DNA of 64,000 nt from Escherichia coli 042. GTDB lineage: Bacteria > Pseudomonadota > Gammaproteobacteria > Enterobacterales > Enterobacteriaceae. The stretch lies in NCBI RefSeq assembly GCF_000027125.1, contig NC_017626.1, one strand, 5' to 3'. A model generated the notes under the pieces. The model was given only the letters and a program-made list of their open reading frames with translations, did not search any database and was not told the DNA's origin. Within the stretch, counting starts at the first letter, position 1. The number at the start of each line of letters is the position of its first letter. The translations under genes and the position numbers were made by a program. This document shows, piece after piece, positions 1 through 64,000 of this stretch.

Positions 1-14682: not shown

Positions 14683-15806
14683 TTCGCATAGCGCCCTTGA
14701 TTACCGCTGACGTTGATAACGCCACATTGCCTGGCGGCAAAGCCAGCGATGCTGCACAAGATTTTCTCGCGTTGTTGAGCGAAGCATTAACAGGCGAGGC
14801 AACAACCGACAAAGCGACTCCCCAGTTGCTGGTGGCAACAGATAAGCCCACGACAAAAGGCGAGCCGCTGGTCAGCGATATTGTTTCCGACGCGCACCAA
14901 GCGGATTTACTGATCCCCGTGGATGAAACACTGCCTGTCATCAACGACGAACAATCCACATCAACACCGTTACCCACCGCTCAGACGATAACGTTGGCTG
15001 CGGCGGCTGACAACAATACGGCAAAAGACGAAAAAGCGGATGATCTGAATGAAGACGTCACCGCCAGCCTGAGTGCCCTTTTTGCGATGTTGCCGGGTTT
15101 TGACAATACGCCCAAAGTGACTGATGCACCGTCAACCGTGTTACCGACAGAGAAACCAACTCTCTTCACAAAACTGACTTCTGAGCAACTCACAACAGCA
15201 CAGCCTGATGACGCCCCCAGCACACCAGCTCAGCCATTAACACCGCTGGTAGCAGAAGCCCAGAGTAAAACGGAAGTCATCAGCACGCCTTCGTCGGTGA
15301 CCGCTGCCGCCAGCCCGCTAATCACTCCACACCAGACACAGCCACTGCCCACCGTCGCCGCGCCTGTTTTGAGTGCACCGTTGGGTTCTCACGAATGGCA
15401 ACAATCATTAAGCCAGCATATTTCGCTGTTCACCCGCCAGGGGCAACAAAGTGCAGAGTTGCGTCTGCACCCGCAGGATTTAGGTGAAGTGCAAATCTCC
15501 CTCAAAGTGGATGATAACCAGGCGCAAATCCAGATGGTTTCACCGCATCAACACGTACGCGCCGCCCTGGAAGCAGCGCTTCCGGTACTGCGTACGCAGC
15601 TGGCCGAAAGTGGCATTCAGTTAGGGCAAAGCAACATCAGTGGCGAAAGCTTTAGTGGTCAGCAGCAGGCCGCTTCCCAGCAACAGCAAAGCCAACGCAC
15701 AGCAAACCATGAACCTCTGGCGGGGGAAGACGACGATACGCTTCCGGTTCCCGTCTCTTTACAAGAGCGTGTAACAGGCAACAGCGGCGTTGATATTTTC
15801 GCCTAA
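14679..15806 (+). CDS. fliK: flagellar hook-length control protein
   Basis: 375-aa Pro/Thr/Gln-rich ORF with conserved FliK C-terminal domain. Confidence 0.9.
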
Positions 15807-15910
15807 CGTCAGAGGTAGCACCGTAATCCGCGTCTTTTCCCCGCTTTGTTGCGCTCAAGACGCAGGATAATTAGCCGATAAGCAGTAGCGACACAGGAAG
15901 ACCGCAACAC

Positions 15911-16375
15911 ATGACTGATTACGCGATAAGCAAGAAAAGCAAGCGATCGCTTTGGATCCCGATTCTGGTATTCATTACCCTCGCGGCCTGTGCCAGCGCA
16001 GGTTACAGCTACTGGCATTCGCATCAGGTTGCTGCTGAAGACAAAGCGCAGCAACGCGTCGTGCCCTCCCCGGTCTTCTATGCGCTGGATACCTTTACGG
16101 TCAATCTGGGCGATGCGGATCGCGTGCTTTATATCGGCATAACCCTGCGTCTGAAAGATGAAGCTACCCGCTCGCGGCTGAGTGAGTATTTGCCGGAAGT
16201 CCGTAGCCGTTTGCTGTTACTGTTTTCGCGTCAGGATGCTGCCGTACTGGCGACAGAAGAAGGCAAGAAAAACCTGATTGCCGAGATTAAAACCACACTT
16301 TCCACCCCGCTTGTTGCCGGGCAACCGAAACAGGATGTCACCGACGTGCTGTATACCGCTTTTATTCTGCGATAA
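15911..16375 (+). CDS. fliL: flagellar basal body-associated protein
   Basis: 154-aa ORF with one N-terminal transmembrane segment; first gene of fliLMNOPQR. Confidence 0.9.
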
Positions 16376-16379
16376 CGAC

Positions 16380-17384
16380 ATGGGCGATAGTATTCTTTCT
16401 CAAGCTGAAATTGATGCGCTGTTGAATGGTGACAGCGAAGTCAAAGACGAACCGACAGCCAGTGTTAGCGGCGAAAGTGACATTCGTCCGTACGATCCGA
16501 ATACCCAACGACGGGTTGTACGCGAACGTTTGCAGGCGCTGGAAATCATTAATGAGCGCTTTGCCCGCCATTTTCGTATGGGGCTGTTCAACTTGCTGCG
16601 CCGTAGCCCGGACATTACCGTCGGGGCCATCCGCATTCAGCCGTACCATGAATTTGCCCGCAACCTGCCGGTGCCGACCAACCTGAACCTTATCCATCTG
16701 AAACCGCTGCGCGGTACTGGGCTGGTGGTGTTCTCGCCGAGTCTGGTGTTTATCGCCGTGGATAACCTGTTTGGCGGCGATGGACGCTTCCCGACCAAAG
16801 TGGAAGGTCGCGAGTTTACCCATACCGAACAGCGCGTCATCAACCGCATGTTAAAGCTGGCGCTTGAAGGCTATAGCGATGCCTGGAAGGCGATTAATCC
16901 GCTGGAAGTTGAGTACGTGCGTTCGGAAATGCAGGTGAAATTTACCAATATCACCACCTCACCAAATGACATTGTGGTTAACACGCCGTTCCATGTGGAG
17001 ATTGGCAACCTGACCGGCGAATTTAATATCTGCCTGCCATTCAGCATGATCGAGCCGCTACGGGAATTGTTGGTTAACCCGCCGCTGGAAAACTCGCGTA
17101 ATGAAGATCAGAACTGGCGCGATAACCTGGTGCGCCAGGTGCAGCATTCACAGCTGGAGCTGGTCGCCAACTTTGCCGATATATCGCTACGCCTGTCGCA
17201 AATTTTAAAACTGAAACCAGGTGACGTCCTGCCGATAGAAAAACCCGACCGCATCATCGCCCATGTTGACGGCGTCCCGGTGCTGACCAGTCAGTACGGC
17301 ACCCTCAACGGTCAGTATGCGTTACGGATAGAACATTTGATTAACCCGATTTTAAATTCTCTGAACGAGGAACAGCCCAAATGA
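16380..17384 (+). CDS. fliM: flagellar motor switch protein
   Basis: ORF track has an N-terminal extension; the ATG at 16380 gives MGDSILSQAEIDALL and a 334-aa protein. Confidence 0.95.
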   Translation: MGDSILSQAEIDALLNGDSEVKDEPTASVSGESDIRPYDPNTQRRVVRERLQALEIINERFARHFRMGLFNLLRRSPDITVGAIRIQPYHEFARNLPVPTNLNLIHLKPLRGTGLVVFSPSLVFIAVDNLFGGDGRFPTKVEGREFTHTEQRVINRMLKLALEGYSDAWKAINPLEVEYVRSEMQVKFTNITTSPNDIVVNTPFHVEIGNLTGEFNICLPFSMIEPLRELLVNPPLENSRNEDQNWRDNLVRQVQHSQLELVANFADISLRLSQILKLKPGDVLPIEKPDRIIAHVDGVPVLTSQYGTLNGQYALRIEHLINPILNSLNEEQPK

Positions 17385-17794
17385 GTGACATGAATAATCC
17401 GGCCGATGACAACAACGGCGCAATGGACGATCTGTGGGCTGAAGCGTTGAGCGAACAAAAATCAACCAGTAGCAAAAGCGCTGCCGACGCGGTGTTCCAG
17501 CAATTTGGCGGTGGTGATGTCAGCGGAACGTTGCAGGATATCGACCTGATTATGGATATTCCGGTCAAGCTGACCGTCGAACTGGGCCGTACGCGGATGA
17601 CCATCAAAGAGCTGTTGCGTCTGACGCAAGGGTCAGTCGTGGCGCTGGACGGTCTGGCGGGCGAACCGCTGGATATTCTGATCAACGGTTATTTAATCGC
17701 CCAAGGCGAAGTTGTCGTAGTCGCTGATAAATATGGCGTGCGGATCACCGATATCATTACTCCGTCTGAGCGGATGCGCCGCCTGAGCCGTTAG
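17381..17794 (+). CDS. fliN: flagellar motor switch protein
   Basis: 137-aa ORF overlapping the fliM stop. Confidence 0.95.
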   Translation: MSDMNNPADDNNGAMDDLWAEALSEQKSTSSKSAADAVFQQFGGGDVSGTLQDIDLIMDIPVKLTVELGRTRMTIKELLRLTQGSVVALDGLAGEPLDILINGYLIAQGEVVVVADKYGVRITDIITPSERMRRLSR

Positions 17795-17796
17795 TG

Positions 17797-18162
17797 ATGA
17801 ATAACCACGCTACTGTGCAATCTTCCGCGCCGGTTTCTGCTGCGCCACTGCTGCAGGTTAGCGGCGCACTCATTGCCATTATTGCCCTGATCCTCGCTGC
17901 TGCCTGGCTGGTAAAACGGCTGGGATTTGCCCCGAAACGCACTGGCGTTAACGGTCTGAAAATTAGCGCCAGTGCTTCGCTGGGCGCGCGTGAACGGGTC
18001 GTGGTGGTCGATGTGGAAGATGCACGGCTGGTGCTCGGCGTTACCGCTGGGCAAATCAATCTGCTGCATAAACTTCCCCCTTCAGCACCAACGGAAGAGA
18101 TACCGCAGACCGATTTTCAGTCGGTCATGAAAAACTTGCTTAAGCGTAGCGGGAGATCCTGA
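17797..18162 (+). CDS. fliO: flagellar biosynthesis protein
   Basis: ORF starting [10 protein letters not shown] (ATG one codon inside the track start), single transmembrane segment. Confidence 0.85.
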
Positions 18163-18899
18163 TGCGTCGTTTGTTGTCTGTCGCACCTGTCCTTCTCTGG
18201 CTGATTACGCCCCTCGCCTTCGCGCAACTGCCGGGTATCACCAGCCAGCCGCTGCCTGGCGGTGGACAAAGCTGGTCGCTCCCGGTGCAGACGCTGGTGT
18301 TCATTACCTCGTTGACGTTTATTCCGGCAATTTTACTGATGATGACCAGTTTCACCCGCATCATCATTGTTTTTGGTTTATTGCGTAACGCACTGGGAAC
18401 ACCCTCCGCGCCACCTAACCAGGTATTGCTGGGGCTGGCACTGTTTTTGACCTTTTTTATTATGTCGCCGGTGATCGACAAAATTTATGTCGATGCGTAC
18501 CAGCCATTTAGCGAAGAGAAAATATCAATGCAGGAGGCGCTGGAAAAAGGGGCGCAGCCGCTGCGTGAGTTTATGCTGCGTCAGACCCGTGAGGCAGATT
18601 TAGGGTTGTTTGCCAGACTGGCGAATACCGGCCCGTTGCAGGGACCTGAAGCCGTGCCGATGCGCATTTTGCTCCCGGCTTACGTGACCAGCGAGTTGAA
18701 AACCGCATTTCAGATAGGCTTCACGATTTTCATTCCTTTTTTGATTATCGACCTGGTGATTGCCAGCGTGTTGATGGCATTGGGGATGATGATGGTTCCC
18801 CCAGCCACCATTGCTCTGCCCTTTAAACTGATGCTGTTTGTACTGGTGGATGGCTGGCAATTGCTGGTCGGTTCGCTGGCGCAGAGCTTTTACAGCTAG
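18162..18899 (+). CDS. fliP: flagellar type III export apparatus protein
   Basis: 245-aa membrane ORF with signal peptide. Confidence 0.95.
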
Positions 18900-18908
18900 A
18901 GAGGCAAA

Positions 18909-19178
18909 ATGACACCTGAATCGGTCATGATGATGGGGACTGAAGCGATGAAAGTCGCGCTGGCACTGGCTGCCCCGCTGTTGCTGGTGGCGCTGGTCAC
19001 GGGTCTTATCATCAGTATTTTGCAGGCCGCCACCCAGATTAACGAAATGACGCTGTCGTTTATTCCGAAAATCATCGCCGTATTTATCGCCATTATTATT
19101 GCCGGACCGTGGATGCTCAATCTGTTGCTGGATTACGTCCGCACCTTGTTCACTAACCTGCCGTATATCATCGGGTAG
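18909..19178 (+). CDS. fliQ: flagellar type III export apparatus protein
   Basis: 89-aa membrane ORF. Confidence 0.95.
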
Positions 19179-19186
19179 GTCGTACA

Positions 19187-19972
19187 ATGATGCAGGTGAC
19201 AAGCGATCAATGGCTTTCCTGGTTAAGCCTGTACTTCTGGCCGTTACTGCGCGTGCTGGCGCTCATTTCTACCGCACCAATTCTGAGCGAACGCAGCGTG
19301 CCGAAACGGGTAAAACTGGGTCTGGCAATGATGATCACGTTCGCTATTGCCCCATCATTACCTGCCAACGATGTTCCTGTTTTTTCGTTCTTTGCTCTGT
19401 GGCTGGCCGTGCAGCAGATCCTGATCGGCATTGCGCTTGGTTTTACCATGCAATTTGCCTTTGCCGCTGTGCGAACCGCTGGTGAAATTATCGGTCTGCA
19501 AATGGGGCTGTCATTTGCGACGTTTGTCGATCCGGCCAGCCATCTCAATATGCCCGTTCTAGCGCGTATCATGGATATGCTGGCGTTACTGCTGTTCCTG
19601 ACATTTAACGGTCATTTATGGTTGATTTCACTGCTGGTCGATACCTTTCACACCCTGCCAATTGGTGGCGAACCGTTGAACAGCAATGCGTTTCTGGCAC
19701 TCACCAAAGCAGGGAGTTTGATTTTCCTTAACGGGCTGATGCTGGCGTTACCGCTCATTACTCTGCTGCTGACCCTGAATCTGGCATTAGGTTTACTTAA
19801 TCGTATGGCCCCGCAATTATCCATTTTTGTTATTGGATTTCCATTAACTCTGACTGTCGGTATCTCTTTAATGGCGGCATTAATGCCGTTAATTGCGCCT
19901 TTTTGCGAACATTTATTCAGTGAGATGTTTAATTTGCTGGCTGATATTATTAGTGAATTGCCATTAATATAA
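19187..19972 (+). CDS. fliR: flagellar type III export apparatus protein
   Basis: 261-aa membrane ORF ending the fliL operon. Confidence 0.95.
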
Positions 19973-19997
19973 TTCCGTAACGTTTATCATGTTATCC

Positions 19998-20011
19998 TAA
20001 GGATTATCCGA
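19998..20011 (+). promoter_or_regulatory. putative RcsAB box upstream of rcsA
   Basis: TAAGGATTATCCGA resembles the RcsAB box consensus (TaAGaatatTCctA) and lies about 250 bp upstream of rcsA, which is known to be autoregulated. Confidence 0.4.
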
Positions 20012-20261
20012 AAAATAATACCTACGAACATCTTCCAGGATACTCCTGCGGCGAAATATTTGTTTTAAGCTCACTCACATATCGCAACATTTACTTTACT
20101 TTAAGACAATTCCAGGCAAATTATACAACACTTTACGGGATAGTAAGTCCGCCTGAAAAATCGCGAGAGTGGCGCATTAGGTGACCCATGTTGTTCCGTT
20201 TAGTCATGATGAAATATTCAGGTAAGGGGAATTATCGTTACGCATTGAGTGAGGGTATGCC

Positions 20262-20885
20262 ATGTCAACGATTATTATGGATTTATGTAGTTACACCCGA
20301 CTAGGTTTAACCGGGTATCTGTTGAGTAGAGGGGTTAAAAAAAGAGAAATCAACGACATTGAAACCGTTGATGACCTTGCCATAGCTTGTGATTCACAGC
20401 GCCCTTCAGTGGTGTTTATTAATGAGGACTGTTTCATCCACAATGCTTCTAACAGTCAGCGTATCAAGCTCATCATTAATCAACATCCCAATACGTTATT
20501 TATCGTTTTTATGGCAATTGCCAATGTTCATTTTGATGAATATCTATTGGTCAGAAAAAATTTATTGATCAGTTCTAAATCGATTAAACCGGAATCTCTC
20601 GACGATATCCTTGGCGATATTCTGAAAAAAGAGACAACGATAACCTCGTTTTTAAATATGCCGACGTTATCATTGAGCCGAACCGAATCGAGTATGTTGC
20701 GAATGTGGATGGCAGGTCAGGGAACCATTCAAATCTCCGACCAAATGAATATCAAAGCCAAGACCGTTTCATCGCATAAAGGTAATATTAAACGTAAGAT
20801 CAAAACGCATAATAAACAGGTTATCTACCATGTCGTCCGACTGACGGATAATGTGACTAATGGTATTTTTGTCAACATGCGCTAA
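20262..20885 (+). CDS. rcsA: LuxR-family transcriptional co-activator of capsule synthesis
   Basis: 207-aa ORF with C-terminal LuxR-type helix-turn-helix; conserved position after fliR. Confidence 0.95.
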
Positions 20886-20928
20886 CACATTCTGACTGGT
20901 GGTTTCCCACCAGTCAGGCTGAATTAGA

Positions 20929-21207
<279 letters not shown>

Positions 21208-21279
21208 CTATACTTAAAAGATGCCAGGCGGACTTAACGACTGGCGGCAACAACAGAGTAACGGTTGCGAGGAAAGATG

Positions 21280-21507
21280 ATGAAAACCGCAAAAGAGTAC
21301 AGCGATACCGCAAAACGTGAGGTCAGCGTCGATGTCGATGCCCTGCTGGCGGCGATCAATGAAATTAGCGAAAGCGAAGTTCATCGCAGCCAGAACGATT
21401 CTGAACACGTTAGCGTCGATGGACGTGAATATCATACATGGCGTGAATTGGCGGATGCCTTCGAACTGGATATTCATGACTTCAGCGTCTCTGAAGTGAA
21501 TCGTTGA
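21280..21507 (+). CDS. yodD: stress-induced small protein YodD
   Basis: 75-aa protein from the ATG giving MKTAKEYSDTAKRE... Confidence 0.85.
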   Translation: MKTAKEYSDTAKREVSVDVDALLAAINEISESEVHRSQNDSEHVSVDGREYHTWRELADAFELDIHDFSVSEVNR

Positions 21508-21520
21508 ATGCACAATAAAA

Positions 21521-21607
21521 AAATCCCGACCCTGAGGGGGTCGGGATGAAACTTGCTTAAGCAAGAAGCACTTAAAAAATTCGTTACACCAGGAAATCTG
21601 ATGTGTT
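21521..21607 (-). ncRNA. dsrA: DsrA small regulatory RNA (rpoS activator / hns repressor)
   Basis: Minus-strand sequence AACACATCAGATTTCCTGGTGTAACGAATTTTTTAAGTGCTTCTTGCTTAAGCAAGTTTCATCCCGACCCCCTCAGGGTCGGGATTT matches DsrA as I remember it, including the 3' terminator hairpin; lies between yodD and yedP. Confidence 0.9.
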
Positions 21608-21786
21608 CATCACCTTATCCGCAATTTTTTTCGCTGACAAGAAAATATTCGTGATATGAATGATTAACGCTACTTATGAATAGAAATGTGACGCGCGTCA
21701 CCCCTTGGTGGCTCTGGCGTCAACGGGATCGCTCCCGAAAAAATCATCTTTGATAATTTGTGCTGTTTTGAGAATCATCCTGGTAA

Positions 21787-24311
<2,525 letters not shown>

Positions 24312-24481
24312 CCTGACGACTCCCCACCTGCTTTTTTATGATTCTGGCATAACCCGGCGATAGCGTACCGCAAAACAGCGATAATTTTGTAATGGTGGCA
24401 TGATAAGACGCGACTATCATTCATTGCAGGCATTGGCACACCAGGCCGGATGTGATCCGGCCTGGTGTAAATGATACCCTT

Positions 24482-24664
24482 TCAAACTTCTTCCGCAGAA
24501 CGACTCCCCTCCCCCGGAACAAGCTCGGTTTCATGAAAAGCTTCCCGCTTGACCCCGTAACCGTCATACCAACGACACTCAACCATACCGCTGGAGTATC
24601 CGGTGACAATCATCCGCGGGCCGCCCTCTTTAACCGTAACTTCCTCACTAACCATAAAGCTCAT
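24482..24664 (-). CDS. yodC: small protein YodC
   Basis: 60-aa ORF (MSFMVSEEVTVKEGGPRMIVTGY...). Confidence 0.8.
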   Translation of the reverse strand: MSFMVSEEVTVKEGGPRMIVTGYSSGMVECRWYDGYGVKREAFHETELVPGEGSRSAEEV

Positions 24665-24742
24665 ACTCGCCTCCTTTTTTCGAGTGAAACTTGTTCACCT
24701 TAGTTGAAGATGGCGAATTTTGCATAATAGCCAGTGCGAGTA

Positions 24743-25660
24743 TTAATGTGCCTGACCGCGCATTTTCGCTACTGCTTTCACTCCCAGCACCACGATGCCG
24801 CCGATGATAAACCCAAGAATCAGATTTAAAACAGTCGGTAATATCATCGCCACCACTGCACTTTGCTGCCCGGCGAAATGTTCAATGGCGTGATGCAGCG
24901 GCGCAATACCATGTACCACAATCCCGCCGCCGACGAGGAACATCGCCAGCGTGCCGACAATCGATAACGCTTTCATCAACCAGGGCGCGATAATCAATAA
25001 CCCTTTACCTAATGCCTGCATCAGCGCGCTGGATTTTTCCGCCAGCCAATACCCCAGGTCATCAATCTTAACGATAACCCCTACCAGACCGTAGACGCCC
25101 ACGGTCACTACCAGCGCGATGCCTGAAAGCACCAGCACCTGATTAAGCAACGGCGCTTCTGCCACAATCCCCAGCGTGATGGCGACGATTTCCGCAGACA
25201 ATATAAAATCGGTACGAATCGCCCCTTTTATTTTGTCCTTTTCAAACTTCAGCGGATCCTGCGCCGCCAGCTTCTCCAGACGCTGCTGGCTCTGCGCCGG
25301 ATCTTCTTTATGTTTACGCGCCTCCAGCATATGCAGCACTTTCTCTACCCCTTCAAAGCAGAGAAACGCGCCGCCAATCATCAACAGTGGCGTAATCGCC
25401 CACGGGATAAACGCACTGATGATCAGCGCCAGCGGCACCAGAATCACTTTATTGATCAGCGATCCTTTCGCCACGCCCCAGACCACGGGAAGTTCCCGGT
25501 TGGCCCGCACGCCTGAAACTTGTTGCGCATTGAGCGATAAATCATCCCCTAATACACCGGCGGTTTTCTTCGCCGCCAGTTTGCCCATCACGGAGATATC
25601 GTCCAGCAGTGTGGCGATATCATCGAGCAACGTCAGTAAACTACTCCCGGCCAAAAGCAT
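24743..25660 (-). CDS. yedI: DUF808 inner membrane protein
   Basis: 305-aa polytopic membrane ORF. Confidence 0.88.
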
Positions 25661-25832
25661 TCCCTCTCATTTTTATTGTTGAAGGGTGTAAGTATGAAGC
25701 AAAAACGGCAGCTCTGATACTTGCTTCATAGGTCAACATTTTTTTAACAATCAAGTGCAATTATATCTCTCGCCAGCAGAATGATTTTCACGTTTACTAT
25801 GACCCACCTTTTTATTTCCACCGTGAGGGATT

Positions 25833-26753
25833 ATGCGTTTCCGCCAGTTATTACCGCTTTTTGGCGCGCTGTTTGCGTTGTATATCATTTGGGGCTCAAC
25901 CTATTTTGTCATTCGGATTGGCGTGGAAAGCTGGCCGCCGTTAATGATGGCAGGCGTGCGATTCCTGGCAGCCGGTATTTTATTGCTGGCATTTTTGCTA
26001 CTGCGCGGACACAAGCTCCCCCCGCTACGTCCGCTGCTCAATGCCGCGCTGATTGGCCTGTTATTGCTGGCTGTCGGTAATGGCATGGTAACGGTTGCCG
26101 AACATCAAAATGTTCCTTCCGGCATCGCCGCCGTAGTGGTTGCAACCGTGCCCCTCTTTACCCTGTGCTTCAGCCGCCTGTTTGGCATTAAAACGCGCAA
26201 ACTGGAATGGGTGGGTATCGCCATTGGACTTGCCGGAATCATCATGCTCAATAGCGGTGGAAATTTAAGCGGCAATCCGTGGGGCGCGATTCTGATTTTA
26301 ATCGGCTCGATTAGCTGGGCGTTTGGCTCGGTTTATGGCTCGCGCATTACCTTACCTGTAGGGATGATGGCGGGTGCGATTGAGATGCTGGCGGCTGGCG
26401 TGGTGTTAATGATTGCGTCGATGATTGCGGGTGAAAAACTGACGGCGCTCCCTTCCCTTTCAGGCTTCCTTGCGGTCGGCTATCTGGCGCTGTTTGGTTC
26501 GATTATCGCCATCAACGCTTATATGTATTTAATCCGTAATGTCAGTCCGGCTCTCGCCACCAGCTACGCCTACGTTAACCCGGTGGTCGCGGTCTTGCTG
26601 GGTACGGGACTGGGCGGAGAAACGCTGTCGAAGATTGAATGGCTGGCGCTCGGCGTAATTGTCTTCGCGGTGGTACTGGTCACGTTGGGAAAATATCTCT
26701 TCCCGGCAAAACCCGTAGTTGCGCCAGTTATTCAGGACGCATCAAGCGAGTAA
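25833..26753 (+). CDS. yedA: EamA/DMT-family transporter
   Basis: 306-aa, roughly 10-TM ORF. Confidence 0.9.
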   Translation: MRFRQLLPLFGALFALYIIWGSTYFVIRIGVESWPPLMMAGVRFLAAGILLLAFLLLRGHKLPPLRPLLNAALIGLLLLAVGNGMVTVAEHQNVPSGIAAVVVATVPLFTLCFSRLFGIKTRKLEWVGIAIGLAGIIMLNSGGNLSGNPWGAILILIGSISWAFGSVYGSRITLPVGMMAGAIEMLAAGVVLMIASMIAGEKLTALPSLSGFLAVGYLALFGSIIAINAYMYLIRNVSPALATSYAYVNPVVAVLLGTGLGGETLSKIEWLALGVIVFAVVLVTLGKYLFPAKPVVAPVIQDASSE

Positions 26754-27212
26754 ATGAATCCCCTGCGTGTCGATCTGCGCGCTGGCACCTTCGCCGCAGA
26801 TCCACTCTTCCAGACGCTCGCTAAGCGCTTCATCCGTCAGCTTCTCGCGCCCACGTAATGCACACTCCCAGACAATCAATACGCGCCAGCCGAGTTCCTG
26901 CAAACGACTGATATCGCGGCGATCGCGTTCAACATTTTTACCTATCTTCTCCAGCCAGAACTCGGTTCGAGTCGCAGGCACTTTAAACAGATAGCAGTGA
27001 TGATGATGCCAGAAGCAGCCGTGGGTAAATATCACGCAGCGATATTCATCAACGACAAAATCCGGGCGTCCGGGCAGACTGGCGTCCTGAACGCGAAACG
27101 CCAGGCCCAGCCCGGTTAACAGACTGGCGAGGCGCTTCTCTATCGCCGTATCACGCGTGGCAATCGCCCGCATATTTTTGCTGCGAGTGGCCTTATCGTG
27201 AACGTCGGCCAT
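26742..27212 (-). CDS. vsr: very-short-patch repair endonuclease
   Basis: ORF track gives a longer frame; the ATG giving [17 protein letters not shown]... yields the 156-aa Vsr; its start overlaps the dcm 3' end as in K-12. Confidence 0.9.
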
Positions 27213-28611
27213 GTTGTGCCTCTTGCTGACGCAACGCCACCGCCTGTTTGATTTTTGGCTCAAGCAGTTTTGCCACCGCGGCAAAGACCGGCACGACCAC
27301 CGAATTACCGAACTGGCGATAGGCCTGAGTGTCCGAAACCGGAATGCGGAATTTCGCTTCTCCCGGCGCTTCAAAACCCATTAAGCGCGCGCATTCCCGA
27401 GGCGTTAACCGACGTGGACGATGTTGCTGATTCAGCGGATCGTCAAAATCTTTCTCACCCGTGGCCATATCCCAGCCGCGATCGATTAAAATTTCCGCGC
27501 CATCTTTGTAATAACGCGCAGACAACGTACGCGTGACGCTTTGCGGATTGTTCGGATAAACCATTCCATAACCGAAGCCATTACCGCGTGCCTGATGTTT
27601 TTTCGCATAACGATAGAGGTACTTCCACAGCACCGGCGTCAGGATATATTTCGCCTCGACCATCGGGTCCAGCAGCTGGGCCAGCGTCACTCGCTGCGCA
27701 GGGAAACATTCGCTGATATCACGCAGAGTAAAATCGGCTTTCAGATTCAGATCGCGACGAAAACCCACCAGCACGATGCGTTCACGGTGCTGCGGCAGAA
27801 AATGTTTGCCGTCGATGATTTTCGGATCGTCCGACCCGTTATCTTCTGCGTCGGCAACGTCATAGCCCAGTTCGTCCAGCGTCTGCATGATGATGCGGAA
27901 CGTTTTTCCCTTATCGTGACTCTTCAGGTTTTTGACATTTTCGAGCACAAACATCGCCGGACGACGCGCGTCGATAATGCGCACCACATCAAAGAACAGC
28001 GTGCCCTGGGTATCACAGGCAAAACCGTGCGCCCGCCCGAGCGAGTTCTTTTTCGATACGCCAGCCAGCGAAAATGGCTGACAAGGAAAACCGGCCAGTA
28101 ATACATCGTGTTCAGGAATGTGTTGACGAATATGTTCCGCCGCCGCCTCATCACTCACGCCGTCTTTATGGCTGAGGGTGATGTCGCGGATATCTTCATT
28201 AAAATGATGCGTCGCCGGATCGCAATAATGGTTGGCTTTATAAGTGCGAACCGCATGTTTGTTCCATTCGCTGGTAAAGACGCACTGTCCGCCAATCGAT
28301 TCAAAACCGCGACGGATGCCGCCAATTCCGGCAAATAGATCGATAAAGCGAAACGCATAATGCGGATGATGTGCCGGTGGTTTGGGTAACAACGTTTGCA
28401 GATGGGCGAACTCTTTCTCACTTAAACGGTGCCATGCCGAGTCATTCGCCAGCGCACGTTTTAAAATTGCCGCGCTCCAGTGATTCTCACCCACACCATT
28501 AAGCTGCGCCACCAGCGTTTTAACATCATAAATTTGCAGCAGTTTCTCCAGCATTGCCTGTGCGGCATTCCCGGTGCTGTATGAATCGGTTACTGATATA
28601 TTTTCCTGCAT
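27193..28611 (-). CDS. dcm: DNA cytosine-5 methyltransferase
   Basis: 472-aa ORF with C5-methyltransferase motifs ([11 protein letters not shown], catalytic PCQ). Confidence 0.95.
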
Positions 28612-28677
28612 AGATTTAACCGGCCATCTGAGATGGCCGACAGGTTAACATAATTACAGCCATTTAGGGCCACGCGC

Positions 28678-29373
28678 TCAGCCCGCGGGTGAAAACGCAT
28701 CTATCACCTTGTGATCGACACCTTCATTCTCCCCCGCCAGTTCGGCACTGAGCTTCGCCATAAACTCGACTAAAAATTGCGCGTTGTGCTGCGCCAGCTG
28801 CTTGCCTCTTGCGGTTTGCATGGTTTGCGGTAGCTTCAGCAACTTAGTCTGGAAATGATCCAGCGCGTAGCTTTTATCATCCAGCGGGCGATGCTGTGCG
28901 AACGGATCTTCGCCATCAAACAGCGCCACGCCCAATGCCCCTGAAACAGCAAACACGCGCGCCAGGCCAATCGCACCCAGGGCTTCCAGCCGATCCGCAT
29001 CCTGGACGATTTTAGCTTCCGTTGTTAAGGGGTCGATTTGCGCGCTGAAACTGTGAGCGGCAATGGCATGACAAACGGCCTCGATTTTCTCCGCCGGAAA
29101 TTGCACGAACTCTTCACGGAGCAGGCGACGCGTCTCTTCTGCCGCCAGGATTGAAGAACGCTGCCGTTGCGGATGATTTTTCGCCAGGCTCACAATATCG
29201 TGAAAATAACAGGCGGTTAAAATCACCAGCATATCGACATCGTCATCTGCCGCCAGCTTCTGTGCCGTAGCCCAGACGCGGCGAAAATGACATACGTCAT
29301 GGGCCGCGTCCTGGTGCTGATGATGGTTTTTCAACCAGTTTTCGAACTGTGCCTGCCAGTGTTGTAAGTCCAT
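28678..29373 (-). CDS. yedJ: HD-domain phosphohydrolase
   Basis: ORF with HD motif; start taken at the internal ATG ([10 protein letters not shown]...) to give about 231 aa. Confidence 0.85.
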
Positions 29374-29412
29374 ACGCGCTCCGTTGCCAAAGAGTCGCAA
29401 CCTTAGCAGTTT

Positions 29413-29796
29413 TTATTCATAGCGTCTGCTACGTGCGGGACGAGGTCGGGTGTACCAGGCAATGCTGCCTAACAATGCCCCGACCAGAGCCATAAATAAA
29501 AATCCGACCAGTGCCCCTAACCACTTTCCCGCGGTAGAGCCTAAATCGCTTTCAAATCCCGACACAGGGGCATCGGGGATCCGGCTCATCACCCAGATGT
29601 AACGCGCCATTGCCCAGACAAAATAGCCACACCATGTATAGAAAGCCCACAAAGCCAGTTTGCCACCAGGACTGCGAGAGAGTCTCTCTTCCATCTTTGT
29701 CGAACCGTATTCCATTTTGAGATAACCCGGAAAATTCAGACTTAGTACTATTATGTGATAAAGGTCACATTTTTCCACATTGGATGAGCCAGTCAA
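29413..29796 (-). CDS. yedR: inner membrane protein YedR
   Basis: 127-aa ORF with two predicted transmembrane segments; the true start may be an internal GTG. Confidence 0.7.
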   Translation of the reverse strand: MTGSSNVEKCDLYHIIVLSLNFPGYLKMEYGSTKMEERLSRSPGGKLALWAFYTWCGYFVWAMARYIWVMSRIPDAPVSGFESDLGSTAGKWLGALVGFLFMALVGALLGSIAWYTRPRPARSRRYE

Positions 29797-29941
29797 GACT
29801 CAATCATTTTTTGAACAAATAGATAATTTTTGCGCAATGGCAATAATTACCGGAAAAACAGCAATAAAGATTTATTATTATCTATGGTAATGGTTTTATT
29901 AATTCACCTAAACAATATATTAGCACCGAATTCAATTATAC

Positions 29942-40619: not shown

Positions 40620-43015
40620 TTAATACTCTCCCCCATTTGCGCATCAGTTAATTCTTTATGCCAGAGACGAAGATTTCTCAAATGGCCGAATAGATGACGA
40701 GTTCCCGATGTGGCTTGACCTCCAATTCGAATAAAGGTCCGTGTTTTTACGCCCGTCCACTCCGTTTTCATAGTTTTAGTAGCCTCACCGTTAGAAACTA
40801 CTCGTTTAGTACCATCAGAATAAATATTAAAACCACCAATGAATTTTCGAACATCAGCTCGACCAGCAAACACACTAGAAACGTAAGTACTTGTCGACGC
40901 TTTATAAGTTTGCATATAAAGCTGACCGTAATATTTCTCAGTTGTGTTAAAAGCGTATGTAATTGACTCAATAGGTGGCACACCAGAAAAATCAAAAATA
41001 CGCGGTGCTACATTAGGAGGAATATCGCCCCAAATTCTATTAACCTCGACAAGACACGTAAGCGGTCTATTATAGATATTATTTTTAGTTGGAATCGTCA
41101 CCATATCACTGGAGCGGGTTGCGGGTGCAGTTGTCGTAATAACAAAAGATGAAGCACATCCGCCGTTTTCAAATTGTGGTGTTGCAAGGTAAATATAATC
41201 TCCCGCTTCAGTTATACCACCTTTTTTCGGCGCATACTGAATCATTGCGCCAATTAAGGTTTCACCTTCAACAGCTTCTATAGTTGCCTCATAGAAAATC
41301 CACCCTGTAACCGGATCTTTAGTTGCAGTAGCTGCTATTCTATTGGCTGCCCCGCCAGTTTTTTCTATTATCAGAGTTCCGAAAGTTAAATAAGCATCTC
41401 CTAAAAATGTATAAACCGACCCATCGTATTTTTCAAAACGCAAACGACAACGAAGACCATCAGGAGCTTTAACCCTGCATGAAACAGTGCAATACTTATT
41501 ATCGCCACTAACATCAATCCCCCGGGATGCACTGCATCTATGCAGACTAAGTGCAGATGATTGTCCTGTCATATTATCTTTTGTTCGCATTTTGGCATAT
41601 GAAAAACCAAATTCATCAACACCATTATTAGTTTTATCGATATTGCTGGTACTCGTCCATTCAGCGGGAGTATTGGATTTAACAAAATAGTTAGTGCGCT
41701 GTCCTTCAATCAATAAACCTTCTTTTTCAAATCGTGGCTCATCAATTTTAGCAACACTAAATACGCCTGATTTATTGATATATGTGGCAGTTGATGCGCG
41801 TTTAAACTTAACAACCTTGTCGCCAGGCATCGTTATTTCATCATCACCAATAACAATTTTTTTATATGACGGCGAAAAGCCCGTAATCATATCCAGTGAA
41901 TCGTTAAACGGTATCCACACATCAGGCAGTGGCTGTAAGACATATTTATACGGCTCTGCTGCCTGACTTGCATACTCTCTGGCTGCATCTTCGCTTGCTT
42001 TAGCTGCCGTCTGGCTTGCTGCCGATGCTTTCGCTGAGTTCGCAGCCGCTGTTTCGCTCACCTTTGCGTTGGTTTCACTGGTTTTTGCTGCTTTTTGACT
42101 GTTAGCTGATGCAGTTGCAGAAGCAGCCGCCGCGCTTGCAGAACTGGCTGCGGCACTCTCGCTTTGGGCCGCTGCATCCTGACTGCTTTTCGCCGCAGTT
42201 TCACTGGCTTTGGTATTCGTTTCGCTGGTCTTCGCTGCCGCCTGGCTGGACTTTGCGTTAGTTTCACTCGTCTTCGCAGCTTTCTGGCTGTTAGCCGCAG
42301 CAGTTGCTGATCCAGCTGCTGAAGTCGCAGAACCGGCTGCCGCGCTCTCGCTTTGGGCTGCTGCAACCTGGCTGTTTTTTGCTGCAGTTTCACTGGCTTT
42401 AGCATTCGTTTCGCTGGTTTTCGCTGCCGTCTGGCTGGACTTTGCGTTGGTTTCGCTCGTCTTTGCGGCTGTCTCGCTATTTTTCGCGTTGGTTTCTGAT
42501 TTTTTGGCTGCTGTCGCGGAGTTTGCCGATGCAGTCTTTGAGGTCGCTGCCGCCTGTGCACTATTAGCTGCATTCGTTTCTGAGGTTTTCGCCGCGTTCT
42601 TTGATGATGCCGCTGCAGTTTCGGATTTCTTTGCCGCCGCTGCGCTCTGAGAGGCGGCTTCGGCGTTGCGTGCCACTTCTTCCACCATTGCCTCAAAACG
42701 ACGCAATGCCTCCGGCATGACATCATCTTCCGTCATGGCACCGAGAAAATCATTCAGCGTACCTGGTCTGGAGCCTTCATAGACGGTAATGGTCCCGGCA
42801 TGTGAAGGCGGAAAACCTTCAACCAGCAGGGTGACGCTGTACTGGCCATACTCAACATCCATGCTGTAACGTCCGGCTTCATCCGGATTTTCAGAAGCCA
42901 CCGTGTTCACCAGTACCGTGGTGCTGTTACGCTTTGCCTTCAGTTGAATAGTGCAGTTCTGTATTGGTTTTCCCGCACCATCTTTCAGCACACCTGAGAT
43001 TTTTACTGCTGCCAT
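40616..43015 (-). CDS. stf: side tail fiber protein with lambda Stf-like N-terminus, internal Ala/Ser-rich repeats and a distinct C-terminal domain
   Basis: N-terminus (MAAVKISGVLKDGAGKPIQNCTIQLKAKRNSTTV...SMDVEYGQYSV) closely matches lambda Stf as I remember it; the track start is a GTG two codons upstream. Confidence 0.85.
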   Translation of the reverse strand: MAAVKISGVLKDGAGKPIQNCTIQLKAKRNSTTVLVNTVASENPDEAGRYSMDVEYGQYSVTLLVEGFPPSHAGTITVYEGSRPGTLNDFLGAMTEDDVMPEALRRFEAMVEEVARNAEAASQSAAAAKKSETAAASSKNAAKTSETNAANSAQAAATSKTASANSATAAKKSETNAKNSETAAKTSETNAKSSQTAAKTSETNAKASETAAKNSQVAAAQSESAAAGSATSAAGSATAAANSQKAAKTSETNAKSSQAAAKTSETNTKASETAAKSSQDAAAQSESAAASSASAAAASATASANSQKAAKTSETNAKVSETAAANSAKASAASQTAAKASEDAAREYASQAAEPYKYVLQPLPDVWIPFNDSLDMITGFSPSYKKIVIGDDEITMPGDKVVKFKRASTATYINKSGVFSVAKIDEPRFEKEGLLIEGQRTNYFVKSNTPAEWTSTSNIDKTNNGVDEFGFSYAKMRTKDNMTGQSSALSLHRCSASRGIDVSGDNKYCTVSCRVKAPDGLRCRLRFEKYDGSVYTFLGDAYLTFGTLIIEKTGGAANRIAATATKDPVTGWIFYEATIEAVEGETLIGAMIQYAPKKGGITEAGDYIYLATPQFENGGCASSFVITTTAPATRSSDMVTIPTKNNIYNRPLTCLVEVNRIWGDIPPNVAPRIFDFSGVPPIESITYAFNTTEKYYGQLYMQTYKASTSTYVSSVFAGRADVRKFIGGFNIYSDGTKRVVSNGEATKTMKTEWTGVKTRTFIRIGGQATSGTRHLFGHLRNLRLWHKELTDAQMGESIK
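42040..42520. repeat. tandem direct repeats (about 183 bp unit, about 2.6 copies) inside the stf coding sequence
   Basis: Near-identical DNA blocks (for example GCAGTTTCACTGGCTTT...GCTGGACTTTGCGTT) recur at about 183-bp spacing and encode repeated KTSETNAKSSQAAAKTSETNAKASETAAK...SESAAA blocks. Confidence 0.6.
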
Positions 43016-43024
43016 ATCCACTCC

Positions 43025-43053
43025 ACAAAAAAGCCCGCCTGAACCGGCGGGCT
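43025..43053 (-). terminator. rho-independent terminator after lom
   Basis: Minus strand reads GCCCGCCGGTTCAGGCGGGC followed by TTTTTT, between the lom stop and the stf start. Confidence 0.55.
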
Positions 43054-43079
43054 GTCATAACACTGTGTTACCTGGCTAA

Positions 43080-43679
43080 TCAGAACTTATAACCGACACC
43101 CACGATGAAACCGTCAGTGCGCCAGTCGCCACTGCCGGAGCCTTCATAAGCAATATCAATGGCCACGGATTCGGTCGGGTTAAACTGCACGCCAGCTCCC
43201 CACGCCAGAGACGTGTTGCTGTGGCGATCGTCATCACTTCCGGTCAGCACATCGTGCGTTTTCCCCTTGTTGTCAGTTACGCGGAGATAATCCCCGGAGA
43301 ACGTCGAAACACGGCTGTAAGCCACACCTGCCATCGCATAAGCACTGAACCATTCATTCACGCGTACAGATGGCCCCGCCATCATGCTGAACCAGCGGTT
43401 ACGCACTGAATCTTCATGCCAGCGGGTATCGCTGTAATGCGTTTTTTGCTCATCTTTGGCATTGGCATAACTGAATGACGTCACCAGCCCCAGCGTGTCC
43501 GTAAATTCATAACGGTATTTCACGTTAATGCCCTTCAGGTCATCACTGCCTGGCATATCAGTATGGGTCTGAAGATACCCGGCGCTTAGTGTGGACTGAT
43601 GCTCTGCTGCGCTCGCTGGCGTACCAGCGGCAACCAGCCAGACTACTGCGGACAGAATAACAGCACATAATTTACGCAT
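43080..43679 (-). CDS. lom: Ail/Lom-family outer membrane beta-barrel protein
   Basis: 199-aa ORF with signal peptide; C-terminus (AYEGSGSGDWRTDGFIVGVGYKF) matches lambda Lom; lies between J and stf as in lambda. Confidence 0.9.
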   Translation of the reverse strand: MRKLCAVILSAVVWLVAAGTPASAAEHQSTLSAGYLQTHTDMPGSDDLKGINVKYRYEFTDTLGLVTSFSYANAKDEQKTHYSDTRWHEDSVRNRWFSMMAGPSVRVNEWFSAYAMAGVAYSRVSTFSGDYLRVTDNKGKTHDVLTGSDDDRHSNTSLAWGAGVQFNPTESVAIDIAYEGSGSGDWRTDGFIVGVGYKF

Positions 43680-43746
43680 AATTACCTCTCGCTTTTCTGC
43701 AATAAAAAAGGCACCATTTCTGGTGCCCGTATCTGGGTTATAAAAT

Positions 43747-46700
43747 TCAGCTAATCGTGATGCCTGCAGTGGCTTTCTTCATCACAACAACCAGCAAATC
43801 GCTGATACTTGCTGTGGGATACCAGCCATTTACCAGCCATGCTGACACCGAAAACTCCAGTGTCATGTGACCGTGACCGGCAGGCATATCAATAACGCCA
43901 CTGTAAATCAGCGTATTATCCAGCGCGGTACGGTTATAAATTTCAGCACCGTTTTTCCGCACTATCAGACGGCATGAGGAGTAAATATCAGTATGCTCTC
44001 TCTCATGCTTAGCGCCACTGAATGCCACAGCTGGAATAACAATTTGCCGGTCAAACGGCTGATCGTCATAAACCCTGACGGTAATGGTCCCTGATGGCCA
44101 CCGCTCCGGTGCCCGGGAGTCACGGGGGAAAGCTTTGCCCACTGTTTTAACGAGATCGCCTTCAATCTGGTTCGCGGACAGTTTTCCCAGAACCCGGCAG
44201 TTCTCGTTAATCGTGACGTTGTTGAGCGTCCCGGAGTTCGCATTCACGTTACCGCTGATATCGGCATTTTTCGCCGTCAGCCGCCCGTCCGGTGTCAGGG
44301 AAAATGCCGGAGGATTACCGCCGCTGGTAATGGTGGGGGCCGTCAGGCGCTTCAGGAACACGTCGTTCATGAATATCTGGTTGCCCTGCGCCACAAACAT
44401 CGGCGTTTCATTCCCGTTTGCCGGGTCAATAAACGCGATACGGTTAGCGGCAACCAGGAACTGGCTCAGTTTGCCTTCCTCCGTATCCTCCATGCTGAGG
44501 CCAAGCCCCGCGACATAATGTTTGCCGTCTTTGGTCTGCTCAATTTTGACGCCCCACATGGCATTCCATTTATCGTTGGCGTCCTTCCACTCTTTCGAAA
44601 ACTCCTCCAGTTTGCTGGCGTTATCTTCCGTCAGCTCAAAGTTTTCCAGCAGTTCCTTGCCGAGATGCGTTTTATTGATCAACCCTTTATAAAAATTCAG
44701 ATAACCTTCCGCATCATCGCTCGCCCGACCAACGGCCTCCACAAATGCCGATTTACCAACGGTGTTCACGCTGCGGATATAAAAGTAATAATCATAACCC
44801 GGCTTAATATTGCTACTGGCGGCTATCCAGTACAGCGCCGTACCAAGATAACGCGCGCTGGTTTCAACCTGCCTGATATCGATAATCCGCTTTTCCGAGA
44901 ACCAGAACTCAAACTGCACCGTCGGGTCATATACAGCCAGTTTCGGGACCGCTGTTATCTGAAAATACCCTGGTATCAGTTCAATAGTGACAGGCGCTGC
45001 CGGTGCCGCAATCCGGAACGATACCGATGCCGGATCGCCCTGCTGCCCCCACGCATTTACCGCCCGGACCGTCAGCGTGTAACGCCCCAGCGCCAGTTGC
45101 CTGAAGCGGTATGTGGTTTCCGTCGTCCGGGCCATGCTGACCAGCCGCTCACTGCCGTCGTCCGCTGCCACGGTAAGGCGAAGCAGGAAGCTCACGCCCT
45201 TCACCACCTTCGGCGTGTCCCATCGCGCCAGCACCTGATATTCCCCGCTGTCTGCGGTGACTTCGGCGGTCAGGTGCTGCACCGCTGGCGGCGTGACACC
45301 ATTCACCGTGCCGCTCTGGTCGCCGTCAAAGTGCGCCCCGTTATCCACGATGGCTTCTTTTTCCGGTACATGCTGCACGGCGGTGATGGCATACGTACCG
45401 TCATCGTTCTCCCGGATACTCACACAGCGGAACAGGCGCTGGCGCAGCGTCGGCAGCTTCAGCCCCCATACGCTGTATTCAGCAACACCGTCAGGAACAC
45501 GGCTCACTTTTACCTTCACGCCGTCGGTGACGGACTGAACCTCCACGCTGACCGGATTGCCACTTCCGTCAACCAGGCTTATCAGCGTGGTACCGGAGGA
45601 TGGCAGCGTGATTTCACGGTCGAGCGTCAGCGTCCGGGTCTGGCTGTTCACCGCCAGCACACGACCACCGGTGCTGATACCGGCATAGTCATCATCACAG
45701 ATTTCAATGACATCGCCCGGTACATGGCGAAGCCCTTCTGCGCCCACGCTGAAGTCCACGGTCTGCGTTTCCAGCAGTTCCGTTTTAATCAGCCACAGCC
45801 CGGCGCGGTGTGCCTGCCCCCGGCTGGTACAGCCAAAGGCATCCATCTTCGTGACGTTACGACCGTAACGGGCAATGGCCTGCGTATCTTCAACAAGCTC
45901 TGTCGCCGTCTCCCAGCCGTTGTTCGGGTCAATCCAGTTCACCTCAACGGCATTATGGCGGTCCTTCAGGGCGCTGAAGCTGTAGCGGAACGGCGCGCCA
46001 TCATCCGGCATCACCACATTACTGCGGTTATAGGTCCACACCTTATCTGATGGTCGGTCCTGCACGAACGTCAGCGTCTGCCCGTTCCATACCGGCATAC
46101 AGCGCATCGCCGAGCAGAAATCACTGAGAACATCCCACGCCTTACGCTGTGTGGTCAGCCAGGCATTACAGGTGATGCGCGGCTCCGTGCCACCAAAGCC
46201 ATCCGGCACCGACTGGTCGCAATTCTGGCCGATGACATACAGCGCCCATTTGTCCACATCCGCCGCACCGAGACGCTTCCCCATGCCGTAGCGCGGATGG
46301 GTCAGCATATCCCACAGACACCAGGCCATGTTGTTGCTGTATGCTGGCTTAAACGTTCCGTCCCAGATACCGCTGTATTGCCGCGTCTGCGGGTTATAGT
46401 TCGACGGCACCTGCAGAATGCGCCCGCGAAGATGATAATTACGGCTCACCTGCTGACTGCCGAACTGTTCCGAGTCCACCTGCACGCCGACCAGTGCCGT
46501 GTTCGGGTAGCACTGTTTCACATCGATGATTTCGGTGTATGACGACCAGAGCGTTTTGTTCTGCAGCTGGTCTGTGGTGCTGTCCGGCGTCATCCTGCGC
46601 ATCCGGATATTAAACGGGCGCGGCGGCAGGTTACCCACCACCACCGAGGCCAGATACTGCGAGGTGGTTTTGCCCTTAATGGTGATGTCTTTTTCCGTCA

Positions 46701-47142
46701 CCCAGCCACCGTTACGCTGTATCTGAACCAGCAGGCGGACTTCCGACGGATTCCTGTCCCCCTTTGAGGTGGTTTCCACCAGTGTCTGCACGCCGAAAGT
46801 AAAACGCAGACGGTCAATGTTTGCCGACGTGATGGTCCGGGTGATCGGCGTGTCATATTTCACTTCTGTACCGAGCACCGTCTCGGAGCCGGAGGATTCA
46901 AACCCCTCCGGCGGAGTCTGCTCCTGCTCACCTGCCCGGAACACCACCGTGACGCCGGAGATGTTGGTATTCCCCTCAGTGTCCAGCACTGGCGTACTGT
47001 TCAGCAGCACGCTTTTTAATCCATCCACCGGACCGTCAATCGGCCCTTCGCTGATGGCATCGATCACACTCAGCAACTGCGTGGACTTCAGGTTGTCCTT
47101 CGCTTCGCGCGGGGTATGCCCCTTACTGCTGCCTTTACCCAT
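43747..47142 (-). CDS. J: tail tip host-specificity protein (central tail fiber)
   Basis: 1131-aa ORF, the size of lambda J, in the lambda position after I. Confidence 0.93.
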
Positions 47143-47202
47143 TCTTCACGCTCCATAAACGACAAAACCGCCCGCAGGCGGTTTCACATAAAACATTTTT
47201 CA

Positions 47203-47850
47203 TCAGCGACCAATCACCACAACCTGACCACCATCACCTTCATCTGCCGTGCTGATCTCCTGAGATACCACCCGCGACCCCACACGCATTTCACCGTACA
47301 GAACGGGCAGAACATTGCCCTGGGCAACCATGTTATCCAGTGACGAGAAATACGTGTTCTGTTTGCCGTTATCTGTACTGGCTGCCGTGGGCGTCCGGGC
47401 TTTCGGTGCCAGCATCTGCGCCACACCACCCAGGATCATACTGGCCCCTGCTGCATACATACCCGATACAGCCGCGGCCCCCAGCCAGCCCACAGGGTTC
47501 CACCATGCCACCGCAATCAGCGCCGCACCCAGCACCGCCTGAAACACACCGCCACTTTTGGCCCCCTCCAGACGCGGAACGATGTGGATCACGGCACCAT
47601 TTGCCAGCGGCTCATTAAGACGGGCAGATAATTCGGTTTCACCTGCATCACGCCCGGCAATCCGTACCTGATACCAGCCGTCACTCAGTTTCTGACGAAA
47701 CGCCGGGATCTGCATGGCCAGCGCCCGGATGGCTTCGGCCCCCGTTTTCACACGAAGGTCGATGCGGCGGCCAAATCGTTGTAAATCCCCGTAAAGGCAG
47801 ATGCGTACCATGCCCGGTGACGCCAGAGGGAGTGTGTGCGTCGCTGCCAT
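47203..47850 (-). CDS. I: tail tip assembly protein I
   Basis: 215-aa ORF closely matching lambda I (MAATHTLPLASPGM...GDGGQVVVIGR). Confidence 0.9.
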   Translation of the reverse strand: MAATHTLPLASPGMVRICLYGDLQRFGRRIDLRVKTGAEAIRALAMQIPAFRQKLSDGWYQVRIAGRDAGETELSARLNEPLANGAVIHIVPRLEGAKSGGVFQAVLGAALIAVAWWNPVGWLGAAAVSGMYAAGASMILGGVAQMLAPKARTPTAASTDNGKQNTYFSSLDNMVAQGNVLPVLYGEMRVGSRVVSQEISTADEGDGGQVVVIGR

Positions 47851-48491
47851 TTGTCGGTATACCTCTCTCGTTTGCTCAGTTGTTCAGGAATATGGTGCAG
47901 CAGCTCGCCGTCGCCGCAGTAAATGGCGGCATGATTCGGCACCGATGAACCAAAACAGCACAGCAGCACATCGCCCGGCTGCGCCTCTGTCAGTGCGACA
48001 CGGTAAAAACCAGTCGCCTCCATATTGTCAAGATAGAGATTCTGGCCGTTACGCCACCAGTCATCCCCGCGATAAAAATCCGGCATCTCAATTTCCGCCA
48101 GATGGTATGCATCCCGGAACAGCGTGTAACAGTCCGTCACCCCGTGCTCAAAGCGCCGCCCGGTAAGATGTGGCACACAGCGGAACTTGTGAATCGCCCC
48201 CCGGCAGACCAGCCACCACGGCAAATCACTCTGCACCTGCAGCCGCCTGTCGACCTCACTCAGCCAGGGCAGACCACCGGGGTGGCTGTGGACCAGTGCC
48301 ACAACCTCCCCCTGCATTTGTGCACGCAGCCAGTCCTCCGGCGACATCCGGAAATACGCCTCCGGCTCACCGGAGATATTCACGCAGGGAAAATATCTGT
48401 CCCCCTCCGGCGTTCTCACCACGAAGCCGCACGACTCCGCTGGCGCACATCGCCGGGCGTGCGCCAGAATCGCTGATTCTGTCTCTGTCAT
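47748..48491 (-). CDS. K: tail tip assembly protein K (MPN plus NlpC/P60-like domains)
   Basis: Start taken at MTETESAILAHARRCAPAESCGFVV; lambda K-like sequence, overlapping gene I. Confidence 0.9.
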   Translation of the reverse strand: MTETESAILAHARRCAPAESCGFVVRTPEGDRYFPCVNISGEPEAYFRMSPEDWLRAQMQGEVVALVHSHPGGLPWLSEVDRRLQVQSDLPWWLVCRGAIHKFRCVPHLTGRRFEHGVTDCYTLFRDAYHLAEIEMPDFYRGDDWWRNGQNLYLDNMEATGFYRVALTEAQPGDVLLCCFGSSVPNHAAIYCGDGELLHHIPEQLSKRERYTDKWQRRTHSLWRHRAWYASAFTGIYNDLAAASTFV

Positions 48492-48495
48492 GGGT

Positions 48496-49194
48496 TTACT
48501 GCGAAAGTTTGTTAATGGAAAGGTAGCCGCCAAAATTGCCGACGTTATTGCGGAACTTGCAACCACTCAGGCATTTGCTGCACTTATCCTTCGTGATATC
48601 GGACGTTGGCTGGTCATATTCATCCGCGACCGCCGGGCCATCATAACCGCACTCATCGCCGCGGTAGATCCAGGTGCAGGTGTTGGCCAGCATGATGCGC
48701 CCCGGAAAAACAGCGCCATCCGTTTCCGTCGGTGTGGACAGCACAAAAGAGGCACTGACCGCGCTCAGTTCGCTGCACTGTTCGATGCGCCAGCGGCTGA
48801 TCACCTCCTGCTCCGGATCGGCGTCACTGTTTCCGTTGACGAAGTTCACCGCATCCAGAAAACGGGCGTAAACCTTACGCCGGACCACCGTTCCGCCGAC
48901 CAGACTCTGCAGATCTTCCGCCATCCCGGTGACCATGCCGTACAGGTTAGAGACTTTAAGCGTTGGCCTTGCACTGGCTCCTTTGCCGTTCATCTCAAAT
49001 CCGCTTCCCTGAATGGGATAAGCCTGATACTGCCGCCCCTGCCAGGTGACTGGTTCACCCTTTTCGTTCTGCTCATTACAGAAGAAATAACGATCTCCGC
49101 CGACCTCTGTCAGATCAATTTCCCAGAGCACGACCAGCGCGGATTGCTCCGTTTTAGTGCACTCATTGAGTGTTTCCTGCTGTATATCCTGCAT
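48496..49194 (-). CDS. L: tail tip protein L
   Basis: 232-aa ORF of lambda L size and sequence type (MQDIQQETLNECTK...). Confidence 0.9.
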   Translation of the reverse strand: MQDIQQETLNECTKTEQSALVVLWEIDLTEVGGDRYFFCNEQNEKGEPVTWQGRQYQAYPIQGSGFEMNGKGASARPTLKVSNLYGMVTGMAEDLQSLVGGTVVRRKVYARFLDAVNFVNGNSDADPEQEVISRWRIEQCSELSAVSASFVLSTPTETDGAVFPGRIMLANTCTWIYRGDECGYDGPAVADEYDQPTSDITKDKCSKCLSGCKFRNNVGNFGGYLSINKLSQ

Positions 49195-49580
49195 CAGTGA
49201 GTGACCTCTTCAAAGGTACAGTTAAAATCGGTATACATGGCATTATCCGAAATGCTCCACTCCCTGCAGACAACCCGGACAGTCCTGTTGTGTTTTGGCG
49301 GACGCCACAAAAAAGCACGAATCCCGGCATGACGGGATAAAAAACTGTCCAGCGCGGCACGGGAATATTCATCTGTGACACGAAATACCGGTTTAAACGT
49401 TTTCAGATCCGCATTCAGACCACCAGCCCGTCGCTGTTCATATCCGTCACCAAACTTTACCGTAATAACTGATGGCTTTCGTGTCGTCTCCATCCCCTCA
49501 CGGGGGATCCAGTTAAAAACTTCAGGCTCAGGCACTGTACAATCCTCCATCCCGACGCGATGACTGCATAATTGACACAA
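49194..49580 (-). CDS. M: minor tail protein M
   Basis: Lambda M-like (VKFGDGYEQRRAGGLNADLKT); the true start is probably internal to the track ORF. Confidence 0.8.
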   Translation of the reverse strand: MCQLCSHRVGMEDCTVPEPEVFNWIPREGMETTRKPSVITVKFGDGYEQRRAGGLNADLKTFKPVFRVTDEYSRAALDSFLSRHAGIRAFLWRPPKHNRTVRVVCREWSISDNAMYTDFNCTFEEVTH

Positions 49581-52500
49581 CCCTGCTGTCGATCAGATCC
49601 ACCAGTCCCCTGGCTGAGCGCGCATCTATCTCGCCATTGCTCCCTTGATTCTGAATGCTGATGTGATACACGGGAGAATAAACAAATCCACCGCCACCAT
49701 TCACATTTCCAATGGCCCTGACCCCAAGAGAGCCGTCCGCTGCCCGTGTCAGTGGCATGATTGCTTCAGGCCCGGCCTCGCCCATCAACCCGGCACCTTT
49801 CGCAAAAGCAAAATACGTCGGTGTATCCACAATAGTGTTACTGTAAGCACTCAGATTTGCCGATGTGTAAACACCACCTTTTGCGTTTGCCACTGCCCCC
49901 GAAATCCATCCGCCGACCGTACCAAGCCACCCTCCGGCACCGGAGAGTGATTTCAGTCCGTTAACAATGGCTGCATTCATCAGAATTTTTGAAACTTCCC
50001 GGAGAACTGAACTCCCCCAGTTCCTCCAGTCCACAACATTCCCGGCCAGTGCATCGGAAATATTTGATACCAGCCCGTCCATCGTGGAAACGACAGCATC
50101 TGCCGCCTGTGAAGCATAATCGGTGGCACTGTCTGCCCAGTTGGTCAGTCCCTCCTGGAGTCCGGCATTCCAGTTATTACGTAAAGCATCGGCCTTTGCA
50201 TAATAATCCTGCTGATCACTGAGACGCTCTTCCAGATATTTTTTATTCAGTTCTTTCTCCTGTTTCCACAGGGCTTCTTCAATTTCTCCGGCCTGATACT
50301 GTCTCAGCAGCTCGTTATTTTTCTGCTCAAACGCCTGCCGGATACTCCACATTTCCTGGAGTCGTTCACGCATCCGTGAGCCTTCACCATATCCCAGCAA
50401 CTGCGCTTCGTCAGATGCCCGGGCACTGGCATTACTGTCCGCCAGACTGCTCTCATACGCAGCAAGCTGCTCACGAATCTTTTTCTGGTCGATGAGTGCT
50501 GCATTCTGCAAAAGCGTTTTTTTCTGCGCTTCTGACAGGGTTGATAATTCGCCCTGACTGACCTGATATTTCATCTTAGCCAGTTCAGTATTCTGCCCTG
50601 CCAGTGCTATTTGTTCTTTTTGCTGTTTAATCAGCCGTTTATAAATATCTTCTGTTTTTTCCGCTTCGGTCTTTTTATGCGTTTTGGGTTTATTTGCCTG
50701 GTTATTTCGCCAGGCATCCAGTGAGTTATTGATATAATTCTGCCTGGCTGTCTGATACGCCTCTCCCACAAAGCCGAGATCATCCGCAGCATAACCCAGG
50801 CGGGCACGCTCACGGGCTTCCCCCTTCAGGCGGGACAGAGCCAGTTCGCGCTCGCTGTTATTCAGTGCAGTCTGCTGTTTATCATCCAGGGTTGCCTGTG
50901 GTAGCCGTAACGGTACATTCACCAGCCCCTGTCGCTGCTGAAGTAATTCATTACCGAGCCCGAGAAGGCGATTAAACTCGGTATGCTGCCCATTCATGAT
51001 CAACAGGGACTGATACGCTTTGTTTTGTTCCGCGGCCTGTTGACGGATCAACGCCACCCGTCGCTCCTCCAGCCCGGCAAGCACATCCTGAATGGATTGC
51101 GCTTTGCCCTGCATTTGTGTGAGACGGGACTGTTCAACTGCCAGTTGATTTGTTGCTTCTGCAAGCCCTTCTGTGACAGTTTTTACCGACGTCATGTGGT
51201 TAATCATAAAACCGTTATCGGTTGTCCAGCCCGGGTTTGCCAGCACATACTGATAGCCAGCAATTTTTTCCTGTAAGGATTTAATCTTACTTTTCTGCTC
51301 GTCAATTAACCTGTTTTGCTCATCAAGTGCCTGCCGCGTCTTTTCCTCATTATCTGACGCTTCAGGAAGCGACATTGCCGACGTTTTCTGGCGAATTTCG
51401 TCGATTGTTGCGGCATACTGGCGTGCAGATTCTCTGGCCTGCTCCTGATTCTGATACATCGTGTACCAGGCCGTCGCCCCCAGCATGACGAGTCCCGGCA
51501 CACCACCAACCAACCCCAGCGCACCACTTAACAGACGACTCCCCACTGACGTGACAGTATTCAGCGTTGTCTGTGCCGCTGTTCTGGCCGCAATATTACG
51601 GGTAAGTGACGCCTGGGCAGCTGTCAGCTTCGCTTCTGCTGCGGCCTGCCTTTCGGTACCGCGAGCAGCAACAACCGCCTGTTGCGCACGATAAACCGCC
51701 GCACGCGCCCTGGCGGTTGCTATCTGTGTCCCCCGAAGTTGCGCTTCAGCAAGAGCCACTTCGTTTCTGGCTGCAGTAATTAATCCGGCAGTTGCAGATC
51801 CAGCAGACGACGCCATATTGCCAAAATATCGGGCTACCCCGACGGCAACCAGAGCACCGGCAGCGGTTGCCACGGTGTCAATATTGCCTGCAATACCATT
51901 CAGCACACCGGAGAGCGTCTTCGTCACTCCGCTTGCCTCGTTCGCACCACCAACCCAGGCCATAAAGGCGTTTTCAACTTTGGTTGCAGAGGATGAAACC
52001 GTATCAGGCATTGCCGCATATTCATCACGTAATGCCCCAAGCTGACTAATCAGTGCAGGAACAACCTTATCGGCGGTCAACTTTCCGTTATCCGCCATGG
52101 CCTTCAGATCCTTACGGGCAACTCCCATTCCCGCAGCCAGAGCACGAATAACACGATCGCCGTTCTCATTCACCGAGTTAAACTCTTCACCGCGCAGCAC
52201 TCCCTGCGCCAGAGCCTGACTGAACTGCGTGATCACCGAACTGGCTTCTGCTGTACTGGCACCGGATAATTTCAGGCCCGTGGAGATCGCCTCGGTGACT
52301 TTCAGTACCTCCTCAGAACTGTAACCATACTCCCGCATGGAAGCTGCAGAGCGGGCAAAAAGGCTGGCGTTATCAGAAAAAGCCGTCCCCGTTCTCTGGC
52401 TGATCGCCATTAATTCACGCTGTGATGACTGAAAATCATCACTGGACTGTGAGGCCTGCTTCAGACGGGCATTTACTGAATTCCACTCATCGGCGAGAGA

Positions 52501-52761
52501 AATAAGATGACCGGTAGCAAAAGCCCCGGCAAATGCCCCCGCCATGTTCAGTGCCGAAGATTTAGCTGTATTTATCTGATCCGTCACTTCTGCCAGTGCA
52601 CGCCGCATTTCACGGGATGCAGCAGCGGACTGTCGGCCTCCGTTCTGCATGGTACGGTAGTAATCCTGCCCCATACGCGAAGACCGGGAGATCTCTGACT
52701 GGAATGACCGGGAATTTGCCGAGATTTTAATAATCAGTTCACGTAATGTCGCCACACTCAT
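49528..52761 (-). CDS. H: tail length tape-measure protein
   Basis: 1077-aa largely alpha-helical ORF between the G/T chaperones and M. Confidence 0.85.
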   Translation of the reverse strand: MSVATLRELIIKISANSRSFQSEISRSSRMGQDYYRTMQNGGRQSAAASREMRRALAEVTDQINTAKSSALNMAGAFAGAFATGHLISLADEWNSVNARLKQASQSSDDFQSSQRELMAISQRTGTAFSDNASLFARSAASMREYGYSSEEVLKVTEAISTGLKLSGASTAEASSVITQFSQALAQGVLRGEEFNSVNENGDRVIRALAAGMGVARKDLKAMADNGKLTADKVVPALISQLGALRDEYAAMPDTVSSSATKVENAFMAWVGGANEASGVTKTLSGVLNGIAGNIDTVATAAGALVAVGVARYFGNMASSAGSATAGLITAARNEVALAEAQLRGTQIATARARAAVYRAQQAVVAARGTERQAAAEAKLTAAQASLTRNIAARTAAQTTLNTVTSVGSRLLSGALGLVGGVPGLVMLGATAWYTMYQNQEQARESARQYAATIDEIRQKTSAMSLPEASDNEEKTRQALDEQNRLIDEQKSKIKSLQEKIAGYQYVLANPGWTTDNGFMINHMTSVKTVTEGLAEATNQLAVEQSRLTQMQGKAQSIQDVLAGLEERRVALIRQQAAEQNKAYQSLLIMNGQHTEFNRLLGLGNELLQQRQGLVNVPLRLPQATLDDKQQTALNNSERELALSRLKGEARERARLGYAADDLGFVGEAYQTARQNYINNSLDAWRNNQANKPKTHKKTEAEKTEDIYKRLIKQQKEQIALAGQNTELAKMKYQVSQGELSTLSEAQKKTLLQNAALIDQKKIREQLAAYESSLADSNASARASDEAQLLGYGEGSRMRERLQEMWSIRQAFEQKNNELLRQYQAGEIEEALWKQEKELNKKYLEERLSDQQDYYAKADALRNNWNAGLQEGLTNWADSATDYASQAADAVVSTMDGLVSNISDALAGNVVDWRNWGSSVLREVSKILMNAAIVNGLKSLSGAGGWLGTVGGWISGAVANAKGGVYTSANLSAYSNTIVDTPTYFAFAKGAGLMGEAGPEAIMPLTRAADGSLGVRAIGNVNGGGGFVYSPVYHISIQNQGSNGEIDARSARGLVDLIDSRVVSIMQSSRRDGGLYSA

Positions 52762-52801
52762 TCTCCGGACGAAAAAAAACCGCCGAAGCGGTTATGTTGA
52801 C

Positions 52802-53092
52802 TCACTGAGACACTATTAAAAGCGCGTTTTCCAGTCCAGCAAATGGATCTGATACGCCTTCTGTCTGCTCCTTCTCCCACTGAAGAAGCGCATCATTCAG
52901 TGGCACTTTGACCCCCTGCGCACCGTAAACAGCTGAAACAATCTGGGCAGCCCGGATATCAGCCCGTTCGTCCCCCAGCGGGCTGAACCTGTCAAATTCT
53001 GCCCACATCATGATTTCTGATGCGGACATTTCCCGGCGTAACTCTGACAATGTGCGCCCCATCCTGAGCGCCAGCATCATCAGAAAACGCAT
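52802..53092 (-). CDS. T: T portion of the G-T tail assembly chaperone fusion (expressed by -1 frameshift from G)
   Basis: ORF in the -1 frame relative to G, directly downstream of a slippery heptamer; this frame is open from the slip site into the ORF. Confidence 0.7.
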   Translation of the reverse strand: MRFLMMLALRMGRTLSELRREMSASEIMMWAEFDRFSPLGDERADIRAAQIVSAVYGAQGVKVPLNDALLQWEKEQTEGVSDPFAGLENALLIVSQ

Positions 53093-53103
53093 CCCCGGAA
53101 GCG

Positions 53104-53490
53104 CTACTTTTTTTTAACCTCGCCGGCATCACTGATCAGTTCCAGAGACTGCCGAAGAAGCCGCGCATGCACCGGGCCATACACGGCAATCACCTGTTCA
53201 CGATCATCCACTGAAAATACAGGTTGCAGTCCGGTATCACACAGAACATCGATGAACAGTTCAACATCCGCTTCCAGATTTCGGCGGGCGCGCTCCGCAA
53301 CGGATAACGGTGTCTCATCATCTTTTGCTTTAACGATCTCCTGCCAGCGCAACCAGGCTTCTGCAGAAGGTTCCCGTAATACAACCGTTGCCCCTTCCCA
53401 TTCAGGCACATCAACAGTTTTATGGCGAAACCCCGACATCGTTGCCAGTGCCAGATTACGGATATTTTTAGTCATCACATCTATCCTCAT
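53104..53490 (-). CDS. G: tail assembly chaperone G
   Basis: 128-aa ORF ending GEVKKK* at a run of A, upstream of the tape-measure gene. Confidence 0.75.
   Translation of the reverse strand: MRIDVMTKNIRNLALATMSGFRHKTVDVPEWEGATVVLREPSAEAWLRWQEIVKAKDDETPLSVAERARRNLEADVELFIDVLCDTGLQPVFSVDDREQVIAVYGPVHARLLRQSLELISDAGEVKKK
53107..53113 (-). promoter_or_regulatory. programmed -1 ribosomal frameshift site (A AAA AAG) joining G to T
   Basis: Minus strand reads GTT AAA AAA AAG TAG; a slip on A AAA AAG gives ...KK-VALPG-MRFLMML..., continuous with the T ORF. Confidence 0.6.
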
Positions 53491-54194
53491 TAACTGACGG
53501 TAACAGTGCAGGAAGTAGAGGTCACCTTGTTAACAGGACTTGCTGAATCAGAAATCTCGCAGGTATATGCACCCGCATCACCGGATACTGCCGATGCCTT
53601 ACTGAACGTTGCCGCCGTCTGTCCGGAAACAGGAGAACCACCTTTCTTCCAGACATAAGAATAAGGCGGCACACCACCCGCAGCCTCAACCGCCATTTCA
53701 AGTTTCGCTCCGGAAGCAACCCGCAGCGTGCTTTTTAAATCGGCCTTCACTTTCAGCGGCTCTGTCGTCAGCACAGGTTTACCTTTCAGGCGCAAGGAAA
53801 ACGTTGCAGCCACAACACCATTGGTTCCTGCAGACCAGGTATGCTGACGCACCTCTGCCATAAAGGTAAATCCGTTGCCTGACGGAAAAATAACTTTAAA
53901 GCCATACGTGGTGTCATTGTCATAGGCACTGCGCAACGCGTTCTGGGCAGCATTCAGATAAAAGTTGCCTGACATGGAAATCTCTGAAGCAGCCCCAAGG
54001 CCGTTAATATTTTCCTGCTCAACAGAACACAGCGTGGTGACATCAATATCCTGCTTTTGTCCTGCGGTAAACTGCACCTCTTTGATTGTACAGCTCAGGC
54101 CAAGATAGCTGGCAGAATCCAGGGTTTCTGCTGTTACCGGTGCAGACGAAATCATAATTTTCGTCAGTTGCGAACGCTCAAAATTAGAGGACAT
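53490..54194 (-). CDS. major tail protein with C-terminal Ig-like domain
   Basis: 234-aa ORF immediately upstream of G; the C-terminal 90 aa look like a Big_2-type Ig domain (PPYSYVWKKGG...GAYTCEISD); not lambda V-like in sequence. Confidence 0.65.
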   Translation of the reverse strand: MSSNFERSQLTKIMISSAPVTAETLDSASYLGLSCTIKEVQFTAGQKQDIDVTTLCSVEQENINGLGAASEISMSGNFYLNAAQNALRSAYDNDTTYGFKVIFPSGNGFTFMAEVRQHTWSAGTNGVVAATFSLRLKGKPVLTTEPLKVKADLKSTLRVASGAKLEMAVEAAGGVPPYSYVWKKGGSPVSGQTAATFSKASAVSGDAGAYTCEISDSASPVNKVTSTSCTVTVS

Positions 54195-54254
54195 ACTCGT
54201 CTCCTGAAAATAAAAAAACCCGCCAGCGGCGGGTGGGTAAAATCATTAATGACC

Positions 54255-54599
54255 TCAGGCTATTACTTGGAATTCAAGCGTGGCTCTGCTCAGACGGGAG
54301 TCAGGATCATAACCCTGCGTTTTAGAAATAACGGAGGGTGCCAGTTTTCTTACCACATCAAGCGCCTGCTCACGAATATTATCTGCGTCATCAGGTACTG
54401 TCGCCCAGACATCGATCTGCACGGTAATTCTGGATTCAGCCTGCCCATCAAGCACATCAGATGCCGTGTCAGACACCACAGAAAACACCAGCCACGGCGG
54501 AGATACCGCAGGCTTTCCATCCGTCAGTGGGACCACATAAGGATAAACCTGTCCTCCGGCCAGCTGAGACAACAGGGAATACAGTGTGGCCTCTCTCAT
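54255..54599 (-). CDS. tail completion / head-tail joining protein (family uncertain)
   Basis: 114-aa ORF between the connector genes and the major tail gene. Confidence 0.4.
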   Translation of the reverse strand: MREATLYSLLSQLAGGQVYPYVVPLTDGKPAVSPPWLVFSVVSDTASDVLDGQAESRITVQIDVWATVPDDADNIREQALDVVRKLAPSVISKTQGYDPDSRLSRATLEFQVIA

Positions 54600-55045
54600 T
54601 TACTTAAGACCTCATCAATAGCCTGATTCATTCGCTGTATGGCAATCCGTGCTGCCAGTTCCTCTGTCGTATCGAAAGCCGGGCGAATGAATGGATGCGC
54701 GGGCATGTTTATCGTTCCCAGCTCCACAAAGCGCCAGTAAAATGCATTTCGGGGATCGCTGGCTTTCATGCTGTTATCACTGTTTCCGGTTCGCAGGTTC
54801 CGTCCGCGAATGTGGACACCCGAGATAATTTCCCCCCGACGCTTTGAACGCTGAGTGAGAACAACCACATTTTTCTTCAGTTTCCCGGTTCGCTCCGGCG
54901 CACGTTCAACAACTGCATCCCGCATAACTTCAGCACCGGCACGGGTGGCATCGCGCAGAACCTTATTGTTTTCTGCCCTGCTGAGCGTCTCCAAATCCCG
55001 TGCAATATCCGCCAGGCCGGAAAAATCAAGACTGAAATCCATCAC
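54596..55045 (-). CDS. HK97 gp10-like tail component protein
   Basis: 149-aa ORF with the family motif as I recall it (NAFYWRFVELGT...PAHPFIRPAF). Confidence 0.5.
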   Translation of the reverse strand: MMDFSLDFSGLADIARDLETLSRAENNKVLRDATRAGAEVMRDAVVERAPERTGKLKKNVVVLTQRSKRRGEIISGVHIRGRNLRTGNSDNSMKASDPRNAFYWRFVELGTINMPAHPFIRPAFDTTEELAARIAIQRMNQAIDEVLSK

Positions 55046-55380
55046 ACATTCCCCTTCAGGCTGCAGAGTATTTCAAGCCGGGTAGCGCGTGCATCCGGTA
55101 TTGGTGGACCTTCTATACCCAGAATGGCCCCTTTAAATGCACCGGTCAGCACTTTCAGACGTGAAGTCGCTGTCACATCGCGCCGGAATCTCATCCAGAC
55201 TCTGACCGTAGCCTGAGCGGTTTCTGCTCCGCCTGAGATTATCTCCCTCCCGCTGATACCCTTAACTTCTGCCCATACGGTAGCTCCCTCCGTCACCGTC
55301 TCCACCGGATGCCCTGACGGAGAGCGGGCGGTGGTGACATTCAGAATAATTACGCGATCACGTAATCTGCCCGCCTGCAT
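55042..55380 (-). CDS. head closure / head-tail adaptor protein
   Basis: 112-aa ORF in the connector position of an HK97-type head module. Confidence 0.5.
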   Translation of the reverse strand: MQAGRLRDRVIILNVTTARSPSGHPVETVTEGATVWAEVKGISGREIISGGAETAQATVRVWMRFRRDVTATSRLKVLTGAFKGAILGIEGPPIPDARATRLEILCSLKGNV

Positions 55381-55388
55381 GTCTCCTC

Positions 55389-55739
55389 CTACAAAGGAAT
55401 AAAACGATAAGGCTCCAGCAGAGAAGAAAAACCAAACGGGACTGGTGCCTTGCTGACATCTGAGGAATTTTCCCGGTTTTCGTACCAGTGCCCGACCAGC
55501 AACATGAGCGCCAGCAAAACATCATCAGCTATAAGCACCCCTTCAGGATCACCTTCCGGCACCGTCTCCTCATAAAGCTTACGGTTGATAAAATTTTCTG
55601 CCTTGCGGCAGGCAGCCCGGAAATACAGCATCAGTAACTCATCATCAGTTGCATCATCTGTATCAATACGGCACTGCGCCCTGAGTTTTTCCACTATTGC
55701 TGCCATCAGAAACTCCTGCCCGCAACACTGTGCGGGCAT
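55389..55739 (-). CDS. gp6-like head-tail connector protein
   Basis: Follows the capsid gene; the track ORF has an implausible hydrophobic leader, so the start is set at an internal ATG; conserved YENRE motif region. Confidence 0.5.
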   Translation of the reverse strand: MPAQCCGQEFLMAAIVEKLRAQCRIDTDDATDDELLMLYFRAACRKAENFINRKLYEETVPEGDPEGVLIADDVLLALMLLVGHWYENRENSSDVSKAPVPFGFSSLLEPYRFIPL

Positions 55740-55782
55740 AAAAAAACCGCGTCGGCGCGGTCTGTAACTGAACAACGAGTGG

Positions 55783-57000
55783 TTATTTGCCAGTGAGCGC
55801 CTTGATGGCTGCCACATCTTCCAGCACACAGTCAAAACGATGGAAAGCCAGAAATGCCACCTGATCAAACTCAGCATAACGCTCAACCAGACGTTTCAGT
55901 TCCATATAAGTAACGCGGCGAATGATAAAGCGGTTGAAATCCCCCAGGAAAATGAATTTTTTTCCGGTACCAATCCCGTCAATAGCCTGATCAATAACAT
56001 AAGGGATCCCCAGCACAGTAGCCGGCGTACCGCCTGCAATATCCGGCAGCCATAACGGGCGTTTCTGTCCATCCTCCATCTCTTCAATAGTCTGCAATGT
56101 GGCATCATTGAATGCCCAGCGGTATTTCGGCCCACCACGATATGCCGGATCAATGGCATGTTTCAGGGCATTCATTTCTTTCCAGGTGAAAGCGGCAGAG
56201 GCTGCAGTCTGGATGATTCCCGTCACCGACGCTGCCAGCCCTTTTGGCTGTAACGGTGATCCCGTTCCGGTCCCCTGAACCAGATATTTCGCCTCTCCAC
56301 GACCAATACGCTGGGCAATACGGTTTGCCAGATAAGATTCAATATCCACCCCACTGTCCTGGAGCAGCTCATTGGACACACGAATTATTTTTGATGACAG
56401 CTTTTTAGCCCCCAGAATAGCGGTCCCGAACGTCACATCCTGTTCCGTTGCGGCTGTATTTTCCGCCAGCAGTTCGCCCTCTTCAGTCGTGCCATCAGAC
56501 GTTGACCAGGTGATATCCTGCCCGGTTGATGTGGTCAGAAGTTGCGCAACACTGGCAATCCCGCCATAAGCCTTCATGGTGTCAATGATTTTGTTACGCA
56601 TCTGCGTGGGCACCGTATATCCGCCCTGAGAATCCGTTGTTACACTCTGAGCCCGCAGTTCACGCATCAGATTACGCTCTTCAGCATTCAGTTCTGCAAA
56701 TCCGGCACGCAGAAAACGGTTAAATGCCGCAGCGCGCTTCTCTTCCACCGCCTTTTTCCCGTTCTCCGCCTCATTATTCTGGCGCTCTTCCGGCCCGGAC
56801 TCATCCACATATGCCTGATCCTGACGGCGCAACTCTTCTTCACGGGCGATTTGCTCATCCAGCGCATCCAGCTCAGCTTTCGCCCTGTTCCACTCTGCCC
56901 GTTGCTCATCAGTCCATGCGTTATCACCAATTTTTTCATGCAGTGCACGCATATCCTTTGCAATGGTGTTTCGTTTTTGCTTCATCTCATGAAGTTTCAT
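55783..57000 (-). CDS. HK97-family major capsid protein
   Basis: 405-aa ORF with N-terminal coiled-coil delta domain and C-terminal HK97-fold region, after the prohead protease. Confidence 0.85.
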   Translation of the reverse strand: MKLHEMKQKRNTIAKDMRALHEKIGDNAWTDEQRAEWNRAKAELDALDEQIAREEELRRQDQAYVDESGPEERQNNEAENGKKAVEEKRAAAFNRFLRAGFAELNAEERNLMRELRAQSVTTDSQGGYTVPTQMRNKIIDTMKAYGGIASVAQLLTTSTGQDITWSTSDGTTEEGELLAENTAATEQDVTFGTAILGAKKLSSKIIRVSNELLQDSGVDIESYLANRIAQRIGRGEAKYLVQGTGTGSPLQPKGLAASVTGIIQTAASAAFTWKEMNALKHAIDPAYRGGPKYRWAFNDATLQTIEEMEDGQKRPLWLPDIAGGTPATVLGIPYVIDQAIDGIGTGKKFIFLGDFNRFIIRRVTYMELKRLVERYAEFDQVAFLAFHRFDCVLEDVAAIKALTGK

Positions 57001-57014
57001 CGTCAGTAGTATCC

Positions 57015-57614
57015 TTATGCATTAAGAAGGGTCAAAAGACGCTCACGCGCCATTCGTTCGTTAACAGCTTTCTTCAGCGCACCACTCGCCCGCGCTTCCT
57101 GCCAGGCTTTCATTGAGCGGACACCAGAGTCTGCGTCCTGATAGGCCGGATATGTCACCGGGCTGACGTCATACAGACGAGAAATGCGCGTGATTTCCCG
57201 GATAACAATCCCCTCGTCGTCTTCATACCAGCTCTCTCCATCACGAGCGACGCGAAACGCGAACGAGGACTGATTAATGTCACCACGCAACATTGGTGAC
57301 AGCACCAGGTCACAAATCGTCGGCGTATCCGGTGCAACAATGTCGTAACGCAAACCACGTTCATCCACTGATAATGACAACGTGCCGGCAGAACTTCGTC
57401 CGAGAATGAAATTAGGATCATGATTAAACAATCCACGTACATCATCATTCAGCACGTCGTCAAAAGCCCCCGGCTTGATGATTTCACGAAATCCCCACAG
57501 AGGTTCTGAACGACTGTTAAATACCGAGCCATACCCCAAAATATGAGTCGGGGCATTATCATATTGTTCTGCCCGCACTTCCCCGCTGTAACAGCGCGTT
57601 TCACGGTCATTCAT
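57015..57614 (-). CDS. HK97-family prohead maturation protease
   Basis: About 200-aa ORF between portal and capsid; start chosen at the internal ATG overlapping the portal stop by 8 nt. Confidence 0.8.
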   Translation of the reverse strand: MNDRETRCYSGEVRAEQYDNAPTHILGYGSVFNSRSEPLWGFREIIKPGAFDDVLNDDVRGLFNHDPNFILGRSSAGTLSLSVDERGLRYDIVAPDTPTICDLVLSPMLRGDINQSSFAFRVARDGESWYEDDEGIVIREITRISRLYDVSPVTYPAYQDADSGVRSMKAWQEARASGALKKAVNERMARERLLTLLNA

Positions 57615-58833
57615 CGTTCTTTTCCTCTTTGCCTTTCGTATCTTTAAAATCATTCAACGGATTTGCTGCATTTACGCTGACCAGCATTTCATCCAGACCA
57701 TCAACCGGGTTCATGTCCTCAAATGCCCTCGCTTCATTCCGGCTCATCCAGCCATCTGTAATGGCAAAGTGATAAAACTGCGCACGCTCCTGTGGAGTCC
57801 CGCGGAGCAATCCTGTAAGGTTGAAACGAACGTAATACCCGGCAGCCCGTTCTGTGCGGGTAAACAGGCGACGGTTAAGCTCCTGCTCCCAGTTCGCAAC
57901 CCAGGGCATCATCGTGTAGCGAACAAACTGAATCGCCTGCTGTGTAATATTCGAAAATGTGGCTTTTTCCAGGTCATTAATCATGTGCGCCGGGACATTA
58001 AAAATTCCGGCAATCATCGACCGGTTCAGCTTGGTCATATCAATGATCTGAGCATCCACCGGAGAAACTGTCAGGGCACGGTAATCCAGTTGCGCAGGCA
58101 GCAGCATGGTTTTATTTTCCTGACTGCGAAGCTCTGTCACCGCCCGCTGCCACATATTCTTGAGCCTGCTCCAACTCTGTTCGTTCAGTTCATTTTTCAC
58201 AGAAATAATCCCGGCAGGACGGGCATTACCGTTAAAAAAAGCACTGGTATACTGCTGACCACTCATTCCCATACCAATGGTTTCAGCATGCTGCATGATC
58301 GGACTCAGTCCCATTTTCTGATTGTTTCCCAGCGCCCTGATATGGATCATGTCGTCCGGACTTACCGCAAATGCACCCTCTTCGTTATACACACCGTAGG
58401 TATGACGCCCTCCAGTGTTAAGTAACGTGGTTTCCCATGGCATACAGCATTCAAGACTGGTAACCTCGCCACGACGATTACGTTTCACCCACGTATAACC
58501 ATTGCCCCACCCCAGCACATGACGCTGCTTCAGTTCCCGCCACTTATAGCTGGTCTGCCAGGCATTCGGTTCATCATGAACGAGCCAGAACAACGGGTGA
58601 TCGCGTGCCGGCTGAACATGCTCATTCGTTTTTCGCATCACATGCAGGGGCATCTGAGCCACACTGGATGAAATAACATAAATACAGGCATAGACAGCAG
58701 CCAGCCTCATGGACGTTTCCGGACTGACATACACATCCCGGGCAAAAATATTATCCGTCTCAGCGGCCTCTCCGGTTACCGGAACCGAGGGATTTTCCAG
58801 AGGCTCACTGCGAAACAGAGCATCAAGAAGCAT
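57607..58833 (-). CDS. HK97-family portal protein
   Basis: 408-aa ORF upstream of protease and capsid, with conserved portal C-terminal region (MMPWVANWEQELNRRLF). Confidence 0.85.
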   Translation of the reverse strand: MLLDALFRSEPLENPSVPVTGEAAETDNIFARDVYVSPETSMRLAAVYACIYVISSSVAQMPLHVMRKTNEHVQPARDHPLFWLVHDEPNAWQTSYKWRELKQRHVLGWGNGYTWVKRNRRGEVTSLECCMPWETTLLNTGGRHTYGVYNEEGAFAVSPDDMIHIRALGNNQKMGLSPIMQHAETIGMGMSGQQYTSAFFNGNARPAGIISVKNELNEQSWSRLKNMWQRAVTELRSQENKTMLLPAQLDYRALTVSPVDAQIIDMTKLNRSMIAGIFNVPAHMINDLEKATFSNITQQAIQFVRYTMMPWVANWEQELNRRLFTRTERAAGYYVRFNLTGLLRGTPQERAQFYHFAITDGWMSRNEARAFEDMNPVDGLDEMLVSVNAANPLNDFKDTKGKEEKNDE

Positions 58834-58980
58834 GTTTTCTCCTCATGGACACCACCAGTGCATAAAGCAGCAACAAACAGCCAGACAGCATCAGAGACGC
58901 TGGCAGACCTGCATACAGATAAACGCCAGCAGTGAGCAGACCGAAACCGATCAGCCCGGTCATATCAGTAATAAGCTGTT

Positions 58981-59706
58981 TCACAGAATTAACAGGTCCT
59001 CATCAGGATCAAGCGTGGACAGAAAGTCATTCACGCCCCCGCCATTTACCAGAAAGCGGCTCATGGCTGTAAAAAGCGCAACAGGGCCGTCGATTTTGGC
59101 TTCCGGCGTGGATTTATTCGGGAAGATGTTGTCGTTTTTGTCCGGTTTTACAGTAACGTTAGACATCATCCAGTTCATGACCGGATGATTGCTGTGATGG
59201 AAACGCCCGGCATAAACCAGTGATTCCGTTTCCTTCATGGCCTCTGACAGATTGCGGACCGTCTGCGGAACCTCCACCAGCGGTATCCCTTCTTCAGCCA
59301 GTGCCAGACTGAACTGCATTGCGCTCCACGGGTCAAATCCCAGTTCCCTGAGGTTTTCACCGCCAATCCATTCCAGTAAGTCACTTTTTATCTGAGCATG
59401 ATCGATAACATCACCATCCGTCAGGATGAGCTTATCCATCTCCGCCCACTTCCGGTAAAGTTCTGCCTGCTGCCGCGAGCATCGTTCCAGCCGTCCTTCC
59501 GGAAGCCAGAATTTAAAATCAGCATGAACATGTCCGTTATCGGTTCGCCAGAGTTTTGCCGCCGCACAGATATCAATCTTATGAGCAAGGTCGACGCCGA
59601 CCCACATGGGATATGTTTTCAGCTCATGTTGTGGAGCAATGTATTCGCACTTCTCCCACTTAATCATATCCATCCAGGCAGATTCGGCAGTGACCCACAC
59701 ATTCAT
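58981..59706 (-). pseudogene. 5'-truncated terminase large subunit (C-terminal nuclease domain only)
   Basis: 241-aa ORF aligns to residues about 315-553 of the intact TerL at 60233..61894 (for example NVTVKPDKNDNIFPNKSTPEAKIDGPVALF versus NVVMQSDANANIKPNKKKSSNKIDPSVAAL) and lacks the ATPase domain. Confidence 0.65.
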
Positions 59707-59998
59707 GTGTTTGGTAAGAATATTTCAAGTTTTTTAAAATTGACTGTATATCAATCGTTTAACATGAAAAAACAGTCTTTATAAATCATCGAGCAATACA
59801 CAGCGCAATACACGTATCTGTATTGTTTTAATGCTGATACACACCGTTTTTTGATACAGTGATTCGACCTACCATCGCGAAGCATTTTTTATTTCTTGTG
59901 TGTAACAATCTGACGAGGTGAGCACTCAAAGAGATAAGAGGCAGTAGAAATTTCGATCCCCCCTGAATGCAATTTTTCGTATATATATACAAAACAGT

Positions 59999-60151
59999 GC
60001 GGGTTATGCGGGTTAGCGGGTTATCTTCGCGTGCTAATTATCTTTTACTCTTTAATATCAATATGTTAAAAAACAACGCATTTAAATATCAGCCAGAATG
60101 TAACCCGCAAGACATTCAAAATAACCCGCAAACACCCCTCAAATAACCCGC
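59999..60151. repeat. iteron-like repeat cluster around an AT-rich core
   Basis: Three tandem GCGGGTTA(T) units at about 59999-60024 and three inverted copies (A)TAACCCGC at about 60101, 60121 and 60143, spaced about 21 bp, flanking an AT-rich centre. Confidence 0.7.
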
Positions 60152-60232
60152 AAAAACATCCCTGAAAGTAGGTGCCGGTAATACTGAAAATTTATTCCAT
60201 TAAATGAGCATTGTCCTCTCTCATCCATTCCG

Positions 60233-64000: not shown

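Follow-up and report, generated by a model that had tools for sequence, protein, structure and literature searches.

The region spanning positions 43080 to 58833 of the window (the whole stretch of 64,000 nucleotides of Escherichia coli 042, contig NC_017626.1, analysed here) is very probably a recombinational patchwork, namely the operon of late structural genes that runs from portal to lom in a lambdoid prophage. The prophage adjoins zinT. Both limits of the region coincide exactly with gene ends (those of lom and of the portal gene), all 17 late genes between them are intact and on the minus strand with their overlaps conserved, and the gene order is syntenic with both lambda and HK97 throughout. 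Modular exchange among at least four or five segments of different ancestry is supported by the comparisons described below. First in transcription order comes the head cassette, comprising the 3' end of terL and the genes for portal, protease, capsid and adaptor, of the SfV/Klebsiella-phage lineage and of HK97 fold. It is followed by a neck and shaft (Hc, gp10-like protein, tail completion protein, major tail protein, G/T and tape measure) with HK97 kinship at the protein level only; by M, which travels with the shaft; by a tip of lambda lineage (L, K, I and J to about residue 976); and by a host-range cassette made up of the receptor-binding domain of J, lom and the N-terminus of Stf. The features are listed in Table 1.

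Table 1. Features of the structural operon and its flanks (window positions; all on the minus strand).
Feature	Positions	Basis
Side tail fibre Stf, 799 aa	40616–43015	Pfam phage_tail_N, residues 3–132
Host-range cassette: J receptor-binding domain, lom, Stf N-terminus	42300–44400	2G7b comparison
lom, Ail/Lom outer-membrane protein	43080–43679	Pfam Ail_Lom, E=1.7e-127
J, tail tip attachment protein, 1131 aa; a chimera when compared with lambda, joint near codon 977	43747–47142	Pfam
Lambda-like tip block: L (48496–49194), K (47748–48491), I (47203–47850), J codons 1 to ~976	44210–49198	91.3% nt identity to lambda
Diverged patch inside gene I	47364–47640	46–72% identity to lambda between flanks of 87–97%
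Minor tail protein M	49194–49550	outside both lambda and HK97 lineages
Tape measure protein H, 1075 aa, HK97 type	49528–52755	Pfam Phage_HK97_TLTM, E=1e-93
Tail assembly chaperones G (53104–53475) and T (52802–53080)	52802–53475	Pfam Phage_TAC_1, Phage_tail_T
Major tail protein of the HK97 gp12 type, 234 aa, with an Ig-like domain at the C-terminus	53490–54194	Pfam Ig_2, above cut-off
Tail completion/terminator protein, gp17 family	54255–54599	Pfam Tail_completion_gp17; 52% aa identity to HK97 gp11
HK97-gp10-family neck protein	54596–55042	Pfam HK97-gp10_like; 80% aa identity to HK97
Head closure protein Hc, first gene of the HK97-like block	55042–55380	Pfam Phage_HCP
Ad, gp6-like head-tail adaptor of 105 aa; closes the head cassette	55389–55706	Pfam Phage_connect_1
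Exchangeable head cassette: final ~58 nt of terL, 162-nt ORF, portal, protease, MCP, Ad	55392–59038	606R7 comparison
Major capsid protein (MCP), 405 aa	55783–57000	Pfam Phage_capsid (PF05065), E=3.9e-70
Prohead serine protease, 199 aa	57015–57614	Pfam Peptidase_S78 (PF04586), E=1.6e-40
Portal, 408 aa	57607–58833	Pfam Phage_portal (PF04860), E=1.5e-100
C-terminal fragment of prophage terL, bounded by the satellite att core (59711–59724, TTGGTAAGAATATT)	58981–59724	L001 comparison
Right end of capsid-forming satellite	59725–64000	ORFs; Pfam TerL_ATPase, TerL_nuclease
Satellite terL	60233–61894	
Satellite terS	61878–62375	
Satellite HNH gene	62523–62963	
Satellite connector	62963–63349	
Satellite portal	63255 to beyond window end	

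Protein identities were taken gene by gene against 11 reference phages (for HK97, a match was scored as absent when none was found at E<1e-3), and were complemented by a 100-nt identity plot, third-codon-position identities and Pfam domain searches. Between neighbours, identity per gene dropped in steps from some 90% to some 40%, and the plot had sharp steps at the M/L junction, inside I, at about codon 977 of J and at the 3' end of lom. N15 and phi80 were uninformative as references (23–36% aa identity in the tail tip genes, no meaningful nucleotide match). The initial annotation had regarded uniform identity to a single reference phage as the finding that would speak against exchange. Identity was stepped against the classical references and near-uniform against vB_EcoS-640R1 (96–100% from portal to L), so 640R1 belongs to the same mosaic lineage. 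Mosaicism is defined only pairwise.

The head cassette was delimited by comparison with 606R7, in which its 3.65 kb are flanked by sequence 97.5% identical to the window over 48358–55391 and 94.8% identical over 59039–59724; between those flanks 606R7 has no nucleotide similarity to the window and carries a different head gene set. The order portal, protease, capsid and the Pfam families of these proteins, which have HK97 members and were matched well above their thresholds, place the head in the HK97 type at the level of the family. A close relationship to HK97 itself was not found: identity was 28% for the portal and 24%, over one third of the length, for the MCP, and neither the protease nor Ad had a match in HK97 at E<1e-3. 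The portal was 88% identical to that of Klebsiella phage vB_VIPKPNMC05 and 83% to that of SfV, the protease 88% and 81%, and the MCP 74% and 68%, respectively; the nearest named relatives of the MCP are Klebsiella phages, at 74%. Ad was 72% identical to its counterpart in vB_VIPKPNMC05 and 48% to that of 606R7. As judged from these identities, the head is HK97-type by family only, and its closest named relatives are vB_VIPKPNMC05 (72–88%) and SfV (49–83%).

The genes from Hc to H form a contiguous block with 52–80% aa identity to gp7–gp16 of HK97 over full lengths, as expected of an HK97-type neck and shaft. Hc was 65% identical to gp7, and nucleotide similarity to HK97 began at 55353, within this gene, and extended at 65–76% over 49690–55353; against 606R7, Hc was at an intermediate level (82–88% nt). 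The major tail protein equals gp12 in length (705 nt, 234 aa) and was 73% identical to it over the full length, and no similarity to lambda V was detected; Phage_TTP_11 was matched below threshold only. The chaperones G and T were 65% and 64% identical to gp13 and gp14, and directly before the G stop lies the slippery run A AAA AAG (about 53107–53113), a site for −1 frameshifting, with T in the −1 frame and open. H was 55% identical to HK97 H over its full length, 77% to that of JLK-2012 and 26% to lambda H, in the C-terminal third only. At third codon positions the shaft was 32–45% identical to HK97, which is near saturation, so the relationship is old and 'HK97-like' names a family and not a recent donor.

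M lies between the shaft and the tip. It was 40% identical to the lambda protein, 39% to that of HK97, 63% to that of JLK-2012 and 100% to those of 606R7 and 640R1. The lambda-like block begins beyond it, with 91.3% nt identity between 44210–49214 of the window and 13409–18437 of lambda. L, K, I and J were 94%, 83%, 78% and 89% identical to their lambda counterparts at the aa level (96% for J residues 1–976), as had been anticipated for these four genes. The diverged patch inside I appeared as the same dip when 2G7b was used as the reference. A lambda-type L was found in 4175 E. coli genomes, joined to this M in only 890 of them, and the L match ended at one and the same base in about 3300 genomes (window ~49198, the overlap of the M stop and the L start).

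J has all of its domains as detected by Pfam, including Ig_GpJ_C at 1001–1131. Its last ~155 residues, from 977 to the end, make up the receptor-binding domain and were 43% identical to lambda; the whole protein was 97% identical to that of 2G7b. Lom had been described as lambda-like, and this was not borne out: it represents another allele, 45% identical to lambda lom and 99% to that of 2G7b. The Stf N-terminus was lambda-like as proposed, with 61% aa identity to lambda orf-401 over residues 3–273, that is, over the first ~273 of the 799 residues and in no other part of the protein; nucleotide similarity to lambda (83.7%) was found over 42663–43207, covering the Stf start and the 3' end of lom. 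The host-range cassette was 93–100% identical to 2G7b per 100-nt window (mostly 97–100%), with flanks at 82–99%. Over 43080–44210, identity was 99.6% to 2G7b, 94% to VT1-Sakai and 91–92% to Stx2a phages and JLK-2012. The cassette was very probably shared recently with 2G7b-like and Stx-type phages. Relative to 640R1 it has been exchanged again, the distal end of 640R1 being diverged (J 90%, lom 88%, Stf 63%). The low identity of M, the J receptor-binding domain and lom to lambda (40%, 43% and 45% aa, with third positions at 34–40%) places these three outside the lambda lineage, and the receptor may differ from that of lambda.

The initial annotation had drawn a map with three origins: the tip, with I, K, L, J, lom and the N-terminus of Stf, was assigned to lambda, the head to the HK97 type and the major tail protein to a third, non-lambda source. 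The 78–94% identity of L, K, I and J to lambda agrees with this map, as do the lack of a lambda V match for the major tail protein and the membership of the head proteins in Pfam families shared with HK97. In its details the map is unlikely. The major tail protein is indeed unlike lambda V, but it sits inside the contiguous Hc-to-H block related to HK97 and has no origin of its own; the head, assigned correctly to its families, is the least HK97-like part of the region and is nearest to the Klebsiella phage and SfV; lom and the J receptor-binding domain fall far below the rest of the tip; and M resembles neither reference.

An account without any exchange was also considered, in which the operon descended vertically from an ancestor common to lambda and HK97 and gene-specific rates explain the uneven identity. 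Full synteny with both phages speaks for it, and receptor-binding and surface proteins do evolve fast. Third-position identity to lambda was, however, 78–87% in L and J(1–976) and 33–40% in the adjoining M (39%), H, J(977–end) and lom, and differences in rate are excluded as the cause because synonymous divergence is thus non-uniform along the operon. In addition, the identity steps span 20–100 nt, the L match ends at the same base across thousands of genomes, and the blocks are combined otherwise elsewhere. The shaft is joined to another head in 606R7, head and shaft together to another tip in vB_VIPKPNMC05, and the tip to the lambda-type head and shaft in lambda and 2G7b; in SfV a related head goes with a contractile tail of Mu-like type. 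The modules compared in JLK-2012 were likewise found with different partners. Vertical descent alone is extremely improbable, and exchange of modules, as originally suggested, is favoured by the abrupt changes between segments and by the different combinations in other phages.

The boundaries of the exchanged modules had been said to coincide with short intergenic gaps or overlaps. This held for Ad/Hc (an 8-nt gap) and M/L (an overlap); those at the 3' end of terL, in the I patch, near codon 977 of J, at the 3' end of lom and in Stf fall inside genes, mostly at domain borders. Most intergenic gaps contain terminator-like hairpins, and these gaps are not mosaic junctions. Hairpins of this kind flank lom (43728–43709 and 43053–43032). 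In a scan for promoters and terminators the totals were not above those of shuffled sequences (9 vs. 13.4; 19 vs. 16.9). The strongest terminator-like hairpins sit in intergenic gaps, a placement that alone is noteworthy.

The Ad/Hc joint is not frequently broken in E. coli: in 664 of 666 genomes a query across it was matched to the left and to the right, in a search of megablast sensitivity in which the more diverged Hc of the 606R7 type escaped detection, and Ad and Hc are on this account tightly linked in the species. Against vB_VIPKPNMC05 there was no break at this joint, the alignment being continuous at 72% over 54526–59607; the pairing of head and shaft may therefore be old, and each exchange may have run in either direction. 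The comparisons show the segment boundaries, distinct best relatives, distinct synonymous-site divergence and re-combined modules in other phages. As to mechanism, the pieces would have been joined by recombination, whether homologous, homeologous or illegitimate, among lambdoid phages and prophages that resided in or infected one cell together, in many cases inside short shared sequences on the flanks of a cassette, and joints would have survived only at gene or domain boundaries that preserve the compatibility of interacting proteins.

At least 80% of the 15.7-kb region was found in 640 of 5426 complete E. coli genomes (~12%), many at 100% identity and with ST131-type strains among the carriers. 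In the phage collection, at least 80% of the whole region was present in only two records, and the modules were distributed differently (head, 28 records; shaft, 104; tip, 271; receptor-binding domain and lom, 209). vB_EcoS-640R1 (ON470612) and PhiR49_2 (PV340570) cover 97–98% of the region at 96% identity, and Evi (LR597642) was 99.3% identical in the head and 97% in the shaft; the joints of the region are thus also present in deposited phage genomes. The terminase gene immediately upstream is interrupted and followed by a second packaging gene set, as might be seen if the joints were assembly artefacts, or if two adjacent or decayed prophage remnants lay here in place of one working operon. 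Such an explanation has next to no credence given the number of genomes that carry the region, its occurrence in separately deposited phages (640R1, PhiR49_2 and, for head and shaft, Evi), the integrity of 17 of 17 genes with overlaps and G/T frameshift site conserved, and the nature of the second packaging set, a precisely inserted satellite with att repeats. The product of exchange is a single operon that looks functional, with intact ORFs, the frameshift site kept and near-identical phage genomes deposited.

The interruption was resolved by comparison with intact copies. In L001, terL is intact at 1758 nt; the prophage fragment matched its 3' part at 99.7% identity, the match stopping at 59724, and the fragment covers positions 64–283 only of the Pfam TerL_nuclease profile. 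The last 4.3 kb of the satellite lie within the window; the remainder was deduced from a 98.6% identical copy in NZ_OZ501612, where the full element measures 15.28 kb and encodes int, two AlpA proteins, BRO-N, DUF927, SSB, MCP, protease, portal, connector, HNH, terS and terL (Pfam Phage_integrase, Phage_AlpA twice, DUF927, Phage_capsid, Phage_connect_1 and the TerL domains). Tail or lysis genes were absent from that copy. An int/AlpA/primase-like set with capsid and packaging genes in 10–16 kb, as present in the NZ_OZ501612 copy, is characteristic of helper-embedded (HE-PICI) and capsid-forming PICIs. The junction in the window is identical to the right junction in NZ_OZ501612. The two halves of terL overlap by 14 bp, a core TTGGTAA(G/A)AA(T/A)ATT with two mismatches being present at both junctions, and int abuts the N-terminal fragment of terL in the same reading direction; the insertion into this prophage late gene is thus precise and co-oriented, with att identity at both ends. 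It falls at terL codons 339–343, corresponding to about positions 60–62 of the TerL_nuclease profile and to about 245–249 of the former undivided Terminase_1, the latter range being an estimate since Pfam has split Terminase_1 into two models. Elsewhere the satellite junction was at best 98.6–98.9% identical, and the structural region itself was 100% identical to genomes with an intact terL. The capsid genes of the satellite were also considered as copies of the prophage head cassette, and this was rejected (24–40% aa identity, no match between the two adaptors).

The packaging 'rearrangement', which had been placed in the context of modular exchange, did not come about in that way; it is by gene content and junctions best described as a helper-embedded, capsid-forming satellite (HE-PICI) of ~15.3 kb that carries an integrase and is site-specifically inserted into terL. 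Helper-embedded PICIs in this configuration have already been published (PMC10111431), as have capsid-forming PICIs (bioRxiv 10.1101/2022.09.08.507074); published work on induction, excision and packaging into small capsids with helper tails concerned other elements. With the HE-PICIs at A:Terminase_1:245/246 and with capsid-forming PICIs the 15.3-kb element has in common int, AlpA, genes for BRO-N and a primase-like DUF927 protein, a complete set of capsid and packaging genes, the lack of tail and lysis genes, and a co-oriented, precise insertion within the helper's terL. With the satellite in place, the prophage can probably package its own DNA only once the satellite has excised. A further proposal, that the satellite needs only the Hc-to-J tail genes while it blocks prophage packaging until excision, and that the head cassette (terL 3' end to the Ad stop) reflects traffic of capsid modules among prophages and satellites on one tail platform, is speculative and quite improbable; if true, the Ad/Hc interface would be a selected 'universal socket' for that traffic.

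Patchwork exchange is the ordinary and long-known mode of evolution of lambda-like phages. The mosaicism described here is of this already known kind, one further instance resolved to five segments. In lambdoid phages, head genes and tail genes are co-transferred as separate modules (PMC9836094). The modular genome hypothesis and the comparisons of HK97, HK022 and lambda likewise involve syntenic genomes with abrupt changes of identity at gene or domain boundaries and with heads and tails as separate exchangeable units, and nothing in the present region differs in kind; lom, flanked by terminators, is moron-like. With lambda the region shares the L-K-I-J order and overlaps and a complete J domain architecture, whereas no likeness to lambda is seen in its equivalents of H, G, T, V, U and Z. 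With HK97 (and mEpX1) it shares near-equal lengths of gp7–gp16, a −1 frameshift chaperone pair and hairpins in the same gaps; the HK97 head (24–28%) and tip genes (33–39%) are not close, and the gp15 moron is absent from the region. vB_VIPKPNMC05 shares the shaft (51–76%) and the terL-to-H order but has an unrelated tail tip, and SfV, with its head at 49–83%, has a Mu-like contractile tail of its own.

For the annotation of related prophages, an 'HK97 family' label on head genes is no guide to relatedness with HK97, and the host-range end (J receptor-binding domain, lom and Stf) is to be regarded as the most recently exchanged part of the region. The findings have little importance beyond annotation; their value lies in mapping correctly the modules of a prophage family that is common in E. 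coli.

The genes at window positions 43080-58833, coordinates of the initial annotation that coincide exactly with the ends of lom and of the portal gene, form an operon of 17 co-oriented genes on the minus strand, with every ORF intact. In the order of transcription these are the portal, prohead protease, major capsid protein (MCP), head-tail adaptor (Ad), head closure (Hc), gp10-like neck protein, tail completion protein (Tc), major tail protein (MTP), chaperones G and T, tape measure H, M, L, K, I, J and lom, followed by the side tail fibre Stf. All 17 and Stf were given the expected structural family by Pfam. A slippery run (A AAA AAG) lies directly 5' of the stop codon of G, with T open in the -1 frame, and constitutes the conserved chaperone frameshift. 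The prophage adjoins zinT and the window is E. coli chromosome.

Per-gene comparison with lambda, HK97, phi80 and N15 upheld modular exchange, but the module map of the initial annotation needs correction, so that its interpretation is partly supported; the mosaic itself is real and well beyond chance. The lambda-like character of L, J, K and I was borne out, with 94, 89, 83 and 78% amino acid identity to lambda and about 30-36% to HK97, N15 and phi80. Lambda 13409-18437 aligned at 91.3% over 44210-49214, from about 20 nt 5' of the L start codon onwards, and a second alignment (83.7% over 42663-43207) covered the lom 3' end and the Stf N-terminus. The latter was also correctly called lambda-like (61% identity over about 273 of 799 residues), but lom was not, being 45% identical to lambda and 99% to phage 2G7b. 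In a 100-nt identity plot against lambda, a diverged patch was seen within I, and identity fell to 50-58% over the 3' part of J (codon ~977 onwards) and most of lom. A 2.1-kb block (~42300-44400; the J receptor-binding domain (RBD), lom and the Stf N-terminus) was 93-100% identical to 2G7b per 100-nt window, mostly 97-100% (99.6% over 43080-44210). Since its flanks and the other tip genes are only 82-99% identical to 2G7b, the comparison indicates that this host-range cassette was exchanged very recently.

Three small genes lie downstream of Stf: two ORFs of 93 and 95 aa, both 93-95% identical to 2G7b, and one for a tail-fibre-domain protein of 234 aa, which has a Peptidase_S74 chaperone domain and can be matched to 2G7b along no more than 14% of its length. 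The distal fibre end is a putative further swapped segment. At the prophage end beside zinT, a 66-bp stretch matches HK97 20974-21039, immediately upstream of the sib site of that phage, at 95.5% identity and phi80 22839-22906 at 84%; it is a candidate conserved terminator or att-proximal element. K, with JAB and NlpC/P60 domains, is 247 aa long and its gene begins 5 nt beyond L; the annotated lambda K has 199 aa. As the first 45 residues of the present K correspond to lambda DNA that lies 5' of the annotated start and in another frame (against lambda 14133-14875), the N-terminus of K appears to be frameshifted or truncated in the lambda reference.

Upstream of the tip, the genes from Hc to H had no match to lambda in the per-gene comparison, the C-terminal third of H excepted. 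Identity to HK97 was 65% for Hc, 80% for the gp10-like protein, 52% for Tc, 73% for MTP, 65% for G, 64% for T and 55% for H. The MTP, regarded initially as a non-lambda protein, is part of this HK97-like neck and shaft block, its gene (705 nt) being equal in length to HK97 gp12. The HK97 nucleotide alignment was in pieces (65-76% over 49690-55353), and third-position identity in the block was 32-45%, so that the relationship is ancient and seen in protein only. M shared 40% identity with lambda and 39% with HK97; its closest reference was the Stx-type phage JLK-2012 (63%).

The head, described initially as HK97-type, has the expected Pfam families but is the segment least similar to HK97: the portal was 28% identical, the capsid protein 24% over one third of its length, and the protease and Ad had no match to HK97 in the per-gene protein comparison. 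In the wider reference set, head genes shared 72-88% identity with Klebsiella phage vB_VIPKPNMC05 and 49-83% with Shigella phage SfV. The former aligned without a break through Ad/Hc (72% over 54526-59607) and shares the gene order from terL to H, but has an unrelated tail tip; SfV has a related head, but coupled to a Mu-like contractile tail. Phage 606R7 aligned at 97.5% over 48358-55391, ending at the Ad stop codon, and again from inside terL (94.8% over 59039-59724), with a different head gene set in place of the intervening 3.65 kb. The Ad and Hc alleles occur together in 664 of 666 E. coli genomes. Hc is only 82-88% (nt) and 91% (aa) identical to 606R7, between an unrelated Ad upstream and downstream genes at 94-99%; this junction is thus two-step, and Hc could be co-adapted with its adaptor allele.

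Uneven identity might reflect selective constraint, an explanation ruled out by third-codon-position identities to lambda. These were 78% for L, 87% for J(1-976) and 65% for I, and near saturation for M (39%), H (33%), J(977-end) (34%) and lom (40%); such contrasts between neighbours imply different divergence times from lambda. Matches were found in 28 phage records for the head module, 104 for the shaft, 271 for the tip (113 of these at 90-95%) and 209 for RBD-lom, and in 2 for the whole region at ≥80% coverage. Lambda-type L is present in 4175 E. coli genomes, coupled to the present M allele in only 890; in the remainder the match ends at ~49198, the overlap of the M stop and L start.

Positions of junctions, hairpins and other features in the window
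Feature	Position	Strand	Location
Intragenic junction			58 nt before terL stop
Intragenic junction			inside I
Intragenic junction			J codon ~977, just before RBD (1001-1131 by Pfam)
Intragenic junction			about 70 nt before lom stop
Intragenic junction			within Stf
Strong terminator-like hairpin	55763-55744	minus	gap MCP/Ad
Strong terminator-like hairpin	54234-54218	minus	gap Tc/MTP
Strong terminator-like hairpin	52793-52778	minus	gap T/H
Strong terminator-like hairpin	43728-43709	minus	gap J/lom
Strong terminator-like hairpin	43053-43032	minus	gap lom/Stf
Prophage terL, C-terminal 241 codons	58981-59706
Satellite junction	59711-59724		terL
Hc	55042-55380	minus
K	47748-48491	minus
Diverged patch	47364-47640		within I
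Distal fibre ORFs	39326-40619		downstream of Stf
66-bp stretch	39225-39290		prophage end beside zinT

Module boundaries had been placed at short gaps or overlaps, which holds for Ad/Hc (8-nt gap) and M/L (overlap); the others are intragenic. The larger, hairpin-bearing gaps are not module junctions, except the two flanking lom, whose position between terminator-like hairpins is as would be expected for a moron. The MCP/Ad, Tc/MTP and T/H hairpins mirror positions of annotated putative terminators in HK97.

The packaging rearrangement, wrongly linked to modular exchange, is the precise insertion of a satellite. Only the C-terminal part of the prophage terL is in the window, with similarity to intact terL up to 59724; upstream of it come another terL, this one complete, a terS of P27 type, genes for an HNH protein and a connector, and a second portal, which extends beyond the window end. 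The window holds only the last 4.3 kb of the satellite. In NZ_OZ501612, 98.6% identical over 58600-64000, a 15.28-kb element ends with this gene set. Besides the capsid, protease, portal, connector, HNH, terS and terL genes, the element has a tyrosine integrase, SSB, BRO-N, a DUF927 primase-like gene and two genes of the AlpA family; no tail or lysis genes were found in this copy. The terL halves overlap by 14 bp, each end carries the core TTGGTAA(G/A)AA(T/A)ATT, and the junction in the window is the same as the right junction of that element. Site-specific insertion, rather than a module swap, split terL. In gene content the satellite matches capsid-forming PICIs, a satellite class, and in configuration it matches helper-embedded PICIs, for which a terL site class (A:Terminase_1:245/246) and E. 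coli elements of ~16 kb are published (PMC10111431). Insertion is at terL codons 339-343, consistent with profile position 245/246 by estimate only. Satellite and prophage capsid proteins are 24-40% identical, and the junction is occupied in 33 of ~1080 E. coli genomes matching a junction-spanning query.

The swapped cassettes have conserved flanks on both sides, as would fit an exchange between related phages by homologous or homeologous recombination, with later selection for working combinations; such exchange is already documented in lambdoid phages (PMC9836094; PMC2327257). At least 80% of the 15.7-kb region is present in 640 of 5426 complete E. coli genomes, ST131 strains included, many of them 100% identical; near-identical genomes are also among deposited phages, vB_EcoS-640R1 and PhiR49_2 in the phage collection being 96% identical to the region. 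Lambdoid mosaicism was described decades ago, and the region is an ordinary example of it, in an arrangement already in hundreds of genomes and several phage records. Its joints pair Ad of one lineage with Hc of another, and non-lambda M and H with lambda-type L and J; the Ad/Hc and M-H/L-J interfaces evidently tolerate exchange.

Follow-up and report, generated by a model that had tools for sequence, protein, structure and literature searches.

In the 64-kb stretch of Escherichia coli 042 DNA analysed here (64,000 nucleotides, hereafter called the window), two tail assembly chaperone genes, G and T, are very probably coupled by programmed -1 frameshifting on the ribosome, as in the lambda G/GT pair. 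The element that carries them is, judging from its sequence, an HK97-like E. coli prophage. Assignment to the lambda type is based on the geometry of the slip site, on homology, on gene order, and on the conservation of both the two-frame layout and the slip site in related phages. A previous sequence-only reading of this DNA had placed such a signal at 53092-53118, and the feature is indeed present there, on the minus strand. We infer the ribosomal shift event itself, its low efficiency and the functions of the products from the features described below.

Geometry of the Slip Site

As read from the window sequence, the chaperone genes and the slip site all lie on the minus strand. On this strand, positions 53121..53081 read GAG GTT AAA AAA AAG TAG CGC TTC CGG GGA TGC GTT TTC TG, with GGC as the preceding codon. 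Direct reading places the slippery heptamer A AAA AAG at 53113..53107, in the canonical X XXY YYZ phase, and the zero-frame AAA AAG within it are the final two sense codons of G. The heptamer belongs to a run of exactly eight A (53115..53108; T8 at 53108..53115 on the plus strand), and the G stop codon TAG (53106..53104) is located directly 3' of it. A scan of the three frames shows that a TAA at 53116..53114, which overlaps GTT AAA, shuts the -1 frame directly 5' of the heptamer. Past this TAA, the -1 frame has 103 open codons until the TGA at 52804..52802. The T frame, offset by 2 (equivalent to -1) with respect to G, is open from 53113 to 52802, and the G stop is reached at 53104. The productive shift window, from the -1-frame stop to the G stop, measures 7 nt, all of which is filled by the heptamer. 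From the slip site, the -1-frame codons are AAA AAA GTA GCG CTT CCG GGG ATG CGT TTT, that is, KK-VALPGMRF. The previous reading had described a G chaperone ending in ...GEVKKK-stop on a run of eight A, a T open reading frame in the -1 frame and open from the slip site, an A AAA AAG slippery sequence and this same junction peptide. Each of these elements is recovered, with the run at exactly A8, the T frame open down to the TGA, the heptamer in phase and among the three best in E. coli (PMC4066793), and the peptide as the -1-frame reading of the ten codons above.

Such a sequence is rare in the window. Runs of at least eight A or T occur four times in the 64 kb, and none reaches nine. Long open frames, counted from stop to stop and of 150 codons or more, amount to 23,284 codons, and in these AAAAAAG occurs in phase at a single further site. 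It lies at 62244..62238 on the minus strand, and the terminase small subunit gene (MARPPKAPAYL...) probably begins about 4 nt further downstream, at ATG 62234. This second heptamer was considered as a frameshift site and rejected, being upstream of the probable gene start, in a leader that is probably not coding. Chance is an unlikely cause of the placement of the heptamer at the G/T junction, since the 7-nt window is wholly occupied by a heptamer that ranks among the three most prone to shifting in E. coli, and since this heptamer sits at the sole place where a -1 shift joins two tail-chaperone domains.

The Chaperone Genes and Their Neighbours

G encodes a tail assembly chaperone of 123 aa (MTKN...GEVKKK*; 53475..53104, minus strand) that matches phrog_344 and, over its full length, Pfam family PF06222 (Phage_TAC_1; E 5.2e-58, 194.8 bits for a gathering cut-off of 25). 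The protein ends in ...SDAGEVKKK*, the stop codon being TAG. An alternative start codon, ATG 53490, was proposed in the list of open reading frames, and overlaps the stop codon of the major tail gene. ATG 53475 has a GAGGA motif 8 nt upstream and is also the start of the RefSeq CDS (WP_000164664.1, with coordinates 53475..53104). Thus, G most likely starts at ATG 53475 rather than at 53490, and is 123 aa long.

The T segment (52802..53107, minus strand) corresponds, in the -1 frame, to 101 aa plus the stop codon (VALPGMRFLMMLALRMGRT...IVSQ*). It matches PF06223 (Phage_tail_T; E 4.1e-19, 69.2 bits for a gathering cut-off of 25.9), phrog_337 and phrog_14766, and is predicted to be produced solely within GT, as its C-terminal part. 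The predicted GT fusion (52802..53475, minus strand), built by using base 53107 twice, in AAG and in the codon that follows, is 224 aa long (...GEVKKK-VALPGMRFLMMLALRMGRT...), and the computed chain carries both Pfam domains, PF06222 and PF06223. In addition, phrog_14766 is a single profile of 224 positions, in which G occupies positions 1-121 and T positions 126-220. Since G and T span one PHROG profile, joined products of this family have already been deposited.

Upstream of G lies the gene of the major tail (tube) protein (53490..54194, minus strand; phrog_158, E 1.9e-109), which has a C-terminal Ig-like domain (Pfam Ig_2); its matches with Phage_TTP_11 and Phage_tail_2 are weak and fall below the cut-offs. 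Downstream of T lies the gene of a 1077-aa tape measure protein of the HK97 type (49528..52761, minus strand; Pfam Phage_HK97_TLTM, E 1e-93, TMP_3 and Tape_meas_lam_C; phrog_339). The gene order, all on the minus strand, is therefore major tail, G, T and tape measure. The region is 100% identical to a prophage present in many E. coli genomes, including those of ST131, where the order is capsid, connector, head closure, gp10-like, gp17, major tail, chaperone, T, tape measure and M/L/K/I/J-like tail tip genes.

A terminator-like hairpin (52772..52793, minus strand; AACCGCTTCGGCGGTT followed by T8) was observed in the 40 nt that separate the T stop (52802) from the start of the tape measure gene (52761). 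It falls inside what should be a single late operon, and no moron is found here. In HK97, putative terminators are annotated before G and just before the tape measure gene, where they flank the moron gp15.

Conservation of the Two-Frame Layout and of the Slip Site

The GT fusion was compared by tblastn with 50,697 phage records. Of these, 226 gave matches, which in 198 cases extend over 80% or more of the GT query. In every full-length phage match listed, G and T were matched as two pieces, in two different frames, and T is in the -1 frame at all 12 loci where the junction was located. The two-frame layout, together with an AAAG-type slip site in the same alignment column, is found in relatives down to 37% identity. 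The sequence of the slip site and its distance from the G stop vary among these relatives. The Stx1 phage has A AAA AAG directly followed by TAG, within a -1 window of 22 nt, and the same heptamer is found 10-11 codons ahead of the G stop in Bordetella and Burkholderia phages. G GGA AAG is used one codon ahead of the G stop in mEp390 and ECP1, and five codons ahead of it in lambda, within a 61-nt window. The near-cognate G GAA AAG is found as CGG GAA AAG five codons ahead of the G stop in HK97 and HK446, and as GTG GAA AAG one codon ahead of it in Cronobacter phage ENT39118. Finally, Klebsiella P7641 has GCA AAG TAA in a 7-nt window. The core shared by the family is a Lys AAG codon preceded by A, which points to slippage of Lys-tRNA(UUU). 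When fusions are built by a slip at AAG, the alignment with eight relatives runs unbroken through the junction, with the Lys codon in one column. Moreover, Pro127, located four residues into T and upstream of a conserved Met, is invariant in nine relatives. A joined or frameshifted CDS is already annotated in HK97 (gp13/gp14), in HK446 and in the Burkholderia phage Bcep176 (69/69').

Among 80 IMG/VR loci, 52 are of the A8 type, 27 are of the HK97 type and one has A7; a -1 open reading frame of at least 103 aa is intact in 78 of the 80. All 52 A8-type loci read TTAAAAAAAAGTAG, the heptamer being invariant. In these loci, the codons 5' of the slip site vary (GCC/GCT, GGC/GGA/GGT, GAG/GAA, GTT/ATT), and codons on the 3' side also vary. 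A profile of haplotype variability is circular with respect to the slip-site anchor, the loci having been chosen by this anchor, and the conservation reported here rests on unselected counts.

Several observations concern individual relatives. In HK97 (L012:905-959), in HK446 (L004) and in the 27 IMG/VR loci of the HK97 type, the frameshift region has no canonical in-phase heptamer. In the HK97 zero frame, CGG GAA AAG, the P-site tRNA-Glu would need to re-pair from GAA to GGA. Over the 27 HK97-type loci, CGGGAAAAGTCTCAACCCCCGGCGTAA shows hardly any variation, with a single substitution (GGG for GCG) in one of them. Klebsiella P7641 (L005:793-805) has an A_AAG tetramer followed by a stop codon and no heptamer, so that only single-tRNA slippage is possible; in a related contig (L052), an extra indel truncates G. 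In Escherichia phage vB_EcoM-606R7 (L002:972-1299), which is 97.8% identical, T is annotated as two short overlapping CDS, giving three "tail assembly chaperone" entries in total. As the slip-site context and the 103-codon -1 frame of this phage are the same as in the window, the split of its T CDS looks like an annotation artefact.

The beginning of T is also less variable than the end of G. Among 26 close haplotypes, the first ~90 nt of T show 0-2 variable columns per 14 nt, versus 3-5 in the 3' part of G (53000..53075 versus 53120..53235). This low variability may reflect either strong protein constraint or a recombination boundary; neither single-sequence nor alignment folds revealed an RNA structure that accounts for it.

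Stimulatory Elements and Proposed Mechanism

A downstream RNA stimulator was rejected as a component of the signal by both single-sequence and alignment folds. The fold of 87 nt has a z-score of -1.57, and 12 of 200 shuffled sequences fold as well, so that the value is not significant. The consensus fold of 10 relatives totals only -3.3 kcal/mol, with essentially no covariation and no conserved helix near the site; its sole helix, of 6 bp, lies 36 nt downstream, within the conserved LALRxGRT codons. On the 5' side, no dnaX-like SD element is found at about 10-14 nt upstream of the heptamer. Only a GAGG is present, 4 nt upstream; it was rejected as a stimulator, being too close to the heptamer and lost in close relatives (L060-L063) as well as in the Stx1 phage.

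In E. coli, A_AAA_AAG is one of the three most efficient heptamers, and Lys-tRNA(UUU) is highly shifty on AAG (Sharma et al., 2014; PMC4066793). The best heptamers reach ~0.3% frameshifting without stimulators in one reporter context, and ~3.7% with the best 3' context (PMC4066793). Since no stimulator was found, a low frameshift efficiency is expected at this locus, which would be in keeping with the role of GT in tail assembly.

Slippage on AAA AAG could, in principle, be influenced if a phage brought its own Lys-tRNA(UUU). In the related prophage Ecol_448 (L094:8544-8853, outside the window), four tRNA genes follow the Q antiterminator gene, with anticodons CAT (Ile according to RefSeq, Met according to ARAGORN), Lys-UUU, Thr-UGU and Gly-UCC. 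The window resembles the Ecol_448 strain only up to 59724, and a search of the window for tRNA genes found none. The idea that a phage-encoded Lys-tRNA tunes the shift was dropped, because the anticodon of the Ecol_448 tRNA-Lys, UUU, is that of the host and because the window is devoid of tRNA genes.

The following mechanism can be proposed. Most ribosomes would terminate at the TAG of G and yield the 123-aa chaperone, and a small fraction would slip back by one base at the heptamer. This could occur by a tandem route, in which the pair of Lys-tRNA(UUU) moves from AAA-AAG to AAA-AAA. Alternatively, the P-site Lys-tRNA alone could move from AAG to AAA, with the stop codon in the A site. Slipped ribosomes would continue on GUA GCG CUU CCG GGG AUG CGU UUU and produce the 224-aa GT (...GEVKKK-VALPGMRF...). 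If the products act as in lambda, the tape measure protein would be coated by G and by the G part of GT, and the major tail protein would be recruited by the T part. Tail assembly would depend on a GT:G ratio that is low and fixed.

The TAG that adjoins the heptamer may offer a second chance for P-site slippage while the release factor is awaited, as suggested by the recurrence of an AAG codon followed by a stop in the Stx1 and Klebsiella variants. A more elaborate version of this idea, which we regard as speculative and rather unlikely, is that the locus carries a minimal signal in two steps. Tandem slippage on A AAA AAG would be followed by a P-site-only slip on A AAG, at a weak UAG-C context awaiting release factor 1, with polymerase slippage on A8 as a possible third part. 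In such a scheme, the GT:G ratio would be set by termination kinetics and not by RNA structure, and the Klebsiella GCA AAG TAA would be a stripped-down, stop-assisted tetramer.

Comparison With Known Frameshift Systems

HK97 gp13/gp14 (NC_002167; 7472..7858, joined CDS 7472..8145) resembles the locus in its Pfam families and in its gene order. As for the predicted GT, HK97 gp14 is 224 aa long, with ~62% amino-acid identity over the fusion, and the slip occurs in the same alignment column, on the AAG Lys codon. The HK97 annotation states that the product is "translated due to a -1 frameshift". The two loci differ in the slip site itself, since the CGG GAA AAG of HK97 lies in a 49-nt overlap, with the G stop five codons further on, whereas A AAA AAG lies here in 7 nt and is followed by TAG. 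They also differ by a moron gene, gp15, which follows T and precedes the tape measure gene in HK97 and is missing from the locus.

The signal has a counterpart in O157 prophage ECs1801 and in the homologues from Stx1 and Stx2 phages (e.g., LC567819). These belong to the same family, with 64-66% identity, and as at the locus A AAA AAG is directly followed by TAG. In the Stx1 phage, the -1 window is wider than here (22 nt versus 7 nt) and the flanking codons differ. The corresponding cluster A_AAA_AAG_25 (tail assembly chaperone ECs1801), with 53 genes, is marked "[true]," meaning that a frameshift is expected (Sharma et al., 2014; PMC4066793). Like the locus, this cluster has no Shine-Dalgarno element and no hairpin above background stability (Sharma et al., 2014, Tables S4 and S8; PMC4066793).

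Lambda G/GT shares with the locus the T domain PF06223 and its place between the major tail and tape measure genes. In contrast, lambda G was not matched by sequence here, the G of the locus matching only PF06222 (Phage_TAC_1), and the lambda heptamer G GGA AAG, with its 61-nt window and its five codons before the G stop, also departs from the arrangement at the locus. The lambda-type G/GT chaperone frameshift was reportedly described by Levin, Hendrix and Casjens in 1993 and by Xu, Hendrix and Duda in 2004, 2013 and 2014. The features that characterize this type, namely the gene position, a -1 overlap at the 3' end of G, an in-phase slippery sequence and two-frame conservation, are found at the locus. 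In lambda, the tape measure protein has G and the G part of GT as binding partners, and the major tail protein has T (PMC5009743). The two lambda products, G and GT, are synthesized in a constant proportion; tails do not assemble unless both are present, yet neither is found in virions (PMC5009743).

The gamma/tau frameshift of dnaX uses the same A AAA AAG heptamer and the same shift-prone Lys-tRNA(UUU). There, ~50% efficiency is reached with the help of an upstream Shine-Dalgarno-like element and a downstream stem-loop. However, neither of these stimulators is conserved at the locus, which would thus not be a dnaX-type high-efficiency site. Moreover, the dnaX shift shortens the product, whereas the shift at the locus would lengthen it.

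Alternative Explanations

The homopolymer raises the question of a contribution of the RNA polymerase, which would add one A while transcribing the A8 tract, an A9 mRNA then being the main, or at least a substantial, source of GT. The tract is a pure run of eight A, and an A9 mRNA would read GUU AAA AAA AAA GUA GCG, that is, encode exactly the same GT. Runs of 9 A or T are known to cause efficient slippage of bacterial RNA polymerase (PMC5009743), and AAAAAAA is under-represented in all three frames of E. coli genes, possibly for this reason (PMC4066793). It should, however, be noted that A8 is one base below the nine reported as efficient. Moreover, homologues use G GGA AAG, G GAA AAG or GCA AAG, without any long homopolymer, which argues that the mechanism kept throughout the family is a slip of Lys-tRNA on AAG at the ribosome. 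In addition, conservation extends to the codon phase and to the G that follows the run, and these matter to the ribosome, not to the polymerase. A main or substantial role of transcriptional slippage is therefore improbable. Because the layout is kept in homologues lacking the homopolymer, polymerase slippage is rated as a minor contributor beside the ribosomal frameshift. Ribosomal and transcriptional slippage lead to an identical protein, so that mass spectrometry cannot separate them. As for the predicted junction peptide, its tryptic form would be cut at the lysines, and the junction-spanning form is VKKKVALPGMRFLMMLALRMGRTLSE.

Far less probable is that G and T are independent genes, T being translated from a start of its own at ATG 53092 or ATG 53080. 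Both codons are present, RefSeq has a separate 92-aa T CDS starting from 53080, and two separate CDS are also found in several phage records. Yet, on inspection, neither start has a usable Shine-Dalgarno sequence, as a GGGG abuts ATG 53092 without a spacer and only a weak GGGGA is found 12 nt before 53080. ATG 53092 is, furthermore, replaced by ATT in close relatives (L061-L063). The -1-frame peptide located upstream of the conserved Met is itself conserved, as exemplified by the invariant Pro127, and aligns up to the slip site. The T frame is shut exactly at the heptamer here, and in relatives it opens only near the end of G. Finally, lambda T is not made alone, according to Levin (1993), as cited in PMC5009743. 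The view of the sequence-only reading that G and T form one frameshift-coupled unit is supported by the PF06222 and PF06223 matches, by the 224-position PHROG, by the HK97 annotation, by gene order and by the relatives.

The frame relation of G and T depends on the length of the run, and the previous reading had named a run length that breaks this relation as one of the observations that would speak against its proposal. The 101-nt junction was found in 898 of 5,426 complete E. coli genomes, with at least 99% identity in 852, and every junction match listed spans exactly 101 nt. About 652 genomes have exactly A8 with identical flanks. A junction query with A9 had no exact match among the 898 carriers, the best matches being A8 with one gap. 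A query with A7 had exact matches in a handful of pig ETEC genomes (H159-H166), and the A7 count of ~14 was obtained as the difference in the identity bands of the A9 and A7 queries (666 versus 652). The A7 genomes apparently derive from one project, as judged from their accession series, and A7 is also present in one IMG/VR contig (L024:1561-1567). With A7, G continues out of frame over 160 aa, and a -1 shift no longer leads to T; these variants are either homopolymer sequencing errors or real inactivating mutations of the prophage. As no A9 was found and A7 occurs in only ~14 of the 898 carriers, A8 is the true and stable state, and there is no fixed in-frame G-T fusion. The least probable explanation, that G and T differ in frame through a sequencing error in the homopolymer or through a pseudogenising indel, the true gene being in-frame with A9, finds an argument in the error-prone nature of homopolymer runs and in the A7 variants of the pig ETEC genomes and the IMG/VR contig, but was rejected for this locus after the A9 and A7 junction searches, given the lack of A9 among the carriers, the A8 with identical flanks in most of them, and the two-frame layout kept in relatives with wholly different junction sequences.

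Implications

The feature described here is already known, as an ordinary G/GT site of the HK97 gp13/gp14 family, and the same heptamer-plus-TAG signal has already been catalogued for O157 prophages. It brings no new biology and leaves the understanding of tail assembly and of recoding unchanged. As a naturally occurring A AAA AAG that is unstimulated and limited to a window of 7 nt, the site could serve as a low-level frameshift reporter. Its practical value lies in annotation. RefSeq and most phage records present G and T as independent, with T started at an internal methionine, and the locus should instead be described by G (123 aa) and a joined GT CDS (224 aa), not by two genes. The module is present in about 900 of the 5,426 complete E. 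coli genomes, so that many records would be put right by a single joined-CDS rule.

Follow-up and report, generated by a model that had tools for sequence, protein, structure and literature searches.

A tail protein gene in the window (the whole stretch of 64,000 nucleotides of Escherichia coli 042 DNA that was analysed) ends in a segment that a preliminary description had read as a Big_2-type immunoglobulin (Ig)-like decoration domain, of a kind sometimes added by frameshifting. The locus raises three questions: to which Ig family the domain belongs, how it is joined to the tail protein, and what it might do on the virion. The gene and its parts were placed as follows.

53490..54194, minus strand: major tail (tube) protein gene, a single ORF of 234 codons plus a TAA stop
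53775..54194, minus strand: tail-tube domain, residues 1-140, with the invariant LRLKGKP motif at its end
53754..53774, minus strand: variable linker VLTTEPL, residues 141-147, where conservation drops after KGKP and alignment A1 shows length variation and gaps
53493..53753, minus strand: C-terminal domain assigned to the Ig superfamily (I-set/C2-like, Hoc/pb10-type), residues 148-234, from Pfam Ig_2/Ig_3, PDB matches and the structure model

The product of 53490..54194 is the tail-tube subunit of an HK97-like siphovirus prophage in E. coli. PHROG 158 (major tail protein) matched residues 1-234 at 1.9e-109, and HK97 gp12 (NP_037706), likewise 234 aa long, was aligned without gaps over 234/234 aa, through both domains, at 73% identity. 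Full-length homology of this kind, in a gene flanked by the tail completion gene on one side and the G/T chaperone genes on the other, identifies the protein as a major tail subunit of the gp12 type. E. coli Ecol_448 carries the gene on its chromosome with 100% DNA identity, and the product there (WP_000097526.1) bears the RefSeq name "immunoglobulin domain-containing protein". Among 5426 complete E. coli genomes, 898 had a near-identical gene, on the chromosome in every case, and so did 11 sequenced temperate Escherichia phages; 893 of these 898 genomes retain an intact Ig domain. The carrier genomes came mostly from human and animal sources, with river and seawater isolates also represented. 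A protein homolog search (5.8 billion proteins) additionally located homologs in prophages of the plant-associated genera Pectobacterium, Dickeya and Erwinia. An Ig domain on an HK97-like tail tube is already known, is annotated in RefSeq and is ordinary.

Two alternative readings of the gene were considered and set aside. Homologs of 251 aa (P0002, P0005) suggested an upstream start, which was rejected because the ATG at 54246 is out of frame and 54194 is the first start after a stop. A match in E. coli to the tube half only (H26) was examined as a natural domain-swap variant and was rejected, the gene being split by IS2. In E. coli KN12-1 (L002; NZ_AP041125.1, 4722745-4728133) IS2 is inserted near the tube/Ig boundary of the orthologous gene, and what remains is a tube-part pseudogene plus an 'immunoglobulin domain-containing protein' of 68 aa with an annotation of its own.

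The tube domain was characterized by alignment and by modelling. In alignment A1, 47 invariant columns fall within it. An AlphaFold2 model of the protein was built from a 39-sequence alignment, and the best Foldseek matches of the whole model were to full-length lambda gpV (8iyk_D, 7e-9; 7t4f_A, 1e-8). The tube domain also matched gpV (8iyk_D, 7e-9, probability 1.0; N-domain entry 8k36_A, TMt 0.54), its TM-scores being modest because a long loop was left unmodelled. This loop, residues 46-67, had low pLDDT and probably orders in the assembled tube only (PMC9022992). The Pfam tube families that were scanned (Phage_TTP_11/12 and Phage_tail_2/3) all scored under their cut-offs, for example Phage_TTP_11 with 22.4 vs 28.4 bits.

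The C-terminal part was examined with profiles, PDB sequences and the same model. Pfam Ig_2 matched residues ~150-233 at 29.3-30.5 bits, above its cut-off of 27. Ig_3 reached 28.0-30.6 bits against a cut-off of 30 and passed for the 99-aa fragment only, and I-set, at 19.7-22.6 bits, fell slightly short of its cut-off of 23.7. The assignment to the Ig clan (Ig_2, PF13895; Ig_3, PF13927; I-set, PF07679) is firm, while the exact sub-model is borderline. As I-set stays below its cut-off, the subtype is drawn from the sister models Ig_2 and Ig_3 and from homology to gp12, Hoc-like proteins and pb10. PHROG Hoc-like head decoration families matched the Ig region (E 1.5e-22 and 5e-15). Over residues ~140-233 PDB sequence matches were obtained to Sf14 gp20 (9c2d_S, 8.5e-28), T5 pb10 (8zvi_a, 6.6e-16; 5lxk_A, 2.4e-14) and human carcinoembryonic antigen (4e-9). 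Entry 9C2D is gp20 of Shigella phage Sf14, a Hoc-like decoration protein (PMC11821841), and 5LXK is the C-terminal Ig domain of T5 pb10 (PMC5292684).

In the AlphaFold2 model residues 148-234 had a pLDDT of ~95, with nine predicted beta-strands and a strand-only secondary structure. Foldseek superimposed this part on the Ig C2 domain of human MALT1 (3bfo) with a TM of 0.89 and an rmsd of 1.5 A over 90 columns; further matches were titin I-set domains, CD22, and the decoration proteins of phages Moo19 and N4. On this model, residues 148-234 are predicted to form a two-sheet Greek-key beta-sandwich. The hallmark residues W182 (strand C) and D206-x-G208-x-Y210-x-C212 (strand F) were 89-97% conserved among homologs. 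The predicted B strand (LEMAVEA) contains no Cys, so that the canonical B-F disulfide cannot form; its absence is plausible given that the protein folds in the bacterial cytoplasm. Two Cys residues of the Ig domain are conserved, C212 (89%, in the YxC motif of strand F) and C229 (94%, in strand G). T5 pb10 differs in that only the G-strand Cys is present, whereas the window domain has both the F- and the G-strand Cys.

Much of the preliminary description was borne out by these results. The peptides that it quoted (PPYSYVWKKGG, GAYTCEISD and TVTVS) all occur in the translation of 53490..54194 on the minus strand. The interval that it gave for the domain, 53490-53790, corresponds to residues ~136-234 plus the stop codon, with the nearest in-frame start at 53789. 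Its central proposal, that the major tail protein carries an Ig-like decoration domain of ~90 residues at its C-terminus, agrees with Pfam, PHROG, PDB and the model alike. It had named two checks, structure prediction and a search for a Big_2 or Ig-like domain. The first returned a beta-strand Ig fold, and the second detected an Ig-like domain (Ig_2/Ig_3) and not Big_2.

The Big_2 label itself had to be abandoned. With hmmscan, Big_2 (PF02368; gathering score 22.8 bits) gave no match at E<=10 to the full protein or to the isolated domain, and none to HK97 gp12; lambda gpV, the positive control in the same run, scored 70.1 bits. Classical Ig_2/Ig_3 matches were obtained in its place, and from its sequence the domain is assigned to the classical Ig-superfamily type, that of HK97 gp12, T4 Hoc and T5 pb10. 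HK97 gp12 shows the same Pfam pattern (Ig_2/Ig_3, I-set just under the cut-off, no Big_2). A 2022 review (PMC9022992, Table 3), which draws on Fraser et al. 2006, places HK97 gp12 with the I-set tail-tube proteins, and lambda gpV and T5 pb6 with the Big_2 ones. According to the same review, phage Ig-like domains had been surveyed in 2006, and the I-set-type Ig domain of gp12 was already catalogued there. Because Big_2 is absent and the review places gp12 as I-set, the window protein joins the gp12 group.

The protein was also compared with other decorated phage proteins. It shares with lambda gpV the two-domain architecture and probably the tube fold, but the two sequences show negligible similarity (24% over 79 aa, confined to the tube part) and the Ig families differ, gpV matching Big_2 at 70 bits and the window protein having no such match. 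The Ig domain of gpV is exposed and dispensable (PMC9022992). With the Hoc-like/pb10-type proteins (T4 Hoc; T5 pb10 CTD, 5LXK; Sf14 gp20, 9C2D) the Ig domain appears homologous at the sequence level, the shared motif being Y-x-W-K-K-G ... S-G-x-T-x-A-T-(F/Y)-x-K ... D-A-G-x-Y-x-C ... S ... T-V-T-V. The Ig domains of pb10 and Sf14 gp20 are solvent-exposed on the virion (PMC5292684, PMC11821841). Those proteins are anchored to capsid hexamers via a separate domain and often carry 2-4 Ig repeats, whereas in the window a single copy is fused to the tail tube. SPP1 gp17.1* resembles the window protein in having an accessory C-terminal Ig-fold domain on a siphovirus tube protein, non-essential for assembly (PMC9022992). 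It differs in that its domain is of the FN3 type and is reached via a +1 frameshift, while the window domain is in frame and of another Ig family. Since the window domain is in frame, every subunit would be expected to carry it.

Frameshifting was examined in the tube gene and in the two frames that follow it.

53104..53490, minus strand: tail assembly chaperone (lambda gpG-like), directly downstream of the tube gene; Pfam Phage_TAC_1, 6e-58
52802..53092, minus strand: gpT-like frame, giving a G-T fusion by -1 frameshift; Pfam Phage_tail_T, 3.5e-19

The suggestion that the Ig domain is added by frameshifting does not apply here, the domain lying in frame within one ORF, as in HK97. Within the tube gene, T TTA AAA at 53739..53733 on the minus strand (codons 152-154, early in the Ig domain) is the sole XXXYYYZ heptamer in frame; chance alone would put ~0.9 of them in a gene as long as this one. 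The orthologs of HK97, Stx2a_F349 and Kp4874-4 lack it, and phage phi467 has T TTA AAC. A -1 slip at this site would remove the Ig domain, giving a 165-aa subunit that ends in ...DLKKHAAGCFRSET. Were the heptamer a low-efficiency slippery site in the sub-clade of the window gene and phi467, the phage could tune the density of its tail decoration, in a mirror image of SPP1 gp17.1/gp17.1*; we give this idea very little credence. A programmed frameshift that adds or removes the Ig domain was rejected on three grounds: the ORF is in frame, the heptamer is unconserved and expected by chance, and the tube-only relatives described below have no hidden frame.

The genuine programmed frameshift of this tail module is, as predicted from the sequence, the usual gpG/gpGT -1 event. 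A slippery heptamer, A AAA AAG at 53113..53107 on the minus strand, lies immediately 5' of the gpG stop codon, and -1 reading past it enters the gpT ORF directly (...MRFLMMLALRMG; junction …KK/VALPGMRFLMMLALRMG…). The HK97 record annotates the same G-T -1 frameshift, and RefSeq lists T as a separate CDS at the identical locus of Ecol_448.

Homologs consisting of the tube domain alone were found as natural variants. These proteins, 147-154 aa long, were 77-80% identical to residues 1-140 by local BLASTP and 72-75% identical over the aligned columns of A1, and they end 6-9 residues past LRLKGKP. On a 1.39-Mb contig (L004) a 147-aa tube-only gene is followed by a 9-bp gap and then by the chaperone gene, in a tail module that is otherwise syntenic. 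No Ig frame was hidden downstream of this gene or in another frame, and the 9-bp gap leaves no room for one. The tube subunit of phage mEp390, at 156 aa, likewise comprises the tube domain alone. Since such tube-only relatives exist, the tube presumably assembles without the Ig domain, as judged from these natural variants; lambda and SPP1 experiments agree that tubes assemble without the accessory Ig-fold domain (PMC9022992). The comparison of sequences identifies the Ig module as an optional add-on.

The two domains have also varied at different rates. Across 35 full-length proteins the tube domain averaged 72.5% pairwise identity and the Ig domain 50.3%. One homolog (P0006) was 84% identical to the window protein in the tube domain and 98% in the Ig domain; another (P0008) was 98% identical in the tube domain and 74% in the Ig domain, the second half of which was again near-identical. 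The discordance between tube and Ig identities in both proteins suggests recombination at or within the module, and the second half of the P0008 domain points to a breakpoint inside the Ig domain. By the Nei-Gojobori method, dN of the Ig part exceeded that of the tube part 1.3-3.7x over ten pairs and 2.0-3.7x in the four comparisons with the window gene; against HK97 gp12 the values were 0.32 for the Ig domain vs 0.14 for the tube domain. For the window gene and phi467, the sole pair unsaturated at synonymous sites and a close one with few substitutions, omega was 0.29 in the Ig part and 0.08 in the tube part. The omega of the Ig part was 0.13-0.29, below 0.3 in every pair, the other pairs being synonymous-saturated (dS >1.4 or undefined). 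As a rough indication from these sequences, the Ig domain appears to be variable and mobile, yet under purifying selection.

In the remainder of the tail module, HK97-gp10_like and Tail_completion_gp17 genes lie upstream of the tube gene. Downstream, the gpG-like and gpT frames are followed by the gene for a tape measure protein of 1077 aa, by M/L/K/I-like genes and by the gene for a tip protein resembling lambda J. The window shares with HK97 this gene order of gp10-like, tail completion, tube, G/GT chaperones with the -1 frameshift, and tape measure genes. The tip protein gene and two genes downstream of it were placed as follows.

43747..47142, minus strand: lambda J-like tip protein with FNIII-A, two Ig_J domains and a C-terminal receptor-binding Ig domain
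40616..43021, minus strand: side tail fibre (phage_tail_N), downstream of the J-like gene
39624..40328, minus strand: 234-aa protein with a Peptidase_S74 intramolecular-chaperone domain, downstream of the J-like gene

The J-like tip protein supplies the further Ig-fold modules carried on the same virion.

Taken as a whole, the protein is an HK97-like tube subunit with a linked Ig domain, and this domain most likely serves as a surface-binding module, an explanation in which we place considerable confidence. Tail-tube Ig-like domains project from the tube and are non-essential for assembly, and their deletion can reduce infectivity; a contribution to adsorption or to mucus binding is the standard hypothesis for them (PMC9022992, PMC5292684). 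In the proposed mechanism the tube domain would build stacked hexameric rings, six subunits to each ring, and each subunit would display one flexibly tethered Ig domain on the tail exterior, by analogy with the lambda, T5 and YSD1 tails. By extrapolation, a tape measure protein of 1077 aa and a lambda-like ring spacing would give ~200 Ig copies per virion. The Ig domains may make weak, multivalent, reversible contacts with carbohydrates of the envelope surface, possibly also with the glycans of gut mucus. In this way the virion would be held near the cell surface, where tip protein J and the side fibres would be likelier to find their receptor. The Ig domain is probably not needed for building the tube, because close relatives lack it. 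Its variability and mosaic exchange, together with the purifying selection on it, are in keeping with an exposed binding module tuned to host or environment. Any benefit of the domain would be conditional, as the tube-only relatives are evidently viable. Argued from analogy, weak multivalent glycan binding that raises productive adsorption is the most likely single role, and we would give it about an even chance of being correct.

A different target for the same exposed domain was considered. Under this explanation, based on the bacteriophage-adherence-to-mucus model, the domain would mainly bind mucin glycans or epithelia in the animal environment, not the bacterium, and would prolong the persistence of virions in the gut. 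By sequence the Ig domain is most closely related to Hoc-like decoration proteins of capsids. T4 Hoc attaches to mucus, and the display of Ig-like adhesins raises epithelial adherence and gut retention (bioRxiv 10.64898/2026.02.02.702849). The human and animal sources of most tube-gene carriers are likewise as this explanation would have them. The presence of the gene in E. coli from river and seawater, however, and of homologs in Pectobacterium, Dickeya and Erwinia argues against a mammal-specific ligand, and a mainly mucosal target, counted within the even chance given above and reached by analogy, seems unlikely to us.

A structural role was also considered, in which the Ig domain would pack on neighbouring subunits or rings and stabilise, stiffen or help to polymerise the tube. 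Purifying selection on the domain would be expected of such a role, and in T5 pb6 and YSD1 the Ig-like domains wrap adjacent subunits on the tube exterior (PMC9022992). Tube-only homologs that are 75% identical in the tube domain, in syntenic tail modules, nevertheless indicate that the tube assembles without the domain. The Ig domain and linker are the most variable part of the protein and are exchanged independently of the tube domain, which ill fits a co-evolving interface, and the C-terminal Ig density is weak and flexible in lambda and YSD1 (PMC9022992). We regard the structural role as improbable. The least credible explanation is that the domain is a functionless passenger, a stably folding, promiscuous module spread by recombination and tolerated on the tube, for although its presence/absence polymorphism in close relatives, its mosaic exchange and the splitting of the tube gene by IS2 in one genome are in keeping with this, an omega of 0.13-0.29 in all comparisons (well below 1), fold-determining residues 89-100% conserved across genera and an Ig domain intact in 893 of the 898 carrier E. 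coli genomes make it very improbable.

A surface-binding module on the tube thus remains our preferred reading. What the analysis adds is a corrected subtype (Hoc/pb10-like, not Big_2), exact domain limits, and natural variants with and without the domain that mark it as an optional module. Carried by roughly every sixth complete E. coli genome and having natural tube-only relatives, this prophage family would offer a convenient system for testing the role of tail-tube Ig domains. Tail-tube Ig domains are very common, and the matter here is mainly one of correct annotation.

Observations on the spacers of the tail module were made in addition. Terminator-like sites numbered 7 in 2 kb, vs 2.0 expected, and two of them were placed precisely.

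54218..54234, minus strand: terminator-like hairpin ACCCGCC-GCT-GGCGGGT plus T-run, just upstream of the ribosome-binding site of the tube gene
52778..52793, minus strand: terminator-like hairpin plus T-run, between gpT and the tape measure gene

In related prophages (L004, 4173..4520; KN12-1 L002, 1..102) gpT and the tape measure gene are separated by a small additional gene, which encodes a zinc-ribbon protein. At that position HK97 (L006, 3204..3392) has the moron gene gp15, which the window lacks. At the corresponding place in the window, 52762..52801, there is a 40-bp spacer with the terminator-like hairpin only. HK97 also differs in having a putative terminator after gp12, which has no counterpart in the window. 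The HK97 record places a 'putative terminator' upstream of gp12, equivalent to 54218..54234, and others at comparable places; from these annotations, the window hairpins are presumably read through by a late antiterminator.

Follow-up and report, generated by a model that had tools for sequence, protein, structure and literature searches.

A probable origin-type iteron module at the far end of a capsid-forming PICI inserted in a prophage terL gene

RESULTS

The window analyzed here is a 64-kb stretch of Escherichia coli 042 DNA, and the segment under study, 59707–60232, is non-coding and lies between a 553-aa TerL ORF and the 3′ fragment of another terL gene. The fragment (58981..59724, minus strand; the ORF covers 58981..59706 and the remainder was assigned by homology) is the 3′ part of a prophage terL that was split by the insertion of a satellite. 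It is homologous to the intact terL of phage Evi up to position 59724 and is labeled "terminase TerL endonuclease subunit, missing N-terminus" in RefSeq relatives; the other half of the gene, encoding the N-terminal part, adjoins the satellite integrase gene in relatives. On the other side, the 553-aa ORF (60233..61894, minus strand), which was also assigned by comparison with relatives, encodes the terminase large subunit of the satellite and is its last gene. The satellite TerL and TerS are 93 and 88% identical, respectively, to their counterparts in EcCIEDL933 of E. coli O157:H7 EDL933, the prototype capsid-forming phage-inducible chromosomal island (PICI), or cf-PICI. The window stops within the satellite portal gene, and the rep gene of this copy lies beyond the window end. 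The closest relative of the window, at locus L010 (98.6% identity), carries a matching DUF927 rep.

The attR core TTGGTAAGAATATT (59711..59724) recurs imperfectly, in direct orientation, as TTGGTAAAAAAATT at the integrase end (attL), and the attR-side and attL-side homologies to the Evi terL overlap by 14 bp (Evi locus 1862–1875). The earlier note had described a foreign packaging cassette meeting a truncated TerL. The cassette is the end of a complete capsid-forming PICI satellite of ∼15 kb, inserted into terL by site-specific recombination, and the truncated TerL corresponds to the 3′ half of the split prophage gene. Because the satellite is inserted in a prophage terL, it is a helper-embedded PICI (HE-PICI), a published class. 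Like the HE-PICIs described by Mageeney et al. 2023 (PMC10111431), it combines a split terL with a doubled TGTATTGC motif to either side of the crossover point. It differs from those published in being a capsid-forming satellite that itself encodes HNH-TerS-TerL, portal, protease, and capsid proteins, and that paper contains no description of origin modules.

The doubled motif, GCAATACAC-N3-GCAATACAC, was located at 59793..59813 (plus strand) by a repeat finder and by comparison of islands. All terL-inserted islands examined (L001/L003, L006, L010, and L011) have one such pair near attR and one upstream of int, and no pair was found in islands with other integrases. GCAATACAC is the reverse complement of tgTGTATTGCantgTGTATTGCa, which has been reported as a motif unique to HE-PICIs (PMC10111431). 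The doubled GCAATACAC is probably the integrase arm-type (or AlpA) site of helper-embedded PICIs. The same attachment-site arm contains TATCAATCGTTTA (59749..59761, plus strand), a match to the IHF consensus and assigned on that consensus alone.

Sequence reading and the repeat finder revealed three tandem (T/A)GCGGGTTA units arranged head-to-tail at 59998–60023 (plus strand), namely TGCGGGTTA at 59998, TGCGGGTTA at 60007, and AGCGGGTTA at 60015, with spacings of 9 and 8 bp. An AT-rich spacer of 77 bp (60024..60100; 22–30% G+C), a candidate melting region, separates them from three units in the opposite orientation (60101..60153, minus strand), which read TAACCCGCAA on the plus strand and occur at 60101, 60122, and 60144. 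The spacing of 21 and 22 bp corresponds to about two helical turns. Exact matches to GCGGGTTA number 12 in the window, of which six fall within the 155 bp of the array, and shuffled 64-kb windows contained 1.8 matches on average, with 12 reached in none of 100 shuffles. The earlier note had read this segment as three tandem and three inverted copies, the latter ∼21 bp apart, around an AT-rich stretch of ∼75 bp, forming a multimeric protein-binding array that is not a CRISPR. The layout is borne out by these measurements and shuffles, and the note was right about the kind of array and about CRISPR.

The array is conserved in 34 distinct homologous copies. Counting only the four repeat units that played no part in locating the copies, the repeats are 98.3% conserved compared with 86.4% for the bases between them (Mann-Whitney p = 1.7e-8), and the offsets 102, 123, and 145 are held within about 1 bp in most copies. 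Within the spacer, TATCAATATGTTA at 60056–60068 matches the IHF consensus (a consensus match only). The pattern WATCAANNNNTTR occurs six times in the 64 kb, two of them in the intergenic region that holds the array. An IHF consensus is present in the spacers of 33 of the 34 distinct distal modules, with a chance expectation of ∼1.3% per shuffled spacer, and in all four of the checked modules that have other iterons.

Two further conserved segments precede the tandem repeats. Comparison of copies showed that a flank at 59868..59972 accompanies the distal module whatever its repeat sequence. It is followed by a box, TTTTTCGTATATATATACAAAAC (59973..59995), which abuts the tandem repeats and is nearly invariant in the 34 copies. 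The box is a candidate for an unwinding element or for the −10 region of a promoter. It is also found beside modules with other repeats, including rep-adjacent ones, and in the rep-adjacent versions it lies ∼20–30 bp upstream of the start codon of the next gene, with a ribosome-binding site between. A simple promoter scan gave a single promoter-like site, on the plus strand at 59711, and no intrinsic terminator was found.

A structured RNA in the conserved flank was considered and rejected: among nine diverse copies there was no base-pair covariation on either strand, and the RNAalifold covariation term was positive, which gives no support. An Rfam scan of 59500–60400 at E ≤ 1 produced no match, and ARAGORN detected no tRNA or tmRNA. 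The ORF at 59967..60146 was likewise rejected as a small protein gene. Its length ranges from 17 to 77 aa in 29 homologues and its start is missing in five others, so it is not coding; some RefSeq genomes call it a "hypothetical protein."

When the region was compared with a phage database, matches to phages were confined to the initial 75 bases of the query, which belong to terL, and the array had no counterpart there except for a short 84% match in an unannotated 2-kb record. The 17-mer GCGGGTTATGCGGGTTA had 47 matches in 100,044 species genomes (298 Gb), all in unrelated taxa and none in enterobacteria, with ∼35 expected by chance according to our estimate. In the literature, the repeat string was found in primer sequences only, and it is not present in the text supplements of the 2018 PICI paper.

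Comparison with EcCIEDL933 linked the array to a replication gene. Positions 59980–60133 of the window are 80% identical to an intergenic region of EcCIEDL933 that lies directly 3′ of its DUF927 rep and contains eleven GCGGGTTA units in two iteron/AT-rich/iteron modules. Both sequences have tandem units, an AT-rich spacer, phased inverted units, and a TATATATA-type box in the same orientation to transcription. They differ in that the EcCIEDL933 module is contiguous with the second module and with rep, has two phased units rather than three, and does not have the 105-bp conserved flank, whereas the module in the window follows terL at the end of the island.

In 11 loci, the GCGGGTTA repeats occur in two separated modules. 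Module A, with two tandem and four phased repeats, adjoins the 3′ end of rep; module B, with three tandem and three phased repeats, is the array in the window and lies 7.8–10.7 kb from rep. Module B follows the last gene at the integrase-distal end, ∼275 bp inside attR, and would therefore be located just upstream of attP and int in the excised circle. A second lineage, represented by L140 and L138, has the same flank, TATATATA box, and module B layout with TGGGACAAG repeats in place of GCGGGTTA; in both loci TGGGACAAG is present in the distal and the rep-adjacent modules, together with a matching Rep C terminus. The rep gene is intact in L140 and has an internal stop in L138. Two separated regions sharing the same iterons are thus seen in 11 GCGGGTTA loci and in two TGGGACAAG loci, which suggests that the origin is split in many enterobacterial PICIs, one of its halves being remote from rep and beside the attachment site.

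We then compared the repeats with the type of Rep. Between five and 12 GCGGGTTA units follow 46 of 47 DUF927 rep genes, a count to which the way of finding the loci contributes some bias. What is informative in the covariation is that GCGGGTTA is missing beside primase-type (0 of 5) and RepA-type (0 of 2) genes, where the repeats are GTAGACAG, GGTAGAGG, TGTTCACC, and CCCCACTT. Among these, TGTTCACC is the P4 type-1 iteron, and the PICI Rep associated with it is 49% identical to P4 alpha. Reps that share the common GCGGGTTA are 88–89% identical over their last 120 residues and only 43–46% identical over the N-terminal 145. Conversely, for a Rep using TGGGACAAC the identity is 96% in the core, 78% in the N-terminal part, and only 42% over the last 120 residues. 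In this survey the repeat sequence tracks the C-terminal ∼120 residues of Rep, not the integrase or terminase type, and the relatives therefore display the covariation of repeat and Rep seen with origins of the PICI/SaPI type. This pattern suggests that the last ∼120 residues of Rep set the origin repeat specificity.

The DUF927 Rep matches Pfam DUF927 and PDB entry 8TCH, "Pathogenicity island protein" (E = 2.5e-12); a match to the Cch helix-turn-helix at residues 635–704 was weak. A profile search of its C-terminal domain gave no PDB match, and a homologue search returned 18 proteins only, mostly fragmentary. AlphaFold models of this domain had a pLDDT of 49.6 with 4 sequences and 45.6 with 14 sequences, values too low for a fold search. 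The order of secondary structures (helix, helix, β-hairpin) is compatible with a winged helix and proves nothing.

The pairing of module B with rep is not constant. Among the terL-inserted islands, a DUF927 rep with GCGGGTTA is present in L006 and L010 and a RepA-helicase rep with CCCCACTT in L001 and L011, and the distal array is almost identical in all four. Rep cassettes have been exchanged between otherwise near-identical islands. A GCGGGTTA module B ends islands with five or six non-matching repeat types beside rep, and in total eight module B loci have non-matching rep-adjacent repeats compared with 13 that match. Where the repeat beside rep does not match, module B cannot serve the resident Rep in the manner proposed below. 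These comparisons suggest that the distal half survives swaps of the rep cassette.

DISCUSSION

The array in the window is probably an origin-type iteron module of an enterobacterial PICI. Its most likely role, judged from sequence comparison, is that of a replication-origin-type binding site for the satellite replication protein. This assignment is based on homology, on the position of the array, and on its covariation and conservation. The earlier note had offered an iteron-bearing replication origin as one of three options, and this option gained support from the EcCIEDL933 homology, the covariation with Rep, and the conservation of the repeats. The element is of a known kind in an unusual place, the far end of a satellite, and the arrangement is modestly new.

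In the mechanism that we infer, which includes Rep binding, melting, the use of IHF, and a requirement for module B, the initiator would be a DUF927-type self-loading helicase related to the Reps of staphylococcal pathogenicity islands, and its C-terminal domain would bind the GCGGGTTA units. These form two sets that face each other over the AT-rich spacer with its putative IHF-type bending site. Helicase assemblies loaded on both sides would melt the spacer, and replication of the excised satellite would start at, or be enhanced from, the melted region. The origin would be bipartite, with module A beside rep and module B 8–11 kb away, a layout resembling the ori/crr pair of satellite phage P4.

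PICI origins consist of two opposed iteron sets flanking an AT-rich region 3′ of rep, and this arrangement is functional for EcCICFT073 (Fillol-Salom et al. 2018, PMC6092414); the origins of SaPIs are likewise organized (Ubeda et al. 2007, as cited in PMC9371898). The rep-adjacent region of EcCICFT073 has the same layout as the array with a different repeat, GGTAGACA. In these systems, as described in PMC6092414 and in the account given in PMC9371898, a self-loading Rep helicase recognizes the iterons through its C-terminal domain, and each Rep has a repeat sequence of its own. The array shares with them the two opposed sets around an AT-rich region. Whereas the published origins lie immediately downstream of rep, module B follows terL at the integrase-distal end, 8–11 kb away in relatives, as one half of a putative split origin; it also differs from them in having an IHF-consensus site and in sometimes accompanying a non-matching Rep.

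P4 offers a second comparison. Its replication needs both ori and crr. In the P4 record, 8-bp type-1 repeats are present in crr, right after alpha and beside attP, and in ori, 4.7 kb away. P4 thus shares with the split modules octamer iterons in both orientations and two cis regions kilobases apart, one of them at the 3′ end of the replicase gene, and in some of the surveyed PICIs an alpha-like Rep is paired with the P4 iteron TGTTCACC. Module B differs from P4 in the sequence of the repeats and in their internal arrangement, crr contains 120-bp direct repeats, and the element adjacent to attP is the rep-adjacent one in P4 but the rep-distant one in the lineage of the window. The replicase also differs: P4 alpha matched only the primase-type PICI Reps by BLASTP (40–49% identity), and the DUF927 and RepA-type Reps had no BLASTP match to it.

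None of the packaging-site, integrase-arm, RNA, and small-gene readings of the array was supported. The earlier note had suggested that the array might be the packaging site or regulatory region of the element that contributed the cassette, and a site at which the satellite small terminase directs cutting and packaging (cosB- or pac-like) would fit its location directly after terS-terL. Moreover, opposed repeats around an IHF-type site resemble the R3-I1-R2-R1 arrangement of λ cosB (review PMC9026076), in which repeated protein sites in both orientations likewise surround an IHF site near terminase genes, and in some relatives ACGRGGCGG, a string with a weak likeness to cosN, is found ∼75 bp to the left. 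The array nevertheless has no adjoining cosN or cosQ and is placed downstream of terL, not upstream of terS; the flank contains no λ-type cosN within 3 mismatches of a 17-mer cosN query and is unlike the published cos1 and cos2 of EcCICFT073. In HNH-dependent systems of the HK97 type, the expected place of cos is between the HNH and terS genes. The same array is present in satellites without terminase or other packaging genes (L004 has no terminase genes) and in L002, where a DUF1441 protein replaces the P27-type TerS and a clear homologue of λ cosQ-cosN is found upstream of the gene for this protein instead of at the distal end. In EcCIEDL933, despite the close similarity of both terminase subunits, the array is beside rep and none follows terL. 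Its repeats also follow the C terminus of Rep, and we consider a packaging function very unlikely. Even less probable, to the point of being barely credible, is that the repeats are recombination arm sites, part of attR/attP and bound by the integrase N-terminal domain or by an excisionase (AlpA). Arm-type sites are commonly repeated and the array is ∼275–430 bp from the attR core at the end of the island, but GCGGGTTA is not in the attL arm, both arms of the terL-inserted islands hold the different, HE-PICI-described doubled motif GCAATACAC, which has the two-sided distribution of an arm-type site, and the array accompanies at least four different integrases, with attachment sites in terL, cspD/clpS, tRNA-Pro, and yifB, and is internal in EcCIEDL933, ∼9 kb from the distal end of that island. 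An operator, in which the tandem repeats by the TATATATA box serve mainly as a repressor or activator site for leftward transcription that would cross attP into int in the excised circle, is compatible with an origin role and is suggested by the near invariance of the box and by its place before a ribosome-binding site and start codon in the rep-adjacent versions. Initiators of iteron replicons often autoregulate. Against this reading, the simple promoter scan showed no σ70-like site on the minus strand here, the distal box is followed by no gene, with no conserved ORF or RNA structure found, and the phased inverted set and AT-rich spacer are unexplained by an operator alone; we regard it as improbable.

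The exchange of rep cassettes raises the question of whether an origin-type module is still in use in this island. If its rep and module A cassette had been swapped, the array would be an orphan relic left without present function, as the exchanges among near-identical terL-inserted islands and the eight non-matching loci, with their five or six repeat types, would allow; furthermore, the genomes of two non-matching islands show a single place matching the module. We think this unlikely, since L010, the closest relative of the window, has a matching rep, and since the non-matching islands keep intact repeats despite 10–20% divergence of the flanks, 3 + 3 in L001, L002, L008, L011, L013, and L062, and 3 + 2 in L044. 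The swaps in these islands might simply be recent. A further, still less likely idea is that module B, which keeps intact repeats at the ends of islands with six different non-matching Rep/repeat types, is more than half of the origin of its island, acting between satellites or, in a milder form, reflecting a P4-like need for two sites. It could possibly allow the island to be replicated in trans by a GCGGGTTA-specific Rep of a co-resident or incoming PICI, or titrate or "handcuff" the Rep of a competitor and so be an incompatibility determinant among phage satellites; in the milder version, a distal half beside attP could couple replication to the excised state.

For annotation, the locus becomes a helper-embedded cf-PICI inside terL; it should not be labeled a terminase cassette that was duplicated or truncated, nor the array a packaging site. 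If the distal half of the proposed origin is functional, the annotation of PICI origins, now assumed to be right after rep, would change, a simple sequence marker for Rep specificity groups would become available, and the possibility of cross-replication or incompatibility between co-resident satellites would be opened. Phage satellites of the PICI family mobilize genes for virulence and defence and trade their replication modules as cassettes.

The Array Lies in a Satellite That Interrupts a Prophage terL Gene

A re-reading of the sequence confirmed the array reported in the earlier note (59998-60153). Three tandem units, TGCGGGTTA TGCGGGTTA AGCGGGTTA (59998-60023), lie head to tail at spacings of 9 and 8, and are followed by a 77-bp AT-rich spacer (22–30% G+C) and by three TAACCCGCAA units in the opposite orientation (60101, 60122, and 60144), 21–22 bp apart. 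The array lies within a 526-bp non-coding gap bounded by a terL 3' fragment and, on the minus strand, a 553-amino acid TerL ORF (60233..61894). The 64-kb window contains 12 exact matches to GCGGGTTA, 6 of them within the 155 bp of the array; shuffled sequence gave a mean of 1.8 matches per window, and none of 100 shuffles got to 12. The six single matches elsewhere (4806, 12938, 17075, 32894, 34966, and 46389) are unclustered; their number slightly exceeds the whole-window mean of 1.8 and equals the largest shuffle value, and they probably reflect chance.

The same junction was found in 33 complete E. coli genomes, the best match being 98.6% identical to the window. In annotated relatives, the minus-strand genes on the right-hand side of the array make up a complete satellite of ∼15 kb, in the order integrase, AlpA-type regulator, second HTH protein, Bro-N, Icd-like, DUF4222, replication protein (Rep), SSB, PerC or ProQ, major capsid protein, prohead protease, portal, head-tail connector, HNH, small terminase (P27 family), and large terminase. 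Such a gene complement is that of a capsid-forming phage-inducible chromosomal island (cf-PICI), the prototype of which is EcCIEDL933. The last base of the window falls inside the portal gene, and rep lies beyond the window end. The satellite interrupts the prophage terL, the N-terminal 1029 bp of which adjoin the integrase in the relatives; what had been noted as a truncated TerL is a terL 3' fragment, now recognized as the C-terminal part of the split prophage gene. Compared with the uninterrupted terL of phage Evi, the two halves have homologies that overlap by 14 bp, the duplicated attachment core TTGGTAAGAATATT (59711-59724). The terL-split context is also seen in the relatives L003 (15690-18112) and L010 (2708-5131). 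Satellites that sit within prophage late genes and share their orientation have been known since 2023 as helper-embedded PICIs (HE-PICIs; PMC10111431), and the window carries the integrase-distal part of such an element, a cf-PICI within prophage terL (58981-59724, 60233-64000). An intact prophage large terminase is impossible before satellite excision.

The Array Resembles Known PICI Origins

A sensitive search with window positions 59868-60175 returned matches in 370 E. coli genomes. O157:H7 strains, EDL933 among them, match over 59980-60133 at 80% identity, just downstream of the EcCIEDL933 DUF927 rep; the intergenic region there holds eleven GCGGGTTA units arranged as two iteron/AT-rich/iteron modules. 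The origins of Gram-negative PICIs and staphylococcal pathogenicity islands (SaPIs) lie just 3' of rep and consist of two oppositely oriented iteron sets on either side of an AT-rich stretch, to which Rep, a self-loading helicase, binds through its winged-helix C-terminal domain (PMC6092414, PMC9371898); the EcCIEDL933 region agrees with them in position and layout. The experimentally tested origin of EcCICFT073 (PMC6092414) has the same layout but a different repeat (GGTAGACA). The DUF927 Rep matches a solved "Pathogenicity island protein" (8TCH, E = 2.5e-12), with a weak Cch-type helix-turn-helix match near its C terminus. By its layout and its homology to part of the origin region of EcCIEDL933, the array is predicted to be an iteron module of the PICI origin type. 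Rep may bind and melt DNA at the array, for which the satellite may also have some requirement.

Viral contigs were scanned for GCGGGTTATGCGGGTTA, and the 71 loci obtained were pooled with the E. coli loci, revealing two module types. Module A (two tandem units, ∼45 bp of AT-rich sequence, and four inverted units at offsets 62, 73, 94, and 115) directly follows the DUF927 rep at every locus with a visible rep gene. Module B, the type in the window, has three tandem units, a 77-bp AT-rich stretch, and two or three inverted units (offsets 102, 123, and 145). The modules are contiguous in 10 loci, as in EDL933; in 11 others in which both are visible, they are separated by 7.8–10.7 kb, and module B follows the last gene at the integrase-distal end, its orientation relative to transcription being identical in both arrangements. 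From this comparison, the origin appears to be split, with the array as its second half, moved to the integrase-distal end. A precedent exists in satellite phage P4, whose record marks octamer "type 1" repeats in both crr, which directly follows the alpha gene and adjoins attP, and ori, 4.7 kb away.

The Repeat Sequence Tracks the C-terminal Domain of Rep

The rep-adjacent repeat is GCGGGTTA for EDL933-type DUF927 Reps (46 of 47 rep genes, a count inflated by the method of finding loci), TGGGACAAC for a DUF927 Rep with another C terminus, GTAGACAG, GGTAGAGG, or TGTTCACC for primase-type Reps, and CCCCACTT for RepA-helicase-type Reps. Reps that share GCGGGTTA are 88–89% identical over the last 120 residues and only 43–46% over the first 145, and the TGGGACAAC Rep shows 96% identity in the core, 78% in the N-terminal part, and only 42% in the last 120 residues. 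These domain-by-domain identities indicated that the repeat sequence tracks the C-terminal domain. At least six Rep/iteron specificity groups (GCGGGTTA, TGGGACAAC/G, GTAGACAG, GGTAGAGG, TGTTCACC, and CCCCACTT) share one origin layout, as seen at L001 (20650-20860), L008 (8770-9100), L002 (16990-17260), and L044. In all Rep types, the N-terminal ∼30 residues are nearly identical (MKLAPNVK...IIFAGSDAW), the remainder coming from different families. TGTTCACC is the P4 type-1 iteron, and the Rep beside it is 49% identical to P4 alpha; some E. coli cf-PICIs, seen at L013 and L062, carry nine exact copies ∼400 bp 3' of rep. The P4 iteron together with an alpha-like Rep in cf-PICIs connects the PICI and P4 replication modules.

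The strongest test of the link between the distal module and Rep type came from a second lineage (L131, L138, and L140) with the same flank, TATATATA box, and module B layout but with TGGGACAAG repeats. In its two islands that retain rep, the rep-adjacent module is also TGGGACAAG, with a corresponding Rep C terminus; thus, on at least two occasions the distal repeats have changed in step with the rep-adjacent ones, with the flanks unaltered.

The distal GCGGGTTA module matches the rep-adjacent repeat in 13 loci and does not in 8, where it accompanies CCCCACTT (L001 and L011), GTAGACAG (L002 and L007), GGTAGAGG (L044), TGGGACAAC (L008), or TGTTCACC (L013 and L062). Its repeats are intact (3+3) in these non-matching loci except L044 (3+2). 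Rep cassettes have evidently been exchanged between otherwise near-identical islands; terL-inserted islands include both DUF927 and RepA types, and the closest relative of the window carries the matching DUF927 rep. The orphan modules could be recent leftovers, or could function in trans with a Rep supplied by another satellite.

Conserved Features of the Distal Module

Distal module B is always accompanied by a ∼105-bp conserved flank (59868-59972) and the box TTTTTCGTATATATATACAAAAC, and the flank is kept regardless of repeat sequence. No RNA family match, covariation, ORF, or cos similarity was detected in it. In a set of 34 distinct distal GCGGGTTA modules, conservation was 98.3% for the four units that had played no part in ascertainment and 86.4% for the bases between units (p = 1.7e-8). 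The spacer contains an IHF-consensus match, TATCAATATGTTA (60056-60068), a possible bending site judged by consensus only; it recurs in 33 of the 34 modules and in all four checked modules with other repeats, compared with a chance of ∼1.3% per shuffled spacer, and is absent from module A spacers. Although this kind of element is already known, the split arrangement, the conserved flank, the IHF-type site, and persistence in islands with a non-matching rep have no description in the literature that could be searched.

Alternative Roles of the Array

The earlier note leaned toward a packaging or regulatory site. Packaging was not borne out: the array is present in L004, an island that lacks terminase genes altogether, and in L002, which has other packaging genes, and it adjoins rep in EcCIEDL933 although TerS and TerL there are 88–93% identical to those of the window. 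No cosN-like sequence was found at the array, and the flank bears no resemblance to the published cos sequences of EcCICFT073; in L002, a stretch with clear homology to lambda cosQ-cosN is located upstream of the DUF1441 gene. An RNA or small gene was rejected for want of an Rfam match, covariation, or conserved ORF. A promoter in the TATATATA box with the array as its operator is a possible additional role, and in rep-adjacent versions this box lies ∼20–30 bp upstream of the start codon of the next gene.

An integrase arm site was also considered. The doubled motif GCAATACACAGCGCAATACAC (59793-59813) matches the published HE-PICI hallmark, and the attachment core is separated from it by a stretch with an IHF-consensus match (59749-59761). 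All terL-inserted islands examined have a doubled GCAATACAC motif on each side of the core, the pair on the far side being upstream of int (L010 3867-3887 and L006 17197-17217); examined islands with other integrases lack it. The doubled motif, rather than the array, is likely the recombination arm site. This role was excluded for the array, which is also found with at least four integrase types.

Several PICI distal ends carry 3–7 units, each a short TTCC...GGAA-type hairpin with GAAARTATCAACNRGTTA after it, as at L005 (9330-9790, the EcCIEDL933 distal end), L002 (12440-12750), and L141 (11656-11900, the EcCICFT073 distal end); this element is distinct from the array and absent from the intergenic region of the window. 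The intergenic region that separates HNH from terS, where cos would be expected in HK97-like HNH-dependent systems, is overlapped by a small minus-strand ORF (62354-62540); relatives annotate this ORF as a hypothetical protein. At L001 6156-8407 (strain 06-00048), the downstream major capsid gene of the prophage is broken by the IS21-family element ISEc10, which renders that helper prophage defective; the capsid ORF of the window (55783..57000) is intact.
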